Positions 1 to 64,000 of a stretch of DNA of 64,000 nucleotides are shown here, one piece after another (the stretch's first letter is position 1; each line of letters begins with the position of its first letter). The position numbers were made by a program, and so were the translations under genes. The stretch comes from an uncultured bacterium (lineage in GTDB: Bacteria > Armatimonadota > UBA5829), in NCBI GenBank assembly GCA_963775535.1, contig CAVZJH010000053.1, positions 19,116 through 83,115 of the forward strand, written 5' to 3'. A model generated the notes under the pieces. That model made no database searches. It saw nothing but the letters and a program-made list of their open reading frames with translations, and was not told the origin of the DNA.

Positions 1-138
1 CGTCTACGCCAGACTAAACAGCAATTCGAAACACGCAATGTAATTTATCCGGCCACTACGAAAATACTTGGGACAAAGTTTCCCGTTAACGGGGTGGCAG
101 CTGAGGTAGACCGAAGCTGTCACCCTATTTCACATGTT
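1..138 (+). repeat. Copy 1 of a ~138-bp direct repeat (gene 3' end, UTR and terminator hairpin)
   Basis: Near-identical to 991-1128. It includes the stop (ccagactaa) and the gggtggcag...ctgtcaccc hairpin. Confidence 0.9.
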
Positions 139-301
139 CCGTAGCTCATCAGCCTTAGATTTCGAGACCTCATGCCGTAGGGGTGAGGCAGTGGTGCAGA
201 CCGAATAGGATTAGTAGTGAATGAAGACCGGAGATGATAAGTGGGGATAGCGGACCGGGTTGGTGCTAAAAGAGGTTCGCAAATGGGGGTGAGGTGAAAT
301 G

Positions 302-1007
302 ATGAGAACGTTAGGGTTAGTGCTTGTAATACTGTTTGTTGTTGCGGGAGCTGTCGCAGCACAGGGTAATGCTACGATCGATGTTTACGGGACCCTAACC
401 TCGTAGCCTGCCGCAGGTTCCACTCAATGCGGATCCGACATCGGTTTTCGCAGCCTGTCCGGATGGCGTGGATAACGGCAACCTTTGGAGAATGGATGCC
501 ACGGACCAAAGCCTAGTCGATTATGATTCAATGAACCCAGGGAGCTTCGGTGGCTGCGTTCTGGGAGACGCCTACGAGTTGTATGCCCATGCAACGCAGG
601 GCACCCTGGTCACCACGGTCAGCTATGCGGCTCTTGGCGACGGTGTGCCGAACAGCGGAGTTATGACTGATGCGTGGGTTGCTCTGCCTGGCAACCAATT
701 GGACCCTAAAGGTCTTGGTGGATGGCATTTGGTGGGACAGCCCTTTGCCCATAACACCTACATTGGCGATTTGGCCTTTACCGATGGTAACAACTACTAC
801 ACCTGGGCTCGGCCACCGGCGATGCCTCCGGAGGTCCCAGTACGCCTCGGGTTGACCCCAATATGTGGGGGTGGACTGTACCAACGGAAGATGTTTGACG
901 TGGGTATCGCAATGGACTTTGACGATCATCTTCGCGCCGGACAGGGCTATGAGTTCCACACAGACATAAACAATATCGCGATGATTATCCCGTCAACGCC
1001 AGACTAA
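302..1007 (+). CDS. Secreted hypothetical protein, frameshifted near 400-460
   Basis: RBS gaggtg, then signal peptide MRTLGLVLVILFVVAGAVAAQG at 302. It continues in ORF 468-1007. The 3' end is duplicated at the window start, implying a tandem paralog. Confidence 0.6.
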
Positions 1008-1128
1008 ACAGCACTTAGAAACACGCAATGTAATTTATCCGGCCACTACGAAAATACTTGGGACAAAGTTTCCCATTAACGGGGTGGCAGTCAGAGGGGG
1101 ACCGAGGCTGCCACCCTATTCACATGTT
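991..1128 (+). repeat. Copy 2 of the ~138-bp direct repeat with terminator hairpin
   Basis: Matches 1-138; hairpin gggtggcag...ctgccaccc. Confidence 0.9.
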
Positions 1129-1631
1129 GGGACGCTTCTGCGGGAGTGTTCGGTATTGCGGGCGCGTGCACCCCGCTAATCTTTAGTGCGAGCGAAGCGT
1201 GTGCATCGAAGGGCGGTTGGCATCGCACGGGCCTGCTCAGCGTAAACGCGATGTTTAGTTGAGCTGGAAATCGGGGAAATAACCCAGGGTTTATGCAGGT
1301 CGGGTGGAGTGAGTCCGGTCCCGCTTCGTTGGTCCTGAGTAGCCAGGCTTATCGAATGGCGGCCACACGGCGAACGCTTAGGCTTTGCGATGTCCGACCC
1401 GCAGTCTTTTACTTGTAATAAGTTCTGATTCGGGTCTTGCCAAATCGCCATTTGTGAGGTATATAGTGATATAGGAGTGGTTGTTCGTTGTGTTTGGGCG
1501 ACTGTGCAATATCGGTCGCCAGTGGTGGTATAATGGTAGTGGTAACTCAGCGATTATGAATGGTGGCATGAATACTCTCGGGCCAGCGATATCACTGTCG
1601 CCCCAGGGGTCTGACCGCGAAGGAGAGGGAA

Positions 1632-2226
1632 ATGAGAAGAGTCATATTAGCTTTCATTTTGGTAACTATGCTGGTAACAGCCTCGGCGTGCCTGGCAACT
1701 ACAGTCACACCCCTTGGAGTGCCGAACAGGGCAATTGGCGGTGGCGCATTGAACCGGTCACACGCTTGGCGTGCAAGGCGGTGTCGGTCTCAACAATATC
1801 GGTCTGCTGGTTGTGGCCTGGGGCCAGGTCACGTATGCTTACAACGACGGAACGACCATGTTTTTCTACATCGACGATGGGGCGCATCTCAGTGACGGAT
1901 CCACGCATCTGGTGGGCGGCAATGCAGTGAGTAACGTTGGGGTTAGAGTGAGTTACGATAATCTTGCGTCCGGTAACTCTATTACCGCGCCCGCCGTAAA
2001 CTCTTTTGTATCGGTCACGGGAATCTCCTGCACGGTCGCCGTCAACAGTAAGATTTGGCCAAATGTTCGGCCAGGCGGCAATCCGACGTGGTTACGATTA
2101 CACAGTAGTTCATTGCGATCCGGATCTTGCGGGTTAGTCTTCTGCAGCCGGGAAGCAATGACCGTGTATAATACTGGCGGGCTGCATCCCGGGACGACAG
2201 TGTCCCGAAGGGGTGCGAGAGTCTAA
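1632..2226 (+). CDS. Secreted protein with GLNNIGLLV-WG (OB-fold-like) domain, frameshifted; true 3' end uncertain
   Basis: Signal peptide MRRVILAFILVTMLVTASACLA (1632) joins ORF 1771 GLNNIGLLVVAWGQVT...FYIDDG. The same domain occurs in the 32319 and 33917 genes. Confidence 0.65.
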
Positions 2227-2319
2227 GCGCGGTTAACGCATTCGACCGTCCTGCGATGCGCTTCGCTACTCACGACTGGGGGGCTAATCCCATGGCTCTG
2301 AACTACCTGGGCAGGGGAC

Positions 2320-4822
2320 TTGGGGTATTATTGGATGGCGCATAGAAGAGGAATGCTGTTCATAGGCTGGTGCATTGTGCTGCTGGTTGCGGCCGTGTGC
2401 GCCTGCGCGCAGTCTCCCATATATAATCCCAGCTTCGAGGATGATCTGATGGGGTGGGGCACTTATTCGTATTCGCCACTCCCACAGGGAAGCCCAATGG
2501 AACCGTGGACGGGCTGCATCGGCACGGATACGGATGATGGCGACTTCGACCTGCTGATGCCGACACCACCTACCGCCCCGGACGGCGATTATGTGTGCGG
2601 CCTGCAGTCTCAGAATACGTCGAGTAACGGTGGCATATACCAAAACTTCAACTGGTTTGGCGGACCGGCAGTCATATCCGTTACGGCACGCGCATTCTCC
2701 GCTTCATTCCCCGGAAATGAACCCTGTAACAATGGCTGCCGCGTTCGGATGGCGCTTCTCAACACGGTATCCGGCGACCGGGACGATGTGCCCGCGGATG
2801 GCTGGGTCGAGTTTCCCTGGGGCGACTTTTGGTCCGTAAAGACCCTGAGCGTGCCGGGTCCTGGTGTGTACACCCTCTTCATCGAAGCCTATCAGCCGTA
2901 TGCCTACGGAACCACCAGCACCCTTTGGGATAACGTCGTATTCACCCCATTGGCGCCGTCCAATATAATCAGCGGTCCGAGCGTTACTATCCCTGGAGAT
3001 CCCACGAGACCGGATAAGACGGCGCTGATTTCGTGGACAACGGACCAGCCCACAACTTCGTGGGTGGACTATGGCTCAACTACCAGCTATGGCCGCGTGG
3101 CCCAATGCGCCGATCTTGTTACCCAGCACGCCGTGATGTTGTCCAGCCTGACAAATTCCAGCAGCTATCACTTCCAGGTATCGAGCACTTCGCCGACGTG
3201 TACACCCTGCACTTCTGCTGATTCTACTTTCACCACACCTATCCAAATATCGAATATCAGCTCCTCTTACATCGTCAATGGCACAGATGTGATCGTTAAC
3301 TGGACGACAGATATACCGACGACCTCCCAGATCGAGTATGGGACTACCACAGCCTACGGCAGCGCAACCAGCCCATCTCCGAACCTCTCGCAGGACCACC
3401 AACTGACACTGACAGGCCTTGCCGAGGATACGACCTACCATTTTCGGATTTGGGCTACGAATCTGCCTTATTACACGGTTGTCGCGTCCGAGGATCAGGT
3501 GTTCGATACTCTGCCGAACGTTTCGCAGACCTTGCAGAATGGCGGCTTTGAGTCATCTCACAATGGAGTCTCGCCAAGCCTGTATCCGTGGGTCCAGTAC
3601 ACGACGGTTATTCCGGGCCTCGCCGCAAATCCCATTGATGGGATTGTGGGACCGTTTCCGGCGGGCGGCCAATCGTTCTGGCCTCCGTTCGACTCTTATT
3701 ACGGCAGTCCCGAGATCACGGCTTTCGATGGTTCATACTTCCTTGGGGCCGCAGCCAACGGCAGTTATGAGAACGGCGGTGTGTTCCAGAGAATCCAGGC
3801 GACGCCCGGACAGACTTGCACACTGGTTGCTCACTTTGCGACCTGTCGATCTCTGAATATCATGGGTACCGACAACATGGCGATGCTTGGAATCGACCCT
3901 AACGGCGGTGCGGACCCGCAGAGCCCCGATGTTCAGTGGAACAGCGTGTATTCCGCCACAAATGACAATCAGTGGCAGAGCGCCACCATTAGCGCCACAG
4001 CCGGCAATAATGGATCGATCACCGTGTTTCTGGGCGTCTTCCAGCAGTGGTCCGCGTGGCACGTGGTTGCTATCGACGGAGTCAGTCTTGGCGCTCCTGT
4101 GCCGATGTCTGTCGGACAGTTGAAGCAATCGTCCAGCGGCGGCGCTGCGATTCTCCAGAACAAGGTGGTCACCTACGTCGACGACAATTTTGTCTATTAC
4201 GGCGGCAATACCTACGTAAAGGCCTACGTGGAGGATGACAATGCGTACGGCGGGCGTAGCCGTGCTGATTGACGCGATGTCAGACGCATACCCCGATCCC
4301 GGGAATCGTGTAACCGTTACCGGGGCTCCCGTGCTGATAGGTATGGAAGGGATGGTGGTCGCCAGCGACTGGACACTGGATCCCTGGTTCTACGACCTTC
4401 CGAATCCGGTTGCATTGTGCAACAAGGCCGTGGGCGGTTCTACCCCGATGCAGCCCCCGCTCTCCGACAGGGGGGGGCTGTGCACCGTCGGCTCGCGGAT
4501 ACGGTTGTTTGGCAAGGTTACCTGGGTAGACAATCCGAACTGGCCGGGTCAGGACGCCGTTGCCTACATTGACGATGGTTCGGGGCTTCTGGATCACCAG
4601 CCTCAGGCAGGAGAGCAGCCCATTTACGGCATTAGAGTGCAGTTGACCGGCAATCCGAGCTACGGGGTTGACGTGGGTGATTACATTGCAGCGACGGGTG
4701 TATTGGGCATTGTTTATGTCGACCCTGACAATGAGCCGCAGTACCCAAACGGCAACGAGTACCACGCCTACACACTTCAAACCGGAGACCCATCGGACTG
4801 GGAAGTCTACGATTCGCAGTGA
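2320..4822 (+). CDS. Large secreted protein: carbohydrate-binding-like domains, two FN3/purple-acid-phosphatase-N repeats and a C-terminal OB-like domain; frameshift ~4250
   Basis: Signal peptide; NPSFE and NGGFE motifs; WTTD.PTTS..YG.TT.YG repeats. ORF 4235-4822 continues with GLCTVGSRIRLFGKVT...YIDDGSG. Confidence 0.75.
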
Positions 4823-4998
4823 AATCGGTGTTACCACCCCGCCCCTCCTTCGTCGTGCCACTCAGGAGACGAACGGGGCTAAACCAATCCCAACCACTAA
4901 GCCAATGACCGCAGCGGCGGCCAATGCAAAAAACAGCTCCAAACGGCCTCGCCGTCCGGAGCTGTTTACTTATTTCGTTTACTGGTCGGCGTATACGC

Positions 4999-6345
4999 CT
5001 ACTTTTTTGCTTTAGCCGTCTTCTGCAGCTTGTCCAGTACACTCTGGGGAAGAAGCCCCATTTTTACTTTCAGCACTTCCACACCCTTCGCGAGCTGCAC
5101 GTCGGTTTTAGGGTCGTTGGGGTCGAAGTTGTCTGCGGCCTGGACGTATACATCGGGAGCAATGCCCTTTTTGTGTATGTCGATGCCGTTCGGAGTGAGA
5201 TACTTTGCCGTGGTGATCGCAACCGCCGACCCGTCTTCCATTGGCATAATGGTCTGAACTCGTCCCTTGCCGAATGTAGTTGTTCCAACCAGCGTTCCGG
5301 CCCCATCGTCTTTGATCGCGCCGGAGACTATCTCCGATGCGCTGGCGCTCCACTCGTCCACAAGCACCACCAGCGGGTAACGCTTGTGATTGTGCCTGTC
5401 TTCTTCCACATAGAGCGGGTCCTTCTGTCCACCGCGCTCCTGTATGATCACTACCGGGCCGCTCTCGATAAAGCGGCTTCCGATGTCTACAGCGATGTTC
5501 AGCAGCCCGCCCGGGTTGCCTCTGAGGTCGAATATCAGGCCCTTCATGTGTCCCTTGTCCAGATCGGTCAGGGCCTGGTTAAACTGGGTGTCGCTTTGCT
5601 CGTTGAACTGGTACAGCCGCACGTAGCCTATCTTGGCCTTGTCATCGAGCATTCTGGACTCGACCATTTCAAAGTTGACTATCTTGCGCGTGATCATAAT
5701 CGTGAGCAGTTTAGCCTGGGAAGGACGCCGAAGAGTCAGCTTGACCTTGGTGCCCTCTTTGCCTCGAATCAACTTCACGACGTCGTTTATGTCCATTCCC
5801 TTGATCTTCTTGCCGTCAACGGCAATTATCACGTCGTTGCTCTTGACACCTGCCCGAAACGCCGGTGATTTCTTGAGCGGCTCCTTGATATAAACCTCGT
5901 CGTTCTTGTTGGTATCGAGCCGGGCTCCTATGCCGGTGAAGTTGCCCTCGTTCTCTTCTCGCATCTTAGTGTAGTCGTCCGGGTCCATAAAGCGGGTGAA
6001 CGGGTCTCCAAGAGCGAGAAGCATACCCCGGATCGCATTATAGGTCAGATCTTGTTCATTGAGCTTCTTGACTCGCTGGTCCGGATTCTTGCAGTAGTAA
6101 TCTTCTTTCAGTTGCTCGATGACGGAAGAGTAAGTGCCGATGAGCGGCAGTATCCTGCTTTCGCTCTTGTCTTCCTGGGAATTACTGATGTTTTCCAGAC
6201 GCTGCGGAAGCAGTTGGAGGCTGGCTACCCAACTCTTCACGTTTCCGCCGCTTGCCCGGACATCCGGGGCGACGAATCCTACCACGAACGCCGCAAACAG
6301 CAGAAACAGTATGGGAATTATAGCTTCGATTCGTATTTTTCTCAT
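4999..6345 (-). CDS. ctpA: S41 family carboxyl-terminal processing protease with PDZ domain
   Basis: GIGA PDZ loop, DLRGNPGG, catalytic SASASE and TFGKG. Confidence 0.95.
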   Translation of the reverse strand: MRKIRIEAIIPILFLLFAAFVVGFVAPDVRASGGNVKSWVASLQLLPQRLENISNSQEDKSESRILPLIGTYSSVIEQLKEDYYCKNPDQRVKKLNEQDLTYNAIRGMLLALGDPFTRFMDPDDYTKMREENEGNFTGIGARLDTNKNDEVYIKEPLKKSPAFRAGVKSNDVIIAVDGKKIKGMDINDVVKLIRGKEGTKVKLTLRRPSQAKLLTIMITRKIVNFEMVESRMLDDKAKIGYVRLYQFNEQSDTQFNQALTDLDKGHMKGLIFDLRGNPGGLLNIAVDIGSRFIESGPVVIIQERGGQKDPLYVEEDRHNHKRYPLVVLVDEWSASASEIVSGAIKDDGAGTLVGTTTFGKGRVQTIMPMEDGSAVAITTAKYLTPNGIDIHKKGIAPDVYVQAADNFDPNDPKTDVQLAKGVEVLKVKMGLLPQSVLDKLQKTAKAKK

Positions 6346-6349
6346 TGGA

Positions 6350-7694
6350 TTAGCTCTTGCCTCCCTGAGTGCTCAACAGTCTGGTGGCGGCGCTCAACTG
6401 GGGGTCTCCCGTGGAAGCAGATGCCGCCTGCAGGTCTACTCGGAGCCCCTTGCCGCTGTAATCCTTTCCGCTGCTGGTCAGGAATGCGCCCGTTGTCATC
6501 ATAACCGCGGAACCATCATCCAGTTGGGTCAAGGTGGCGTATGAGGCGTCACCGTATGTCCTTTCGCCAACGAGTTTCGCTGAGCATTCTTCCTGGAGGG
6601 CCGAGGCCAGAAGCTCCGGCATGCGTGCGGTTCCGGCATTTACGAATACGGCCATCGGCTTTTGCCACGCGTCCTGGGTGGATGGAATCTTAATAACGGA
6701 CTTGCGCCCGTGGGATTGCAGTTCCGTGCCCAACGTTTTGCCGGGCGCGACATACTTTGCAACCTGCAGCACCTGGTCTACCTCGCCACCTGCAAGGTTG
6801 CGCATATCCAGGACAAGTCCATTCGCGCCTGCCGATGCCATGTCCTTCAGCGCCTTTGCGAACTCCTCCGCAGTGCCGGACGAGAAGCAGTTGATCCTGA
6901 CGTAGCCCAGCTTCGAGTCCGCATCGAACTGGCTGGTAACAGGCTTCACGGTAAACTCATGAGGAGTAACCTTGATCGTGAGCGGCCTCGCGGAGCCTTT
7001 GCGCGATATCGAGAGCTCAACTTCTTTTTTGTCATCGCTAATCAGCGTGTTCTCCGCGTCCAATATAGGGACGCCGGTCTTGATCCTTTGCTGCTCTACC
7101 TTGAGCTGCTTGCGGAGTTCGCCGGAATCCTTTGTCTTATCTTTGAGGAGAAGCATGGCGTTTCTCCGTAGGTCAAACGGAAGCACGGCCTTGCCATCGA
7201 TTGCAACGATGTCATCGCCTGCCTTCAGTCCCGCCTCGGCCGCCGGTCCGGACTGGACCGGTGTAATAACTATCAGGTGTTCCTGGGTCAGGGTTCCGCT
7301 TTTGATTCGGTTGACCCCAAGGATCGCCCCGATGCCGTGATACTTGCCCGCCAGAGCATCGACCACCAACTGCCGTTGCGCCGGCTCAAGAAAACGGGTA
7401 TTCGGGTCGTCAATCCCGGCAAGCATCGCCTTCATTGCATCGTAGGTCATGTCACCCTCTATTTTGGGTGTCAACTGCTCGACGTAATGCCTCTTCTAAG
7501 TCCTTGGCGATTTCGTACAAAGTTCCTATCGGCTTGAAATCAATGTTGCCTGCGCCTTCAAGCCCAACGGACGCAACTCGAGTTCCCTGCACGTACTCCG
7601 ATGTCCCGAGTTGGGCCCTGGCGAGGCGTTCCTCTCGATTTGCGACCTGCAGCCTCATCGCAAAGCCAGTTGCGAAGCACAGTCCCACAAGCAA
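6350..7694 (-). CDS. Second S41/PDZ protein, probably catalytically inactive; frameshift ~7480
   Basis: GIGA and DMRNLAGG are present, but SASASE is replaced by TARMPE and FGKG by YGDA. The N-terminus lies in ORF 7452-7694. Confidence 0.8.
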
Positions 7695-8256
7695 ACCGAT
7701 CCCGATCCTACGAATAGTTTAAATTTATTACCTCATAACAAAATAGCCGGGCTTTGCAGCCTCGGCGCAACCCTGCATCCCCATCAGCGGGCAATACCGT
7801 CGTCGTACTCGTTCCAAATAAGCCACGCTCATACAAAATTATACCACACCGCAGTTGGGTGTCAATTTGGCCCCTGCCGAATCGGGCGCCCGAGAGGATG
7901 TCAAATAATATGACGATCTTTTGGCGCGAAAGGTTCAGCCGTTCAGTAAGTCGTCGCGCAGTTACATACCTTCCCGGCCAAATAACGAAGCTCCCCGGGT
8001 ATCGTTGTACCCGGAGTCGGCAGAGGTCAAGCCACTTTTGGAATCAATCGCGTGCTTATTTCGTCGATGGGCTCGCCGGCTGATTGGGACCGGCGGGATC
8101 TATAAGAAAAGCTGGAACCCCAAAAGTCCTTCTGTGAACGCATTGAGAATGCAAATGCCCGCGATGGGTATAGGTTCTATGGCCGAACTTCGGCAGGTCC
8201 CTCTGCCGGCAGTCGAGTCAACGTTGCCTAGAGCGAATTACAATAGGAGGAACCTA

Positions 8257-9057
8257 ATGAGCAGGAGAATCCTTCGATGCTTTCTTCCAATGCTGATCCT
8301 GGCCCTGATTGCTGCGTTTCCGGCGGCGCCCGCCGTTAGGAGTAAGAGCCGTACCAGTGCTCCGGCGCCCGCAATCGACCCCAGGGCGGATCAGATGCTG
8401 CGCCAGATGAGCGATTACCTGAGAGGACTGAACATGCTGACGGTCCACGCGGACACCACGCTTCAGATGCTGACTCCCTCCGGGATGATACTTAACGCCG
8501 ACCGGGAACTGGATGTTTACGTGCAGCGCCCGGACCATCTCCGGGTCAATTCTTATGTTCCCGACCACGACCGGCAGATTTTCTATGACGGCCAGAGCAT
8601 AACCATCTTCTCACCGGTGCAGAACTTCTACGCCGTCTTGCCCGCGCCGCCGACCATCCAGCAAACCATCGATGCCGCCAGAAAGCGTGGCGTCGACCTG
8701 CCGCTTGGCGATCTCCTGTATGACAACCCATACAATTCCGTCATTAAGCGCGCCCTGCACGGCTATTACATCGGGCTTAGCCTGGTTAGTGGAGTTAAAT
8801 GCCATCAACTGGCGTTTCGGGGCAAGGATATGGATTGGCAGATATGGATCGAGGACAGTGCCACTCCCCTGCCAAGAAGGGTTGTCATAACCGACAGGCT
8901 GGTGAAGCCGTGGCTGAGCTATATGGCTACGCTGACGAAGTGGGACGTCTCTCCGACGTTTGGTCCGGACACGTTCACGTTCGTTCCACCGCCCGGGGCC
9001 ACTAAGATTCCGTTTGAACCTGCTATGGTCCCGGGGGTTCAGAAGAAGCACAAGTAA
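8257..9057 (+). CDS. Periplasmic DUF2092-like (LolA-fold) protein
   Basis: RBS aggagg, signal peptide, V.RPDHLRV, YDG..ITIF, CHQLAFR, DWQIWI, PLPRRVVIT. Confidence 0.8.
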   Translation: MSRRILRCFLPMLILALIAAFPAAPAVRSKSRTSAPAPAIDPRADQMLRQMSDYLRGLNMLTVHADTTLQMLTPSGMILNADRELDVYVQRPDHLRVNSYVPDHDRQIFYDGQSITIFSPVQNFYAVLPAPPTIQQTIDAARKRGVDLPLGDLLYDNPYNSVIKRALHGYYIGLSLVSGVKCHQLAFRGKDMDWQIWIEDSATPLPRRVVITDRLVKPWLSYMATLTKWDVSPTFGPDTFTFVPPPGATKIPFEPAMVPGVQKKHK

Positions 9058-9077
9058 ACTGGGAGGACACACACGAC

Positions 9078-9797
9078 ATGCATAGAGTATGCTTTACATA
9101 TATTCGTAGATCGTCCGTCCTGGCATTGGCGGCAGCCGTTGTCATGGCATTTGCGATTGTGCCCGCACTCGCAAGAGGCGGCGGAGGCGGAGGCTTCCGA
9201 GGCGGTGGAGGTGGTGGCGGCTTCCGAGGCGGCGGCGGAGGGTCCCGCGCTGGTGGTTTTGGCGGCGGAAGCACGTCAAGGCCTTCTTCCGGAACGCGCC
9301 CGAGTGGCGGATACCAGTCCGGCCAGCGACCATCCCAGGGAAGCTATCAGCAGCATCCACAAGGAACAAACCAGGGAAGCTATCAGCATCCCCAGGGGAC
9401 CTACGGTCAGGGGCCATACGCGGGGAACAGACCAGCCCAGGGAGCTTACCCTGGAAACCATCCTAACTACCCTAACGGATATGCCCCCCGGACGAATATC
9501 AACACCGGTAACATAAACACCGGCACGGTTAATGTCTCGGGAAGCGATTGGGGATGGGGTGACGGCGGCGCGTGGGGCGCTGCGGCTGTAGGCGCGGCAA
9601 CCGGCGCCGCGGTTGGCGCTGCAGTGAGCGGAGGCGGTTCTTCCTACGCGTCAGCGCCGCCAGTGGTATATTCCCTGCCGCCAAGCTGCACGCCGGTGGT
9701 TGTGAATGGTCAAACCTATCAAAACTGCGGAGGGACCTACTATCAGCCCACCTATCAGGGTTCGACGGTGGCTTACCAGTCAGTTCCGGGACCGTAG
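9078..9797 (+). CDS. Gly/Gln-rich secreted or membrane protein
   Basis: Signal peptide, GGGGFRGG repeats, C-terminal LPPSC..VVVNGQTYQNCGGTYYQP. Confidence 0.75.
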   Translation: MHRVCFTYIRRSSVLALAAAVVMAFAIVPALARGGGGGGFRGGGGGGGFRGGGGGSRAGGFGGGSTSRPSSGTRPSGGYQSGQRPSQGSYQQHPQGTNQGSYQHPQGTYGQGPYAGNRPAQGAYPGNHPNYPNGYAPRTNINTGNINTGTVNVSGSDWGWGDGGAWGAAAVGAATGAAVGAAVSGGGSSYASAPPVVYSLPPSCTPVVVNGQTYQNCGGTYYQPTYQGSTVAYQSVPGP

Positions 9798-9966
9798 TTT
9801 ATGCGTTCGATGGTCGGAGGCTGAAATGCCTCCGACCTAAATCAATCGGGCCTGCGGTGTCCGCCTTGTGTTCGGGCAGATTTGCAATCTAGCCCGTAAA
9901 GGCAATCTGGGGATTTGTAATCCCCTATTGTAGCTTGGGCTGGACGCAGCCGAAGCAATTAAGCAA

Positions 9967-10179
9967 TCATTTTCCCCTGACTTCTTCAATGTAATCATCC
10001 ACGCTGCCCGCTACCCGCAGATGGGCTATGCCGCGCGCCTTCGATATTTGGCCGGCTCGCCTTACGAGGCGAATGCCGGCCCCGTCGTCAATGAAGTCTA
10101 CCTCGGTGCCTTTGATCAGGCCGTACGTGTCGCGCAGGTTTTTGGGAACGGTAACTTGGCCGCGTTTGTTGATCTTCAT
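9967..10179 (-). CDS. AbrB/MazE/SpoVT family DNA-binding protein
   Basis: MKINKRGQVTVPKNLRDTYGL..GTEVDF. Confidence 0.9.
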   Translation of the reverse strand: MKINKRGQVTVPKNLRDTYGLIKGTEVDFIDDGAGIRLVRRAGQISKARGIAHLRVAGSVDDYIEEVRGK

Positions 10180-10416
10180 AAGGAATGCCTCCGATGCCTG
10201 CCGCTGTCAATATACCGCGAGTAGAGGCCGCGAAACATGACGTCGAGAGTTTGGGTTTGGTTTTCGGTGGCATCGGGCTGCACGCCACAACAAGTGCATG
10301 CGCAGAAAATAAGGGGCGTGTATTTGTATGATTTCTTGATTTCCGCCTATGTTGTTGCAAAGGCAATATGTCCTCTTAACTGCAAAGGGAAAATGTCCTC
10401 TTAGTGTATCGTAACG

Positions 10417-10734
10417 TTACGTTATTCCGGCTTTTGTCGGGCGAGTTTGGAGTGGAATATCCTCCAAGCTCGCCAGAGCATCGTGCGCTGATTCGAGCAT
10501 CTCTAATAGAGACTCTCCCACCTGCGATTCCTGCCAAGTGTCCGTGCGCTGGTCGAAATAATCCTGCATTTCGGTGGTGGCACCCTCCAGCAGAGCCGAT
10601 GCCGCCTTAATCATGGCTTTCCACCTGCGCAGTCCCGGCACTGATGGGATTGACCCGAATGTCGCCTGAGCGCATCTACCACGATAAGCGGCTTGCCGCT
10701 CGCCATTGGTTTGATACTTCCTCCTCCTTGGCAT
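10417..10734 (-). CDS. Small passenger protein inside the IS
   Basis: RBS aaggag just after the transposase stop; MPRRRKYQTNGERQAAYRGR. Confidence 0.65.
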   Translation of the reverse strand: MPRRRKYQTNGERQAAYRGRCAQATFGSIPSVPGLRRWKAMIKAASALLEGATTEMQDYFDQRTDTWQESQVGESLLEMLESAHDALASLEDIPLQTRPTKAGIT

Positions 10735-10746
10735 GAGCCGCTCCTT

Positions 10747-12055
10747 TCACGCGATGCGCGTTGCTCCTATTTGTCTTCCTGGTCCGGACCTTCTCATGGA
10801 GCTACCTTCGATAGCACTCGCCGATTTGGATGCCATATACACCCACTGGCTTTCCATAACAGCGCGGACCCCTTTTCTCCTTCTCCTTGCCCGGATCGGT
10901 TCCGCGATCTCATTGGCAGGTGCTGTGGCTATCAGCCTTTCCTCGTAGTAGACCCGCCAACTGCCATCTAGGAGTTGCCGCAGTTCGGCTTTTAGGCCGG
11001 CATAGCTTCTCTTGCCGGGTCCAGGTGGAATGTCTATGACGATCCCGTCGAAGCGTATCGCGTTATCGTTGCCCACGCGGGCCCCATACTCAAGGGAAAG
11101 AACGCGCTCCAGATCAAGTCCACGCCTGGGCTTTCTCCAAGCGCTCTGCGTATCCTGCGGTGCCACCGTAAACTTCTCGTTGAACTCCCGCACGAATATC
11201 TCGGCGTATGCGTTTGCTCCAGCAATATCTGTGATACCTTCCAAGCTCAACATCGCGCACAATCTGTCCTGGAGCGTCTTGGAGAGCCTTTCCACTCGAC
11301 CTTTTGCCTGTGGCGTTCCTCGGAAGATAGCCTCGATACTCAGAGATTCCAGCGCCGAGCCGACCTGTGTCGGGTCCTGGCGCCCAGCCAGTTCCTCTTC
11401 GATACTCCAGAAGTCGTCGTTGCGCTTGAGTGATGAGTGACGATCCTGGTAGACGCTCGCCGGAATGCCGTGGCTTGTCACGACACGACGCAGCAGTTCA
11501 AGATATGCCCACGAGCACTCCGCTTCCGTAAAGAACAGCCCCAAAACCTTGCCCGTGGCGTCATCCATGGCAGCCATCGCGCAGCACGCTTCCATACCAG
11601 GGCCAAACCACCGGTGGGGGCTGCCATCCCAGAGCATCATCAGTCCCTCGCTCACTTTCCTTGGCCTTCTCTTGTGATGCTTCCTCGGTCTGCGCTTCAT
11701 CTTAGGCTTAATCCCATCCCCGCGACGAATCCCACGAACCGTCTCCCGTGAAAGAGATATCCCCTCACGCTCCACGAGCATTTCGTGGAAATGACTGTCG
11801 TTGAACAGGCTATAGCGTTCTTCGAGAGGGCCAACACTTTCGAGCGCACTTCATCGCTGATCTTATTCCCGGACTACGGCCCCGGTTGCCGTGCAGCAGA
11901 CCCGCGACGCCATCGCCCTCAACCGACTTTCTAAGCCGCCTGGCCTGACGGTAGCTCACTCCCATCTTCTCTGCCGCCTCACTCAGAGCCACACGACCCT
12001 CCAATACCATCCGCAGCAAGTGATGCCGCGCTACATCTCGCTCACTAATCTCCAT
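10747..12055 (-). CDS. DDE transposase with N-terminal HTH, frameshifted ~11790-11860
   Basis: HGNRGR; WDGSPHRW; MDDATG; YQDRHS; PQAKGRVERL..TLQDRL. Confidence 0.92.
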
Positions 12056-12138
12056 GCCTCCATTCTACAGGAGGACATTATCGCACTGCAGTTAAGGAGG
12101 ACATAATCGCTATGCTACCACATCTTGATTTCCGCCTA

Positions 12139-12167
12139 TTGACAGACCTGCGAAAAGGAACTATAAT
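12139..12167 (+). promoter_or_regulatory. Consensus sigma70 promoter for the DRT2 ncRNA and RT
   Basis: TTGACA (12139-12144), 17-nt spacer, TATAAT (12162-12167). Confidence 0.9.
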
Positions 12168-12173
12168 CTTAGC

Positions 12174-12475
12174 GCTCTCTTGTTTAGCAGGGGAGGAGTG
12201 GCGTTCATGATGTCAACGACTACCTCCACAGCGGCAATCAACCGCAGTGCGATCCGTCCTGGCAGCAGAGCAGTTACCGCCAATACGGCGATGAGCTGCA
12301 CAGATTGCTCACTACTAGCATTGTAGCACATAGTGTTCATACGCGCTTCCGGTTACCGGAATAACGCGCCTTACAGCGTTTTGGCGTGTGCCGAAGAGGA
12401 CTAAAATGGGTTGACGCGATCCCGTGCCTCTTCGGCAGTGCTACATTTGGAGCCACCAGAGAGTAGGCGAGGCAC
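12174..12475 (+). ncRNA. DRT2 ncRNA (template region plus scaffold)
   Basis: ~300 nt between promoter and RT start. Hairpins at 12175-12195, 12192-12227 and 12342-12368. 11-bp stem 12389-12399/12427-12437. Long-range pairs 12322-12329/12438-12445 and 12198-12202/12452-12456. Confidence 0.85.
12209..12340 (-). other. neo: Predicted 132-nt cDNA repeat unit encoding a Neo-like 44-aa repeat (MNTMCYNASSEQSVQLIAVLAVTALLPGRIALRLIAAVEVVVDI)
   Basis: GTTCAT at 12203-12208 and 12335-12340, 132 nt apart. The antisense frame has no stops, and the junction rebuilds TTGACA-N17-TACAAT. Confidence 0.8.
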
Positions 12476-13861
12476 ATGACGGACGACCCTCCATGGTACA
12501 AACGCCGCCGATACAAGCACTTTGATAGGCCGATATCTGCCGGACGTGCCAGCGCATTGGTGTTAGATCCTGACAGCGTCAAACGTCATGGGTCATGCCA
12601 TTTCTCAGTGCCACTCTGGTTACACCACGTTACAGATCATCTCAGCACAAGAATAAGTCTAAGGTGAGGGATATAGCGTATGCTTCCCACCTCGACGCAA
12701 ATGTGTTCTCGTATTACAGTATGCTTCTTTCCATCTCATATGAGCGGGAGTTGGCTCGCCGTTCCATAGGTGATGTGGTACTGGCCTACCGAAAGCTTCC
12801 AGGAGGTAAATGCAATATTGATTTCGCAAAGGATACTTTCGAAGACATCATGCGAATAGGCGAGTGTAGTGTCCTTGTAAGTGATGTCGCCGATTTCTTC
12901 GGAAGTATCGATCACTCCCTCCTCAAGCATGCCTGGTCCAGGTTGTTGGGCAGGAATGAACTTCCTTCTGACCATTTCGCTGTTTTCAAAGCTGTCACGA
13001 AGTTTGCTCATGTGGATCAAGACACCGTGTATCGCCTTTTCAAGATCGGAAAGAGGCGTTCCAAGCAATATTGGGAACCTATCTGTACGGCAGCTGCCTT
13101 TCGTGAGGCGAAACGATCCCCCGAGTTCATACAAGTTAACGGGTCAGGTCGCGGCATTCCGCAGGGGTCGCCAATCAGTGCTCTCCTAGCAAATGTATAC
13201 ATGCTTGATGTCGATACGAGTATGGCTGAGCGGTGCGCAGAGATTGGAGGAGTCTACCGGAGATACAGCGACGAGTATTGCTACTGGTATGTCCAAACAA
13301 AACCCGTGCGGAACTTGAGGAGCTTCTTCGGTCGCAACTGGCTCGGGTTAAACTGGATTTAGCAGCAGGCAAATCTAAAGAGTCATTTTTCTCTTTTGAT
13401 GCCGATGGGTCCCTGCGTACAGATAAGCCAGTCCAGGTACTTGGGTTTCTTGTTCGACGGTCAGCGCATCTTGATCCGCTCTTCAACCATAGCGAAATAC
13501 CACGGGAGGATGCGCCGGGCGATATGCTCCGCTAATGCTGCAGCCCGTCAGAGTTGCCTCTCTGGAGGTGATCCGCGGAGATTCTCCCGCAAAATAATCC
13601 GCCAGTTCAGCGGATTGGGCCGTGCTAGAAAATTACCCCGGTTACGCAAAACGCGCTGCCAAAATCATGGCTGCACCTTCGATCGGAAGACAACACCGCA
13701 AGCACTGGCGAATGCTCAGTAAACTGCTGGACCAACCGGTGTGCAAAAAAGCCTGCGCTTTGTGCAAAGACCCCGATTTCACCAGCCTTTTCAATGAGTT
13801 GGGACATGGCGCAGTAGATGCCCGACACAATTTGTGTCCGTCCTATCCCAGCAATAAGTGA
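12476..13861 (+). CDS. drt2: Defence-associated reverse transcriptase, DRT2/UG2 type, split by ~4 frameshifts; 3' end approximate
   Basis: WYKRRRYKHFD, RDIAYASHLD, AYRK...GKCNIDFAK, DVADFFGSIDH, LP.DHFAVFK, GIPQGSPISA, YRRYSD(D). Confidence 0.88.
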
Positions 13862-13907
13862 CAGCCATAGTCCGGGCTCCTGCCCGGCCTTTCACATCAA
13901 TCCAGCC

Positions 13908-15838
13908 CTACTTCGCCTTCGCCCGTATATAATTCAGCCTTCCCCCGGCCAGCACAACTTCCCGTTCTCTTTCCGAGAGATCGTGCGTGACCTTCACCGT
14001 GACGTTCGCCGTCTTGTCCACCAGATCGAAGGTCGTTTCGCCGCGCTTGAGCGCATCGGCGATGTTCGGTATCTCGACATCGTCGAGCTGGTTGACCAGG
14101 TCGTAAGAGATTGCATCGACCAGCTTAAGCGGGAGAATCCCGAAGTTGACCAGGTTCTGGCGGTGGATTCTGGCGAAGGACTTCACGATTACAGCCTTCA
14201 CCCCCAGATACATCGGCGCGAGGGCCGCGTGTTCGCGTGAGGAGCCTGGCCGTAGTTCTCGCCGCCGAGGATCAACCCGCCGCCATACTGCTTTGCGCGG
14301 CTCGGGAACTCGGGGTCGACCGCCGTGAACACGTGCTCGGAGATCGCCGGAATGTTAGACCGTAGCGGAAGCACCTTGGAGCCCGCGGGCATAATGTGGT
14401 CCGTGGTTATGTTGTCGCCGACCTTAAGCAGGATCTTGCCCGAAATAGTCTCGGGAAGAGCCGTGTTCTCGGGAAGCGGCTTGATGTTCGGTCCGCGCAC
14501 GACCTCTACCGACTCCGGATCGTCGCTCGGCGGGATCACCATCCTGTCGTCCGTCAGGTATTTCTCCGGAGCGCCGTATGTGATCGGCTCACCGAGTTTC
14601 CTCGGGTCGGTGATGACGCCGTTTATCGCCGCGGCCACCGCGACCTCCGGCCCCGCGAGGTAGACCTGCGCGCTTTTGGTGCCGCTGCGGCCCTCGAAAT
14701 TGCGGTTGAATGTTCGGATGGAGACGGCGTTGGTCTTCGGCGACTGGCCCATGCCTATGCACGGACCGCACGCGGACTCGAGTATTCTTGCGCCCGCCGA
14801 AACCAGATCGGCAAGCGCGCCGTTTCTGGAGATCATCTCGAAAACCTGCCTGGACCCCGGAGAGATCACCAGGCTCACCGATGGATGCACGGTTTTTCCC
14901 TTCAGTGCTCCGGAGACGACCATCAGGTCCCTCAAGGATGAATTGGTGCAGCTTCCGATGGCGATCTGGTCGACTTTGGTTCCCTCGACCTCAGCGACTT
15001 TTACCACATTGTCCGGCGAGTGCGGCCTCGCGATCATCGGCGGCAGCTCGTTCAGATCGATCTCTATGACCTCGTCGTAATCGGCGTCAGGGTCGGCTCT
15101 GAGCTCTTTCCACTCGTTCTGGCGGTTCTGAGCGGCCATAAACTCCCCGGTCACCTGGTCGCTGGGGAAAATGGATGTCGTCGCTCCCAGTTCAGCGCCC
15201 ATGTTGGTTATGGTGGCCCTGTCGGTTGCGGAGAGGCTTGCGACACCCTCGCCGCCGTATTCTATGATCTTCCCCACGCCGCCCTTCACACTCAGTATCC
15301 GCAGCACCTCGAGGATAACGTCCTTCGCCGAGACCCACGGCTGCAGTTTGCCCGTCAGCTTTACCAGGCAGACTCTGGGCATAGGCATGTAGAACGGCTG
15401 GCCCGCCATCGCCGCCGCCACGTCCAGACCGCCCGCGCCGATCGCGAGCATGCCGAGGCCTCCCGCGGTGGGGGTGTGGCTGTCCGAACCCAGGAGGGTC
15501 TCTCCCGGGATATCGAACCTCTCGAGCTGGACCTGGTGGCAGATGCCGTTGCCCGGTCGAGAGAAGTAGATGCCGTGCTTCGCCGCCACACTCTGCAGAT
15601 AGGCATGGTCGTCAGCGTTCTCGAACCCTGTCTGGAGGGTATTGTGGTCGACATAGCTCACCGAGCGCCTGGTCTTCACCTTGGGCACGCCGATTGCCTC
15701 GAACTGCAGATACGCCATCGTGCCGGTCGCGTCCTGTGTGAGCGTGTGGTCGATCCGAATAGCGATCTCCTCGCCCGCAACCATATTTCCCTCTACCAGG
15801 TGGTCTTTGATTATCTTCTTTGCTATGCTCAGTCCCAT
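13908..15838 (-). CDS. Aconitate hydratase, frameshift ~14245
   Basis: QDATG, GNGICHQ, DSHT, IGSCTNSS, CGPCIG, NRNF, ITTDHIMPAG, KSFARIH. Confidence 0.95.
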
Positions 15839-15875
15839 TTTCTTTTCCTTTTTCTATGTCAAAACGTTGCGGGTG

Positions 15876-16465
15876 TTTCCACCCTCACCCCCGGCCCCTC
15901 TCCCTGCCAGGGCGAGGGGAGCTATATATTCGGTATGCAAGCTGTAATGGTCCACGGACTTGTTCCCTCTCCCTATGAGGGCGAGGGGAGCTATCTGGCC
16001 GATATGCAAGCTGTAATCGTTCACGAGCTAGTTTCCTTCCCGCCAGGGCGAGGGGAGCTATCTGGCCGATATGCAAGCTGTAATCGTGCACGGACTAGTT
16101 CCCTCTTCCCGCCAGGGCGAGGGGAGCTATCTGGCCGATATGCAAGCTGTAATCGTTCACGGACTAGTTCCCTCTTCCCGCCAGGGCGAGGGGAGCTATC
16201 TGGCCGATATGCAAGCTGTAATCGTTCACGGACTAGTTCCCTCTTCCCGCCAGGGCGAGGCGAGCTATCTGGCCGATATGCAAGCTGTAATGGTGCACGG
16301 ACTAGTTTCCTTCCCGCCAAAGCGAGGGGAGCTATATATTCGGTATGCAAGCTGTAATCGTGCACGGACTAGTTCCCTTCCCGCCAGGGCAAGGGGAGCT
16401 ATATATTCGGTATGCAAGCTGTAATCGTGCACGGACTTGTTCCCTCTCCCTATGAGGGAGAGGGA
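15876..16465 (+). repeat. Tandem array of ~8 REP-like units of 67-69 bp
   Basis: AGGGGAGCTA-type core at 15915, 15984, 16051, 16120, 16189, 16258, 16325 and 16392. Each unit has a ccctctccc..gggcgaggg hairpin and a conserved linker. Confidence 0.92.
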
Positions 16466-16565
16466 TGCGGTCAACCATAATGCGTTGGTAGTCTCAACCC
16501 ACAGTGCACTTCTTAGTTATACGTGGATGTGCCACTAATCCTTCCCGTAGATACGAGTAGCACGA

Positions 16566-19500
16566 TTATCGAGATGCATCCAGCACATATGCCCGAATGC
16601 GCCTCTTGTCTCCAGACAAGTCAGATGCTTGGTTTTCAAGGAATGTCCTCGCCTCTTCCATGCTCTTTATTTGAGCTCTGCTTGCGTTGCAGCCATTCCA
16701 GTCTGCGCTGCTAAACCAGCCGACAAGGTAGAGGCCGCACTGACACTTGTTCTCTTTCAGATATCGATTCACCAACTGGCTTTCCATCGCGGTGTAAAGT
16801 TCTTGGTGCCAGTTTCCCTTCACCTCAATAACCACGGATACGACCCTGTGATCTGCGGGCCCGTCCGAGGCACTGGTTCGGACGAGGATATCCGTCTGCT
16901 CGCCTGCACGCGAACCGTACCTGGGACGAATCTCGACCTCCCTGTTGAGAATGATCCCGCTCTTTTCCAGATCGCTCCTGAGGTGGTCTGCCACATAGTC
17001 TGAAAGCCGGTTCTCCTCTTTTGGTTTGCACTTTCCGTTGCCGAGGTCATCCCACACGCAGAATAGTTGAGGAGTCTCCCCGTGAAGTCGCTGCTCCAGG
17101 CGGGCGATAGATTCAATAACCACGTTGAGAAGTTGCTCTTCCGTTTGAACGAGCCGAACCCGAGAATTGCCCACGATCTGCAGCAGTTTCCCCGGCGTCG
17201 GCGGCATCCATGTCCGCTCCAGATTCGCTTTTCGCGCTTCAGTAAGCACATTCTCCATCCAGTCAAGTTCAGGCAGCGCATCCTTGATTTTCAAGACTGC
17301 CTCAACAGCTCCTATGCCTGCCAGGTAGCTGCTAACACTACCCTTCCACATATATCTCGCTTCAACCGGACCTACGGACCCGTAAAGAGCTATGTTGTGT
17401 TCATTCGGATAACAGCGCTCGATCCAGATGTAGAGATCAGCATAGTTGTCTGGTGTCATTTGAGCCGTAGCGACTTCGTTTCCCCAGTGTCTGGTCATTA
17501 CGAGCCCATTTACGACTAGCTTGCCGAACTCCTCATCCTTCTGGATCGCTGGCCACACTACGCTCCACCCTGCATCAGAGGAATACAGCATCAGGCTCTG
17601 CGCCGCAGCCACAGCTTTTTCCCTTTTGCCGGGATCGGAGATGTCGATCAATGATTCCGCGAATTGCTTTGCCGCGGGATGGTTGTGTCCCAATAGAACG
17701 GCGAGCAGTTTCTTGAGGCAATCCAATGGCAGGTCTTCTTCCATGCACTTCTCAGTCAATGCATGTGCAACGACATCGTCCCAAACAACTTCGGTGCTCC
17801 GCGCCACTGTACTATAGTGGGTCGCCGCGAGCATCGCGAGTGCACTCCTTACTTCATCGGGAACCCGGCGGTAGGCGCTGACGAGAAGCAATTTGGCAAC
17901 ATCCGTGTTGTCCAACTCGACCCCCGCCACTATTACAGGTGCCCAGCGGTGCCATAGCTCATCGGGAAGCTGAAGCAAGTGTTCAAGCCTCTCCTTGAAA
18001 AGCAGATGCAGAGCCCGATAGCCAGCGTAGGCCGGGCGATAGTTCAATATCCAGGTCGTAGGGAACCAATTATCCGCGTTTGGGTCAGTTCGGGCGATAT
18101 ACATTTCCGCCAATGCTGTAATGTTGCACCGAGTCTGCTCATCAGCATTTCGCCAGCCAGGAAGCTCGGTCAAGTCCCTATCACGGGATGATGATCCATC
18201 CTCGTTCAGTCCCAACACCCAGGTGATCTGCCACCACGCCGCCATCTTTCCATTCTTGCCGTCGCGGAGGGAACGCTTGAGCCGTCGTGAAGGTGACGGC
18301 CCTTTGCGCTCTTCTCGTGCGTACACTTTGGACGCCTCTACTTCTGCCTCATATGCATTCTGCATCTGTCGGGCCAGGTCTGAGTCGAGTTCTACCGATA
18401 GAGGCGGCCATGCGTACTCTCTGTCGAGAATGCCGTTGGCCCGGCGGGCTTCAAGAATGGCGTCCAAACCTTCGGGCGTCGCCAGGTTCGCCGTATGCAC
18501 TATCAGCTTTGCCAAGAATGTCTGCACAGCCTCATTGCCTTCGGATTCGAGATATGATATGAGCAGGGGAAGGTCCTGCGGCTTGATCAGTGGTCCATGA
18601 TAACGCGGTCCTGTAGGCTCGACGCCTTCTTCTATCGCGGCAGCGATCACGTCGGGCAGTATCTGCTGACGTTTGCTATCGTCCTCGGGTACATCGACGT
18701 TTTGGTACCGGTTCACTTCGCTCACCAAAGTGAGAGCAAGGCTTTTCGATACTCCCGGCGTTTCCAGATTGTTCCAAGCCTGCTCGATAAGTATGTCTCT
18801 AATCCTGTCAGACCAATAAGCCTTGTCCCTGGACGGCAGACTGCGAGCCCATTCCAACACTTTCGGTAAATCGGAAGGCTCAATACCTTTGAGGAAATTG
18901 AAGTGCAGGAATACCTGGTAAGCGCCGGTCAGGTGGGTATTCTTGGGCGGTGCAAGCACTGCAAGGAGTTCTTCCGTCGACACGCAATCCGGCCATATCG
19001 CTGCCAGGCAGGTTCCTATGATTTCGTCATCCGGGTCGTTCTCGATGTTGTTGGCTACAAAAGGTGCCAGTTTGTTTCTAACCTCACGTGGGCAGCTCAC
19101 CCTGATCGCGTCGGCGGCTCTGGCCCTCAGACGTGGTGGTTTGGTGGAGTCGAACACAATATCCAGCAAATCATCGGCGAGTGCATTAAGGCAGCAATCC
19201 GCCGCGATTTCGAGCGCAAGATATTTAGCGCCTTCGAAGGTCGCCTCGCTGCCCAAATACTCGCGGATGATGTTGCTCAGTCCATCGTGATCAAGTTCCT
19301 TGTAAGAATATGTGTCTCGCGGAAACGCCCCGCGCCGATTGTAGAGATCGAGGAGAGCATGTGTAAGAGCAGATTTGTCGGGGTCCGAGACATTTGTCAG
19401 ACCTACTAAGAGCAGGGCCTCGGGATCAGCTTTAAGGAGGAGTTCGAAATGCTCATGGTCCAACTCCGTAAACCACGCCGCAACGCCCCGCAGCTTTGGT

Positions 19501-20645
19501 ATAAGCGAACCTTTCGGGTGCAGGAGAAGGCTCTTGATCTGTTCGACGGGCACTTTGCGGTGGACCATGTACCACGCCGCCAGATACTCCGCGTAGGTCT
19601 GGTGACCCCAATATACGCTATCTCTGCCGTATCGGCGGAAAAGTCCGGTGTTGAGCGTATCTCGAACGGCTTTGCTCTTGACATCAAAACTACTATCATC
19701 GACCGATTCCGTGTCCCCGCAAATATCCTCAACCATTACGCAACCGTTATCGGGACAATGCACACTGTTGGAGCCGAGCCATATTGCTGACTTCGCTCCG
19801 AACATGGTGATTGCAGCTATGCGACCGGCCATTATTAACCGCTGGTCGCTGCTCATTTGTTCGTGAGCGCGCCGCGCGTCTGTGATCTCTTCACACAGGC
19901 GCAGCAGGCCATCGTGCATAAGCTCGACCTGACTGGAGGAGAAGCTCTTGTCTTTCTTATACTGCTTCAAAAGCATTGTCAGGGATAATGGCTTCGATGC
20001 CAGCACTCTGACGTTCTTGTCATCGATCTCCCGCAGGAATGCCTCCGGGTCAATTTCATTCATACGGGCAGCTTCTTCAACGTCTTTTTGCCGTAGCGGG
20101 GCCAGCCCGTATACCTGATATCCATCTCCCCAAGCAGCCTTTAGGACATCGTTCAAGCTCTTCGGCCAGTCCGCGATGCGGCACGCGATGCGCAAGCGCA
20201 GCCTGTCAACTGAATAGCGGCAAAGCTCAGTCTCAAGAATATTGGCCTTGCTATGGACATCCAAAGGTCCCTCGTCAAGACTGTCCAGGAACAGTTGAAG
20301 CACGTGATCCCCACTCACCCATCCCCGAAAGAGAGGGTTTTCGAAGATGCGCTCCTTCAGCATTATGTCGCTGACGATCCTGCCGGTGTCAATTGGCAGG
20401 CACACGGTATTCGCGGCCGCGTGTTCTTCTTCCCTAAAGACAGTTGATTTGCCGATACCCTGCTCTCCCAGTATCACTACACATGGGGCTTCAAAGAGCG
20501 CATCGGATGCCACCAACTCAGGATTATAGTAATGGCCGTACTCGGCGTCCGGGTCGGGCAGGAAGTCGCTCGGGAGGTTCAGTTTCTTATCGACGGGGTA
20601 GAAGAGCCGTTTCCAATTATACAGGGGCTGGTCTGAGGCCATCAC
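16566..20645 (-). CDS. STAND/NACHT-like NTPase with helical repeats and a C-terminal PD-(D/E)xK-like nuclease domain
   Basis: Walker A GEQGIGKS; Walker B LFLDSLDE; C-terminal EENRLSD...NREVEI...TDILV...IEVKGNW. Confidence 0.8.
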   Translation of the reverse strand: MMASDQPLYNWKRLFYPVDKKLNLPSDFLPDPDAEYGHYYNPELVASDALFEAPCVVILGEQGIGKSTVFREEEHAAANTVCLPIDTGRIVSDIMLKERIFENPLFRGWVSGDHVLQLFLDSLDEGPLDVHSKANILETELCRYSVDRLRLRIACRIADWPKSLNDVLKAAWGDGYQVYGLAPLRQKDVEEAARMNEIDPEAFLREIDDKNVRVLASKPLSLTMLLKQYKKDKSFSSSQVELMHDGLLRLCEEITDARRAHEQMSSDQRLIMAGRIAAITMFGAKSAIWLGSNSVHCPDNGCVMVEDICGDTESVDDSSFDVKSKAVRDTLNTGLFRRYGRDSVYWGHQTYAEYLAAWYMVHRKVPVEQIKSLLLHPKGSLIPKLRGVAAWFTELDHEHFELLLKADPEALLLVGLTNVSDPDKSALTHALLDLYNRRGAFPRDTYSYKELDHDGLSNIIREYLGSEATFEGAKYLALEIAADCCLNALADDLLDIVFDSTKPPRLRARAADAIRVSCPREVRNKLAPFVANNIENDPDDEIIGTCLAAIWPDCVSTEELLAVLAPPKNTHLTGAYQVFLHFNFLKGIEPSDLPKVLEWARSLPSRDKAYWSDRIRDILIEQAWNNLETPGVSKSLALTLVSEVNRYQNVDVPEDDSKRQQILPDVIAAAIEEGVEPTGPRYHGPLIKPQDLPLLISYLESEGNEAVQTFLAKLIVHTANLATPEGLDAILEARRANGILDREYAWPPLSVELDSDLARQMQNAYEAEVEASKVYAREERKGPSPSRRLKRSLRDGKNGKMAAWWQITWVLGLNEDGSSSRDRDLTELPGWRNADEQTRCNITALAEMYIARTDPNADNWFPTTWILNYRPAYAGYRALHLLFKERLEHLLQLPDELWHRWAPVIVAGVELDNTDVAKLLLVSAYRRVPDEVRSALAMLAATHYSTVARSTEVVWDDVVAHALTEKCMEEDLPLDCLKKLLAVLLGHNHPAAKQFAESLIDISDPGKREKAVAAAQSLMLYSSDAGWSVVWPAIQKDEEFGKLVVNGLVMTRHWGNEVATAQMTPDNYADLYIWIERCYPNEHNIALYGSVGPVEARYMWKGSVSSYLAGIGAVEAVLKIKDALPELDWMENVLTEARKANLERTWMPPTPGKLLQIVGNSRVRLVQTEEQLLNVVIESIARLEQRLHGETPQLFCVWDDLGNGKCKPKEENRLSDYVADHLRSDLEKSGIILNREVEIRPRYGSRAGEQTDILVRTSASDGPADHRVVSVVIEVKGNWHQELYTAMESQLVNRYLKENKCQCGLYLVGWFSSADWNGCNASRAQIKSMEEARTFLENQASDLSGDKRRIRAYVLDASR

Positions 20646-21835
20646 AGTTCCCCCGCAAACGCCCGATGCAGCAGCGACTCGAACAGTGCGCCCAACTTCT
20701 TTCTGCTTGCGGACTGCTGTTCTTGCATGGAACGCACTTCTTCTACACGGGCGGCGAACTCACGTTGCAGTTCTATGGGAGGCAAAGGAAATGGCATGTT
20801 TGCAAACCGTCCGGCCCCCAGGTGCGCTACGTTTGAGGTCTTGGAACTGATCCTGGCAAACTCGCCACGCCGAAAGTAATCGAGAAACACAGACAGTGCG
20901 AATACGGGTTCGACGAGACCGCTGTTTGCCTTAAAGCGAACGAGGGTGTTTTGAAAGCAGCAGTCCGCGACCTCTTCACGCCACATTGCCGGGCGACCCA
21001 CAAGCTCGGTGCTTTGACCTTCGTTCAGCAGTATGTCACCGTGCTCCAGTCGGTAGCCTCGGAAGTCCTTGTCGCCGAAGTCCATTGATAGAATGTCTGA
21101 TATATCTATTTCATCTTCAAAGACGTTTGCCACCCGAACATACGGTCGCGTGAATAGGCCCGTCTGGTATTTGGGCGCGCGCTGGCGGCCCAGTTGCACC
21201 GTGCCAGCTTTGGCAACGGTGACACCGGGCCATTGCGAGCCGCTGCCGATAACATCCCCAAACATATCGTGAAACACGGCGGGTATAAGATCGCCCGTGC
21301 GCTCATCTGCCTTCGCCCGCAGCTTTCGGAGTTCGTCGGCCTCGTCGAGGATGCGGACGACATGGTGCTGTTCGGGGAGGGGAAGCACTGCAATAGGAAC
21401 GCTCTTCACAGTCGAGTCGCTCACCGCAGGGTAATTGGCACCCGTGCACCGCGACACAAGGTAGTCCACGAAGAACGGGCAACGCACGTAATGGAACAGG
21501 AACGAACTCAGTAGGCGATCAGGGTCAGGACGCAGCACAGTGTATCCGGTTGAAGCGATTGATCCATCAAGATTGGGCGGCACGAGTGCAACCGCATTCA
21601 GGTTCGGCCTTACCGTCGACACAATCACGTCGCCAGCCTTTACTTTCTTGCGTGCCCGGCTCGGAGCATTCGTTCCTAAAAGGCTCTGTGGGTTCACTAT
21701 CAATTTGGAATCGCGGTCAACGGACGCGATATCGATGTAAATAAACTCATCGTTGTGGTAGGCAGCAGGATCACACTGCGAGGTAGGCACACATAGTTGC
21801 CCGAGCGGTACGGCCACCACGCCGGTCATTTGCAC
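20642..21835 (-). CDS. hsdS: Type I RM specificity subunit
   Basis: Two TRDs with conserved LPLPEQ..VV.IL and PLPPIELQREFA; SLLHRAFAGEL. Confidence 0.93.
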   Translation of the reverse strand: MQMTGVVAVPLGQLCVPTSQCDPAAYHNDEFIYIDIASVDRDSKLIVNPQSLLGTNAPSRARKKVKAGDVIVSTVRPNLNAVALVPPNLDGSIASTGYTVLRPDPDRLLSSFLFHYVRCPFFVDYLVSRCTGANYPAVSDSTVKSVPIAVLPLPEQHHVVRILDEADELRKLRAKADERTGDLIPAVFHDMFGDVIGSGSQWPGVTVAKAGTVQLGRQRAPKYQTGLFTRPYVRVANVFEDEIDISDILSMDFGDKDFRGYRLEHGDILLNEGQSTELVGRPAMWREEVADCCFQNTLVRFKANSGLVEPVFALSVFLDYFRRGEFARISSKTSNVAHLGAGRFANMPFPLPPIELQREFAARVEEVRSMQEQQSASRKKLGALFESLLHRAFAGEL

Positions 21836-23319
21836 ATCACCTTAGATAGGATCTCGGCTCTCTCTGAGATGTCCCGTTCCAGTGCAACAACTTCGTCAAG
21901 AATGCGCTGGGGGTCGTCGTGCGTTGTGGCTTCCGCCGTGACCATCCGATATCTCCCCGCCGTCAGGCTCACGTCTTCATTATCCCGAATCTTCTCAACC
22001 GGCACAACATAGCTGTTCGGTCCTTCTGCGCGGGCAGGCCACTTTGTCAGCACATCGGGGATATCGTTTTCTTCGATTGAGTTGCGTTTATCATCAAGAG
22101 AAAACCCATCAGCAGTAAGATCATAGAACCACACGCTTTGAGTGGCCTTGCCCTTCTCGAACACAAGCACGGCGGTGCCCACTCCAGAATATGGCTTGAA
22201 CGCGCCCGACGGCAAGTTTATTATTGCCTGCAGATCACATTCCGTCAGCAGTAGTTCCCGGCACTTCTTCGCCGCCTTCGTTGAGCCAAAAAGCACCCCA
22301 TTGGGCACAATCACGCCTGCCCTGCCGCCGGGCGCGAGGTGATCGATGAACCACTTCAGGAACAAAAGCTCGGTGTTGCGCGTGTTCAGGTTGATATCGG
22401 CAAGTATGCTCTCTTTCTGGATCTTGCCCGCGAACGGTGGATTGGCTAAGATCACATCAAACGTTAGGCCGGGATACAAGCTGCCCCTGGATTCGGTGAG
22501 CGGGTTGTGATACCGGATAGCCGCTTTCTCAAGTTGGTGGAGGTAGAGATTGAGGATGGCTATCTTTACCATATTTGCATCATTGTCGTAGCCAGTGAAG
22601 CCCTGCTCCGAAAGGAACTTCCAGTCTGCTGGTTTGAGCAGATCACCCGTCACTCGCCCATGCGCCAGTTCGGCCTTTGATGTGTTCCGGCTCTTGATAT
22701 GATTGAAAGCCGACACAAGGAAACCGGCTGTGCCGCAGGCCGGGTCGCATATCCGCTGGCCAGGCTTCGGATCAACAAGCGCCACTATCATATCTATTAT
22801 GTGCCTGGGTGTTCGGAACTGGCCGTTTGTGCCGGACTGAGAGAGCTTGCTGAGGAGATATTCATACATATCACCCTTCAGGTCGGCTCCTTCTGGCTCC
22901 TCAAGTTCCATGGCCTGTATGCCTTGCACAACCGCGCGAAGAGTTGGGCGGTCGTATATCTTAAGCGTAGCCCGGTCGAAGAGCAGCCTTCCCGTCTGCG
23001 ACAAGCCCGGCAGTTCGTGCAGCTTCTCGATGGCTGCGCGGCCTGCATCGAAGAGCTGGTCACCAGTAAGGGTAACGAAGTTTCCCCAGGCGTATCGCGC
23101 CCATTCGCCGGCGAAGATGCGGTTGTAGTTCCTGTCGATGGAGGCAAGAAGCTCGTCGCGTTCGCTCAACAACCGCAGGAATAATAGGTAAGATATCTGT
23201 TCTATGGAGTCCATCGGGTTGTTGACACCGCCGGCATACAGAACATCCATAAGCTGGTCGACTTTCTGCCGCACACCCGATGAAAAGAAGTTACTTCCGT
23301 TATTACCGTTTCCGTTCAT
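21826..23319 (-). CDS. hsdM: Type I RM N6-adenine methyltransferase
   Basis: GQFRTPRH, DPACGTAGFL, NPPF. Confidence 0.95.
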   Translation of the reverse strand: MNGNGNNGSNFFSSGVRQKVDQLMDVLYAGGVNNPMDSIEQISYLLFLRLLSERDELLASIDRNYNRIFAGEWARYAWGNFVTLTGDQLFDAGRAAIEKLHELPGLSQTGRLLFDRATLKIYDRPTLRAVVQGIQAMELEEPEGADLKGDMYEYLLSKLSQSGTNGQFRTPRHIIDMIVALVDPKPGQRICDPACGTAGFLVSAFNHIKSRNTSKAELAHGRVTGDLLKPADWKFLSEQGFTGYDNDANMVKIAILNLYLHQLEKAAIRYHNPLTESRGSLYPGLTFDVILANPPFAGKIQKESILADINLNTRNTELLFLKWFIDHLAPGGRAGVIVPNGVLFGSTKAAKKCRELLLTECDLQAIINLPSGAFKPYSGVGTAVLVFEKGKATQSVWFYDLTADGFSLDDKRNSIEENDIPDVLTKWPARAEGPNSYVVPVEKIRDNEDVSLTAGRYRMVTAEATTHDDPQRILDEVVALERDISERAEILSKVMCK

Positions 23320-25735
23320 TACTCACCAAATCCCAGTGCGGATTGCCTAATGAGCGGCGACTGCCGCAGTGCCTCGAATGCGGGTTCCCGTTCCGCAAAT
23401 CTTGCGAGAGCATCCAAACCGCCCAGCGGTATAAACTGGCCCGCCGTGAACACAGTCATATCTCCCGACAGGAACCGCCTCAGGGCAGCGGGATCATCGG
23501 CAATGAGTTGGGCGGTGGCGCTTAGGAGCTTCTGCTCATTATAGCGCAGGTTGAAGCGCGCGGCTATGGATTCGACAGTATCGTTTACAAGCTTGTCCTT
23601 GGTCGGCAGCGGCTTCCCGCCAACGGCATTATAAACGAACGCCGGTGTCGGAGCGGGCACCCCGTACAGACTTAATCAGCTTGTCGGGAGAGTAGAACAT
23701 CTCAGGCTTATAGAAGAAACGCTCAGTAAGGATTGTCTCAACTGCGTCGTCATCCTCCACCTCAATAGCAATTCTTAGCTGTTCGTCTTGCTGCGCCATT
23801 TCCTTCACGTCCCGCTCGAACGAGCCCCGGAACGTCATTACGTCCACCTTCTCGCCGTTTGGCCCTATAATCCGCACATCCTCCGAGACTACCACATCAT
23901 GGCCTTCCCAGACGGGGATGCCTTGTGGTGAAGGATATGGAGGCTCAGGGCCGGGCGGTGGCTCGGGCCCGGGAGGCTCCGGCCCGGGCCTCGGAGGTTC
24001 GGGCAGTTCAGTCTTTGGTCTCGGCAGTTCAAGTGGCAGGCTGTAATCGTATTGCTCCTCGAAATACTCGGCCACGCCGCAGAAATCCATCAGCAAGAAG
24101 TGCTTCTTCTCATACTCCGTGTTGCCTATGCGGAAGGTGAACGTCCTCGTGCCACGTCCCTTGATCTGGATATACTCGGTTGGTGAGAATATCGGGCGCA
24201 TCAGCACTACGTTCAGCAGATCGCGGCAGTTGTAGCCGGTTGAAGAGCATGTCCACAGAGACAGCAATCTGCTCACGCCGCTTTCCATCCCTGAAGTCCT
24301 TGGCAATGTCCGAAGAGCCGGGCACGCGCGAGGTGATGGTGACCGCGCTGCCCGGCTGGATTGAGTTCAGCGTCCTCGTCAGGTTGGTAGCGTGGTTTTG
24401 ATTGACTGCGAAGATGATGGATTTGCCGAGCTTCCCAAACGGGTCGCGCTGCGCATTCTCCAGGAACGCCTCGCACATGACCTGGTTTCTATACGGAGTG
24501 AATATACGCCGTTCCAAGTCGCGAATCTTATAGCTCTCTTCCTGCTCATTAATGGTAACCGTCCATCCCTTTTCTTCAAGAGCCTGCGTGGTGATGTCGG
24601 TGCGAATGTCGAATATCTTGGGCATACAAAGGAACGGCCCCTCGGGATCTTGGACGGCATCTATTATGTCATAGCGGAACGTGGGAATTCCGGGCTCGCA
24701 GCCAAAGTAATGATAGGTATCCCGCAGTTGGCGAGCCTCCAGAGCTCTTGGGTTCTCCCGGCCCAGCGAGTCAAGATCGATGTTCCTGAGATACGCCTTT
24801 GGGGTTGCCGTGAGACCGACCCGCGTCGCCTGGAAATACTGCACGACTTCACGAGCATCTCCGTAGATAGACCTGTGTGCCTCATCGTTTATGACAAGGT
24901 CGAAGTAGAACGGAGTAAACTCCTCTCGGTAGCGGCGGTCGATCTGCAGAGACTGGATGGTTGCAACAACGACCGACGAGCCCAGCATATCCATCGGCCT
25001 GCGCCGCGCCGTCTTATAAATGACCGGGCTATATTCCCGCAGAATGACGCCGAAATCTTCGATAGTCTGCTTAGCCAGTTCTATACGGTCGACGATGAAC
25101 AGCACCCGTTCGGCATTGCGGGTGGCAAGGAAACGCCGTATAAGAGCTGCGCACAGCTTTGTTTTGCCGGTGCCGGTTGCCATCTCCAACAGGAACTTGC
25201 GTTTTCCGTCGGCATCGAACTGCCTCGATATCTCTTCTATCGCACGGATCTGATAACCGTGGAGACTGATTTCAGGCTGGAAGCGCTGAATATAGTCCGG
25301 CCCGAGGGGTTCGGTGAGAAGCGGCCTGGGCGGCTGCATGTTCTTGAGCCGAAGCCGTTCCAAGTCCTGAGGCGATGGAATGCGTTCAATGCGATAAGCG
25401 TCCTGCTGATCCGTTCGTGTATAGTTCCAGAACCAGTGTTCGGTGCCATTTGAGAGTATGATAAATGGAGCGCCGACATTCTCGGCATAACCTCGCGCCT
25501 GTTCCTTTGCATCGTAGGGTTCATAATCGGGCTTCTTCGCTTCCAGAACACACAAGGGCCCGAACTGACCGTTCAGCACGTAGTCCGCGCGACCGCTGAG
25601 GCCGTGAAGCTCGAACCTCACCTGATGGGAATCAAGCAGGTTCCATCCGCTGTCTTTGAGACACTGGTCTATGATGACTCTGGAAAAGGCTTCGCCTTGA
25701 TGCATGATCGTGATCCGTCTGCCGTGTGTGAGCAT
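23319..25735 (-). CDS. hsdR: Type I RM restriction subunit, frameshifted ~24240 and ~23660
   Basis: ADY..LEAKK nuclease motif, MATGTGKT, DEAHRS, LTATP, QIKGRGTR; three consecutive ORF fragments. Confidence 0.9.
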
Positions 25736-25808
25736 TAGAGATAATGGCTGCTAAGATATTATAGTGCTCCTGTCCTAAGCGGTCTACTTTTGAAAAACTC
25801 CAATACCG

Positions 25809-27447
25809 CTACTCCCTGTCAAGTAGCACCCTTTCGCCGGTGAATCTGGCGTCATACATCGGAGCGAGCACTCGGCGGGTGCCGTCGATCAGGGCGTAGC
25901 GCAGGGTTATCCACGCCGCTCGACACTTCTTTGCCTTTGGTAGTTCTGCTCGGGCGTAGTCAACTGAGACCGACGCTTCCACTTTTTCCACGAACGCGAC
26001 CACCAACTGTCTTGCCTGTTCCACAGTGAATCCAGGAACGGCGCAGGCTTCGAGCGCTTGCTTCATTGCAAAGCGCACGGTTGCCGAAGAGTCCTTTTCC
26101 TGCAGAGTTGTCCGAAGTCGCTCCCTTTCCTCGACCAGTCCGTTGTAACGGGGCTGGAAGTCCTCTTTCTTCATTATCCCGGAATCGAAGCCGTCCAAAA
26201 GGCGGGATATGCGCTCCGTTATCTCCAGTATCCTCTTCTCCAGGGCAGAGCCATTCTCTGAGGATGCAGGTTTGACGGCAGGCATGTTCTCGAACTGCTG
26301 TCCGTAATCTATAGCCGCCATCAGCACAACACGCATCACCGCGTCTTCTACCATGTCCCCTGAGACATACATCCCATCCGGGTGAGGGATATTATTCTCG
26401 GCGGATGCCCGGCATTCGTAGCTGGATTTCGGCAGTTTCCTTTGGGCTGAGAAGTGCGCGAGTGCATAGGACTGCCACAAGTTGCGCAGCGCAGAACCCC
26501 GGAAAGCACGTAAGTCGTGTTGGCTGCTTTTCTGGGGCCGCCACGGCCATACATCTCGTTCATGCGCCGGTTCAGGACAAGCACACATTCTGCTTCCTCC
26601 TCGGTTATCACCGGCGGATAGGCATTCTCAATCAATATGCGGTCGGGGTCATTCTCTTCCTTTTCTACTCCGAATGTGTAGTGCCCGCGCATAAGGCTCA
26701 ACCGCTCCGGCTTGAGATACCAACTCACGGCGTGCGATGTCCATTTCCTGTCGTCGGCTGTTTGAATGCCCTCCAGGTTAAGTGTCCTTGCTATCTTTGC
26801 CTGTGGGGTTCCCCCTGAAGCCTCAAGTCTATGAGACGGCGGATGTCAGGCGCTCGGTCGTTCACGACATACTCGCTGCTCCCATTTCTGGAGATCCAGA
26901 ACGGAGGAGTGCCGTCGATAAGACCCTTCTGCGCTCTCGTGCGCACCAAGGCTTTCACGAAGTCAGAAATGTTTGCCGACTCCATTTCCGCCACCGCAAG
27001 CAGGATCGTGCGCACCATTCTGCCCGACGCAGTCGCGGTGTCTATCTGCTCCTTAATGCAGTGGATTGAACAACCAGCTTCTTCGAAGAGGTCGAAAAGT
27101 TCCAAGCCCTCTTTGGCGCTGCGCGCAAAGCGACTCAGCTTGAAAACGATTAGGGCGTTGAACTCACCCCGACGCGCCGCTTCAAGATGAGCGACAAGGC
27201 CCGCGCGCTTCTGCCATTTTATTCTGGATGCTGATGTATCGATATCGGCGTGGGTGACGCTGGACTCGTCATCGAATGTGTGGCTCTTAAGATACAGCGT
27301 GGCATACTGCCTGGCTTCACCAAGCTGCATGTCGGGCGAAACAAACTCACCAGTGCCGGGGCCTTTGCCCCGCTCACCCTGATGAGATACCCTTATGTAA
27401 ACTCTGGCCACCTTCGGCCTCAAGTCTTCGGCTGAACTTTTTTTCAT
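25809..27447 (-). CDS. Large serine recombinase 1, split by frameshifts
   Basis: VYIRVS, LSRFARS, zinc ribbon LSGVLRCATCGSPM, coiled coil. Confidence 0.88.
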
Positions 27448-27523
27448 TATTTATCCCGCCTCCTCCGAAAACCTTGGATCAAAACTTTATAAGAGCAACC
27501 AGCACAACCACACTATACATGTT

Positions 27524-27730
27524 GTGCATGGATACCAGTGCATGCGAAATCAGAGTGATGACCGCCATCGGGCTGCTTTCATCGAGCAGGTCAAGGCAGT
27601 CAACAACCTTATCACGGACGAACAGGCAAATGTGATGTATAACGTCCGCGACGCAGTGCGCGCTCTGCTTGCTTTCAAAATGGGAGAGCGAATAGTTATT
27701 GATAAGTCAAAAAGGGATACCGCGCTCTAA
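27524..27730 (+). CDS. Small hypothetical protein divergent from recombinase 1
   Basis: 68-aa ORF of protein-like composition; no recognised motif. Confidence 0.45.
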   Translation: MHGYQCMRNQSDDRHRAAFIEQVKAVNNLITDEQANVMYNVRDAVRALLAFKMGERIVIDKSKRDTAL

Positions 27731-27934
27731 GTCGGTATCAAGAGTCTTGGAACCCAACGATATGGCTGGATAACTCCAGCAAACGACCCGCGAAAGCGGA
27801 GAAACAAGATACTTTGGCAGTAATAACAACAGGGCTGGCACTTTCATACAAGCCGCTGATCATCCCCCCGATGAGTGGAACCCTTGAACACGCCTACTCT
27901 CAGGCCATCCGCCAGAGCCGAACAGCCCTACCAT

Positions 27935-27963
27935 ATTATATACTCCAGTAATGTCTTTTCCAA
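27935..27963 (-). promoter_or_regulatory. Putative sigma70 promoter on the minus strand
   Basis: TTGGAA-N17-TATAAT on the minus strand. Confidence 0.55.
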
Positions 27964-28008
27964 GGCAATGACCGGCCCACGGCGAGCCCATGGGCCGGTC
28001 TTGCCTCT
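27962..28008 (-). terminator. GC-rich hairpin downstream of the DGQHR gene
   Basis: aggcaa-gaccggccca...tgggccggtc-ttgcct inverted repeat. Confidence 0.6.
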
Positions 28009-28126
28009 ATTTGCAGTCGCCACGGTTTCGGCGTATCATCCTATTGTTAGATCGGTGGAATGTTCGCCGAAAACTGCGGGCTGCTCTTGCACGAGCGGCC
28101 TGCAGTTATTTGTGGCGCGCTGCTTA

Positions 28127-29356
28127 TCATCTATATGACCTCCTTGACGCCCTCCTCTTATCCTGTTCAGTCAGTGGAATGCCGAGTTTCTCTTTGACGC
28201 CCATCACCGCCAAATCCACAGGCATTCTAAGGGTATTCATGCGCCCGTTGGTGACGACATTACCTTGCCATATGGCCGCGTCTCTCGACCAGTCGATTTC
28301 TTTGCCCAGAGCTTCTATCAGTTTGTCGCGCTCAAAGCTCGGATAGTTGCGGATGGCGTAGCCTACTCTTCCCAGGACAACGAGGCCCGTGCCGGTGCAA
28401 TGAACAAAACCGTGGCGCAGCAGAGATGTATCCACGGTGCCCAGGGCGGGATTACCCGCCTCAAGCAACTGCGACCACTGCGGGTTTGCCAGCGTGAAGG
28501 CGTTGTAGAAATCCACAACCCACTTCCGATGCTCCTGTTCAGCCTCGGGACTCCCCAGTCTTTGGTCAATGTCTTTCTTGAGCGACACCCCCGTCTGAGT
28601 GGAGTCCCCAGTAAGGAGTTCGGCAGTCCCAACTCTGACCTGGTTAAGCGTAAAAAGGTTGATGGAACTCTTGCCCACGGTTTTCGAAACCTGCTCGATT
28701 CGCCCTGTGAATACTGGCACTTCTTTGCATACCTCGCGGACAAGTCTCGCCAGGTAGTCTCGCCTATTATATGCCGTCAACAGGCTTGGCGCGATGCTGC
28801 GGGTCTGAGCGCAGTCGTAAAATATCTGGTGCACGTCGTCGGGGTCGGTTTCTACAACAAGGGTCACGCCAATACCGTCGTCGGCAAGGCTCTGTTTCTG
28901 TTGAATAGCATCCTGTATCCCTCGGGAGCGGTGCTGGCCGTCGGTAATGTTGTAGCGCATGCTCGTTGGAATGACCACGATGCCCAATTTTACTGCTGAC
29001 GAGCTCTGCATAACATGGCAGCGAAGCTCTTGCCCCGCGCAAAGCGATAGCGGCGGCAGGACATAGTCATCCTGAGTTATGAGATACTCCGTTATCGCCC
29101 TGTGGTGTTCGGCGATCAGAGGGCGGTTATAGTGATCGCTTGCGTTGCCGCCATGTGAGAGGGTATCGAAGTTGACCCGCTCCGCAATGTAGCTCAAGGG
29201 AAACGAGGTTGTAAGGAAATCGCGGGTGCCTTGGCGATACATCACAGCCGGTGCAATCACAGACATCGTGGTCGCAGCCTCTTGAGCCGCAGCAGCCACT
29301 GCCTGTTCATAGGTCGCGTGTTCGACCTGGACTAGTCTTGGATGTTTCTCTTCCAT
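28127..29356 (-). CDS. DGQHR-domain (DndB-like, ParB superfamily) protein
   Basis: NRPL..H, YVLPPLSL, ITDGQHR, QIFYD. Confidence 0.88.
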   Translation of the reverse strand: MEEKHPRLVQVEHATYEQAVAAAAQEAATTMSVIAPAVMYRQGTRDFLTTSFPLSYIAERVNFDTLSHGGNASDHYNRPLIAEHHRAITEYLITQDDYVLPPLSLCAGQELRCHVMQSSSAVKLGIVVIPTSMRYNITDGQHRSRGIQDAIQQKQSLADDGIGVTLVVETDPDDVHQIFYDCAQTRSIAPSLLTAYNRRDYLARLVREVCKEVPVFTGRIEQVSKTVGKSSINLFTLNQVRVGTAELLTGDSTQTGVSLKKDIDQRLGSPEAEQEHRKWVVDFYNAFTLANPQWSQLLEAGNPALGTVDTSLLRHGFVHCTGTGLVVLGRVGYAIRNYPSFERDKLIEALGKEIDWSRDAAIWQGNVVTNGRMNTLRMPVDLAVMGVKEKLGIPLTEQDKRRASRRSYR

Positions 29357-29808
29357 TGTCTTACTCCTTGCATTTCATGCGCAGATAGGAACTTCGCAGT
29401 CCACGAACCGAGTGCATTAACCCCGCCTCCTCCGAGGAACACCTTCTTGCAGTCCTGTGCAGGCCTTTTCCGCGCGTGTTGATATCAAGGGTAGATCAGA
29501 TGTGTGAATAAGTCAAGTCTTCAGTTCGGAATAGATCATGAATAATGGACAGAGGAATTCTACAGATGACAAATGGATCAAGATAATTTGCTCATGCTTG
29601 CAGGTGGAGGGCGAGAAAACCTGTAAAGACAAGAATACCCGACGGTGATGGAACAAACGAGGCAGGTTTGGAGGCTGACTAACGCTCGATTTTGAGCTCA
29701 AAGGAGGTGGATCGTGTGAGGGTGTGCTTATAACGCACTTAAGACTGTCAATGCGTTTAGATAGCACCATCAGCGGGAATACTCACAAACAAGAGGAACT
29801 CAAGTATT

Positions 29809-31668
29809 ATGAACCAACTTAAACCAGAAGGCAACCTCACGGGGATGCCGAACACACCGAATAACATGCTGCGGGTAGGGGTCTATGCCCGCAAGTCAAA
29901 CAGAACCGAAGGTCGAAGCAGGAGTATTGAAGAGCAGGTGGCATCCTGCCCACAGGTGGCCACATATTACGGCCTCGACTTTGACGGTGCCACCTTATAC
30001 AAAGAAGATGAGGGTCAGAAGGGGGAATGGTATTGGCGGGATAGCGAACGCCGCAATCCCAAACCCTGGAGGCCCGAGCTGACCAGGCTTATGGAGGATA
30101 TAGAGGCGGGCATAATCGATGTCGTTATGACGTGGCGCTCGGACAGACTCTACAGGGATGCTGGGGTATGCGACGCCCTTATGAAGGTCGTCAGGGCAAA
30201 AAATATCCGTTTCATCTGCGGGTTGAAAGATATGGATATCGACTCGGCGACAGGACTTTTTCAGGCAAGTGTCGAGGCCGCCAACAACAGGAAGTATCGA
30301 GATACCATTAGCGAAGATATAAGGCGCGATCACGACTTCAAAGCCCAGTTGGGCATGTTTTCCCGTAACCCAAGCTGTCTTGGCTACCGTTCCAAAGGAA
30401 AGGGCAGTCAGGCAGTTGAGGTTATATGGGAAGAGATGGAACTAGTCAACAGAATATTCAGGCTCTTTGTAGCCGGTGAAGGCGATATCGGGCCGATGGG
30501 AATAAACGGCATCGCCAGTCTACTCATGAATGAAGGGGTTCGGGTTGCTCGGGGTGCAAAGGGCCATATCCCAAAGCACCCAAACATGGTGCATACCTCG
30601 CAAATACGGACGATACTCACCAACTGCATGTATGTCGGCAGGTGGCGGCACAAGGGAGAACACGAATGCGACAGACTCCTTGTTCCCGTCTCAGACGGAA
30701 GCAGCCAGCTTGAGACGGCGGTGCCGGTCGCACTTTTCGAGGCGGCGCAAGAAAAACTGAAGCTTTCCGACAGGCCAGGAAAACGTTCTCTCAGCGACGA
30801 GCACCTGCTGACGGGCCTTGTAATCTGTGCCAGATGCGGACGACCGCTGCAGATTAGGTATAAGAGGTATAAAGAGACGGATAATGGCGGGGATCGGCCT
30901 GCGAGAAAGACTTTCATGTGCCCGCATTCGAGCCCTCCTGGCTATTGCAAGCCTTGGGGAATAAAGCTGGTTCAGGAGCCAGTTATGGACGACTGGGTGT
31001 TGACGCAACTCGCGCCCCTGCTTTCGGCGGAAATCGCAGAAATGCGTAGCGCCCCAGGGAGAGAAGCCGACGGCCAAGCCTTTGCCGACACACAAAGAAA
31101 ACTTCAAGAGGCAAAAATCAAGGAAACCGAGACGCTGACCAATCTTATCGGGGTCTTCGACAAGGAACAACTTGGCCGAGTGGCGGAGCAGCTTCGCGCC
31201 GAACGGGAACGACTTCAGCGAAAGGCCGATGAAATACAGTCAAGACTCAAGAAGCAGGATAACCTGGTAACCGAGCTTTGCTCGGATGATCTCGCAAGCC
31301 TGCCCAAGAGCACCATCAAAGACGCGCTCCGGCGCGTAATCAAGTGGATAGCGGTCGGAAGCGAAGGAATGGTCGTATTGACGAACTGGGGAACATACAT
31401 CGGTGCCACGTTCAATGAAATTGACAAGGGCGTCTACTTCACAAGAGATACCAGGAGAACCATCAACATTCCAACTCCAGGCTCTGCCCTTCGGTGCTTG
31501 AGTTGGCTGCCTTCACCCGAGGACTTCATGAAGGGCAGAAGAAGCAGCATGGGCCGTAGGAGCGATAGGCTAACTGATGAGGAAATCGTTCCTGGGCTTT
31601 CCGAGACAGGCGGCGAACCAGTCGCGGACGCCGAGCTATCAATAGAGGTTATCGAACTGAACGACTAG
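29809..31668 (+). CDS. Large serine recombinase 2 (intact)
   Basis: VYARKS, SIEEQ, DRLYRD, ILTNCMYVG, LLTGLVICARCGRPL, coiled coil. Confidence 0.92.
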   Translation: MNQLKPEGNLTGMPNTPNNMLRVGVYARKSNRTEGRSRSIEEQVASCPQVATYYGLDFDGATLYKEDEGQKGEWYWRDSERRNPKPWRPELTRLMEDIEAGIIDVVMTWRSDRLYRDAGVCDALMKVVRAKNIRFICGLKDMDIDSATGLFQASVEAANNRKYRDTISEDIRRDHDFKAQLGMFSRNPSCLGYRSKGKGSQAVEVIWEEMELVNRIFRLFVAGEGDIGPMGINGIASLLMNEGVRVARGAKGHIPKHPNMVHTSQIRTILTNCMYVGRWRHKGEHECDRLLVPVSDGSSQLETAVPVALFEAAQEKLKLSDRPGKRSLSDEHLLTGLVICARCGRPLQIRYKRYKETDNGGDRPARKTFMCPHSSPPGYCKPWGIKLVQEPVMDDWVLTQLAPLLSAEIAEMRSAPGREADGQAFADTQRKLQEAKIKETETLTNLIGVFDKEQLGRVAEQLRAERERLQRKADEIQSRLKKQDNLVTELCSDDLASLPKSTIKDALRRVIKWIAVGSEGMVVLTNWGTYIGATFNEIDKGVYFTRDTRRTINIPTPGSALRCLSWLPSPEDFMKGRRSSMGRRSDRLTDEEIVPGLSETGGEPVADAELSIEVIELND

Positions 31669-31704
31669 CAACCATATCTCTTATGGACAGGAGAAAACAT
31701 TATA

Positions 31705-31995
31705 ATGAAACGACACGGCGCAGGCAAAAACACTGACGTGCGCAAACGAACGGAAACCGAGGTCGCCCGGCCTTTCGGGCCGTTAACAGACATAGAAATA
31801 GAAGATATTCGCCAGGCATACCGCGGCGGATGCAAAGGCGAGATGGTCATAGGCATGCGTGGGGACGAGCGAGTTATAACAATGCTTGTTCCTGCGCAGT
31901 CTACCCCGGACACTGCGGAAGCCCAAATCCAACAAAGCATAACAAAACTCCGGGCGATGGGCTGTGAACGGTATGTTCGCGTAAGGCGGCGCTGA
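31705..31995 (+). CDS. Small hypothetical protein after recombinase 2
   Basis: RBS aggag; co-oriented, 36 bp after the recombinase stop. Confidence 0.55.
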   Translation: MKRHGAGKNTDVRKRTETEVARPFGPLTDIEIEDIRQAYRGGCKGEMVIGMRGDERVITMLVPAQSTPDTAEAQIQQSITKLRAMGCERYVRVRRR

Positions 31996-32318
31996 AGCTC
32001 TGACTGCACCAAATCGCCGGTAGGAAGCTGGTGTAAGTGGCTTCTCCAAACAGCCAGTAAATTTGATTATCAAAGTCACGCCCTCGGCAACGCCCTCATC
32101 TCCTGACTATACATTGGCTTAGCGAATCAGCCGAACAATTCTTACACAAACGCCAAAAGGCCCTTGCGTTCAAGCACATTGTGGGATATACTCCAGGTAT
32201 GCCCGAGTAATTCAAGGGATGCGGATTTGCAGTTCTTGAAATGCCCGGGCTTTATTCGGTAATGGGGATGAGGATGGGCTTAGATATGAGAAACGGTTTG
32301 TCTGGATCAGGCAGTAGT

Positions 32319-33765
32319 ATGAAGTTGGCTATCTTCATGGCAGTGTTGGGTTTACTGATCGCGGTTTCGGCTTGTGCCACAGCCGGTATGACGATCTCCG
32401 ACGCAAAGCAATCGTCTGACAATTCGTCTATCAGCCTGACGGGCAAGGTGGTCACCTATGCTTCTACAAACTTCTTTTACATCGAGGAAGACTCCAGAAC
32501 GACAGGCATCATGGTTCAGATGGCTGCTCACGGTCTGACGGTTGGTATGAGGGCTGATGTCTCCGGCACTATGAAGACCAACACGAGCAGAGAGAGATAC
32601 GTTCTTGCGACCAGTGCCGTGCAGACGGCTGCGCCTAATTCTACCGGAACGATTACACCTGTTGGTATGAACAACAATGCTATCGGTGGAAGTGATTGGA
32701 AGGTTATCGGAACCGGGGGTCAAAAAAGGAACAACCAGCTCTATCGGTCTGAACAACACCGGCTTGCTTGTCAAGACCTGGGGTGCGTTCCAGCAGATTA
32801 ATTCGACCACATTTACTGTGGATGATGGTTCAGGACCGGTGAACTGCACCGTTCCAACAGGCACCTTTCTCTACTCCGGGTGGCAGTATGTCAGCGTAAC
32901 CGGGATAAGCTCCACATTCAAGGTACAATAGCGCAGTTTACCTGCCTAACCTTCTGGTATGCGATATCAATGTGTTGTCCGGACTCGGCGAGATGATCTA
33001 CATCCCCGCAGGTTCTTTCCTGATGGGCAACTCAGGCGTTGGCGATGACGCAACGTATGGCAACTCAGACGAGTTCCCTCAGCACTCAGTGACTCTTTCT
33101 GGTTACTACATCGGCAAGTATGATGTGACGAGAGGGAGTATGCTCAGTTTATGAATGCCGGCGGTTATTCCATCCCAGTCTTACTGGTCAAGCGATGGAT
33201 GGAATTGGGTAGTGAGCAACAACGCCAAGCAGCCACAGTACTGGGCAGCGGTTCAGAACTCGGGGCACTCCTCCAGGCACATTCACCCAGACGGACAGCT
33301 ACCCCGTGGTGGGCGTGACCTACTATGAAGCCGAAGCCTTCTGCAACTGGGCTGGTGGCCATCTGCCTACAGAGGCTCAGTGGGAAATGGCTGCTCGTTG
33401 GACAGGGAGCCATCCAAATATATACCCGTGGGGCGACACGTGGGACGAGGAGAAATGCAACAATTGGGACGATACGCTGTTTCCGGGCTGGCAGACGAGT
33501 CCAGTGGGGAGCTACCGAGTGGCGCGAGTCCTTGTGGCCGCATGGTATGGCAGGTAACGTGTGGCAATGGGTGCAGGACTGGTATGTGTCTTATCCTGGA
33601 AGCACAAGCCCGTTTGACTATACAGGCAGCTCTCGTGTCCTGCGGGGCAGTAGTTGGGGCGACTACTTCAGCTTAATCGACGTCAACGACTCCCGATGCG
33701 CCTCCCGCGACTACGTTAACCCGGGCTTCATTTACCACGGCTTCGGGTTCCGTCTATCCCGCTAG
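32319..33765 (+). CDS. Secreted FGE-sulfatase (C-type lectin fold) protein, copy 1, with several frameshifts
   Basis: Signal peptide, [12 protein letters not shown] domain, [40 protein letters not shown]. Confidence 0.85.
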
Positions 33766-33916
33766 TCTTGCCCTTTTCTCTTTTACCCTTTTGCGCTTTA
33801 CAAAAGAGAAGAGGTTAAGGTAAAGAAGATGAGCATAGGGTCGAGTGAATGGGTTCCAAGGGCGTAGCCCTTGGTCGGTTCACATTCGGACCTTGTTTCG
33901 ATGGGGAGGTTTCAGT

Positions 33917-35668
33917 ATGAGAAAGTGCTTTGATATCGTGGTCTTGGGATTACTGCTCGCGATTGCGGCTTGTGCCGCAGCCGGTATGACGATCTCCGAC
34001 GCGAAGCAATCGGCTGACAATTCGTCTATCAGCCTGACAGGCAAGGTAATCACCTATGCTTCCACTGACTCTTTCTACATCGAGGAAGATAACAGGTCGA
34101 CGGGCATCATGGTTCAGATGACTGCCCACGGTCTGACAGTTGGTATGAGGGCTGATGTTTCCGGCACAGTGAAAACCAACACGAGCAGAGAGAGATACAT
34201 CCAGGCTTCCGGTGCGGTGCAGACGGCTGCGCCTAATTCTGCCGGCACAATTTCGCCCGTTGGTATGAACAATAATGCGCTCGGCGGAACTGACTGGCAG
34301 GTTGTAGGAGCCGGTGGTCAAAAAGGAACCAGCAACTCAATCGGTCTGAACAACATCGGCTTGCTTGTGAACACGTGGGGAGCCTACCAGCAGGTTAATG
34401 CGACGACGTTTACTGTGGATGATGGTGCCGGTCTGAATATACAATGCACGGTTCCCACGGGCACCTTTCTTTACTCTGGGTGGCAGTATGTTGCTGTAAC
34501 CGGCATAAGCTCGATATATAAGTTTAACAGTTCTATATACCCGCCTAACATTCTGGTTAGTGATATTGATGTAGTGTCGCCCGTAGAGGCAGTCTCTGTC
34601 CCCGGCACGCCCATCGGCAACACTGGTACTGCTGAAAATGTCAGCACTACATACTCCACCACCGGCGCGACAGACAATTGGGGACAGACGGTTGAGTACA
34701 GCTTCGATTGGGGAGACGGCACTTCGTCGCCGTGGTCCACCTCGACCAGCGCCTCACATGCGTGGAGCACGGCGGGGACCGTGGCAGTAATGGTCACGGC
34801 AAGGAGCCAAGCGCATCCAAACGTAGCGACGGTATCGACCGGGCTGCCGGTGAATGTGGTTAGTTCTCCATACCCTGGCACGATGATCTACATCCCCGCC
34901 GGTTCTTTCCTGATGGGCAATTCAGGCGTTGGCGATGACGCGACCCTTGGCTACTCAGACGAATTCCCTCAGCACTCTGTGACCCTTGCCGCCTACTACA
35001 TCGGCGAGTATGATGTGACCAGAGGCGAGTATGCTCAGTTCATAATTGCCGGTGGTTATTCCACCCAGTCTTACTGGTCAAGCGCAGGTTGGAGTTGGAA
35101 AGTAAGCAACAACGCCACGCAGCCTCAATATTGGGCAGCAGTGCAGAACTGGGGAACGGGGAACTTTACCCAGACTGATAGCTATCCGGTTGTGGGCGTC
35201 ACCTACTACGAGGCGGAGGCATTTTGCAACTGGGCCGGGGGCCATTTGCCGACCGAGGCTCAGTGGGAGATGGCTGCGCGTTGGACGGGCAGCCACCCGA
35301 ACATCTATCCCTGGGGAGACACTTGGGACCCGGAGAAGTGCAACAACTACTACGACCATAACGCGGCAGGGGGCGGCTATGAGGCAGAACAGATGAGTCC
35401 GGTAGGGAGTTATCCATCTGGTGCAAGTCCCTGTGGGTGTCAGGATATGGCTGGCAACGCGTGGCAATGGGTGCAGGACTGGTATGTGTCTTATCCTGGA
35501 AGCACAAGCCCGTTCGACTTTACAGGCAGCTATCGTGTCTTTCGGGGCGGTAGTTTTCTCAGCAACGGCAGCTATGCCACCGTCCGATGCGCCTGCCGCA
35601 GCGCCAGCGGCCTCGAAGCAGGACCGAGCGGCTATAGCGTCAACATCGGGTTCCGTCTGGCCCGCTAG
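33917..35668 (+). CDS. Secreted FGE-sulfatase (C-type lectin fold) protein with PKD domain, copy 2
   Basis: Paralog of copy 1 with an added PKD domain (YSFDWGDGT); [23 protein letters not shown]. Confidence 0.92.
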   Translation: MRKCFDIVVLGLLLAIAACAAAGMTISDAKQSADNSSISLTGKVITYASTDSFYIEEDNRSTGIMVQMTAHGLTVGMRADVSGTVKTNTSRERYIQASGAVQTAAPNSAGTISPVGMNNNALGGTDWQVVGAGGQKGTSNSIGLNNIGLLVNTWGAYQQVNATTFTVDDGAGLNIQCTVPTGTFLYSGWQYVAVTGISSIYKFNSSIYPPNILVSDIDVVSPVEAVSVPGTPIGNTGTAENVSTTYSTTGATDNWGQTVEYSFDWGDGTSSPWSTSTSASHAWSTAGTVAVMVTARSQAHPNVATVSTGLPVNVVSSPYPGTMIYIPAGSFLMGNSGVGDDATLGYSDEFPQHSVTLAAYYIGEYDVTRGEYAQFIIAGGYSTQSYWSSAGWSWKVSNNATQPQYWAAVQNWGTGNFTQTDSYPVVGVTYYEAEAFCNWAGGHLPTEAQWEMAARWTGSHPNIYPWGDTWDPEKCNNYYDHNAAGGGYEAEQMSPVGSYPSGASPCGCQDMAGNAWQWVQDWYVSYPGSTSPFDFTGSYRVFRGGSFLSNGSYATVRCACRSASGLEAGPSGYSVNIGFRLAR

Positions 35669-35968
35669 TCTTGCCCTTTTCTCGCTTGCTATGGAGATGT
35701 TTTCAGACGCTAACGGGCAGAGGAGCCGATGATAAGCAATCGAACGCATCCTCCACCTGTAAACCAGATGGAGGATGCCGTTATCGCATCAGCACTCGCT
35801 GAACTCTTCGCCGGTATTAAGGCACTTCCCTGTAATGTGACAAGAGTTGAGAGAACGTTGCACCGGCCAGGGCCTACGCATACGAATTTGTTATGTGACG
35901 ATGCATGCGCTAGTTGACGATTATTACGATTAGGCAGTATTGCATTGTGTGTCGAAGCAGTCAGTATA

Positions 35969-36934
35969 TCAGCAGGGGGTTCCCTCCACGCTTATGGTGC
36001 AGTCCTTCTCGACTTTGCGGTAAAGCCGCATCGACACGTCGCATGTTGTGGGCGGCAGCGGCATAAGAAACGGCTTTTCGGTGGCGAACATATCGCAGAC
36101 CTTTTCGCCGGTCGTGCCGTGGATGCGGTGGGACTTCTCCTCAAGAAACTCAAGCAGGTCCCGGTTAGCCGTCTCAATGTCCGTGAAGCTGTAGCCCCTC
36201 CAGAATCCCTCCCGGATGAAGTCCATAGGTCGCTCAACCTTCCCCTTCACCCACGGCGAGTATGCCGGAGCCACCTCGGGTGTAAAGCCGTAGTGGTCAG
36301 CAAGCGCCATCAAGGCTTGTGTGAACTGAGCCTTGCCCGCGAGTTTCCTGATGAAGACGTTCCGCATCCGGTCATAGAGGATCTCAGCCGGAACACCGCC
36401 GAAATGGGCAAAGCCGCGCTGGTGAGCATCGAGGAAGCTCGTCATGTCGCAGCGGGTGAGAAACTCACAATACGGAGTCCTCGAGAAGCCCAGTATCATG
36501 GCAAACTTGTAGAGGGTCCTCTCGACCCCATCCGGCTGGACTACCTTGAAATCCCCGAAGTCCACCTGAGCCTGTCTTCCAGGCTCTGTCTCGAAGCGAA
36601 GATACGCTATCCGGCTTCTCTCCTGCTTTATCCCTCTGACCAGGTCCTTCACTATCGTGTAGCTGCCGGTGTATCCCAGCTTCCTGATCTGGTCGAGTAT
36701 CCAGCTTGCATGATACTGACCATCATCCTCAAGCCAGCTCTCTATCACCGGCACAAACGGGTCCAGAATGCTCTCCCGCTCTACCTTTGCCCGGCCCTGC
36801 CCGATAAGCTCAGGGTTCTCCGCATAACGCTTGACGGTCCGCCGATCCCGTCCGCTCTTTCGGGCGATCTCTCGATACGAATGCCCCTGGCGGTGAAAAT
36901 AACTGATGTCCACTTTGTTCTCCCGTGATACCAT
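35969..36934 (-). pseudogene. istA: IS21 transposase, C-terminally truncated
   Basis: RFETEPGRQAQVDFG, GGVP.EILYD, KGKVER, HGTT; ends at 321 aa. Confidence 0.9.
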
Positions 36935-37076
36935 AATACTGACTCCCTGGTTGGTCTTCTCAACTTAACCATCGGAGTCAACGGGCGGAAGAGACATCTC
37001 CTCCGCCCAACACTAAATCACGGGTGGTACATTTTCACTCCGCCGTATTTGGATCATTTTACCGCCGCCGCCGACA
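35969..37076 (-). mobile_element. Truncated IS21-family element
   Basis: Terminal TGTCGGCGGCGGCGGTAAAATGATCCA with a second internal repeat at 37076-37023. istA is 3'-truncated; no istB or second end is seen. Confidence 0.88.
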
Positions 37077-39636
37077 TGTGTCCCAACGCAATAGATTGTC
37101 ACTTCTCCCCAACCAGCTATAAACATTGTGCTCAAGCCTCTTATCGTCCTGCAGTAGCTGCTTGGCTTCCAAGTAGACCTCCGAAAAGTGCATTGGCCGA
37201 CCGGCGTTCTTTAGTATGCTCTCCACCATCTGAACGCGCGAGCCACGCCTTGAGGCCCAAGTGTTGCGGCTGTAGACAACCCCATCTTCCGTCAACACGC
37301 TTTCGGTCTGTTTGGATGTGAGAATAACAAAGCCCTCGGACAGCGCTAATGATGCGGCATACTCAGCGCATTCGTCGATTGCGGCACATTCTGAAAGGAG
37401 GTCTCTGATCACATCTGATAAAGGCCGCTCGGATTTGTCTTCAGCAAACAAATCTTCCAGGCAGAATGCTGCTATGTCGCACTCAAAACACCTATGCTGC
37501 GGGTCGCAGACCAGGCCTTCCACCTTATCAATGGTGATGTCCTCGCGGAGGCGCAGTAATGATGCGAATGCCTTATAGTTTGGCTTCTGTTCCCACTCCA
37601 GTTTATTGGCTACCTGCTCAGCCAGTTCGCCAATTAGGCATGCGCCGCCGGCGATGCGAAGTGTCTCGTCTACCGCAGTCCAAAGTCTGGCCAGCTTAGT
37701 CATCTTGCTGGGGGATTTGAGGGTCTTGAGTTCTTTCCGCTCAATCTGCCGCACTCTCTCCCTTGTCAATCCAAGGAGATTGCCCAGATCATCGAGGGTC
37801 CACTTTCGATTATCAAGCAAGCCTAAGCGACCGAGAAGAACAGTCTTCTGACGGGACGACTTCGCGACGAGATCTATGAATGCTCGCATCATTGAGTCAA
37901 AGCTGGCAAAGCACTCAAGCGGAAGTCCGGAGACGCGCATGCTGGCTTCGTGCGCGTATCGCTTCATTTGCCAAAGATCATGCATGTGGTAGAAAGCTGC
38001 TAGAGACAGACCATACGATGTGAGTATCGCGCTTTCTGTCATGCCTGTGAGATCGCCCCACGCAACCAACCCTTCTTGATGCAGACGCCACAACAACTCC
38101 TGAGGTGCCCCAAACGAATCCACGCGGAATGTGCGAATGGTTGCCACCTCCGGCTCGGTCACGACCACGTCGGCTGATGCGACGAACGCACCAGTATCAG
38201 GGCACCGTTCTTTGGTACACGACTCATAAAGTAGTTTGAACTCATCAATTATGATCTCGAACGTCTTGGGAGTTATCTCTAGTTCGACAAAATAACTGAT
38301 GCTCAGGAATAGAAGCACATCCAACGTATCGTCTTCGAAAATCGCCGCTGCTGCCAGCCTCGCAATGTCTTCAGGTGGAATGTTGAGTCTCGATAGTGAC
38401 CACTGACTGGCAACATCCAGTATCGCCTCTCGGCTTTCGGCGTTCAATCGGAACAGGTCCGGTATCGTCCGCCGGAGAACGCTCCAGAAAGAAGGGTCGT
38501 CAATTCTACGCTCGACCGGTGTTGGCTCCTGTAAAGTACGCGCAGCCAGTTGATGAGTTTTGTGAATGAAACTGATGAGGGCTCGCTTGTCGAACGTAGG
38601 CTCTTGGCCGTTCGCCGAATAATCCGCAAGGATGCTCTTGACGCTGCTTTGCATTTCCAATACTTCTGCGGTTGTCTTCTCGCCAGAGTTATGGAAGAGC
38701 CGGATTTCTCCCGATTCGAGGGACAGGAAACGCTCTAGATCTTGGATCTCGTTGCAGACGAGAACATTGCGAGCTCTTGTTCCTAAAGCATCTAACACGG
38801 TGTGGAAGAGACGTATGGTGCCTCGCGGACGTGCTTCATCGTCCGCCAAGACGACCTGCGAGCAAGCTGGCTGCGGGACCGGTGGTGCTGATGCAATTGT
38901 AGGAGGACGAGCATGGTCCACCAATGCATCAGTAGCCGACGATCCTTTCCTGCTCTCCGCCAGGCGTTCGAGAAGTTCTCTAACAGTAATAGACCTCCCT
39001 TGGCCTGAGTAGCAGGCGATCAAGTCCTTGAGCTCGCTTTGTATCCTGAGAATGTCTCCTACGGTTTTGCTACCACAATTGTAGAGGTCTACCAGGCTCA
39101 TGTTGTTCAATACTAAGAAAGCTTTCAAGATCTCTGACCGACTTGTGGTAAATCACACTTCTGCCGCGTGTGGTAAGACTATCGAGAACAATTTGAAAGA
39201 GCTGACTGTCATCCTCGCCATCCAAAAACAGAATTTCGCATGCAGGGACTAGCTCGGTGTTGGGCTGCGCCGGCTCGGGCGCTGAGACATCCTTGGACAG
39301 AGATGTCAATTTTTCAGGTTGGCCACCGGCGCGCTGCCGCCCCATCTCCTGGGCAGACAAGAGCTCTGCAACAACATCGGGTGAAACGCCGGTGAAGGCA
39401 TCCGGGTCCAGCTCCAAGAATGCATTCAGATCTCTGACGCCATGAGCCACTACAAAACCGAACGCCCTCACGCTCAAGCTACGCAGAATACTTTCGAATA
39501 GCTCACTTTTGTCGCCCAGGACGGAAGTCACCGGTACGTATCTCCAATGTTGAAGTAGGTCTGGCCAAACGTTAACGCGTTTGCGTGATCTGGAGCAAGG
39601 TCCAAGCACATTATAACATAGCTCGTTGACAAACAA
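37077..39636 (-). pseudogene. Protein with RNAP alpha-CTD-like repeats, a sigma70 region-4 HTH and a HARE-HTH-like domain; frameshift ~39125, 3' end cut by IS21
   Basis: LSVRA/LTTRG/LGTRARNVL...G.KT repeats; TLDDLGNLLGLTRERVRQIE; ILKNAGRPMHFSEV. Confidence 0.78.
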
Positions 39637-39972
39637 ATGTTAGCGACCTATGAAAGCCGCACAACCATTCGTTACCTGTTGCATGCCCGACTGGAACGAA
39701 GGAATGAACGGATGGAGGTGGTTGCATAGGTTTTCGAGCTAGTCTTCATTGCAAATGGCCGGACAGGTGTTCTTGCGTAATAAAACCTCTCACGGCAACC
39801 AACCCATCCTGAATGATTTGCAACTTCATCAAGCACGAGACTATAGCCATAACGGTTCAATCGGCCTCCGCCTGCGTTCCCCCGATGGGCAAACGAGGAG
39901 GTTTGAGGGTCTACGTCCAAACCACAGTAAGAGCGGGACTTTTCCAGATGGGAACGCATTATGAGATACTGC

Positions 39973-39997
39973 AGAGGGTTAGGGTGAGGGTGGAAAC
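39973..39997 (-). repeat. Half REP-like element at the island's right boundary
   Basis: Reverse complement gtttccaccctcaccctaaccctct matches gtttccaccctcaccc at 15876. Confidence 0.7.
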
Positions 39998-40012
39998 CTG
40001 ATCCCGCGCCCA

Positions 40013-42646
40013 TCATCTATTAAACAAAACAGTCTGTACCCTGAATCCCGGCATTCGGAACTTGACTGTGTTGCCGTGCACTTCGGGTTTTGTCTCGATG
40101 GGTTCTTCGTTCATATTCGCCAGAGCGGCGGATTCGAACTTGTGCGCGAGGGTTATCGCTGCTTCGACCTCGTCCGGGGTCGTGTTGAGCACTCGCACCA
40201 CCAGGGCATCCGCGTTTTCCGCCTTCTTGACCGCCGTTACCACCAGGTTTTCCGGGAAGACGCTCACAAACGACTGGCTCTTCGGCATCTCGCCCGTTTG
40301 AACTTTGGTCAGCATCGCCCTCAGGGGAGCGTTGTGCTGGTGCGCCTGCTGCCACACCTTCGCCCTCCTCCAGTTGCCCTTGTATGGCGCCACGGCATAA
40401 TTGAACACGTGTTTCCCGGGGCATTGCGCTTCCGGCGTGGCAATTGTCGGGCCGGCGTTGCTCGGGCGCTCCTTAAAGTCATCTCGTGAAAGCCAACCGC
40501 AGCACCGCAGGAGGGTCTGGGCGTAAGTGCAGGTCTCATCCCTGATGATCTCGTATTCCGGCAAGCCCTGGTTGATCACGGCGATGCCGCAGTCGGTCCC
40601 GTCTATGGCGACGAACGACTGCACCGGCTTCTGTGCGACGGGCTTTTCGACCCATCCCTCACCGCTCGGCAGGTCAAGGGAGCGCTCCACCACGTCGAAC
40701 TGCCCCTCGGCAAAGACTTTGTCTACCGCGAACCCTGCGGGAAAGTGAGCGCGAAGCCTGTGGTCCTTTGCGTTGTTCTCCAGCACCGTTACTATATCTA
40801 CCCTCGGCAGGCCCGCGTGCAGCGTAACATACACCACCACCGGGCACTCGATGGTCCTTTCGGTCCTGGACATGCGGTCGTCGGTGAGCGATTCAGGCAG
40901 GTTCAGCGCCAGGTCGCAGCGTATGGTGCTGATGCCGGGGCCGCGATGGACGATACTCATCGTGCCTCTCGCCCCTTCCGAGGTGATCGTGCGCGAATTG
41001 CAGGCGGTGCCGTAGTTGTATTCGTCGCCCGCATCCTCCGTATCCTCGAGCAGGTTGAGGTTTTGGTAAGTGGTGCGGGTGTGCTTGTGGAAAAGGTCGA
41101 ATGTGCCGTTCGCGCGCACTATGAGCCTCACAAAGTCATTCTCGAGGTGTCCTATACCGGTCTTGAGCGGCGACGAAATGTTGGCTTCTCCCTGCTCCAG
41201 ATAATAGGTCTTATAGCCGAGGGATGGGACAGCGTTGCCGGTGAAATACACGTCTCCGCTCCAGAGCGCGCGGCGGCTGTCCAACTCCTGAATGTGGTCG
41301 TTCGCGACGTGGGTTGCCACGGGGGCGCCGCTTGTATCCCTGACGGTGTAGCGCGGGACCTTGTCGCCCGGAGCCAGAGGTCTCTCTACCCGGACTTTCA
41401 CTGTGTCGGTCACATTCCAGGCGTGCGGGTTGAAGACGACAATCGCTTCAGCGCTCTCGGCAATGCCTTCTCCGGCGGTATCCACACTGCCCGCGAGGAA
41501 TGTCAGCGCTTCTTTGGCCATCGCCTCGCCTATTTGCTGCGATTGGTCGAACCGGGACATCATCTCGCGGTGGACTTGATCGATGCTGCATCCGCAGATC
41601 GAGTCGTGGGGGTGGTTCTTTATAAGGAGCTTCCACGCTTCCCACAGGAACTGAGAATCGTGATCGCCGCCGCTCAGCCAGGCAAGCGCGCTCGCGGGCT
41701 CCGCCCATTTCTCGAGGAGGGTCTGGGTCCGCTCGTTGGCCTGCTTTATGTACATACGAGAAGACAACACTCCCGGCAGAAGCTGCCAGAACTTGCCCCT
41801 GTGGAACTCGCCTTTGAATGTTTTGAGCTTCGGTTTCTCCGCCAGCACCCTGGCCGCGTAATCCTCATAGGTCGAGTGGATTACTTCGCCGTTTTCAAGG
41901 CGCTCGTTCACATACTTTATGATCTCGGGCAATTCGGGCTGAGGGTCCAGGTGATCACAGCCGTTGTTGAGCAGGAGGAACCTGGTGGAGGCCTTTTTCG
42001 ACAGGCTTTCTATCTGGTCTTTTATGGTCTTGAGCGCCAGCTCGAAGTTAACGACCGGCTTGCCGTCAACCCACTCATAGCCCAGGTAGATGGCGTTGAA
42101 GTAACCGTTGGGCTGGTTTATCGCGAGTATTTGCGTGCCGTCCGGCGCTTCCCACCAGAACTCGGAGTTCATCGCGTCGGCTTCGTCGCCCATTCCGCGC
42201 ATGAAGATCACATTCGGGATGCCGAAGCCCGCCAGTATCTGCGGAAGCTGCGAGAGGTGGCCGAAGGGATCGGGAATGTATCCCGCTTTCATCGTGCGTC
42301 CGAACGCTTCGCTGATCTTGTGGCCGATCATCAGGTTGCGCAGCGTCGCCTCCGCGCTCACCAGGAATTCGTCCGGAAGAATATACCAGGGGCCGACCAG
42401 TATCCGGCCTTCCTCTATATACTTTTTAAGATGCTCTCGCTGGTGGGGGCGTATCTGGAGGTAGTCTTCGAGGACTACCGTCTGGCCGTCGAATGTGAAT
42501 GACGTGAACTCGGGATCGGTATCCAGGATATGGAGCAGCTTGTCCGTCATCTTGACGAGCTTGATCCTGAACTCCTGGAACGGCAGGTACCATTCGCGGT
42601 CCCAGTGGGTTTCGGGCACAAGAATCAGCGTATATTTATCCGGCAT
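40013..42646 (-). CDS. GH38 alpha-mannosidase
   Basis: THWDREWY, FDGQ, GPWYILPDEFL, PDPFGH, HDSICGCSID; RBS ggagg before MPDKY. Confidence 0.95.
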   Translation of the reverse strand: MPDKYTLILVPETHWDREWYLPFQEFRIKLVKMTDKLLHILDTDPEFTSFTFDGQTVVLEDYLQIRPHQREHLKKYIEEGRILVGPWYILPDEFLVSAEATLRNLMIGHKISEAFGRTMKAGYIPDPFGHLSQLPQILAGFGIPNVIFMRGMGDEADAMNSEFWWEAPDGTQILAINQPNGYFNAIYLGYEWVDGKPVVNFELALKTIKDQIESLSKKASTRFLLLNNGCDHLDPQPELPEIIKYVNERLENGEVIHSTYEDYAARVLAEKPKLKTFKGEFHRGKFWQLLPGVLSSRMYIKQANERTQTLLEKWAEPASALAWLSGGDHDSQFLWEAWKLLIKNHPHDSICGCSIDQVHREMMSRFDQSQQIGEAMAKEALTFLAGSVDTAGEGIAESAEAIVVFNPHAWNVTDTVKVRVERPLAPGDKVPRYTVRDTSGAPVATHVANDHIQELDSRRALWSGDVYFTGNAVPSLGYKTYYLEQGEANISSPLKTGIGHLENDFVRLIVRANGTFDLFHKHTRTTYQNLNLLEDTEDAGDEYNYGTACNSRTITSEGARGTMSIVHRGPGISTIRCDLALNLPESLTDDRMSRTERTIECPVVVYVTLHAGLPRVDIVTVLENNAKDHRLRAHFPAGFAVDKVFAEGQFDVVERSLDLPSGEGWVEKPVAQKPVQSFVAIDGTDCGIAVINQGLPEYEIIRDETCTYAQTLLRCCGWLSRDDFKERPSNAGPTIATPEAQCPGKHVFNYAVAPYKGNWRRAKVWQQAHQHNAPLRAMLTKVQTGEMPKSQSFVSVFPENLVVTAVKKAENADALVVRVLNTTPDEVEAAITLAHKFESAALANMNEEPIETKPEVHGNTVKFRMPGFRVQTVLFNR

Positions 42647-43004
42647 TGAGTCCTCCGCAATGTCAAGGGCACGTTTTATTATCGAGGGTATTATACCAGG
42701 GGACGGGAGCGTTCGACAACGCATCCGCCGTGCTCAGCAGGGATGAAGCAGGCTTGGCTTGCGATGATATGGCGGGCAAGGTCATATAGGCTGCCATTAT
42801 TTCGCGTTTTATCCGTTTCGTGCTTTCGTGATGAAGAGGTTCCAGGCGAAGCCGCTGAATAATGAATGTCAACTCGCCCGCCCGCGGGGAAGGAAAACCA
42901 GGGGTTGGTAGAGTATTCAGTATGGATAACTACAGTTTAATAAGGATGTTCGTGCGATTGTTGAGTCTAGGCGCGTTGATCCGGAAAGGCAGTGTAAGGT
43001 TCTT

Positions 43005-44369
43005 ATGGCTACGAAGATGCTAATGCCCCTCCTGGGCCAGACTATGGAAGAGGGGACCATAATAAAATGGTTGAAGAATGAGGGCGATAAGATCCAAGCA
43101 GGCGAACCGCTTCTCGAAGTTATGACCGACAAGGTCAACATGGAAGTGGAAGCCCCCGAATCCGGCGTGCTGCGAAAGATTCTAGCTCAGCCGGATGACG
43201 TGATCCCGGTGAAAGATCCGATCTGCATCATAGGTACGGCCGACGAGCCGATTGAGGATCTGTCCGCAGATCAGGCTCCGGCCCTGCAGAGCGAATCTCC
43301 GGGGGTTCAGGAAGCTGCTGCTCCGGCGACTCCTTCCGCTCCCCAGGCGCCTTCCGCTTCCGCGCCGGCGGGTGAGGGGAGATTATTCGCTTCGCCGGCT
43401 GCCAGGCGAATAGCTGCCGAACACGGAATTGACGCGTCGGTTCTGGCGGGCAGGGGAAGCGGCCCGAACGGCAGAGTCGTCGAAAAAGACGTGCTCGATT
43501 TTGTCGCTTCCGCGAAAGCTACTCCGCTGGCTGGGAAGATGGCTCGGGATATGGGTGCTGCCGTTGGCGCGATTGAAGGCTCCGGCGTCGGCGGCAGGGT
43601 GACAAGCGAAGATATCAGGCGCGCGACCGCTGCCCCTGCCGTTTTTGCTGCTCCTGCGGCCCCCGCTCCCGCATTGGCTATCGGCCAGAGCATTCCATTT
43701 ACGGGCATGCGCAAGGCGGTCGCGAACAACGTCGCCGCAAGCGCTTTCTCCGCTGTTCACGTCACCCTGGTGATGGAAGTGGACATGAGCGAATGCGCGA
43801 AGTTGCGCAGCAGCATCCTGGCGGACGTTGAGGCCCGGTATGGCGTGCGGGTTTCATATACCGATTTCATCACCAAGGCGGCGGCAAAAGCCATCGAGGA
43901 CAAGCCGATAGTGAACGCATCCATCCAGGGCGACCAGATCGTTATCCACGATCGCATCAATATCGGGATCGCGACTGCTATAGAAAACGGGCTCGTGGTT
44001 CCGGTGGTCAAGGATGTTCAGGCGAAGTCGATTCCCCAGATTTCCAGGGAGATCAAAGAACTCAGCGGCAAGGCCAGATCGGGCCAGGCAGGCGGGGCGG
44101 ACTTCCAGGGCGGCACGTTCACGATCAGCAACCTCGGCGTATATGGCGTCGAGAGCTTCAACCCGGTCATAACCCCTGGCCAGAGCGCCATTCTGGGAGT
44201 GTGCAGGATCGCGGAGAAACCCGTTGTGGTGGACGGCGAAGTCAAAGTTCATCCGATGATGAACCTGTGCCTGTCGTTCGACCACAGAGTGATGGACGGC
44301 GCTCCTGCCGCGGAGTATCTCGCGCGCCTCAGAGACATCCTGGAGTCGCCGTATCTGATGTTTATGTAG
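43005..44369 (+). CDS. Dihydrolipoamide acyltransferase (E2) of a 2-oxoacid or acetoin dehydrogenase complex
   Basis: Lipoyl domain TDKVNME, two E3-binding domains, DHRVMDG. Confidence 0.95.
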   Translation: MATKMLMPLLGQTMEEGTIIKWLKNEGDKIQAGEPLLEVMTDKVNMEVEAPESGVLRKILAQPDDVIPVKDPICIIGTADEPIEDLSADQAPALQSESPGVQEAAAPATPSAPQAPSASAPAGEGRLFASPAARRIAAEHGIDASVLAGRGSGPNGRVVEKDVLDFVASAKATPLAGKMARDMGAAVGAIEGSGVGGRVTSEDIRRATAAPAVFAAPAAPAPALAIGQSIPFTGMRKAVANNVAASAFSAVHVTLVMEVDMSECAKLRSSILADVEARYGVRVSYTDFITKAAAKAIEDKPIVNASIQGDQIVIHDRINIGIATAIENGLVVPVVKDVQAKSIPQISREIKELSGKARSGQAGGADFQGGTFTISNLGVYGVESFNPVITPGQSAILGVCRIAEKPVVVDGEVKVHPMMNLCLSFDHRVMDGAPAAEYLARLRDILESPYLMFM

Positions 44370-44417
44370 AAAGAGCGTCTCGCGTCGAGTAGATTCGACC
44401 CAACGATTGATAGCTTC

Positions 44418-45173
44418 ATGGAAACTGACAACCTTTTCGAGCATTGTGACTTGCACGTGCATACCTACCTTTCACCGTGCGCGCGAAGCGAGATGCGCCT
44501 GCCGTCGATTGTGGAAGTGTGCGCGGAGCGAGGGATCAGGCGCCTGGGAATCACCGATCACATTTTCGCTTCTACCGACCCGGGTATTCTGACGCGGGTT
44601 AAGGAAGAGCTTGGCTCAATCGAGACGCCGGTGGATGTGTTTGTCGGCTGCGAGGCCGACGTGCTCGCTGTTGGACGGCATACGGTTACCGGGGAGATGA
44701 AGTCGACGCTTGACTTTATCGCCGTGGCGGCCAATCATTTTCATTCTGACACGGTCGCTCAGCCCGAGAATGATTCGCTTGAGGCCGTGGGCCGGCACTT
44801 TGTGGCGATGCTCGCGTACGCATGCTCGCTCGATTTCGCTGACGTTATCGCGCATCCCATGGTCGTTTTTCCGGGCACGTTCGATTCAACGTGCCTCGAG
44901 CTGCTCACGGACGATCAACTGATGGAGCCGATTGAGCTGGCGAAAGAGAACCGGATCGCGATGGAGATAAGCCCTCGAGCGCTCGCTCCGGACCAGTTGT
45001 TTTTCAGGGCGAGGTTCTACGGCCTGTGCAAGAGCGCCGGACTCAAGTTTTCCATCGGCAGCGATGCTCACAGCCTGGCAAACGTTGGCCGGACCCGGGT
45101 TCTCGGCTCACTGATCCGAGGCCTCGGCATTACGGACGACGATATCTGGCTGCCGGGCAGTGCGAAGAGTTAG
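44418..45173 (+). CDS. PHP-domain phosphoesterase
   Basis: DLHVHT, ITDH, IAHP, GSDAH. Confidence 0.9.
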   Translation: METDNLFEHCDLHVHTYLSPCARSEMRLPSIVEVCAERGIRRLGITDHIFASTDPGILTRVKEELGSIETPVDVFVGCEADVLAVGRHTVTGEMKSTLDFIAVAANHFHSDTVAQPENDSLEAVGRHFVAMLAYACSLDFADVIAHPMVVFPGTFDSTCLELLTDDQLMEPIELAKENRIAMEISPRALAPDQLFFRARFYGLCKSAGLKFSIGSDAHSLANVGRTRVLGSLIRGLGITDDDIWLPGSAKS

Positions 45174-45320
45174 AAGTTCCGAAACCCATCATAATCGCGA
45201 AAGCGCGAAGCTTTATCCAGCCTTCTTTTCGTGCTTTCGTGATGGAAATGGGTTAAGCGTGGCCCGCCGCGAAAGAAACGAGAACGGCAAGAACCGCCGT
45301 TTTCCAAGGGAGATTACCTG

Positions 45321-46310
45321 ATGCAAAAAGTTGCTGTGATAGGCGCCGGAGGGATGGGAAAGAGACACTCCGAAATCTATGAGAAGTTGCCCAATGCAGA
45401 GCTTGTCGCGGTTTGCGACGTTCAGCTTGAGTCTGCAAATGAACTCGCCGCAATTTACCGCGCAGCGGCGTTCGATGATGTCAAGAAGATGCTCGAGGAG
45501 GTCGAAGTCGATGTTGTCGACATTTGTGTTCCGACCTCGCTGCATCTGGATTACATAAAAACCGCCGCGGCTGCGGGCAAGCATGTCTGCTGCGAGAAGC
45601 CTCTGGCTCGGACATCCGGACAGGCTCAGGAAGCTGTCAGGGTGTGCGAGGAAGCCGGAGTTGTGTTGTTCGTCGCCCAGGTTCTCAGGTGGTTCCCCGA
45701 ATTTCGGAAACTGCGGGATTTGATCTCCAGCGGTTCCATTGGCGCGCCCGTTATGGTTCGCACGAGCCGTGCCGGGAAGCACCCCCAGGGCTGGGACAAC
45801 TGGTTCTCCGATCCCAAGCGCAGCGGCGGCGTAGTGATGGACCTCATTATTCACGATTTCGATTGGCTGCGATGGTGTTTCGGCGCGGTGAAGCGCGTAT
45901 ACGCGAGAGGAACGATCGAGTCCAGCGTCTCGAATACGAGCTATGCTCTGGTGACGCTCAGGTTCGAGAGCGGGGTTATCGCTCATGTAGAGGGAAGCTG
46001 GATGAAGCCGGCGGGGTTCAAGGTGGATGTTGAAGTTGCGGGGACCGACGGCCTGCTCAGCTATAGCAATGCCGACGCCGTGCCGATCGCTCTCGAATTG
46101 AGAGACAAGGACGGTGGCGCGGCCACTACCATCATTCCCGTCAGTCCGAGCGACGTCAGTCCGTATTATCTTGAGCTCGAGCATTTTGTCACGTGCTTGG
46201 AAGAAGGCCGGCAGCCGGACGTTACGCCAGAGGACGGCGTGGAAGCGGTGAGGGTAGCCGAAGCGGCCTTGAGATCGATTGCCACCGGACACCCGGTCGC
46301 GCTGGGGTAG
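45321..46310 (+). CDS. Gfo/Idh/MocA oxidoreductase
   Basis: GAGGMG, CEKP, DLIIHDFD. Confidence 0.93.
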   Translation: MQKVAVIGAGGMGKRHSEIYEKLPNAELVAVCDVQLESANELAAIYRAAAFDDVKKMLEEVEVDVVDICVPTSLHLDYIKTAAAAGKHVCCEKPLARTSGQAQEAVRVCEEAGVVLFVAQVLRWFPEFRKLRDLISSGSIGAPVMVRTSRAGKHPQGWDNWFSDPKRSGGVVMDLIIHDFDWLRWCFGAVKRVYARGTIESSVSNTSYALVTLRFESGVIAHVEGSWMKPAGFKVDVEVAGTDGLLSYSNADAVPIALELRDKDGGAATTIIPVSPSDVSPYYLELEHFVTCLEEGRQPDVTPEDGVEAVRVAEAALRSIATGHPVALG

Positions 46311-46519
46311 AGGGGGCTTTGCCCCGAGCCCCCACCAGAGACGCCGTCTCTGGACTCTGCTGGGGCCGCGGGCCCCAGACCCCTGGCTCGCTTCGCGTAT
46401 GTCCACCTTACTTGGGGTGGACATACGCGAAGCGAGTCGGAAGGTCCAGGAAACTCGGTTTCCTGGCGGGTTCCAAGGGCAGCGCCCTTGGTGGGAGCCC
46501 GAGGGTAAAACCCTCGGAT
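46311..46519 (+). repeat. ~210-bp multi-hairpin intergenic element, copy 1
   Basis: Central palindrome ctcgcttcgcgtatgtccacc/ggtggacatacgcgaagcgag; homologous to 48322-48530. Confidence 0.9.
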
Positions 46520-46534
46520 GCATAGGAGACTAAA

Positions 46535-47539
46535 ATGGCGAAGAAATCAGTTGTGAAGATCGGCATGATGAGTTTTGCCCACATGCACGCGTTCAGCTAC
46601 GCCGGATGCTTGAAGAAGTTGCCGAATGTGGAGTTTGTGGGGATTGTCGATGAGGACAGCGCCAGGGCGAAACACGTGGGCAGGCAGCTCAAGGTGAAGG
46701 TGTTCCCCGGCTATGAGGAGATGCTCAACTCGGACATAGACGCTGTGATAGTTTGCAGCGAGAATATCAACCATCGAAAGCACGTAGTGTTTGCCGCTCA
46801 GCACGAGAAGCACGTGCTGTGCGAGAAGCCGATATCGACCACGTTTCATGATGCGGAGGCGATGGTAGAGGTCTGCAAGCGCAGCGGGATCAAGTTGCAG
46901 ATTGCTTTTCCGTGCCGGTTCCACCCGGCGTTCAAGCGGCTCAAGGCGGCTGTGGATGCCGGAGAACTCGGGCAGATCGTCGGGATCAAGGCCACGAATC
47001 AGGGACAGTGCCCGTGGGGCTGGTTCGTTGACACGAAGCTCTCAGGCGGAGGCGCGGTGATTGATCATACCGTTCACTTGATGGATCTTATGAGATACTT
47101 GACCGGAGCGGAGGCGACGCGAGTCTATGCCGAGATCGACAATCGCATGCACGGCAAGGATTTTGACGATACCGGCTTACTGTCCGTAGATTTTAGCAAC
47201 GGTATGTTTGCCACTATAGACTCCAGTTGGTCGCGCCCGAAGAGCTGGCCGACCTGGGGAAATGTGAACATGGATGTCGTCGGCACAGGTGGCGTTTCGA
47301 GCCTGGTGATGTTCGCGCAGAAGATCGACTATTACTCCGAGAAGACCGGCCGCCATACCTACCAGTACTGGGGCGACGATATCGACCTCAGCCTGGTCGA
47401 ATCATTCGTGAGAAGCATTGCGGAAGATACGGATGTCCAGATTACGGGAGACGACGGCTTGAAAGCCCTCCAGGTAGCGCTGGCAGCTTACGAGTCTGCG
47501 AAAACCAAGGAAACCATCGACTTTTTGGCCAAAGAGTAA
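46535..47539 (+). CDS. Gfo/Idh/MocA oxidoreductase
   Basis: SFAHMH, CEKP, DHTVH. Confidence 0.93.
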   Translation: MAKKSVVKIGMMSFAHMHAFSYAGCLKKLPNVEFVGIVDEDSARAKHVGRQLKVKVFPGYEEMLNSDIDAVIVCSENINHRKHVVFAAQHEKHVLCEKPISTTFHDAEAMVEVCKRSGIKLQIAFPCRFHPAFKRLKAAVDAGELGQIVGIKATNQGQCPWGWFVDTKLSGGGAVIDHTVHLMDLMRYLTGAEATRVYAEIDNRMHGKDFDDTGLLSVDFSNGMFATIDSSWSRPKSWPTWGNVNMDVVGTGGVSSLVMFAQKIDYYSEKTGRHTYQYWGDDIDLSLVESFVRSIAEDTDVQITGDDGLKALQVALAAYESAKTKETIDFLAKE

Positions 47540-47599
47540 TCCGGGGGCTTTGCCCTCTGTCTTGTCAAATCGTGTCCGAACCAGATCTTTGAGGTTTCA

Positions 47600-48316
47600 G
47601 TGAAAGCAGTCATACTTGCGGCGGGGCGGGGCACCCGTCTCGGCGATCTCACCAGGACCATTCCCAAGCCGATGATCCAGGTGGCGGGCAAACCGGTCCT
47701 CGAGCACATCATCAGGCACATCCAGCGCGCGGGGATCAATGATTTCGTGCTTGTGACCCGCTACCTGAGCGAGAAGGTCGAGGGGCACTTCGGCGACGGC
47801 GCGGGGATGGGAGCACACATCGAATACACGCGGCAGTCGGACGCTTATGGCACCGGCGCGGCGCTGTTGGCGGCGCGCGGGCAGGCCGGCGGCGGTGACG
47901 TGTTGATGTGCTTCGGAGATGTCATTACCTCGCCCGAGTGCTACCGGGGTGTGATGGATGCATTCAATGAGAAGCGCCCCGCGGCAGTGATGACACTGAA
48001 CTGGATGGAAGATCCCTGGCGGGGAGCAGCAGTCATGACCGATGATGACGGCCGCATAAGCGAGGTCATCGAGAAACCGCCAAAGGGTGAAGTGGCTTCC
48101 CACTGGAACAGCGCAGGTATCTTCGCCTTCGACCCCCTGGTATTCGACTATCTCGAGCGCCTCGAGCCGTCCCCGCGCGGCGAATACGAGCTGGTTGACG
48201 CATTCATTGAGATAATCCGCGACGGGCTCAGTGTTTACCCGTTCTATTACGATGGTCCATGGAAAGACGTTGGCACCCTCGAGGACATTGCGATTGCCGA
48301 GGAAATGCTGAAATGA
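47600..48316 (+). CDS. Sugar-phosphate nucleotidyltransferase
   Basis: ILAAGRGTRL, PKPM, SPRGEYEL, WKDVGT. Confidence 0.92.
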   Translation: MKAVILAAGRGTRLGDLTRTIPKPMIQVAGKPVLEHIIRHIQRAGINDFVLVTRYLSEKVEGHFGDGAGMGAHIEYTRQSDAYGTGAALLAARGQAGGGDVLMCFGDVITSPECYRGVMDAFNEKRPAAVMTLNWMEDPWRGAAVMTDDDGRISEVIEKPPKGEVASHWNSAGIFAFDPLVFDYLERLEPSPRGEYELVDAFIEIIRDGLSVYPFYYDGPWKDVGTLEDIAIAEEMLK

Positions 48317-48321
48317 GATTC

Positions 48322-48530
48322 AGGGGCTTCGCCCCCGAACCCCTACCAGAGGCTCCGCCTCTGGACTCCGCTGGGGCCGAGGGCCCCAGACCCCTAACTC
48401 GCTTCGCGTATGTCCACCCCAGCAAGGGTGGACATACGCGAAGCGAGCAGGAGGGTCCAGGGAACTCAGTTCCCTGGCGGGTTCCAAGGGCAGCGCCCTT
48501 GGTGGGGGCGCGGGGGCGAAGCCCTCGGAT
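48322..48530 (+). repeat. ~210-bp multi-hairpin intergenic element, copy 2
   Basis: Homologous to 46311-46519. Confidence 0.9.
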
Positions 48531-48610
48531 AACTAATGACCACTTCTTGCCATCCCGCGCGTCATTGTAGTATAACGTGCTGGAGGGCAACCCCGGCTGC
48601 GGTTGCGGTG

Positions 48611-49267
48611 CTACTCCACTTCCGCGAGTTTGGCAAACCACTGCTCGAACCACTTGACCGTTGTGTCGGTCATTTCGCGGAAGTAGCGCGGCTTCTCATC
48701 GAAAAGATGACCCGCGCCCTTCACTATATGGAGCTCCTTCGGGCAGCGCAGGGCTTCGTATATCTCCTTCGACTCGGGTAAAACGACGGCATCTTCGCTG
48801 CCCTGCAGTATGAGGGTGGGGGCCTGCACCATCGGCGCGAACTGCAGCACGTCGTAGTTGCGCGGCACCCGCAGCACCATCACCTGTATGCGCTGGTCCT
48901 CGGCGGCGGCCCTGATCGCCGCGGTGCCTCCGGTGCTCGATCCGTTGACCCCGATGAAGCGCGTCTGCACGAAGACCTGTCCGTTCAGCCAGTCGAGGGC
49001 GCTGATGAGGTCGTCGAACTGCTGGTCCTGGGTCGACTGCTCCGGGACCCCGTCGCTTGCGCCGTGGGCTGTGAAGTCGAACAGGAACGAGCCGATCCCC
49101 GCATCGAGCAGCTTCTCGGCTATTCCCCGGTTCCGGGGGCTCGACTTGCTGCTGCCCGTGCCGTGCGCGAACACGACCACGTCCCGCAGCGCCTCATCAG
49201 GCGCTAGCAGAGCGCCGGAGAGCTTCAGACCTCTGGATGTTTTGAAGACAACCTCTTCCTCTATCAT
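48611..49267 (-). CDS. Alpha/beta hydrolase
   Basis: FAHGTGSS..SPRN, GSSTGG, GAGHLF. Confidence 0.88.
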   Translation of the reverse strand: MIEEEVVFKTSRGLKLSGALLAPDEALRDVVVFAHGTGSSKSSPRNRGIAEKLLDAGIGSFLFDFTAHGASDGVPEQSTQDQQFDDLISALDWLNGQVFVQTRFIGVNGSSTGGTAAIRAAAEDQRIQVMVLRVPRNYDVLQFAPMVQAPTLILQGSEDAVVLPESKEIYEALRCPKELHIVKGAGHLFDEKPRYFREMTDTTVKWFEQWFAKLAEVE

Positions 49268-49533
49268 AAGTGAAACCCTGACCAGCTATGCCTGCGCGAC
49301 GTTGACATCGTTTGCTCGGTACCTGGCTAGCTTATCCTTGCATTATTGACTCTTACCCGGAAGCGTAAACATTACACGTTGTAACCAGTGGACAGTAAAT
49401 AGTAAACAGCGGCGGTTGGCGTGCTTGGTCCGTAGATCTGACAAGCACACCTGCCCGTGGGTGTGTTGCGAACTTGCCCCGCGTTCTGCTACAATCTCAG
49501 TGCGACCCGGTAGGGCCGCGGAGGACAATCCCC

Positions 49534-50246
49534 ATGAAGAACAATTACTTGCGCTTTACGATCTGCAAGAAGTTGATGTTAAGATCTCCGGGATCAATGC
49601 CCGGCTTGCTGAACTGACCGGCGCAAAACCGCTGAGGCAGAGGTGGTCCGGGGCGAAGTCGGCTCTGCAGGCGGCGGAGAAGTCGCTCAATGAGTTGGAG
49701 ACGGAATTATCGGAGTGCGAAGTCAAGCTCAAGTCGATCGATGAGAAGCGGACGAGCCACGAAAAGCGGTTGTATGGCGGGTCCATAAGCAGCCCCAAGG
49801 AGCTCGATGCGGTAGAGAGGGAGATCAAGGCGCTTAAGGATCAGCAGGGCGCGCTCGATGGCCGGACGCTGGAGCTCTACGAGCTTGTGGAAGGCTCTCG
49901 AGAGAACGTCGAAGCCGCGCGCAGGAGCGCCGGAGACATTGAGACCGAACTGCGCAAGGCGCTTAAGGCTGAGAATACGGAGAAAGCGAGGCTGGAAGCG
50001 GATCTGGCGGAATTGATGTCGCAGCGCGCCGCGAAAGCTTCGCAAATCACCGACAAGCCACTGCTTTCCCGCTACGAAGCCATCGGCAAGCGAAACGGCG
50101 GTACCGCCATTGCCATGGTGAAGAACAACCAGTGCAGCGGGTGCCACGTCAGCGTAACCTCATTTACTGTTCGGCAGATGTTCCTGGACAAAGATATTCC
50201 GATGTGCGAGAATTGCGGGCGGATGCTCATCCTGGATGTCGAATGA
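49534..50246 (+). CDS. Coiled-coil protein with C4 zinc ribbon (DUF164-like); 1-nt deletion right after the start
   Basis: RBS ggagg, L.LYDLQEVD, CSGCH...CENCGRML. Confidence 0.85.
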
Positions 50247-50755
50247 GCAGTGTTATCATATACACCGACGGCGCGTCAAAGGGCAACCCGGGCGATGCGG
50301 GGATTGGGATCATTATTACCTCGGAAGATGGAGCCGTGCTGCGCGAAATCGGTGAGTACATAGGGGAGACAACCAATAACGTGGCCGAGTACTCCGCGCT
50401 TATCCGCGCGCTTCGCGAGGCCGTTGAACTGGGAGCCACATCGGTCGAAGTCAGGACGGACAGTGAACTGCTCGCCCGCCAGCTTGCCGGCGTGTACAAA
50501 GTCAAATCCCACAATCTACTGCCGCTCTACGAGCAGGCGATGATGCTCCTTAGCGCGTTTAAGCACGCGAGCATAGGCCACGTTTTACGGGAGTTCAACA
50601 AGCGCGCCGACGAACTCGCGAACCAGGGCATCAAAAAGCATAACTCCCGCTTGAAGGTCGCCGGTAACAGCCCCGAGCCAAAAGCCGAAAACTCAAAGCC
50701 GGGTTCCGAGCCGAAGCAGGCGGATAAGTCCGGGCAGGGCGCCTTCGGGTTTTAG
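50243..50755 (+). CDS. rnhA: Ribonuclease HI
   Basis: YTDGASKGNPG, TNNVAEY, DSEL, N..ADELAN. Confidence 0.92.
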   Translation: MSSVIIYTDGASKGNPGDAGIGIIITSEDGAVLREIGEYIGETTNNVAEYSALIRALREAVELGATSVEVRTDSELLARQLAGVYKVKSHNLLPLYEQAMMLLSAFKHASIGHVLREFNKRADELANQGIKKHNSRLKVAGNSPEPKAENSKPGSEPKQADKSGQGAFGF

Positions 50756-50804
50756 CGGGCGCTGCCCATGCATGGCGGCTGCAAGCCACCGAAGCAGCGA
50801 CACG

Positions 50805-52418
50805 TCATTTCTCGCCGCTCGCCTTGATTTCCTCATAGACATCGTAGCCCGTGTTTATGTCGTCTATGCAGTGTCCGTTGGAGTAGCCTATCATCTGGAG
50901 GACTATCTTCTTGTCGAACGACTTCAGCACCGCGGTGCCGATGATCCTTTTTTCCAAGGGTTCCGTGCTGTCCCACGCGGGAAACGCGATCTTGTAGCGT
51001 TTTCCGGCGGTCTTGTCGCGGGATAACTGGTCCATCGCCCGGTCCGGCAGAACTTCAATCGTGCCGCTGTTTCTTCCGATGGAAAGAATTGGGCCGACCC
51101 ACCGGTTACCCTCGGGATCATCGACTTTTGCCAGGATGGAATGCGACTGCAGAGGCGCGTAGCCGTAGCACGGCCTGCTTGCGGATATGAACGGCGGATT
51201 TGCCAGAGGATTTGTTACCACTATATAGCCGGTACTGTCATAGATCAGTTCACTACGGTCCTTGTTCCAGACGACTTCCCTGGCAAGGAATCTCTGGAAC
51301 CTGTCGAGATGATCGCTGGTGACCAGTTGGCCGGGATCACCCGGCTGGTTTGTCAGCGGTTCAACGCGGCCTACACCGGTCTCCGGATTTGGAGCAGGTG
51401 GGAGATAGACGCCTAAACCCTTCACGATCTTCTGCGGGGCGATGCCCGGCAGTATCCGGAAAGCCGCCTTATACGCACTCGCCATGCCCTCAACGACGGC
51501 GCGCGCGGCCGGTACGGTGGTTCGATCTTCGTACCGATAGTCCCAGCCAAACGTCATCAGCCACACCACATCTCCCGGGGCAAGCTGTTTGGATGAGGTG
51601 AACTCTACGTCGCCGTTGGTTACCGACGTTACCTCGCCGATTCTGTAGGGGTTTGGTATGTCTTTGGCAGTCTCGGGCGGAATCGGAACTCCTAATTTGG
51701 TAAGAAGCTGCTGCAAATAATGCACTCGCTCGGCGCTCGGCGGGTGGTCAGCGAGTATTTTCGGCGGCGCTCCGCCCTGTTCAGTCTCGAACCTCTGGAT
51801 TTTGCGCATGGCCAGCAGTATACCAGCCGGATTGTATCCCGCTTTCTGGCACAGGTACACCGAACCCTCATCGGCCTGCTGCTCGTCGATCCTGGAAAAC
51901 TTCAGTGAGTAGATCTGGTGGCAGAGGTCGGCGACATTTCCCCACGTGTTGTTTGCTTTCACGGCGGTCAACAGCACCGCCAGCCATATCTGCCGTCTCT
52001 GCGCGTCCAGCATCGCGTCCAGCGCATGTCGTCGGTCCACGTGGGTCATCTCGTGGCCGAGGATTCCGATCCTCTCGTCTTTCCTCATGATGTTCCAGAG
52101 GTGCTCATTAAAATACACGTAGCCGCCGGGAATAGAGAACGCGTTCAATTCGTCGTCCTTGAGGATCACGAAATGATACTTGATCTCGGTCCGCTTTACG
52201 CCCTTTGCAAGCTGCTGGCCGTATTCCTCGATCTCCTTTTGGGCCTCGGCGTCGCTGGAGACCGGGGTTTGCCTGAGAATTTCCTCGTTTATCTGTTTGC
52301 CGAGCTTGATTTCCTGTTCCACCGTCACAGCCCCGGCAGGAATGCACGCAGCTCCAAACGCAATAAGCAGACCCGCAATCAGCAGCAGTTGAGGCAGATA
52401 AGAGCGCGATCGTTTCAT
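50805..52418 (-). CDS. Secreted M48 family metallopeptidase
   Basis: NAFSIPGG, HEMTH, EQQAD, HPP...R. Confidence 0.9.
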   Translation of the reverse strand: MKRSRSYLPQLLLIAGLLIAFGAACIPAGAVTVEQEIKLGKQINEEILRQTPVSSDAEAQKEIEEYGQQLAKGVKRTEIKYHFVILKDDELNAFSIPGGYVYFNEHLWNIMRKDERIGILGHEMTHVDRRHALDAMLDAQRRQIWLAVLLTAVKANNTWGNVADLCHQIYSLKFSRIDEQQADEGSVYLCQKAGYNPAGILLAMRKIQRFETEQGGAPPKILADHPPSAERVHYLQQLLTKLGVPIPPETAKDIPNPYRIGEVTSVTNGDVEFTSSKQLAPGDVVWLMTFGWDYRYEDRTTVPAARAVVEGMASAYKAAFRILPGIAPQKIVKGLGVYLPPAPNPETGVGRVEPLTNQPGDPGQLVTSDHLDRFQRFLAREVVWNKDRSELIYDSTGYIVVTNPLANPPFISASRPCYGYAPLQSHSILAKVDDPEGNRWVGPILSIGRNSGTIEVLPDRAMDQLSRDKTAGKRYKIAFPAWDSTEPLEKRIIGTAVLKSFDKKIVLQMIGYSNGHCIDDINTGYDVYEEIKASGEK

Positions 52419-52586
52419 AGTGTAGTCAACCTTCGACGTTCTTGGCGTTTAACACCGGACTCGGCGCGGCGTCCACCGCGAATACTTGTAGTATATCTCA
52501 ACGGTGCGTCGTTGAAACGGATTGGCGCCAAGATTGTGGCGCGGGAGGGCCTTACGCCCCTGCTTAAAATGCTGGCTGCCAACCTC

Positions 52587-52615
52587 TTGTAACAATTCTT
52601 TCGGCATGATATAAT
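52587..52615 (+). promoter_or_regulatory. Sigma70 promoter of rpsF-ssb-rpsR
   Basis: TTGTAA-N17-TATAAT with extended TG. Confidence 0.7.
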
Positions 52616-52684
52616 CATGCGTCTTTGTAAACACACTGACAGACAACCTAATGAGGAATCCGGGCGTCCACGATGCGCCGGTTA

Positions 52685-52735
52685 TACTCTCCGTTCCGAC
52701 TTTGAGCGGAACCGATTTTAGACCGAGGGGAGGTG
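52685..52735 (+). promoter_or_regulatory. Putative S6:S18 autoregulatory leader
   Basis: ctctcc-gttccg...cggaac hairpin, with CCG just before the SD aggggagg upstream of rpsF. Confidence 0.55.
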
Positions 52736-53269
52736 AACACCACGAACCGTAATTACGAAGTACTCTACATCGTCGATGCCACTCTGACTGACGAGCAGGT
52801 CGAACCCATCATTGCCAGATACACCCAAATGGTCGCTGATTTCGGAGGCGAACTCCAGGCGGTGGGAATTTGGGACAAGCGCCGATTGGCTTACGAGATC
52901 AAGGGCAAGCGGGAAGGCATATATATACAGATGAACTTCATCGGTGAGCCCTCAATCGCGAAGGAGCTCGACCGAACGCTCAAGATTGCTGATGACGTTA
53001 TAAGACATCTGATCACGCGCGTCGAACCGCAGCATATGGACATTGCACGCATCGATCATCCGAGAACAGCCGCCGAACAGGTCGCTCCGGCCCCGGCCCC
53101 AGCGCCGGCTCCGGAGGCTGTCGAAGAGACGGTTGCTGAGGAGACGGTTGCCGAAGCGCCGGCTGAGCCGGAAGCTGAAGCAGTCCAGGAAGCTGAGGCG
53201 CCCGCTCAGGAAACAGCGGTCGCTGAAATAGAGGAGACGCCCAGCGAAGAACCGGAAGCCCAGGCTTAA
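52733..53269 (+). CDS. rpsF: 30S ribosomal protein S6 with long acidic tail
   Basis: YEVLYI, WDKRRLAYEI, VIRHLI. Confidence 0.95.
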   Translation: MNTTNRNYEVLYIVDATLTDEQVEPIIARYTQMVADFGGELQAVGIWDKRRLAYEIKGKREGIYIQMNFIGEPSIAKELDRTLKIADDVIRHLITRVEPQHMDIARIDHPRTAAEQVAPAPAPAPAPEAVEETVAEETVAEAPAEPEAEAVQEAEAPAQETAVAEIEETPSEEPEAQA

Positions 53270-53397
53270 CGGGCACTTGAGAAGGCCGGAGGAATCGCGG
53301 ATGAACCCTCTCGCATTCTTCCTGCGGAAGAACGCTGTCGGTTTCTCCGCGATGGGATGAAAATAGCCTTCGGCTATTTTCAGAGGAGGCATTTGGA

Positions 53398-53830
53398 ATG
53401 AACGTTGTTGTTCTTATAGGTCGAATGGTTGCAGACCCGGAGCTGAAGTATACCCCCAGCGGGGTTGCGGTATGTTCTTTCAGAATAGCAGTGGACCGCC
53501 GCTTCAAGTCGGAATCGGGTGAGAAGGAAGCTGACTTCATCGATATCGTCGGCATGGAGACAGTCTGCTGAGTTCGCGGCTAACTACCTTGGTAAGGGTA
53601 GGCTGGTCGGCGTTCACGGCAGGATTCAGTCCCGCTCGTGGGTTCAGCCGGACGGCCAGAAGAGATACAAGACCGAAGTCGTTGCCGACAGCCTGCAGGG
53701 CCTCGATAGACCTCAGGGCACGAGGGGACCGGAAGCGGCGCCCGCGCCTGGCGCGGAGTATCAACCGGCCGCGGCCCCGGCATCCGATGTCGAGTCAGAT
53801 ATGGATTACGATCCGTTTGCCGAAGAATAA
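53398..53830 (+). CDS. ssb: Single-stranded DNA-binding protein, frameshift ~53550
   Basis: [22 protein letters not shown]...EADFID / [15 protein letters not shown]...DPF. Confidence 0.93.
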
Positions 53831-53874
53831 TCGGGCTGCGGTTCATATACCGAAATACATGCGGAGGTGGCATA

Positions 53875-54144
53875 ATGCCAGCACCTAGAAGAGGGGCCCC
53901 GTCGTCTCGAGGCGGCCAGCCCTCCAAATTCAGGAAAATGCGCAGGAAAGTTTGCGCGTTTTGCGTTGACAAGATCGATTATGTTGATTACAAGAACGTC
54001 AACCGCCTGCGCAGGTTTGTGTCCGACCGCGGCAAAATCCTGCCGCGTCGAACAACCGGAACCTGTGCGTCGCATCAGCGCATTCTGACCCACGCAATCA
54101 AGCAGGCCAGAGAAATCGCGCTCCTGCCGTTCACCGCGGAATAG
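53875..54144 (+). CDS. rpsR: 30S ribosomal protein S18 (Zn-binding form)
   Basis: [27 protein letters not shown]. Confidence 0.97.
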
Positions 54145-54168
54145 CGGACGTCCAGAAAGGAAGCACAA

Positions 54169-55254
54169 ATGGCCACCCAGCAGCCTACGCCGATCCTCGA
54201 TGATCTGGCGGGAATGCAGTCGTTAGACAAGAGGAACATGCTCCGGCTGATAAATGAACTGCCTGAGCAGTGTGAGACGGCGCTCGGTATCGGGCGAAGT
54301 CTCTCAATAGATCCCTTGCTCGATAGACCGAACGTGGTCTTTATTTCGGGGACAGGCGAAGGGGGCATTGCCGCGGATATGGCTGCGGCAATTCTCGGGG
54401 AAGAGATCGCCGTTGGGGTCGTGAGCGACCACGGCGGACGTCTGCCCGCGTATGTGGGGGAAGATTCTCTGGTATTCCTGGTGGACTATTCAGGAAAGAA
54501 CCAGTCGACACTGAGAAACTACAGGGAAGCCAAGCTGCGCGGCGCGAACGTGATATGTATTGCGGGCCGCGGCAAGCTTCTTGAGTCTGCCTCGCAGGAC
54601 GGCGGTAAGATCGTCCGTATTCCTACCGGACAACCACCGAGGACGGCTATTGGATATCTTTTCGTGCCGCTCGTGGCATTGATCGAGCGATACGACCTGG
54701 CATCGGGACTTATAGAGAATATCTCCTACGCGATCAAGCTTATGAAGAACGTGAGAGAGATGTTCAGATCTGAGAACTTGACGGCGCGCAACCTTGCAAA
54801 GCAGACAGCCCTGGATATGTACCAGAAGCTGCCGGTTATCTACGCGGCGAACGGATATCGCGCCGCGGTGGCGAGCCATTGGCGAGTTCAGATCAGTGCT
54901 AACAGCAAGACTCCGGTCCTTTCGGGGACTTTTCCGGAAGTGGCAGAGAGTGAGATATCCGGGTGGGAGCCTGAAGGCAAACAGCTCGATGACGCAACCT
55001 TTGTGTTCCTGAAAGATCCACTGGACAAGATGACTGAGATACCGGCGCTTATGAGTTCAGCTAAGGAAGTGCTGGAGCGCTTCGGTGTCAGAGAGATCGA
55101 GATGAAAGGCGCAACTACCGCGGAGAAGATGCTCTACGGTATTTACCTCGGGGATTATGTGAGCTACTACCTCGCTATGCTCTATGGGGTGAACCCTACG
55201 CCGACCGAATACGTATCACTCGCTCAGTCGGAGCCTGTGCAGCAGCAGGCGTAA
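54169..55254 (+). CDS. Bifunctional phosphoglucose/phosphomannose isomerase-like SIS protein
   Basis: YSG, PPRTA, N.AK..A, W..QI.ANSK, GDYVSYYLA...V.PTP. Confidence 0.8.
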   Translation: MATQQPTPILDDLAGMQSLDKRNMLRLINELPEQCETALGIGRSLSIDPLLDRPNVVFISGTGEGGIAADMAAAILGEEIAVGVVSDHGGRLPAYVGEDSLVFLVDYSGKNQSTLRNYREAKLRGANVICIAGRGKLLESASQDGGKIVRIPTGQPPRTAIGYLFVPLVALIERYDLASGLIENISYAIKLMKNVREMFRSENLTARNLAKQTALDMYQKLPVIYAANGYRAAVASHWRVQISANSKTPVLSGTFPEVAESEISGWEPEGKQLDDATFVFLKDPLDKMTEIPALMSSAKEVLERFGVREIEMKGATTAEKMLYGIYLGDYVSYYLAMLYGVNPTPTEYVSLAQSEPVQQQA

Positions 55255-55263
55255 ACGAAAAAC

Positions 55264-55300
55264 TAACCGGGTGGAAGCTCTGCAGCTTCCACCCGGTTAT
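55264..55300. terminator. Bidirectional terminator between convergent genes
   Basis: taaccgggtggaagct-ctgc-agcttccacccggtta. Confidence 0.85.
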
Positions 55301-55509
55301 TATTTTGTGCTCCTGTAGGCTCCGTAAAGCATCTTGATCAACAGTACCACTGCAAACCCCAGCGCCACAGCAAACGCGGCGCCCAGGACCGTCATAATCA
55401 GCCAGGTAATCAGCCGCCAGATTCCGCCAAGTATCTGCATGACGAAAGCCAGCGCTATGATGCCTATCAGGAAGTAGACCAGCATGCTCAGCAAGTCTCT
55501 GGTTTTCAT
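55300..55509 (-). CDS. Small two-helix membrane protein
   Basis: Hydrophobic 69 aa; RBS aggagg. Confidence 0.75.
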   Translation of the reverse strand: MKTRDLLSMLVYFLIGIIALAFVMQILGGIWRLITWLIMTVLGAAFAVALGFAVVLLIKMLYGAYRSTK

Positions 55510-55800
55510 GTCGGTGCCTCCTCGCCCGCCTTATTCACACAATGGAATACGGCAGGCATCTGTGCGGGATTCTTATCCAATCACGAATAACGCGGGCTCG
55601 TGACCGGTAAGCAATTCGACGCACAGCACATTAATTCCTTGCCTGGAAGCATCCGAAACAAACCTTACGTTATAGTTTGCGCCTCGTTCTCAGATTGCCC
55701 CCGGTTGCGAACCGTCGGAGGAGCATTCAGTTGTACGGGGAGGAATTTCTTTCTGGGTGGTAATTTCCGAATCGCCACCCAGAATTGAGTGACTTGCCCA

Positions 55801-56268
55801 TCAGTATATCTGCTCCGCAAGGTAATTTTGTACGCCCGTCTGCTTGATCTGGTCCAACTGCGCTTCCAGCCAGTCAACGTGCTCTTCTTCCTCTTTCAGA
55901 ATGGCCTCGAGGATCTTGCGGGTGCCCTCGTCCCCGAGCTCGCCCGCCACGTGAATGCTGTCGTTGTATCCGTGGACGGCCCCATACTCCGAGTCGAGAT
56001 CGTTCTTGTGCATATCGGGGACTTCCGGACCGATGTTGATCTGGTTCAGGTTGCTTACTATCGGACGGCCCTCCAGAAACAGGATTCGCTCGATCAGCTT
56101 CTCCGCATGCTTCATTTCCACTATCGCGCGTTTTTCGATAGCGTCGTTAAGTCTAATGTAATTCCAGTTTTCGCACATCTCCGAATGAACCATATACTGG
56201 TTGATTGCGGTCAACTCCTCCGTAAGGCGAGCGTTGAGGTGCTCGATGATCTTCTCATGTCGCTTCAT
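55801..56268 (-). CDS. bfr: Bacterioferritin
   Basis: ELTAINQYMVH, EMKHA..LIERILFLEG, EEEHVDWLE. Confidence 0.96.
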   Translation of the reverse strand: MKRHEKIIEHLNARLTEELTAINQYMVHSEMCENWNYIRLNDAIEKRAIVEMKHAEKLIERILFLEGRPIVSNLNQINIGPEVPDMHKNDLDSEYGAVHGYNDSIHVAGELGDEGTRKILEAILKEEEEHVDWLEAQLDQIKQTGVQNYLAEQIY

Positions 56269-56452
56269 GTAAACCCTCCGCTTGTAGAGATCGGGATCGT
56301 TGGTATCGCTGCCCCTCGTTCCGAGAATGGTTATACCCACTCGTCGCGCGATCCCTCCAGCATTCCTATCAAAAGCTGTGTCGTGAACAATGGCTTGTGG
56401 GAATACAGGAAAAGAGAGGCGATTTTCGAGACTCATGGCCCGAGGACATGGA

Positions 56453-57207
56453 ATGAGACGGAGTTGGTATGTCATAACGGGCGCCGTGCTGGTGTTCGCG
56501 TTCTTTTTGGGGCTCTTTGCCATCCTGTGGTTGTTCGGCCGAACGTCGGAAACCTTGTATGATCTGCTTGTCGACGTGACGTTTCTTCCACTGCAGGTGT
56601 TGATTGTGGCGCTGCTCCTCGACAGGCTCCTCGAGATCAGGGAAAGAAATGAACTCGGTCAGAGAGTCAACATAGTCATCAGCGTATTCTTCACCGAGAT
56701 GGGGATCGACCTTCTAGGTACCTCTCATTGTTCGACACCTCCCTGGACGAAATGCGCGAGATCGCCGGCGTCAACGAGAGCTGGTCCGCCAGAGATTTCG
56801 CCGCCATGAGGAAGCGCCTGCGTTCCTATGATTATTCAATCGACTGCCACTGCGCCGATCTCGAGGACCTGCGGCAGTTGCTCCGCGACAAGCACGATTT
56901 CGGGGTCGGATTGCTCGCGAATTCGAGCCTGCTTGAGCAGGAAAGCTTCACACAGCTCCTGTGGACGATCCTTCATCTGTCGCGGGAATTCGATTATCGG
57001 CCGGACCTCAACAATCTGTCCCAAGCCGATTATGCGCATCTGGGCGACGACATGCGGCGGGTGTACGTGCTGCTGGTCACGGAATGGTTATCGTTCGCTC
57101 AACGGCTCAGGGAAAGCCAGCCGTATAGCTTCTCTCTCGCTGTGCGGTTAAACCCGTTCGCAGAGAGCCCGTCGGCAGTCATTGAGGGGATGGAAGAGCA
57201 GGAGTAA
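56453..57207 (+). CDS. Conserved membrane protein, frameshift ~56720
   Basis: Two TM helices, FLPLQVLIV, NIVISVFFTEMG, LLEQESFT.LLW, FSLAVRLNPF. Confidence 0.75.
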
Positions 57208-57217
57208 GGCCGTCCAT

Positions 57218-58895
57218 CTATTCGTGCAGCACCTGATGGACGAAGGCGATCGCAATTGATCCCTCGCCAACCGCCGACGCCACACGTTTAATGTTGCCGC
57301 TGCGAACGTCGCCGGCAGCGAACACCCCGGGCAGACTCGTCTCGAGCAGATGGGGAGTCCGCAGCAGTGGCCAACGTACTGCTATCAAGTCTTCTTTTGT
57401 CAACTCCGGGCCTGTCTTGATGAACTCCTTGTCGTCGAGTGCAACGCAGTCGCCGACCCACTGGGTGTTCGGGGTCGCGCCGGTCATGACAAAGACATGG
57501 CGGATCTCGTGGGTCTCGAGGGTATGGGTTTCGTTGTCCCGCCACTGCACGCTCTCAAGGTGATCGCCTCCCATAAGCGCCGTGATCTCTGTATGCAGTC
57601 GCAAATCGATGGCGGGAGTCTCCTCGATGCGCTTGATCAGATAACGCGACATGCTCTCCGCGAGTCCGTCGGATCGCACGAGCATGTGAACGCGCCTTAC
57701 GGTTTGCGAGAGGAACACGGCAGCCTGCCCCGCGGAAATTCCCCCCACCCACAACGATCACTTCATCGCCGGCGCACAACCGAGACTCGACGTATGTGGC
57801 TGCGTAAAAAATGCCTGAGCCTTCGAACTGCGACAGGTTTTCCAGAGATAGTTTTCTATAGCGTGCGCCGGTCGCAATAATCACCGAGCGCGACTGCACA
57901 AACGAACCATCGTCGATATCGATTTTGTATGGCGAGTGATCGCCCTTGAGCGCTCTGGCGCATTTCCCGACCATCAATTGAGCGCCGAATTTCTGGCATT
58001 GTGTGTACGCTCGTGTTGCGAGTTCCAAGCCTGAAATGCCCGTGGGGAAGCCGAGGTAGTTTTCGATCTTCGAGGTTCCACTCGCTTGTCCTCCGGGCGA
58101 GTCCGCTTCCAGCATCAGGACGTCCAATCCTTCGGAAGCGGCGTAAACAGCAGACGCGAGCCCCGCGGGGCCGGCGCCCACGATCACCACATCACGCAAG
58201 GCCGTCAGATCAACTGCCTCATTGAGGCCGAGACACTCGGCGATCTGATCGTTCGTTGGGCTGCGCAGCACGGTATTACAATGACAGATCACCACCGGCA
58301 CGTCATTTACATCGACGTGAAAACGATCGAGCAAGTCCTGGATGCCGGCGTCACGGTCGAGATCGATGTAAGAGTAGGGATGCCCGTTGCGTGCCAGGAA
58401 TTCCCTTATGCGAAGCGTGCCTGAGGAGTGGTCAGACCCCAAAACGATAACATCCCCAAGCTCCAGCTCAATCAACTCCACCCGCCGAAGAATGAAGGCG
58501 CGCACGAGGATCTCACTCAGCTCGTCGCCGGCCTGCACCAACTGCCGCAGGTGTTGGCGATCGATCTCGATCACCTCGCCCGCTTCCTTGGCGCGCAGCC
58601 TAACCAGTATGGGGCGCCCGGACAGGAGGCTGATTTCTCCGGTGAACTGACCCGGCAGAAACAGAGCCACTGGTTTCTCGGCGCCCGTCAATGGCTGGAC
58701 TGCCTCCACCTGACCGCTCATGATCACGAAGAGCGGCGCGTCTTTGTCTCCTGCCTCGGCAAGAACCTCGCCGGGCTGAACCTGGCGCGCGCGTCCCTGC
58801 GCAGCCGTGCGTTCGAGCTGTGCCGGTGTGAGCGTCGGAAACACTGAGGCAGCCGACATAATAGGAGATTTGAGGGGAGGATAAGCATGGGTCAT
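57218..58895 (-). CDS. cNMP-binding domain thioredoxin reductase-like FAD oxidoreductase, frameshift ~57745
   Basis: GQFTGE, GAGPAG, IENYLGFPTGISG, VGGGN, ETSLPGVFAAGDVRSG..KRVASAVGEG. Confidence 0.92.
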
Positions 58896-59009
58896 GTCGA
58901 AATGCCTCTCGAGTGGCCTTGGGTGACACGTTTGATGGTCATGTTTCGGTCTCCTTTGCCAACTAATTCAGCAACATCGTGATCCACAGCCTTGATTGCT
59001 CCGGGTGAA

Positions 59010-59504
59010 TTACCCCGCACACTCCACAAGAAGACTCTCGATTTTTGAGTCCAGTTCCCGAGCAACCCCAAGAGCGTCCGGGTTTCCATAGTCCGCCAGA
59101 AGACTGGCCAGCCTGTCATACGACAGATGCACGCCGTCCGGCCGCTCATCCACCAGCACTGACATCGGAACGTAAGATCCGGCGTCGTGAACATGCTTTG
59201 CCATTTCTTTCATGACGAGCGGGTTGCCGAGCAGAAACCGCACCATCTTCGGCGTGTCGAGCCCGCTCTCCTTGCGCAGGACCATGCCCTGGTCGAACTT
59301 CATAAACAGCATCAGCCCCGTCCTGCCCAGAGATCCGTTCACTACATCTTCCAGTTCAGCGAAGGTTCGCGCACCGTTCATAGCCCTAAAGAACTCGCTC
59401 ATGTCGGGACGCCCGACAGCCGCTTCGAGCGCAGCCGCGACAGCGTCAAACGGCTTGGAAGATGTCAGGGTGAATCGTTCGATCTCGAGTTTTCTGATCT
59501 CCAT
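59010..59504 (-). CDS. DUF302 domain protein
   Basis: FDQG, GNPL..EM.KH...AGSYVP.SVLVDE. Confidence 0.8.
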   Translation of the reverse strand: MEIRKLEIERFTLTSSKPFDAVAAALEAAVGRPDMSEFFRAMNGARTFAELEDVVNGSLGRTGLMLFMKFDQGMVLRKESGLDTPKMVRFLLGNPLVMKEMAKHVHDAGSYVPMSVLVDERPDGVHLSYDRLASLLADYGNPDALGVARELDSKIESLLVECAG

Positions 59505-59770
59505 CTTAACTTTCCTCTCATCGAAGCAGCGCGCGCCTGCAGATGCCGTGCCGTCGAATTTGCACATTCAAGAGTTCCCACAGCAAGGCAGGATTGAACA
59601 TCTTTTCTCCGCCGCCCGCCCGCATTCAAAGGATTGCGCAACCGCAAACGCGGGTAAACATGCCCAAAACAACCACAGGGATTGGAGTGTTGTGGAAACG
59701 GACGGATGCAAAGGAGCGATCATCGAGCGCAAAGATACCAGTATCTGACCAACCCCTAAATCATGCGACG

Positions 59771-60769
59771 ATGCGAACGATCACCATTGAGGAGCATTAC
59801 GCGACCCCGGCGTTCCTGGAAGGCCCGGGCCACCTGCTCAAGGACCAGGCGCAAAGGGCCGGCACCCATACCCAGGCGATGGCAGACTTTGCCCGGGTCG
59901 TCGATCGACTGTGCGATCTCGGCGACGGCAGGATCGCGGAGATGGACGCGGCGGGTATCGACGTGCAAGTTCTTTCGCTGGTTTCTCCCGGCACGGAGCA
60001 ACTCGACGCGGCAGAAGCAGTGGCAGTCGCCCGCGATGCAAACGACCGACTCGCCGACGCCGTGCGACGCCATCCGAGTCGATTCGGCGGGTTCGCTGCC
60101 TTACCGACCGCGGCTCCGGACGTCGCCGCGGATGAACTAGAGCGCCTGGTCCGTGAACACGGCTTTAAGGGAGCACAGATAAACGGCCACATCCGAGACC
60201 GCTACCTGGACAACGAGTTCTTCTGGCCCCTCCTGGAGCGCGCCGAGGCCCTTCACGTGCCCCTGTATCTGCACCCGGCGCCACCTCTGCAGTCAGTGAT
60301 CGACGCCTTATACTCAGGGAACTACGCGCCGGAAGTGACGGGCATGTTTGCGACCGCGGCTTGGGGCTGGCACATCGAGACCGCGATCCACGTCATCCGC
60401 CTGATCCTCAGCGGAGCATTCGACCGATACCCGAACCTGCAGCTCGTCATCGGCCACATGGGCGAAACGCTTCCCTTTATGTTGCCGAGACTCGACCACG
60501 GTCTGCCCACGCACGTCACGAAACTCAATCGCCCGATCAGTGCCTACCTTCGCGAGAACGTTTACTACACGTTTAGTGGCTTCAACTACATTCCGACGTT
60601 TCTCGACCTGATGCTGCAGGTCGGTGTGGAACGCATCCTGTTTTCAGCCGACTATCCTTTTGGATCGATGACGTTGGCGCGCACATTCCTGGATCAACTC
60701 CCGGTGAGCCCCGCCGACAAAGAACGGATCGCTCACGGCAATGCCCAACGCCTTATGCGACTGGAATGA
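59771..60769 (+). CDS. Amidohydrolase-2 family decarboxylase/hydrolase
   Basis: ITIEEH, YLHP, GHMGE, FSADYPF. Confidence 0.92.
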   Translation: MRTITIEEHYATPAFLEGPGHLLKDQAQRAGTHTQAMADFARVVDRLCDLGDGRIAEMDAAGIDVQVLSLVSPGTEQLDAAEAVAVARDANDRLADAVRRHPSRFGGFAALPTAAPDVAADELERLVREHGFKGAQINGHIRDRYLDNEFFWPLLERAEALHVPLYLHPAPPLQSVIDALYSGNYAPEVTGMFATAAWGWHIETAIHVIRLILSGAFDRYPNLQLVIGHMGETLPFMLPRLDHGLPTHVTKLNRPISAYLRENVYYTFSGFNYIPTFLDLMLQVGVERILFSADYPFGSMTLARTFLDQLPVSPADKERIAHGNAQRLMRLE

Positions 60770-60924
60770 TGGCGCAGCCACGCATCAACTACTGCTGCGG
60801 CAGCGCCGCCGGAAAAACGGAAGCAGTTGCGATGGTGAACTCCTTGTCTGCCAAACTGGGTATAGACTTTCCGTCGACCGCGCGCGGATGCCCAACACCT
60901 GTGCGGTCGGAAAGGAGCGCGTCC

Positions 60925-61188
60925 ATGGCTACAAAATGCGAACACCTGAGCGAAATCCAGGACGTTGAGCCCAGCGCGCAGGGATGCGAGGAATGCCTGA
61001 GGACAGGCGATCAGTGGGTACACTTGCGCCTTTGCAAAACCTGCGGCCACGTCGGATGCTGCGATTCGTCGAAGAACAAGCACGCGACCAAGCACTTTCA
61101 CGCCACCGGACACCCCATTATACAGTCGTTCGAGAAAGGCGAAGACTGGATGTGGTGCTACGAGGACGAAGAGTATGTGGAGGATTAG
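60925..61188 (+). CDS. UBP-type zinc-finger protein
   Basis: CEH, GCEECL, WVHLRLC..CGHVGCCDSS..HA..H, WCY. Confidence 0.92.
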   Translation: MATKCEHLSEIQDVEPSAQGCEECLRTGDQWVHLRLCKTCGHVGCCDSSKNKHATKHFHATGHPIIQSFEKGEDWMWCYEDEEYVED

Positions 61189-61209
61189 CCTGGCGCAGGC
61201 GGATTACCC

Positions 61210-62189
61210 TTGATCCAGCTCGAGAACGTCACAAAGACTTACCCCGAAGGCGTTCAGGCTGTGTGCAACCTCAGCCTGCGGGTGGATGCGGGTGAGACGC
61301 TCGTGCTTGTTGGCACCAGCGGCAGCGGAAAAACGACGGCGCTTAAGATGATCAACCGCCTCATCGACCCATCATCCGGCCGCATATGTGTCGAGGGGCG
61401 AGACATCCGGCTCTGGGACCCAATCGAACTGCGGCGGCGCATCGGTTACGTAATCCAGAGCGTGGGCCTGTTCCCCCACATGACGGTGGCGGACAACGTC
61501 TCTCTTGTGCCCGGGCTCCTTGGAGTGAGCAGGAGGGAGACGCAGACCAGGGCTGCCGAGGTACTTGCGATGGTGGGGTTGGAGGCTAAACAGTTCATGT
61601 CCCGCTATCCGCGCGAGCTTTCCGGCGGGCAGCAGCAGCGGGTAGGCGTGGCCCGGGCTCTGGCCGCGGACCCGCCTGTCATCCTGATGGACGAACCGTT
61701 CGGCGCCCTGGACCCGATCACGCGCTCCAGCGCCTTCAACGGGAGTTTCTGGACCTGAAGGCCCGAATCCGAAAGACGATAGTATTCGTTACCCACGATA
61801 TCTCGGAAGCGGTGATCCTCGGGGACAGAATAGCCGTTATGCGCTCCGGCACGCTCGAGCAGGTCGCGCCGCCCGGCGAACTCATAGCGCGGCCCCGAAC
61901 CGGCTTTGTCTCCGAGTTTCTCGGCAGAGGGCGCATCCAACTCCGGCTGGACGCGATGAAGGTAGGGGATGTAACGGACACGAGCCCGAACGCTCTTGCG
62001 GATGCCGGGCGAGCCGGCTGTAACAATGCGGTCAAGTCTGACGCTCCCCTCAGCGGCGGCATCGAAGTCATGGCTGGGCTGGGATCTGCTGAAGTCGTCG
62101 TAACCGACACTCACGGTAATCCCGTCGGTCTCCTGCGCAAGGACTCCCTGCTCAGGGTTATCGGGAATCTGCTGAGCGGAGGTGACTAG
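61210..62189 (+). CDS. Osmoprotectant ABC transporter ATP-binding subunit, frameshift ~61725
   Basis: GTSGSGKT, LRRRIGYVIQ, LSGGQQQR, MDEPFGALDPITR. Confidence 0.92.
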
Positions 62190-62867
62190 ATGAGCTTCTT
62201 TGAGTTCGTCTTGGCGCGCCGGGACGATATACTGGCCAGCCTGACGCGGCACATCTGGCTTACTTCCGTCTCCGTGGGTATAGCGACGATAATCGGCATT
62301 TCGCTCGGCATTATGATGACGCGGTTCCGCAGGCTGGCCGTGCCGACGCTGGGAGCGGCCGGCATCGTTCAGACTATTCCCGGGATAGCTCTGCTGGGCC
62401 TTATGATCCCCATCTTCGGGATAGGGGTTCTGCCCGCGATAGTGGCTCTGTCAGTTTATGCGGTGCTGCCCATCGTGCGCAACACGTATATCGGCATTAC
62501 GGGAGTCGATCCCACCCTCACCGAGGCAGGGATCGGAATGGGCATGACGAGCAGGCAGCTTTTGATGCTTGTCCAGCTTCCGCTCGCGCTTCCGGTGATA
62601 ATGGCCGGGATTCGCACGGCCACGGTTATCAGCGTTGGTGTGGCGACACTCGCTTCTCCGATTGGGGCAGGCGGACTTGGCGACCAGATATTCCAGGGCA
62701 TTCACATGGTGGACAATGACATGATCTTCGCCGGGGCCATTCCCGCAGCTCTTCTTGCGCTTGCGCTGGATGGGATGCTGGGATTGGTGGAAAGGAAACT
62801 GACCCCGAGGAACTCTCACTCACGCAGAAAGAGCGCCGCTGCAGACGGAGGGGCGAAAAACTCATGA
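62190..62867 (+). CDS. Osmoprotectant ABC transporter permease
   Basis: QTIP, LPIVRNT, EAG.GMGM, IGAGGLG. Confidence 0.93.
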   Translation: MSFFEFVLARRDDILASLTRHIWLTSVSVGIATIIGISLGIMMTRFRRLAVPTLGAAGIVQTIPGIALLGLMIPIFGIGVLPAIVALSVYAVLPIVRNTYIGITGVDPTLTEAGIGMGMTSRQLLMLVQLPLALPVIMAGIRTATVISVGVATLASPIGAGGLGDQIFQGIHMVDNDMIFAGAIPAALLALALDGMLGLVERKLTPRNSHSRRKSAAADGGAKNS

Positions 62868-63748
62868 ACAACCGTTTGATCGCGGCGCTTCTTTTCGCTG
62901 TCATCGGGCTTGCCGGGTGCGGCAGCCACAGCGCCGATACCATAGTGATAGGCGGCAAAAAGTTCAGCGAGCAATCGATCCTTGGGGAGATGTACGCCGC
63001 GCTCATCGAAAGAAACACTCATCTCAGAGTCGAACGGCGCTTTTGGCTGGGTGGCACTCAGGTGGTGCACCAGGCGATCCTGAAGGGCGACGTCGATATT
63101 TACCCCGAGTATACCGGGACGGCTTACGAGGTCGTTCTCAAGCAGCACTCTCTCAAGGACCCGCGCCGCGTCTTCGACGCTGTAAAGAGCGCGTATGCCG
63201 CCCGGTTCCACCTGCTCTGGCTCGATCCCATCGGTTTCAACAACACCTACGCCCTCACCATGCGCGCGGATGAGGCAAAACGTCTGGGCATCAGGACCAT
63301 TACCGATCTGGCCGGAAAGAGCAGCGCCCTGATCGCCGGCCTCGATCCGGAATTCCTGGAGCGGCCGGACGGCTGGCCGGGGCTGGAGAAAACCTACGGC
63401 ATTGCCTTCTCCGGCCGGCCGCGTCAACTGGACCCGGGAATCGTGTATCGGGCGGTCGCCAACGGTGACGTCGATGTTGTGGACACTTATTCCACGGACG
63501 GTCGCATTCCCGCGTTCAAGCTCGTAGTTCTTCAGGACGACAAGCGCTTCTTTCCACCCTACTACGCGGCGCCCGTGGTTCGAGAGGAGGCGCTTAGAGA
63601 GCACCCCGAGCTCAGGCAAGTTCTGAACAAGCTCGCGGGCAAGGTGAGCGAGAGCGACATGCAGCGGCTGAACTACGAGGTCGATCAGCAAGAAAAGAGG
63701 CCCGAAGACGTCGCGCGGCGGTTTCTGAAAGAGAAAGGATTGATCTAG
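62864..63748 (+). CDS. Glycine betaine/choline ABC substrate-binding lipoprotein
   Basis: Lipobox LAGC, KKFSEQ, YPEYTGT, GFNNTY, FPPY. Confidence 0.93.
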   Translation: MNNRLIAALLFAVIGLAGCGSHSADTIVIGGKKFSEQSILGEMYAALIERNTHLRVERRFWLGGTQVVHQAILKGDVDIYPEYTGTAYEVVLKQHSLKDPRRVFDAVKSAYAARFHLLWLDPIGFNNTYALTMRADEAKRLGIRTITDLAGKSSALIAGLDPEFLERPDGWPGLEKTYGIAFSGRPRQLDPGIVYRAVANGDVDVVDTYSTDGRIPAFKLVVLQDDKRFFPPYYAAPVVREEALREHPELRQVLNKLAGKVSESDMQRLNYEVDQQEKRPEDVARRFLKEKGLI

Positions 63749-63868
63749 GAGGTCGGTTGCTATGGGAATAAATGAACGCCCACATTGATCCAACCGGCGT
63801 TTCGGTCCCACTTGGTCGGTGGTACTATCTCTAAATACGAGACGGCCTGTTTTTGGGCGAGGTGACGA

Positions 63869-64000
63869 ATGAAACTGGGCGACGCCGGATGTGCCATCGG
63901 CAGAGGGCTGATTGCAGGGCTGTGCGGCGCAGCGGCCATGACGCTGTCAAGCACCATCGAGATGAAGCTCCGGGGGCGGCAGCCAAGCGCCGCGCCTGCT
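63869..64000 (+). CDS. Membrane protein, partial (runs off the window)
   Basis: RBS gaggtg; MKLGDAGCAIGRGLIAGLCGAAAMTLSSTIEMKLRGR. Confidence 0.6.
   Translation, partial: MKLGDAGCAIGRGLIAGLCGAAAMTLSSTIEMKLRGRQPSAAPA

Follow-up and report, generated by a model that had tools for sequence, protein, structure and literature searches.

A DRT2 locus with a probable promoter-building neo template, and a CRISPR spacer of the same genome that matches the predicted cDNA junction

The segment 12139–13861 of the window (the whole stretch of 64,000 nucleotides that was analysed) is very likely a DRT2 (UG2) anti-phage locus, consisting of a template ncRNA and a reverse transcriptase (RT), with a rolling-circle neo concatemer produced by jumping at GTTCAT. 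The junction between two template copies that this reading predicts was found, base for base, as spacer 7 of a type I-E CRISPR array in the same genome. This supports the conclusion that concatemeric cDNA with a 132-bp period was made in vivo, the record being indirect and natural. The spacer attests the junction; concatemer length, transcription and translation lie beyond its reach. A first-pass annotation of the sequence had proposed a DRT2 template that rebuilds a promoter and a 44-residue frame on joining, and this proposal is supported by the RT family, by geometry conserved among homologues and by the CRISPR spacer of the junction. The strength of the case comes from the spacer, the homologue-shared geometry and the place of the template, which has a DRT2 promoter on one side and a DRT2 RT on the other. 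Feature coordinates are given in Table 1.

Table 1. Features of the DRT2 locus and its surroundings in window coordinates.
Feature	Coordinates	Strand	Remark
IS element (context)	10650–12122	-	Ends 17 nt upstream of the DRT2 promoter -35
Sigma-70 promoter of the ncRNA–RT operon (TTGACA, 17 nt, TATAAT)	12139–12167	+	12/12 consensus
DRT2 ncRNA, ~300 nt	12174–12470	+	Position between promoter and RT; ends approximate
5' handle hairpin, 9 bp	12175–12195	+	MFE and centroid folds
Template unit, 132 nt	12203–12334	+	End-to-end junction matched by CRISPR spacer 7
Jump motif 1, GUUCAU (core UCA 12205–12207; counterpart of ACA-1)	12203–12208	+
Protospacer half: PAM AGG (12225–12223) and spacer positions 1–20 (12222–12203)	12203–12225	-
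One neo repeat unit, 44 codons, stop-free over the junction	12209–12340	-
-35 half of the junction promoter, TTGACA	12211–12216	-	Neo frame reading Val-Asp-Ile
Candidate start module in the neo frame, downstream of the -10: GAG (ribosome site), 6 nt, GTG	12299–12310	-
-10 half of the junction promoter, TACAAT	12320–12325	-	TGC before it after joining; neo frame reading Tyr-Asn
Protospacer other half: spacer positions 15–32	12323–12340	-
3' scaffold	12324–12444	+	Weak Rfam RT-12 match: 22.6 bits versus gathering score 44.2
Jump motif 2, GUUCAU (core UCA 12337–12339; counterpart of ACA-2)	12335–12340	+
DRT2 reverse transcriptase	12476–13861	+	Frame interrupted by four 1-nt breaks in this assembly

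The RT lies directly 3' of the ncRNA. All five of its pieces matched PADLOC Drt2, in order, and the best match was to profile PDLC03757 (2.8e-88, for an alignment covering profile positions 112–327); a second Drt2 profile, PDLC02173, scored 2.5e-81, and PDB entry 9c0i ('Antiviral reverse transcriptase Drt2') 2.2e-55. Relatives of the RT were sought in genome contigs (five loci, 36–37% identity), 401 genomes of the phylum (five with a match, including the window's own genome; best 46%), metagenome contigs (seven loci, 35–48%) and IMG/VR (20 loci), and none above 48% identity was found in these collections. The comparison of loci was made without L024 and L025 (partial matches), L030 (no upstream DNA) and L037–L045 (identity of 28% or less, or short matches).

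The operon promoter is the sole promoter-like site within 11900–14000, and a similar one occupies the same position in the homologues L015, L017 and L013. The start of the ncRNA was derived from the -10 element and its end was set just before the RT start codon. The predicted ncRNA has a fold z-score of -2.49 and follows the element order of DRT2 ncRNAs. In L015, L017 and five IMG/VR loci with ACA motifs (L026–L029 and L032; hereafter ACA-type) a hairpin stands at the place of the 5' handle, 7–8 nt before jump motif 1. The scaffold is made up of a hairpin (12347–12361), a small hairpin and a long hairpin with stem 12390–12399/12427–12436. Its RT-12 match has the right place and order and is below the gathering score (E = 0.2 over 4227 families), whereas six other DRT2 loci (the ACA-type loci and L033) score 77.5–97.4 bits, with a match that begins at their ACA-2. 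A putative pseudoknot may pair CGCG at 12342–12345 with CGCG at 12415–12418; in our reading four of the five pairs could form, one by way of a double change. The MAFFT alignment of ten scaffolds was poor in the first hairpin.

The layout of the template unit in the first-pass annotation was reproduced on re-checking. GTTCAT occurs twice, 132 nt apart, and on the minus strand of a single copy TACAAT comes before TTGACA; in a head-to-tail join TACAAT follows TTGACA after a 17-nt spacer whose last three letters are TGC. Antisense frame 0 is stop-free across the junction and encodes 44 residues from MNTMCYNASS, the other two antisense frames contain stops, and one sense frame is open and lacks an ATG. 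In the genome the neo unit forms the first 44 codons of a 59-residue ORF at 12161–12340. The repeat had been described as a 6-nt homology other than ACA. It is not unrelated to ACA: the conserved ACA-1 and ACA-2 are not present, and UCA, within an identical GUUCAU, occupies both homologous positions. By sequence comparison this is an A-to-U change in both motif copies, with extra flanking identity.

The CRISPR array lies on contig C86 of the same genome (25059–26913) and has 30 spacers, 28 of them 32 nt long, set between 31 repeats of 29 nt. Spacer 7, alone among the 30, is an exact 32/32 substring of the predicted antisense concatemer junction, and its sequence was found nowhere else in the 3.785-Mb assembly. 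The two halves of the protospacer overlap in the 6-nt GTTCAT repeat, and the 5' flank of the protospacer in the concatemer is AGG. The junction is therefore placed by all 32 matching positions where the first-pass annotation had predicted it, and not at other coordinates. Since a spacer with a functional-type PAM is stored in the same genome, the lineage must once have contained DNA joined in exactly this way. The sole physical record is this one spacer, and the genome was assembled from a metagenome (completeness 73.55%, contamination 2.63%); the DRT2 locus and the array are on different contigs, whose composition is compatible with one genome but is not proof of it.

The array is preceded by cas3, cse1, cse2, cas7, cas5, cas6e, cas1e and cas2e, assigned with NCBIfam type I-E models (Cas1e 2.6e-107, Cas7 6.4e-82, Cse1 8e-41). 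The orientation of the repeat relative to cas2 and its end motifs are those of E. coli K-12 (NC_000913.3). Only two variant repeats are present, each differing solely at the last base, which in type I-E is reported to come from the PAM (Swarts, 2012, PMC3338789). In E. coli I-E, AGG is reported to interfere and to be among the commonest non-AAG PAMs in naive adaptation (Musharova, 2019, PMC6568314). As far as these two accounts go, naive adaptation in E. coli has in common with the present case the 29-nt repeat, the 32-nt spacers, the 5' PAM, the PAM-derived last repeat base and AGG as one of the PAMs that are used and interfere. The donor differs: it is found here only in cDNA of another defence system of the same cell, and not in phage, plasmid or chromosome.

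The junction, with PAM AGG, is the one protospacer known for the array. The whole array had no match in phage and plasmid collections, spacer 7 had no exact match in IMG/VR, and an Rfam search of the array gave no family. Six of 36 genomes of the order matched the array, all through repeats of related arrays or through the array itself. Three other DRT2 hosts (G198, G316 and G401), each searched with the DNA of its own ncRNA, returned only the locus itself (3/3), and the genome of L015 held no junction-derived sequence elsewhere. A search of a paper library, judged in part by title and abstract, found no report of spacers matching DRT2 cDNA.

The geometry of the unit is shared with homologous DRT2 loci. 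Between the first motif core and the -35 half there are 3 nt in the window, in L015 and in each of the five ACA-type loci (4 nt in L017), and between the -10 half and the position of the second motif core 11 nt in ten of ten aligned loci. The neo frame translates the -10 to Tyr-Asn and the -35 to Val/Ile/Leu-Asp in the window and likewise in L013, L033 and the ACA-type loci; for the ACA-type loci and L033, the spacing between motifs and promoter halves and the codon register are identical to those of the window. Their RTs are 42–45% identical to that of the window. The motifs are ACA/ACA in the ACA-type loci, with units of 117 nt, and ACA/GCA in L033, with a unit of 132 nt. When unit length was taken from the best reversed promoter pair with a 17-nt spacer, without a filter for multiples of three, such a multiple was obtained in 20 of 24 homologous loci, many of which are related to one another (distinct lengths 87, 117, 126, 132, 144, 147, 150 and 159 nt). 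The 132-nt length, also a multiple of three, had been taken as the longer unit of a divergent variant; it is not exceptional, being equalled in L033 and falls inside the homologue range of 87–159 nt. Lengths of 111–129 were reported by Wilkinson et al. (PMC12039810).

The locus L015 comes from the same order as the window genome and has an RT 46–47% identical. In both loci GGCGUUCA precedes the -35 half and GUU follows the -10 half at a distance of 9 nt, and they share the layout of handle, promoter and putative pseudoknot. The unit of L015 is 144 nt, and its two motif copies agree in GUU alone. Tang et al. (bioRxiv 10.1101/2024.05.08.593200) report that the two motifs have to be identical, and UCA in both cores of the window fits this requirement.

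The RT belongs to the same family as that of KpnDRT2 from Klebsiella pneumoniae (Tang et al., 2024; Wilkinson et al., 2024). In the accounts given there, KpnDRT2 has in common with the window a single promoter for ncRNA and RT, a 5' handle hairpin, a template between two identical short motifs with reversed promoter halves that acquire a 17-nt spacer on joining, a unit of whole codons with a stop-free hydrophobic antisense frame, and, putatively in the window, a 3' scaffold of hairpins plus pseudoknot. Unit length is 132 nt in the window and 120 nt in KpnDRT2, the motif is UCA within GUUCAU instead of ACA, and the candidate start is GTG instead of ATG. The SL2-type half-stem of KpnDRT2 (UGU before ACA-1) was not found in the window, where inspection showed no complement of motif 2 beside motif 1. 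The window comes from an uncultivated host that belongs to a different phylum-level group.

In the proposed reading of the locus, one sigma-70 promoter would drive an ncRNA of about 300 nt and then the RT, which would copy the 132-nt template starting at its 3' end. Once GUUCAU-1 had been copied, the 3' end of the cDNA would re-anneal to the identical GUUCAU-2 downstream of the template and synthesis would restart, giving head-to-tail cDNA with a 132-nt period. The double-stranded product would carry TTGACA, 17 nt and TACAAT at each junction, and a transcript antisense to the ncRNA would contain the stop-free 44-codon repeat, to be translated into a Neo protein of hydrophobic helices. The phage trigger, second-strand synthesis by the RT, activity of the junction promoter, translation and growth arrest by Neo are expected by analogy with KpnDRT2.

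Three other explanations were weighed. The repeat, the promoter halves and the open frame could be chance features of a structured ncRNA that the RT uses otherwise. A chance scan was performed on both strands of the window (128 kb) for reversed halves matching at 11 or more of 12 positions, with a 17-nt spacer and a unit of 90–160 nt divisible by three. Open frames are common in the G+C-rich window: they were present in 106 of the 147 candidates of a relaxed scan, so that an open frame alone is weak evidence. A repeat of at least 5 nt was present in only two of these 147, however, and among the five sites of the strict scan one alone, this locus, has a flanking direct repeat of at least 4 nt (6 nt here). 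With the match of spacer 7 to the junction at every position, and a geometry and codon register common to the ACA-type loci, coincidence is scarcely credible. The spacer might also derive from ordinary DNA in which the template unit stands twice in tandem, through duplication in the chromosome of a sibling cell or in a foreign replicon; CRISPR adaptation is silent on how its donor DNA arose, and duplication through a 6-nt microhomology is possible in principle. [quoted passage not shown] A spacer with an interfering PAM against a chromosomal duplication would be self-targeting, no such duplication is present in the assembly, and matches in IMG/VR, phages and plasmids are lacking. We regard this origin as very improbable.

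A dead remnant, with genuine frameshifts in the RT, a concatemer that formed only at an earlier time and a spacer left over as a fossil of it, is unlikely. The RT has four 1-nt indels in 1.39 kb (near 12590, 13274, 13437 and 13600–13630), one of them in the catalytic motif: YSDD reads RRYSDE, with the indel in the second Asp codon and a frame shift after it. An IS lies just upstream of the operon promoter, and a spacer against a toxic product could accompany selection to lose the system. Lesions of the same type, however, affect the essential single-copy rpoB (four pieces with internal stops) and rpoC (two frames) of the same assembly, and cas3 and cas5 (two ORFs each) and the aconitase-family gene adjoining the RT are also split. 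The RT lesions are all single-base indels with no nonsense substitution, the sequence resumes as conserved LLLVCP... past the YSDE shift, and every ncRNA element is intact. The IS has seven copies in the genome (99% identity), of which the window copy is broken and three of the other six are intact. Because the same kind of break occurs in rpoB, rpoC, cas3 and cas5, the four RT indels are probably assembly errors, and the RT, which the first-pass annotation would have had repaired before expression, probably needs no repair.

DRT2 and neo were described in two papers of 2024, and loci number in the thousands, 13,034 of them collected in one preprint; the neo template described here is thus a further member, with UCA in place of ACA. 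Its change in both copies gives natural support to the rule of two identical motifs. The unusual part is a non-genomic junction kept, without any experiment, by a CRISPR spacer of the same genome, which confirms, to the single base, rolling-circle reverse transcription in a bacterium that has not been cultivated. Spacer 7 implies that a cell lived on and had progeny after making double-stranded concatemer. Defence RTs make DNA that CRISPR adaptation may sample and that CRISPR may then target, and arrays may act as natural recorders of such products.

It is possible, though we hold it only tentatively, that the type I-E system of this bacterium is directed at what the cell's DRT2 system produces, with CRISPR as an antidote or off-switch. 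The full protospacer, AGG and 32 nt over the reconstituted promoter of neo, is confined to the concatemer, where each 132-bp repeat carries it once, and the chromosome carries the PAM and 20 matching bases. In E. coli, mismatches at positions 19–32 are reported to leave Cascade binding, without interference or priming, and mismatches at 25–32 to leave priming only (PMC5904413). A chromosomal site with PAM and 20 nt would be bound and uncut in E. coli; CRISPR could therefore destroy neo DNA selectively. If so, cells could leave DRT2-induced dormancy or tolerate leaky cDNA synthesis.

A jump at the ACA triplets of the region (12228, 12300, 12328 and 12373) was also considered. Their spacings, taken by hand, are 28, 45, 72, 73, 100 and 145 nt, of which only 45 and 72 are multiples of three; no spacing rebuilds the promoter, and spacer 7 excludes such jumps.

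For the start of the neo frame, the first-pass annotation had named the junction ATG with a GGAGG 14 nt upstream, and both are present. The start that corresponds by position to the ACA-type loci is another one, GAG-N6-GTG, which from its sequence would be a start module comparable in position to the GGAG-N6-ATG of those loci. At 14 nt the junction ATG is poorly spaced from its GGAGG. Neo had been called more hydrophobic than its known counterpart; its GRAVY of 1.10 falls within the family range of -0.27 to 1.36. The 59-residue genomic ORF was predicted by AlphaFold, from the single sequence, as one long helix, a weak model with mean pLDDT 70.8 and pTM 0.29.

The ncRNA DNA was used as a query against the window's own assembly (G000). 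Besides the locus itself, one 21-nt exact match was found, on contig C86, which carries a CRISPR array. Spacer 7 of this array (numbering starts at the cas2 end) is identical over its full 32 nt to part of the antisense concatemer built from the 132-nt unit; its positions 1–20 correspond to window 12222–12203, its positions 15–32 to window 12340–12323, and the two halves overlap in the 6-nt GTTCAT repeat. The non-genomic junction sequence predicted in the first-pass annotation was recovered in this way, as a CRISPR spacer. The spacer 7 sequence was not found elsewhere in the assembly, and own-genome matches of more than 19 nt were absent for the other 29 spacers. The protospacer covers the −35 element, the entire 17-nt promoter spacer and the −10 element up to its third base. 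In array orientation spacer 7 is neo-sense and its flank in the concatemer is AGG, which is described for E. coli as an interfering PAM and as one of the five commonest non-AAG PAMs in naive adaptation (PMC6568314). The last base of the repeat preceding spacer 7 is the third base of this PAM; in type I-E systems the last repeat base is reported to be PAM-derived (Swarts et al., PMC3338789).

Coordinates of the DRT2 locus, the adjoining IS element and the CRISPR array
Feature	Coordinates	Strand	Remarks
IS element	window 10650–12122	minus	integrase-type transposase
Sigma-70 promoter	12139–12167		12/12 consensus
Structured RNA, ~300 nt			after promoter, before RT; fold z-score −2.49
5′ hairpin	12175–12195		part of structured RNA
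GAG-N6-GTG module	12310–12299		downstream of −10; positional counterpart of GGAG-N6-ATG in ACA-type units
Reverse transcriptase (RT) gene	12476–13861		after ncRNA
CRISPR array	G000:C86:25059–26913 (= 10560–12414 of L056, a stretch of C86)		outside window; 31 repeats of 29 nt, 30 spacers (28 of 30 are 32 nt)

The array is preceded by a complete type I-E cas set, and its orientation relative to cas2 is the same as that of the E. coli K-12 array, with similar repeat ends. Repeats 3 and 14 are the sole variants, each differing in the last base only. The first repeat begins only 10 nt from the cas2 stop, so that no leader is visible at this end. Two pairs of spacers are identical in sequence, 19 with 20 and 27 with 29. 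At G000:C49:19303–19336 the repeat of this array occurs once more, singly, together with the 5 nt found after repeat 24 on C86; this copy could represent a second array that is empty, or a remnant of the assembly process.

A cell of this lineage contained DNA with exactly the predicted junction, which was captured by Cas1–Cas2. Because the exact junction is stored as a spacer, the jump occurs at the two GUUCAU copies, with a period of 132 nt. It is unlikely that spacer 7 was instead taken from a chromosomal or foreign tandem duplication: the join falls at the mechanistically predicted positions, the target in a chromosomal duplication would be a self-target, and tandemly duplicated DNA of this kind was absent from the assembly, IMG/VR and the phage and plasmid collections. 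The locus and the array were assembled on separate contigs, C53 and C86, of a metagenome-assembled genome (completeness 73.55%, contamination 2.63%). G+C content is 0.559 for C53 and 0.574 for C86, and tetranucleotide frequencies correlate with the bin mean at 0.990 and 0.971, respectively (bin minimum 0.927, median 0.981, 64 contigs); these compositions are compatible with one genome. By analogy with KpnDRT2, the Klebsiella system, we infer transcription from the junction promoter, translation, toxicity, the phage trigger and the repeat number. DRT2 and neo were already known; the unexpected element is the CRISPR record of the junction, which merits further study.

With the DRT2 concatemer as its source, the target sequence of spacer 7 is present in the cDNA product only. 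The chromosome offers the PAM and 20 matching bases, followed by three matches in the last 12 (manual count). In the E. coli experiments described in PMC5904413, protospacer mismatches at positions 25–32 led to priming only, and mismatches at 19–32 gave strong Cascade binding with neither interference nor priming. On this analogy the chromosome is probably spared, and each 132-bp repeat of the concatemer would be a full target. Spacer 7 may have arisen as a by-product when adaptation drew on abundant linear DNA, or may have been selected as an antidote to Neo; under either origin, a cell that made concatemer DNA left descendants. Junction-derived sequence was not found when three other DRT2 host genomes were searched with their own ncRNAs, nor were reports of spacers matching DRT2 cDNA found in the main texts of the literature searched.

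In the window, GTTCAT occurs at 12203–12208 and 12335–12340, 132 nt apart. On the minus strand TACAAT (12325–12320) lies upstream of TTGACA (12216–12211), so that a single copy has no promoter; when copies are joined head to tail through the repeat, TTGACA is followed by a 17-nt spacer with TGC at its end and then by TACAAT. One antisense frame (44 codons) reads through the junction with no stop, stops are present in the other two antisense frames, and one sense frame is also open, with no ATG. The first-pass annotation had described each of these features, and its overall interpretation of the locus is supported, with corrections. Its description of a more hydrophobic Neo did not hold, the GRAVY value of 1.10 falling inside the family range of −0.27 to 1.36. 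When both strands of the window were scanned, reversed promoter halves as good as these at a 3n distance were found at five places, of which one, the GTTCAT site, has a flanking repeat of at least 4 nt. At loose thresholds 106 of 147 candidates had an open frame, so an open frame alone carries little weight. The 59-aa genomic ORF was predicted by AlphaFold from the single sequence as one long helix, at moderate confidence.

All five pieces of the RT match PADLOC Drt2, in order (best 2.8e-88), and the RT matches the solved KpnDRT2 enzyme (PDB entry 9c0i) at 2.2e-55. Four single-base indels interrupt the gene (near 12590, 13274, 13437 and 13600–13630), with no nonsense substitutions. Elsewhere in the assembly, rpoB (C64:50629–55008) is in four pieces with internal stops and rpoC (C64:46483–50480) is split over two frames; cas3 and cas5 on C86 and the aconitase-family gene adjoining the RT (window 13908–15838) are broken likewise. 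Since essential and other genes are split in this manner, gene breaks in this assembly should not be read as pseudogenes. Long intact ORFs coexist with them (e.g. 1359 aa at 16566–20645), so that the single-base indel errors of the assembly are patchy. The RT breaks probably stem from assembly errors. Over 38 nt of the locus, spacer 7 provides a second, independent reading, which agrees with the contig.

Rfam RT-12 matches window 12324–12444 weakly, its 22.6 bits falling short of the gathering score of 44.2. At six other DRT2 loci it reaches 77.5–97.4 bits and the match starts exactly at the second ACA, so that RT-12 in practice corresponds to the 3′ scaffold of DRT2 ncRNAs. Rfam RT-6 spans the 5′ handle and the −35 half of clostridial DRT2 RNAs. 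Two Rfam 'RT' motifs of unknown role, RT-6 and RT-12, correspond to parts of the DRT2 ncRNA.

No RT relatives above 48% identity were found in genome contigs, phylum genomes, metagenome contigs or IMG/VR; the locus layout can be aligned by eye even at 35–47% RT identity. In the ACA-type loci (L026–L029 and L032, from IMG/VR) the elements follow one another on the RNA strand as handle hairpin, 8 nt, ACA, 3 nt, TGTCAA, template body, ATTATA, 11 nt, ACA and TTTGCGG. Their unit is 117 nt, given as the commonest DRT2 unit length by Wilkinson et al. (PMC12039810). The window keeps this order of elements, but UCA replaces both ACA motifs and lies within GUUCAU at each site. Locus L015, whose genome belongs to the same order as that of the window, carries GGCGUUCA at the first site, shares GUU at the second and has a 144-nt unit; L017 has GUGU(U/A)CA, and L033 has ACA/GCA with a 132-nt unit. 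The best reversed pair of promoter halves, chosen with no 3n filter, gives a 3n unit in 20 of 24 homologous loci, many of them interrelated and hence not independent. The remaining four are L011, where the upstream region has been replaced, L016, which lacks promoter halves, L017, with 107 nt (or 108 nt if the spacer is 18 nt), and L018. The register of the neo frame is common to the window, the ACA-type loci, L033 and L013, with Tyr-Asn (or Tyr-Ser, Tyr-Asp) at the −10 and Val/Ile/Leu-Asp at the −35. In the clostridial-type loci (L009, L010, L012, L019–L023 and L034–L036) the units are 144–159 nt, ATTG or a longer repeat replaces ACA, the 5′ part is Rfam RT-6 and the neo frame is in another register relative to the promoter halves. 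The upstream RNA regions of L016 (genome G056) and L018 (G143), with RT identities of 44 and 33%, respectively, have no recognisable sigma-70 promoter halves; their expression may rely on a different type of promoter or proceed in a different way.

The IS element ends 17 nt from the DRT2 promoter. It has seven copies in the genome at 99% identity, with an intact 439-aa frame in three of the six other copies. The window copy shows the same kind of damage as the split genes listed above; it alone carries two 1-nt deletions and a scrambled patch at 11314–11323. A tandem repeat (window 15896–16450; period 69 nt, 8.1 copies, 90% identity) sits between the aconitase-family gene and the 1359-aa ORF. 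This ORF, on the minus strand 2.7 kb from the RT, encodes a P-loop-like motif (GEQGIGKST) close to the N-terminus; judging from its sequence, it is a candidate STAND/NLR-type defence gene within a possible defence island.

Follow-up and report, generated by a model that had tools for sequence, protein, structure and literature searches.

A probable non-coding RNA of DRT2 type with a predicted GUUCAU jump repeat and an RT-12-like scaffold upstream of an interrupted reverse transcriptase gene in an uncultured Armatimonadota bacterium

What is encoded by the 302 nucleotides that lie between a strong promoter and the interrupted reverse transcriptase (RT) gene of an uncultured bacterium of the Armatimonadota? 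The stretch of DNA analysed, hereafter the window, is 64,000 nucleotides long (assembly GCA_963775535.1, contig CAVZJH010000053.1), and the region in question occupies positions 12174-12475 of its + strand. An earlier note, made from the letters alone, had placed there a non-coding RNA (ncRNA) whose helices would bracket a template, hold its ends together, partly as a pseudoknot, and set the start and stop points of the RT. The answer we propose, with a probability of about 85%, is that 12174-12475 encodes the non-coding partner of the RT in an anti-phage system of the DRT2 (UG2) kind, an RNA built like that of KpnDRT2, which is the closest known system (Tang et al. 2024, bioRxiv 10.1101/2024.05.08.593200; Wilkinson et al. 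2024, PMC12039810; PDB 9C0I and 9C0J). It belongs to an already known kind of element; what marks its clade is a scaffold resembling RT-12 together with a predicted jump repeat of GU type.

The family of the locus is given by its protein. Directly downstream of the RNA, PADLOC Drt2 profiles match all five frame pieces of the RT open reading frames at 12476-13861 (+), with E-values of 2.2e-88, 8.1e-09, 4.1e-06, 1e-11 and 3.4e-06, the first of these belonging to the piece 12574-13359; retron and other RT models reach only about 1e-9 to 1e-13, and Pfam returns a weak RVT_1 match and nothing more. When aligned to the intact RT of a relative, L082 (419 residues), the gene is read in frames +2/+1/+3/+1/+2, with four frame breaks, one of which falls inside the catalytic YSDD box; as assembled, it cannot be translated whole. 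The L082 protein in turn matches the KpnDRT2 chain 9C0I_A over residues 8-411 with an E-value of 6.6e-91. Because the RT pieces match Drt2 and the RT of L082 matches KpnDRT2, 12174-12475 is read as the upstream non-coding region of a DRT2 defence locus. Chain A of the 9C0I entry bears the title "Antiviral reverse transcriptase Drt2".

An RT tree of 131 tips, from which 7 of the 138 matches (shorter than 180 residues), the duplicates L132, L133, L137 and L138, and L143-L160 were left out, unites the window, L082, L134, L135, L136 and L139, all bearing the type of tower described below, in an exclusive clade of six (support 0.70). DRT2 is sporadic around them: it was found in 2 of 61 relatives, in 2 of 53 genomes of the class and in 5 of 401 genomes sampled from the phylum, with 1 of 7 genomes in the class of G104 and 1 of 71 in that of G332. 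The class and phylum searches added only L134-L136 to the clade; L139 came from a viral scan, and a plasmid search contributed L163-L166.

The limits of the predicted RNA (12174-12475, +) are those of the earlier note, and its prediction rests on the adjacency of the RT, the fold and the promoter. A sigma-70 promoter, TTGACA-17 nt-TATAAT, stands at 12139-12167 (+) and matches the consensus at 12 of 12 positions; the start that it predicts, near 12174, agrees with the 5' end that had been assumed, and promoter-like hexamers occur at the equivalent place in relatives. The ncRNA may also be co-transcribed with the RT. The region is present once in the genome, and the whole 302-nt RNA folds better than 100 of 100 shuffles (z = -2.74). 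Its 5' end carries a handle hairpin, CUCUCUUGU-UUA-GCAGGGGAG (12175-12195, +), which appears in the MFE fold with a mean pair probability of 0.54. A hairpin of other sequence occupies the handle position in L082, L134, L135 and L136, and one is present in 5/5 clade members with a full 5' region.

Behind the handle lies the template unit (12203-12334, +), which runs from a first GTTCAT up to a second and measures 132 nt, or 44 codons. The two copies of this 6-nt repeat, 132 nt apart at the template ends, differ from the ACA of KpnDRT2, and the jumping assigned to them is a prediction: copy 1 (12203-12208, +) would be the end point of each round, its complement ATGAAC supplying the ATG of the repeat ORF, and copy 2 (12335-12340, +) would be the site at which the nascent cDNA end re-anneals. 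Within the template stand the complement of a -35 box, TGTCAA (12211-12216, +), and that of a -10 box, ATTGTA (12320-12325, +; TACAAT on the other strand), and the junction between two repeats brings TTGACA and TACAAT exactly 17 nt apart. In tandem copies of the template, one of the three cDNA-sense frames is free of stops (frame 0, checked over six repeats) and encodes a hydrophobic unit of 44 residues (mean Kyte-Doolittle 1.10) beginning at the ATG of the GTTCAT complement; the genomic image of this repeat ORF, MNTMCYNASS...VVVDIMN..., translates from 12161-12340 (-). The RNA-sense frame 0 of the repeated template 12203-12334 (+) is likewise stop-free, both in the window and in L082, and is probably a by-product of the antisense ORF.

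The logic described for DRT2 combines a concatemeric cDNA, a promoter formed at the junction and a never-ending ORF (PMC12039810; bioRxiv 10.1101/2024.05.08.593200). It holds for the templates of two relatives: the unit of L082 measures 144 nt, is joined at GTT and has GTTCAC at the position of copy 1, giving a GTG start, and that of L135 measures 108 nt. The units of L134 (59 nt) and L136 (97 nt) have no open frame as they stand, and at the position of copy 2 the relatives have GT or GTT in common. On the minus strand of the L134 locus, GTTC repeats lie 59 nt apart, and an endless frame of 20 codons appears only with one extra base per round. One extra base per round has been reported for KpnDRT2. 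On the minus strand of the L136 locus, GGGTT repeats lie 97 nt apart, with stops in every frame.

In a wider sample, 65 of 130 oriented DRT2 loci passed a strict junction filter. It required complements of a -35 and a -10 box, a junction spacing of 17 nt, a unit length divisible by 3, an open frame, and one and the same dinucleotide at two places, 8 nt ahead of the -35 complement and 9 nt behind the -10 complement. In most of the loci that passed, the letters common to both sides of the junction are GT or CGT, where KpnDRT2 has ACA. Many of L001-L131, for example L006, L014 and L091, show a GT/CGT register of this kind, with these distances of 8 nt and 9 nt to the two complements.

Downstream of the template, the RNA continues into a 3' scaffold. 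The small hairpin TTCCGG-TTA-CCGGAA (12347-12361, +) has the position of the KpnDRT2 'buttress' and a mean pair probability of 0.87 (12347-52 with 12356-61); its counterpart in L082, CTTCTGG...CAGAAG, shows one C:G to U:A exchange, and a hairpin stands at or right after the junction motif in all five full-length members of the clade. The hairpin drawn here in the earlier note was longer (12342-12368, CGCG...CGCG around the same stem): its inner stem holds and recurs in L082, whereas its outer CGCG:CGCG pairing (12342-45 with 12365-68) has a probability of 0.0 and no L082 counterpart. A second small hairpin, with a conserved ACAGC (12364-12389, +), can be drawn in two alternative registers, either ACGCGCC:GGCGTGT (12364-70 with 12383-89; ensemble probability 0.95) or, following the alignment to the RT-12 model, ACGC:GCGT (12364-67 with 12376-79). 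The counterpart of the first register in L082, CAATGTC:GGCGTTG (probability 0.72), covaries.

The long hairpin of the scaffold, or 'tower' (12389-12437, +), consists of an 11-bp stem (12389-99 with 12427-37), an internal loop and an apical hairpin (12408-10 with 12421-23). The stem had been picked out already in the earlier note, and it is perfect and conserved. A covariance model built from relatives (R2) matches the tower of the window at 19.4 bits (E 6e-4 in 21.7 kb). On the alignment A9, which has five sequences only and is fitted to the model, 92.3% of the tower cells pair and both sides have changed in 9 of 13 pairs overall and in 8 of the 9 aligned pairs of the lower stem; none of 500 column shuffles reached these values, and sliding the partner strand by 1-3 columns lowers the pairing to 31-66%. 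From these compensatory changes, the 11-bp stem is read as a real and conserved structure, the counterpart of the KpnDRT2 "tower". Other searches had a shorter reach: a model from three sequences (R1) was too narrow and missed the window and L139 at E <= 1, R2 itself gave only 6.1 bits on the true tower of L139, and nhmmer with a profile of the window and L082 matched, among 131 loci, these two only. When plain MAFFT was applied to the handle and to the full RNAs of the window and L082, the structural registers of the alignments were poor.

The apical loop of the tower would close a pseudoknot with a strand that follows the template. In the window, the 5' strand is the CGCG at 12342-12345 (+) and the 3' strand the CGCG of the apical loop at 12415-12418 (+); the isolated duplex is worth -6.3 kcal/mol. 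In the relatives too, the apical loop of the tower can pair with a stretch that begins shortly past the junction motif: CTTGCGG with CCGCAAG in L082, CTTGTGG with CCGCAAG in L134, GCGGCGA with TTGCCGC in L139, GCGGC with GCCGC in L165 and, read by eye, GGCGG with CCGCC in L135. Other clades offer, among more examples, AACGCAC/GTGCGTT, GGGCAC/GTGCCC, TCGTGCA/TGCACGG and GGATAGC/GCTATCC. This pairing was put to an anchored own-versus-swapped test, for which the 130 oriented loci were reduced to the 65 that passed the junction filter, to 64 with a recognisable tower and to 45 distinct ones. The mean helix score was 16.24 for a locus's own strands versus 12.51 for swapped strands, and 0 of 5000 permutations reached the own-locus mean, a figure to be read in the light of the kinship among loci, which inflates such a test. 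The position is constant, 5-12 nt past the junction, while the sequences that pair there are of at least 12 different kinds. The pseudoknot of the window itself, with four G-C pairs and a score of 12, is the third lowest of the 45, and its partner is ambiguous because CGCG occurs three times; a shuffle test run locus by locus, which is insensitive, gave p <= 0.05 in 9 of 119 loci only and p = 0.995 for the window.

The earlier note had sought the pseudoknot in its own long-range helices. The two would be nested, and the pairing that covaries joins 12342-45 to 12415-18, thereby using a CGCG that had been assigned to the outer stem of a hairpin. The pseudoknot seen by cryo-EM in KpnDRT2 is reported to involve the 3' hairpin (bioRxiv 10.64898/2026.09.22.753630), and to adjoin the template, ahead of linker and buttress (Wilkinson et al., PMC12039810); for this reason, the covarying pseudoknot is read as the known pseudoknot of DRT2. 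A basal stem that would join the 5' flank to the final 9 bases of the template finds weak support across the family (10.31 vs 9.75, reached by 1.7% of permutations) and is reduced to GTG:CAC in the window.

The remaining helices of that note were compared with chance. All five complementarities that it had listed are present where it placed them. Among perfect complements of 5 bp, 50 are observed and a mean of 44.3 is found in 1000 dinucleotide shuffles of the 302 nt; since 24.9% of the shuffles reach 50, GTGGC/GCCAC (12198-202 with 12452-56) and GGAGG/CCTCC (12192-96 with 12223-27) stand at chance level. The former has a pair probability of 0.02. The latter does enclose the -35 complement TGTCAA (12211-16), as had been claimed, but the hairpin 12192-12227 that it closes (probability 0.40) uses G12192-95 of the conserved handle (0.54), and L082 is without the CCUC partner. 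The 8-bp pair of TGTAGCAC (12322-29) and GTGCTACA (12438-45) is a perfect match, thermodynamically strong and peculiar to the window, that is not significant alone, because a perfect complement of 8 bp turns up at least once in 40.3% of the shuffles; of the five 8-mer matches observed, four come from the 11-bp stem. The duplex of tail and template gave p = 0.079 in the window and 0.15-0.50 in four relatives (Fisher 0.21), and among 44 distinct loci a mean of 9.61 for own versus 9.21 for swapped strands, a value reached by 5.4% of permutations, the window scoring highest (20). Pairing of the tail with the scaffold linker gave no signal (11.73 vs 11.57; 28.6% of permutations reach the own value). 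Comparative support among the five noted helices is therefore confined to the 11-bp stem and the inner hairpin, and the long-range clamp of the template ends to the 3' tail is unsupported. The general idea of helices that bracket the template, join its ends and include a pseudoknot agrees with the published KpnDRT2 structure; most of the specific wiring lacks support.

The 3' tail is peculiar to a part of the clade. It extends 39 nt past the tower in the window and 26 nt in L082, the only comparable one; in L134, L135, L136 and L139 the RT start codon comes just 10-14 nt past the tower. For the tail segment GTGCTACA (12438-12445, +), two candidate partners can be named, the template segment TGTAGCAC of the earlier note and TGGCGT (12382-87), with which the RT-12 alignment would pair GTGCTA (12438-43) as an outer helix. 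In the naked-RNA ensemble, TGGCGT is engaged in the hairpin with 12364-70 (0.95) and the outer helix of RT-12 type has a probability of 0. The Shine-Dalgarno region of the RT is itself complementary to the 3' strand of the tower (12424-12430 with 12469-12475, 7 perfect pairs), as is, over 6 pairs, GCGAGG before the RT start of L082; the probability of this pairing in the naked-RNA ensemble is 0, and it could represent an alternative fold that couples RNA folding to RT translation.

How, then, should the tail and the state of the locus be understood? If the wiring of the earlier note were right, GTGGC:GCCAC and TGTAGCAC:GTGCTACA would clamp the template ends to the tail, and the hairpins 12342-68 and 12192-12227 would set start and stop. 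Every one of these pairings exists in the sequence, the 8-bp helix has a probability of 0.97 in the naked-RNA ensemble and belongs to the MFE fold, it is the top scorer of the 44 loci in the tail-versus-template test, and at the corresponding position of L082 a helix UUAUAG:CUAUAG is possible, in which one G:C has been exchanged for A:U. We nevertheless consider this wiring unlikely, given the negligible probabilities of GTGGC:GCCAC and of the outer CGCG stem, the overlap of the hairpin 12192-27 with the handle and its absence from L082, the results of the tail:template tests in the window and family-wide, a probability of 0.001 for the L082 equivalent, and the fact that 4 of 5 relatives are without such a tail. 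The same 8-bp duplex might instead be a self-priming device. KpnDRT2 provides a precedent, in which the ncRNA's 3' end is the primer and receives a DNA pentamer templated by bases 142-146 at the template 3' end, while during elongation the bases of the 3' end are paired to the scaffold linker instead (PMC12039810); the 8-bp site of the window lies 5-12 nt from the template 3' end, and GTGCTA has, by homology with the outer helix of RT-12, a second partner. In the sub-branch of the window and L082, the extra tail would then fix the first cDNA start and shift to its scaffold partner during elongation. Both the device and this two-step use of the tail are unlikely in our eyes, since the comparative tests lend no support to the tail:template pairing, priming in KpnDRT2 proceeds without an RNA:RNA duplex, and the second partner has a probability of 0 in the naked-RNA ensemble.

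A retron-type msr/msd, or the RNA of some other RT system, would also lie upstream of an RT, and Weinberg et al. 2017 made a guess of this kind for such RNAs (PMC5737381); this identity was rejected on the RT profile, where Drt2 reaches 2.2e-88 and the retron RT models about 1e-9, and we regard it as highly improbable, the logic of template, junction promoter and ORF being specific to DRT2. More probable, though somewhat less likely than not, is the possibility that the locus is a decaying relic of a DRT2 system, a reading compatible with the DRT2 identity, in which the RT would be a pseudogene, the RNA would no longer work and the helices specific to the window would drift. The RT is broken four times; the locus may be defunct, and selection may have ceased to act on its helices. 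In favour of decay, there are four frame breaks in 1.4 kb, one of them in the catalytic box, the pseudoknot of the window is among the weakest of the 45, DRT2 is as sporadic in the phylum as reported above (5/401), and an ISNCY transposase adjoins the locus. Yet both neighbours are frame-broken too, including an aconitate hydratase, the promoter is a perfect consensus and every RT piece still aligns well. The transposase is split into 10747-11781 and 11810-12055, and the aconitate hydratase into 14198-15838 (profile positions 1-536 of 647) and 13908-14213 (positions 548-645), giving one break in the transposase, four in the RT and one in the hydratase, all within 2.4 kb (11780-14215). Long ORFs elsewhere in the window are intact, and five other adjacent ORF pairs of the window, of which three have family matches, gave no sign of splitting. 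The cluster possibly reflects a local assembly fault or real decay, and with the six breaks confined to 11.8-14.2 kb the former fits at least equally well.

Restriction-modification and MADS-like genes at 20.6-23.3 kb of the window make this a defence neighbourhood, and the interval 16566-23322 (-) forms a defence island adjoining the DRT2 locus. The same interval holds an ORF of 1398 codons with no clear family, beside type I restriction-modification or MADS-like specificity and methyltransferase genes.

The scaffold also connects the locus to RNA motifs described before. Rfam RT-12 (RF03016) aligns end to end on 12324-12444, just upstream of the RT start at 12476, with 22.6 bits, below the gathering score of 44.2; judged by this alignment, the 3' scaffold of the window is a divergent relative of RT-12. 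In three other loci, RT-12 lies directly upstream of drt2: in L139, a viral contig, with 97.4 bits (L139:133-256), and, upstream of an annotated drt2, in L165, a plasmid of Photobacterium damselae, with 72.9 bits (L165:470-582), and in L166, a plasmid of Nitratidesulfovibrio vulgaris DP4, with 43.6 bits (L166:436-561). A second motif, RT-6 (RF03027), matches the handle and the template start, including the -35 complement, in L070 (66.3 bits, 2046-2119) and L141 (35.2 bits, 1186-1257). RT-12 and RT-6 are parts of DRT2 ncRNAs, the former the 3' scaffold and the latter the 5' handle with the template start. RT-12 gave no match at E <= 1 in four clade relatives of the window, none in two Calothrix loci, and, in the search of five genomes carrying this RT clade with RF03016, only the sub-threshold match of the window. 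Our literature search found no paper naming RT-12 together with DRT2 and none naming RF03016; in Weinberg et al. 2017, the RT motifs were left unassigned and were guessed to be possibly retrons (PMC5737381).

Set beside KpnDRT2, the window shares an ncRNA upstream of the DRT2 RT with its own promoter, a 5' handle hairpin, a predicted template between short direct repeats, a unit length divisible by 3 and an antisense frame free of stops, -35 and -10 boxes joined at 17 nt over the repeat junction, and a 3' scaffold in which a small and a long hairpin accompany a pseudoknot strand that adjoins the template. It differs in its repeat, GUUCAU (6 nt) instead of ACA, in a junction that divides the 17-nt spacer into 8 and 9, against about 6 and 11, in a unit of 132 nt, against 120, that needs no extra base, in a tower of 49 nt against 34, in its 39-nt 3' tail, in having a single base between the pseudoknot strand and the small hairpin, and in the broken frame of its RT. 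With RT-12 it shares the order of a conserved strand, two small hairpins and a long hairpin with internal loop and apical hairpin, whereas its outer helix is doubtful and its apical loop reads GACGCGA where RT-12 has GCCGCaa. In concept, a repeatedly copied template, flanked by a boundary stem on its 5' side and a pseudoknot on its 3' side, recalls telomerase RNA, a comparison found in PMC12039810; the template of the window is far longer, its fold is unrelated and its product would be protein-coding.

The model we propose for the locus attributes expression, cDNA synthesis, jumping, Neo production and defence to it by homology with KpnDRT2. From its own strong promoter, an RNA would be made that contains the handle hairpin, the 132-nt template between the GUUCAU repeats and the 3' scaffold, the latter consisting of the pseudoknot strand after the template, the two small hairpins and the tower whose apical loop would close the pseudoknot. 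On the pattern of KpnDRT2, handle and scaffold would both be bound by the RT, which would reverse-transcribe the template. On arrival at the first GUUCAU, the 3' end of the nascent strand (ATGAAC) would jump to the second GUUCAU, and the product of such rounds would be a cDNA of tandem 132-bp repeats. Second-strand synthesis would then create the junction promoter TTGACA-17-TACAAT and an endless ORF of 44 hydrophobic codons per unit, starting from the ATG of the repeat.

In conclusion, DRT2 is among the strangest known immune mechanisms, in which a gene is written from a non-coding RNA via rolling-circle reverse transcription. For the divergent clades of DRT2, Tang et al. describe the RNA as predictable and the hidden gene as hard to annotate (bioRxiv 10.1101/2024.05.08.593200). 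The window and its relatives make the same logic of template, junction and frame readable in such a divergent clade, with a jump motif of GU type and a different junction register. Two orphan Rfam motifs, RT-12 and RT-6, are now tied to DRT2 RNAs, and in many clades there is covariation in the pseudoknot that links the strand behind the template to the loop of the tower. If the unlikely reading of the tail were true, tail priming would be a base-paired version of the protein-held self-priming of KpnDRT2, combined with a 6-nt jump repeat that carries the start codon.

What the first reader, a model, noticed from the sequence alone, without database searches (positions are those of the whole stretch)
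33634..35683. Two secreted FGE/C-lectin genes with DGR-type variable regions but no template or DGR RT nearby
Seen: the paralogs are nearly identical for ~70 nt before, and for a short tract after (gggttccgtct..cccgctagtcttgcccttttctc), a hypervariable 3' segment (33634-33765 and 35534-35668). Variable codons are mostly NNC (gac tac ttc agc..; ctc agc aac ggc agc..) between fixed islands cga-tgc-gcc and ccg, with whole-codon length differences. An imperfect hairpin follows copy 1. Known: DGRs mutate template adenines in AAC codons of CLec/FGE C-termini next to an IMH. Inference: remote DGR targets carried on a mobile island and diversified in trans, or relics of a DGR lost in the adjacent IS21 deletion.
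Basis: partly seen in the sequence, partly recalled or inferred. Interest (0 to 1): 0.7.

Follow-up and report, generated by a model that had tools for sequence, protein, structure and literature searches.

The report
Orphaned DGR-written hypervariable lectin genes
Two neighbouring surface-protein genes of an uncultured Armatimonadota bacterium, one of them broken, have tips that were rewritten by a mutation-generating retroelement (DGR); that element's enzyme is missing and its only template is a broken fossil elsewhere in the assembly, so this is an ordinary, probably frozen, example of a known system.

Summary
Copy 2 (33917-35668) is an intact BOF/PKD/FGE-sulfatase protein. Copy 1 (32318-33765) is a pseudogene with 9 frame-breaking indels. 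The copies are 79% identical overall. They are 70/73 identical just before the variable region and 34/36 in the tail GGGTTCCGT..TAGTCTTGCCCTTTTCTC.

The variable codons are NNC in 20/23 (copy 1) and 19/24 (copy 2). Against the AAC-rich templates of relatives, changes sit at template adenines (33/50 vs 9/82, and 35/52 vs 10/83). These are real DGR variable regions.

A template does exist in this genome, on another contig (C41:8598-8753). It is a fossil: 63 nt are deleted between AAC runs, it is only 87-89% identical to the window's flanks, and it has no RT or Avd beside it. No DGR RT, Avd or intact template was found in the assembly, which is 74% complete.

Relatives carry target-avd-RT-TR cassettes or target-TR modules. 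There, non-adenine mismatches are 0-1 of 77-78, and whole-codon indels occur in 5 of 7 pairs.

Best reading: orphaned, probably frozen DGR targets (0.6). Rival: still served in trans by an unassembled cassette (0.3). This is a new member of a known kind, and the scan has found similar cases on other DNA.

The parts
32318..33765 (+). Copy 1 (W1): pseudogene of a signal-peptide/BOF-like/FGE-sulfatase protein. It has 9 frame-breaking indels and a 291-nt loss of the PKD segment relative to copy 2.
33529..33633 (+). W1 5' flank homologous to the 5' part of the C41 template remnant (112/126 over the TR 5' extension, which runs on to 33657). The last 73 nt (33561-33633) are 70/73 identical to copy 2.
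33634..33765 (+). W1 variable region (RVLRGSSW...RCASR...P...GFRLSR*). Variable blocks of 12-4-7 codons, 20/23 NNC.
33745..33780 (+). W1 IMH-like 3' tract GGGTTCCGTCTATCCCGCTAGTCTTGCCCTTTTCTC. It is shared with copy 2, with C41a, C41b and metagenome locus L101; a related CT-rich tract follows the VR in relative G003.
33767..33819 (+). Imperfect AT-rich hairpin after copy 1 (18-nt arms, 83% complementary). It is not better than shuffles and not conserved at copy 2.
33917..35668 (+). Copy 2 (W2): intact 583-aa protein. It has an N-terminal signal with a lipobox-like ...LAIAAC (read by eye), a weak BOF match, a weak PKD match, and FGE-sulfatase at residues 322-583.
35430..35533 (+). W2 5' flank homologous to the 5' part of the C41 template remnant (109/126 over the TR 5' extension, which runs on to 35557).
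35534..35668 (+). W2 variable region (RVFRGGSF...RCACR...P...GFRLAR*). Variable blocks of 9-8-7 codons, 19/24 NNC.
35648..35683 (+). W2 IMH-like 3' tract, 34/36 identical to that of copy 1.
35865..35981 (.). 117-nt repeat present at 98-99% identity in at least 7 other places of the genome. It abuts the truncated IS21 copy.
35977..37076 (-). Truncated IS21-family copy. It holds a 321-aa transposase ORF at 35969-36934 and no IstB. Only 1100 nt are shared with the other copies (100% to C47:1535-2634).
29809..31668 (+). Large serine recombinase upstream of copy 1 (context: a recombinase- and defence-rich region).

Best explanation
Both genes belong to a family of FGE-sulfatase (C-type-lectin-fold) variable proteins of an Armatimonadota DGR lineage.

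Their last ~130 nt were written by mutagenic retrohoming. An AAC-rich template RNA is copied by an error-prone reverse transcriptase that misreads adenines, and the cDNA replaces the gene's 3' end up to an IMH-like tract (GGGTTCCGT..TAGTCTTGCCCTTTTCTC). Whole-codon slippage in AAC runs accounts for the length differences.

Today the two genes are orphaned. They have no template downstream, whereas their closest relatives do. The only template in the assembly (C41:8598-8753) is a fossil with a 63-nt AAC-to-AAC deletion and ordinary point divergence. No DGR RT or Avd is present. Copy 1 is a pseudogene. The variable regions are therefore most likely frozen records of past diversification. Copy 2 probably still serves as a surface lipoprotein with a fixed binding tip.

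Shown: the DGR signature, the fossil template, and the absence of RT and Avd from the assembled 74%. Inferred: that diversification has stopped, and the surface-binding role.
For: A-site bias against the 7-4-7 template of relatives:
- W1: 33/50 adenine sites changed vs 9/82 other sites (p = 6.5e-11).
- W2: 35/52 vs 10/83 (p = 6.3e-11).
- Using only blocks of equal length: 17/26 vs 8/70 and 10/18 vs 6/66.
- NNC codons: 20/23 and 19/24, against 175/539 elsewhere in W2.

Fold and relatives:
- FGE-sulfatase domain, E = 2.7e-53; it matches the T. denticola variable protein 2y3c at E = 3.9e-10.
- The closest full-length homologue (L101, 65% identity) is a target followed about 150 nt after its stop codon by a TR (about 170 nt to the TR's first AAC codon). 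That pair has 0/78 non-A mismatches and the same TAGTCTTGCCCTTTTCTC tail.

The template remnant in the same genome:
- C41:8598-8753 reads ...GGTAGTTGG AAC AAC AAC | GGGTTCCGGTTGGCTCGC AAG. It is followed by the lineage's conserved downstream RNA, 83% identical to that of G005.
- It lacks the 63 nt that the TR of G005 has between the AAC runs.
- Its 5' flank is nearest to W1 and W2 (0.89 and 0.87) and further from the other paralogs (0.62-0.80).

Signs that the system is dead in this assembly:
- No DGR RT. RVT_1 hits are 6 group-II-like RTs, 1 retron-TIR RT, a truncated Drt2, and one weak unexamined hit on C55 (19.6 bits, below cut-off; 146-aa frame).
- tblastn with two relatives' DGR RTs finds only group-II-like RTs at 24-27% identity.
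- No bAvd over the cut-off.
- One spacer copy only.
- No 120-nt window with 10 or more in-frame AAC codons. In that scan's own count the two TRs it found in related loci score 12 and 16.

Drift at scaffold positions:
- In 7 intact TR-VR pairs of relatives, non-A mismatches are 0-1 of 77-78.
- W1 and W2 differ from their own genome's TR at 2 and 3 of the 24 head positions, and at 5 and 3 of the 18 tail positions.
- They differ from each other at about 6 scaffold positions.
Against: - The assembly is only 73.55% complete, in 119 contigs. An intact avd-RT-TR cassette could lie in the missing quarter.
- The cognate template was never found, so the A-site test rests on templates of other genera.
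- Relatives show that each target can have its own TR. W1-W2 scaffold differences therefore need not mean drift.
- The tract next to the variable region is the best-preserved part of an otherwise wrecked copy 1 (0.97 vs 0.79). This could be a footprint of retrohoming that went on after the gene broke.
- No read-level data could be obtained.
Confidence: 0.6

Rival explanations
1. These are live remote targets. An avd-RT-TR cassette (or a mobile element carrying one) lies in the unassembled part of the genome and still rewrites copy 2, and even the pseudogene copy 1, in trans.
For: - The genome is 73.55% complete.
- Remote targets acting at a distance are documented: passages of PMC5758913 and PMC7517822.
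- Both copies keep the full IMH-like tract found at live targets of relatives.
- The TR-homologous tract is the most similar part of the two copies.
- Whole-codon length differences do not argue against a shared template. 5 of 7 intact pairs in relatives have 3n gaps, and PMC5758913 reports such indels next to AAC.
- G033 (98% complete) has a perfect TR-VR pair and no cognate RT was found. RTs of this lineage are therefore often missing from bins.
Against: - No RT, Avd or intact TR in 3.785 Mb.
- W1 and W2 differ from each other at about 6 non-adenine scaffold positions and from the only TR present at 5-8. Live pairs show 0-1.
- The conserved Trp codon TGG is TTT in copy 2, a change that adenine mutagenesis cannot make.
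Confidence: 0.3
2. The TR of copy 2 once lay just downstream of it, as in its closest relatives, and was removed by the rearrangement that left the truncated IS21 copy and the 117-nt repeat at 35865-37076. This is a specific version of the relic reading.
For: - In 5 of 5 target-TR modules examined (L101, G035 three times, G033) the TR's AAC run begins about 170-190 nt after the target gene.
- The IS21 copy beside copy 2 is truncated and abuts another repeat.
Against: - The 180 nt between the IMH-like tract and the repeat (35684-35864) show no similarity to the linker, TR or spacer of relatives. The spacer search of the genome hit only C41.
- Relatives with cassette-type DGRs (G005, G003) have targets without a TR directly behind them.
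- No deletion junction can be pointed to.
Confidence: 0.1
3. This is not a DGR product. It would be ordinary fast divergence of the loop region of FGE-sulfatase paralogs, with gene conversion between tandem copies explaining the identical flanks.
For: - The scaffold RVLRGGSW..RCAxR..P..GFRLAR is a general feature of the FGE-sulfatase family.
- High-identity windows also occur elsewhere in the pair.
Against: - The NNC excess and adenine-site confinement have p values below 1e-6.
- The IMH-like tail is identical to that of a live target next to its TR in L101.
- A TR remnant in the same genome has a 5' flank nearest to these two genes.
Confidence: 0.03

Closest known systems
Treponema denticola DGR and its variable protein TvpA (PDB 2y3c), with seven remote targets
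   Same: - An FGE-sulfatase-type C-type-lectin fold carries a C-terminal variable region.
- Several paralogous targets lie far from the RT (passages of PMC5758913).
- The W2 domain matches 2y3c at E = 3.9e-10.
   Different: - Here no RT, no Avd and no intact template are in the assembly.
- One copy is a pseudogene.
- The N-terminal part (BOF-like plus PKD) differs.
'Lineage 4'-related chromosomal DGRs of Wu et al. 2018 (PMC5758913)
   Same: - Remote targets and multiple targets.
- Indels in multiples of 3 next to AAC repeats.
- Category 'b' FGE-sulfatase CLec1 targets (passages seen).
- Relatives of this genome show avd-RT-TR order and 3n indels in 5 of 7 TR-VR pairs.
   Different: - I did not place the relatives' RT on that paper's tree, so lineage membership is untested.
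- Many relatives have target-TR modules with no RT nearby.
Cyanobacterial remote variable proteins and remnants (Vallota-Eastman et al. 2020, PMC7517822)
   Same: - Dispersed CLec paralogs, some with only 'remnant TR-VR homology' and no RT nearby.
- A degraded DGR cassette flanked by transposases (passages).
   Different: - A different phylum and different N-terminal domains.
- Here the remnant is the template, not the RT.
Earlier findings of this scan on other genomes (e1-4681255, e1-6670915, e1-4948987, e1-3131646)
   Same: - FGE/CLec genes with DGR-type tails and no RT or template in the window.
- One note describes a TR/VR cassette without its own RT. Another describes one live and one fossil target.
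   Different: These are AI notes on other DNA. I did not check them.

Membership tests
DGR target (variable protein with VR) | Variable region at the C-terminus of a C-type-lectin / FGE-sulfatase fold | tested here: met
   PF03781 at E = 2.7e-53 over residues 322-583 of copy 2. Matches to FGE and EgtB structures, and to TvpA 2y3c at E = 3.9e-10.
DGR target (variable protein with VR) | VR differs from the template only at template adenines | tested here: inconclusive
   Met against templates of other genera: 33/50 vs 9/82 and 35/52 vs 10/83. No cognate template is available. 8-10 non-adenine differences remain, whereas live pairs show 0-1 of 77-78.
DGR target (variable protein with VR) | IMH at the 3' end of the VR, with a non-identical IMH* at the end of the TR | tested here: met
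   GGGTTCCGT..CGCTAGTCTTGCCCTTTTCTC in W1, W2, C41a, C41b and L101. The TRs have ..CGCAAGTCTGCC.. instead. The function of the tract is inferred from position and conservation only.
DGR target (variable protein with VR) | GC-rich inverted repeat downstream of the IMH | tested here: not met
   Copy 1 has only an AT-rich imperfect hairpin that is no better than shuffles. Copy 2 has none within 60 nt. This feature is described for the Bordetella phage DGR (passage of PMC5758913) and may not be universal.
Complete DGR in this genome | Template repeat matching the VRs | tested here: not met
   The only TR (C41:8598-8753) has a 63-nt internal deletion and is 87-89% identical to the W1/W2 flanks. No other AAC-rich window or spacer copy was found.
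Complete DGR in this genome | DGR-type reverse transcriptase | tested here: not met
   The RVT_1 search and tblastn with two relatives' DGR RTs found only group-II-like, retron and Drt2 RTs, plus one weak unexamined hit on C55. The assembly is 73.55% complete, so absence from the organism is not shown.
Complete DGR in this genome | Accessory protein Avd | tested here: not met
   The best PF22296 hit is 20.3 bits against a cut-off of 40. tblastn with two relatives' Avd found nothing below E = 0.4.
Complete DGR in this genome | Ongoing diversification (variation among reads or strains at adenine-templated positions) | not testable with these tools
   One public run held 6% of the words, as contigs only. 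It covered 33321-33504 and nothing in the VRs. No near-identical orthologue was found in metagenome or genome collections; the best was 68-69%.
IS21 family insertion sequence (neighbour of copy 2) | IstA transposase plus IstB helper within terminal repeats | tested here: not met
   NF033546 scores 273.6 bits for the 321-aa ORF. Only 1100 nt are shared with the other copies and there is no IstB, so this copy is truncated.

The most novel reading that the evidence does not exclude
This Armatimonadota lineage may run a distributed DGR. Many dispersed targets each carry their own template and structured downstream RNA, without an RT beside them. A single avd-RT, possibly on a mobile or poorly binned element, would serve them all in trans. 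On this reading W1 and W2 are still rewritten, and the well-preserved TR-homologous tract inside the otherwise wrecked copy 1 is the footprint of retrohoming that continued after the gene died.
Probability: 0.25. Interest if true: 0.5.

Novelty: new member of a known kind. Interest (0 to 1): 0.3.

Why it matters
It adds little that is new in kind. Remote and orphaned FGE-type DGR targets are documented, and this scan has met them repeatedly.

Its value is as a worked example of how DGRs decay:
- a template destroyed by slippage between its own AAC repeats;
- targets left behind with their written tips;
- in a relative, an RT gene cut off beside an IS110-family transposase gene.

It is also a pointer to an Armatimonadota DGR lineage with RT-less target-TR modules. 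I found no paper that pairs DGRs with Armatimonadota (0 papers).

Tried and rejected
- Exact-pattern scan of metagenome contigs with the W1/W2 flank: 0 hits.
- Public reads: one run with 6% of the sampled words, held as contigs only. The only near-identical piece covers 33321-33504, and nothing covers the variable regions, so read-level variation could not be examined.
- The RT on contig C81 was considered as the DGR RT and rejected. It is a retron/TIR-type RT with no TR-VR pair nearby.
- The weak RVT_1 hit inside the window (12595-13362) is a truncated Drt2.
- Rfam found no family in C41:7400-9100 at E <= 1.
- The hairpin after copy 1 was rejected as a significant structure.
- The AAC-window scan of the genome at a low threshold gave 173 windows with a maximum count of 9. 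By eye, in the part of the output shown (it was cut), none has the TR core. I did not inspect all of them.
- The protein search of metagenome and genome collections gave no orthologue above 69% identity, so no strain comparison of the variable regions was possible.
- My tblastn with the GxxExxY protein used a wrong frame and found nothing. The adjacency statements rest on blastn and the Pfam search.
Full report
**What is in the window.** Copy 2 (W2) is an open frame of 583 codons at 33917-35668. It carries an FGE-sulfatase domain over residues 322-583 (E = 2.7e-53) and weak PKD and BOF matches. Its N-terminus, MRKCFDIVVLGLLLAIAAC.., reads as a lipoprotein signal; this is my reading of the sequence, not a tool result. 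Copy 1 (W1, about 32318-33765) aligns to W2 along its length but is broken. It has 9 frame-breaking indels and has lost 291 nt covering the PKD part. The two copies are 79% identical over 1489 ungapped columns. The highest 60-nt window (0.97) lies directly before the variable region, although windows of 0.92-0.95 also occur elsewhere.

**The variable regions.** Both end in the scaffold RV.RG.S(W/F) - block 1 - R C A x R - block 2 - P - block 3 - GFRL.R*. The blocks are 12-4-7 codons in W1 and 9-8-7 in W2. NNC codons make up 20/23 and 19/24 of the block codons, against 175/539 in the rest of W2. The tract GGGTTCCGTCT..CCCGCTAGTCTTGCCCTTTTCTC is 34/36 identical between the copies, and the similarity stops right after it. 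The hairpin after W1 exists but is AT-rich, no better than shuffles, and has no counterpart after W2.

**A template does exist in the genome, but it is a fossil.** A search of the window's own assembly (3.785 Mb, 119 contigs, 73.55% complete) with the W2 tail found related segments on contig C41. That locus reads in this order:
- an FGE gene at 6076-7593 with its own variable region (C41a);
- a ~115-nt repeat;
- a promoterless 3' gene fragment with a variable region (C41b, 7726-7936);
- the repeat again;
- a GxxExxY/PDDEXK_3 gene;
- the repeat again;
- at 8598-8753, a stretch that begins like the 3' part of a target gene and runs into ...GGTAGTTGG AAC AAC AAC | GGGTTCCGGTTGGCTCGC AAG TCT GCC.

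Relatives of the same family and class carry full templates of the form TGG (AAC)3 GAC (AAC)3 CGG TGC GCC TAC CGC (AAC)4 CCG AAC AAC TAT (AAC)4 GGG TTY CG.. The C41 copy lacks the 63 nt that the TR of G005 has between two AAC runs.

Downstream of the C41 remnant lies about 155 nt that are 83% identical to the sequence following the TR in G005. One search gave 82-88% to the matching stretches in G003, G005 and G036. This sequence folds into a conserved structure, with 12 of 45 predicted pairs keeping pairing through changes on both sides in 7 sequences. Those are few and related sequences, and one of them was mis-cut by me. Rfam has no match for it.

**No enzyme.** The RVT_1 search of the assembly gave 9 hits: six group-II-like RTs, one retron/TIR-type RT on C81, a truncated Drt2 in the window at 12595-13362, and one weak hit on C55 (19.6 bits, below cut-off) that I did not examine further. 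tblastn with the DGR RTs of G005 and G036 found only the group-II-like RTs at 24-27% identity. bAvd is not found over its cut-off, and relatives' Avd proteins find nothing. The spacer occurs once. No 120-nt window has 10 or more in-frame AAC codons; in that scan's own count the two TRs it found in related loci score 12 and 16.

**Are the window's variable regions DGR products?** I compared them with the 7-4-7 template of G036 and treated extra codons as AAC-templated.

| Copy | Adenine sites changed | Other sites changed | p |
|---|---|---|---|
| W1 | 33/50 | 9/82 | 6.5e-11 |
| W2 | 35/52 | 10/83 | 6.3e-11 |

With equal-length blocks only, the counts are 17/26 vs 8/70 for W1 and 10/18 vs 6/66 for W2. 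The three C41 variable regions behave the same way.

The closest full-length homologue found anywhere is L101, at 65% identity, on a 6.9-kb metagenome contig. It is a target followed about 150 nt after its stop codon by a TR and the spacer. That pair has 0/78 non-adenine mismatches, one extra codon in the VR, and the same TAGTCTTGCCCTTTTCTC tail. I regard the DGR origin as established, at about 0.9.

**Length differences are not a problem.** Seven intact TR-VR pairs were examined (G005, G003, L101, G035 three times, G033). Non-adenine mismatches are 0-1 of 77-78, adenine mismatches are 19-27 of 34-37, and five pairs have gaps that are whole codons. Passages of Wu et al. 2018 (PMC5758913) report that about 7% of DGRs have TR and VR of different length. 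Their indels are mostly next to AAC and are ascribed to template slippage, and the 3n indels are concentrated in lineage-4-related DGRs, the same group that has remote targets. A 2026 paper (PMC12875486; passage and reference list seen) cites that model.

**Live or frozen?** Against live:
- The C41 template is truncated.
- It differs from W1 and W2 at 2 and 3 of the 24 head positions and at 5 and 3 of the 18 tail positions, and is only 0.89 and 0.87 identical over the 126-nt flank.
- W1 and W2 differ from each other at about 6 scaffold positions.
- W2 has TTT where every template and every other variable region examined except C101 (TAT) has TGG.

For live:
- A quarter of the genome is missing.
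- The TR-homologous tract is the best-kept part of the wrecked W1.
- Relatives show that each target can own a template, so W1-W2 differences need not be drift.
- G033, 98% complete, has a perfect pair and no cognate RT was found.

Reads could not decide the matter. I put frozen relics at 0.6 and trans-served targets at 0.3.

**How the C41 fossil may have formed (inference).** In target-TR modules the VR and the TR are direct repeats about 270-290 nt apart. Recombination between them would fuse a target's 5' flank to the TR, its IMH* and the spacer. That is the layout at C41:8598-8910. The 5' flank there is closest to W1 and W2. The AAC-to-AAC deletion would be a second event. I did not test this.

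**Neighbourhood.** Downstream of W2 lie 180 nt of unique sequence, then a 117-nt repeat present at 7 or more other sites, then a truncated IS21-family copy. Upstream lie a large serine recombinase, DndB, a resolvase, restriction genes and the truncated Drt2. G+C is 0.52-0.56 over most of 12-40 kb (one 2-kb bin reaches 0.61), against 0.53-0.58 before and 0.55-0.61 after, and there is no tRNA gene. This suggests an island, but I defined no borders. The organism is an Armatimonadota bacterium, judging by the names of the nearest genome records.

**Comparison with what is known.** Remote FGE-type DGR targets are described (T. denticola; passages of PMC5758913). So are remnants without an RT in cyanobacteria (passages of PMC7517822). 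Roux et al. 2021 note that their metagenome survey could not detect remote targets (passage of PMC8144416). Earlier notes of this scan describe several similar cases on other genomes. A search for 'diversity-generating retroelement' together with 'Armatimonadota' found 0 papers. Of the 3 papers that hold 'GxxExxY' (2 listed), the one I opened concerns a Cas4-like neighbour of a CRISPR RT, and the other listed one is an algal-virus genome paper by its title; neither is on DGRs. Supplementary tables of the DGR surveys were not opened and may list related elements.

**Verdict.** This is a new member of a known kind, of modest interest.

Noticed in passing
L009 (G000:C41) 6076-9010: A decayed DGR locus. 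In order: an FGE target with a VR (6076-7593); an orphan 3' fragment with a VR (7726-7936); a GxxExxY gene (8072-8485); three copies of a ~115-nt repeat (7601-7725, 7955-8060, 8490-8600); a TR remnant with a 63-nt AAC-to-AAC deletion (8598-8753); and an intact-looking spacer RNA (8756-8910). There is no RT or Avd. The layout fits a VR x TR recombination product.
   Followed up: partly
L009 8735-8905; L033 5075-5245; L034 1249-1419; L031 5516-5686; L035 4351-4535: A conserved ~155-nt structured RNA lies directly after the TR in this DGR lineage. 12 of 45 predicted pairs have compensatory changes (7 related sequences), and there is no Rfam match. It is presumably the DGR RNA spacer that primes cDNA synthesis.
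   Followed up: partly
L101 1435-3600; L035, L036, L037 (G035); L038 (G033): Target-TR-spacer modules with perfect TR-VR pairs (0/78 non-adenine mismatches) and no RT in the stretches fetched; avd was looked for in L101 only. The loci are 4-8 kb. No cognate RT was found in G033 at all (98% complete).
   Followed up: partly
L180 (G035:C1:2240000-2252000) 4748-11945: A cassette of three FGE targets, bAvd and an RT whose similarity to the G005 RT ends after about 80 residues (the open frame is 172 aa). It is followed by an IS110-family transposase gene and a GxxExxY gene. This is a second example of DGR decay in the clade.
   Followed up: partly
G000:C41:8114-8449; G026:C173:2122-2457; G028:C448:7366-7701; G035:C1:2244765-2245100: In each of four genomes, one of the 2-5 GxxExxY/PDDEXK_3 genes lies within about 0.3-2 kb of a DGR target or cassette (4 of 12 copies). 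I found no paper linking this family to DGRs.
   Followed up: partly
G000:C101:~6500-6633(-), C77:11273-11395, C89:6098-6217: Three more FGE paralogs have VR-like ends. C101 and C89 appear frameshifted. None has the CT-rich IMH-like tail. They are older fossils or targets of another lineage.
   Followed up: partly
window 33763-33800; L101 3174-3210; L031 ~2290-2340: A CT-rich motif (TAGTCTTGCCCTTTTCTCTTTTAC(C/T)CTTTT..) follows the VR stop codon in W1 and L101, and related CT-rich tracts follow it in G003 and G035. In this lineage it may replace the GC-rich hairpin as the target-site signal.
   Followed up: no
window 12595-13362: Truncated Drt2-type antiviral reverse transcriptase. It is 255 aa and matches positions 36-263 of the 416-position NF041746 profile.
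   Followed up: no
L017 (G000:C81) 780-2322: A retron RT of the Ec67/TIR type (383 aa) followed by a separate 151-aa ORF that matches the TIR part of NF042941. It is either split or frameshifted.
   Followed up: no
window 35865-35981: A 117-nt repeat present at 98-99% identity in at least 7 other contigs. It is probably the end of another mobile element.
   Followed up: no
G000:C81:2898-3073: A ~150-nt repeat dispersed over dozens of contigs at 80-98% identity. It is probably the structured leader repeat that this scan already noted for this genome (e1-4986420).
   Followed up: no
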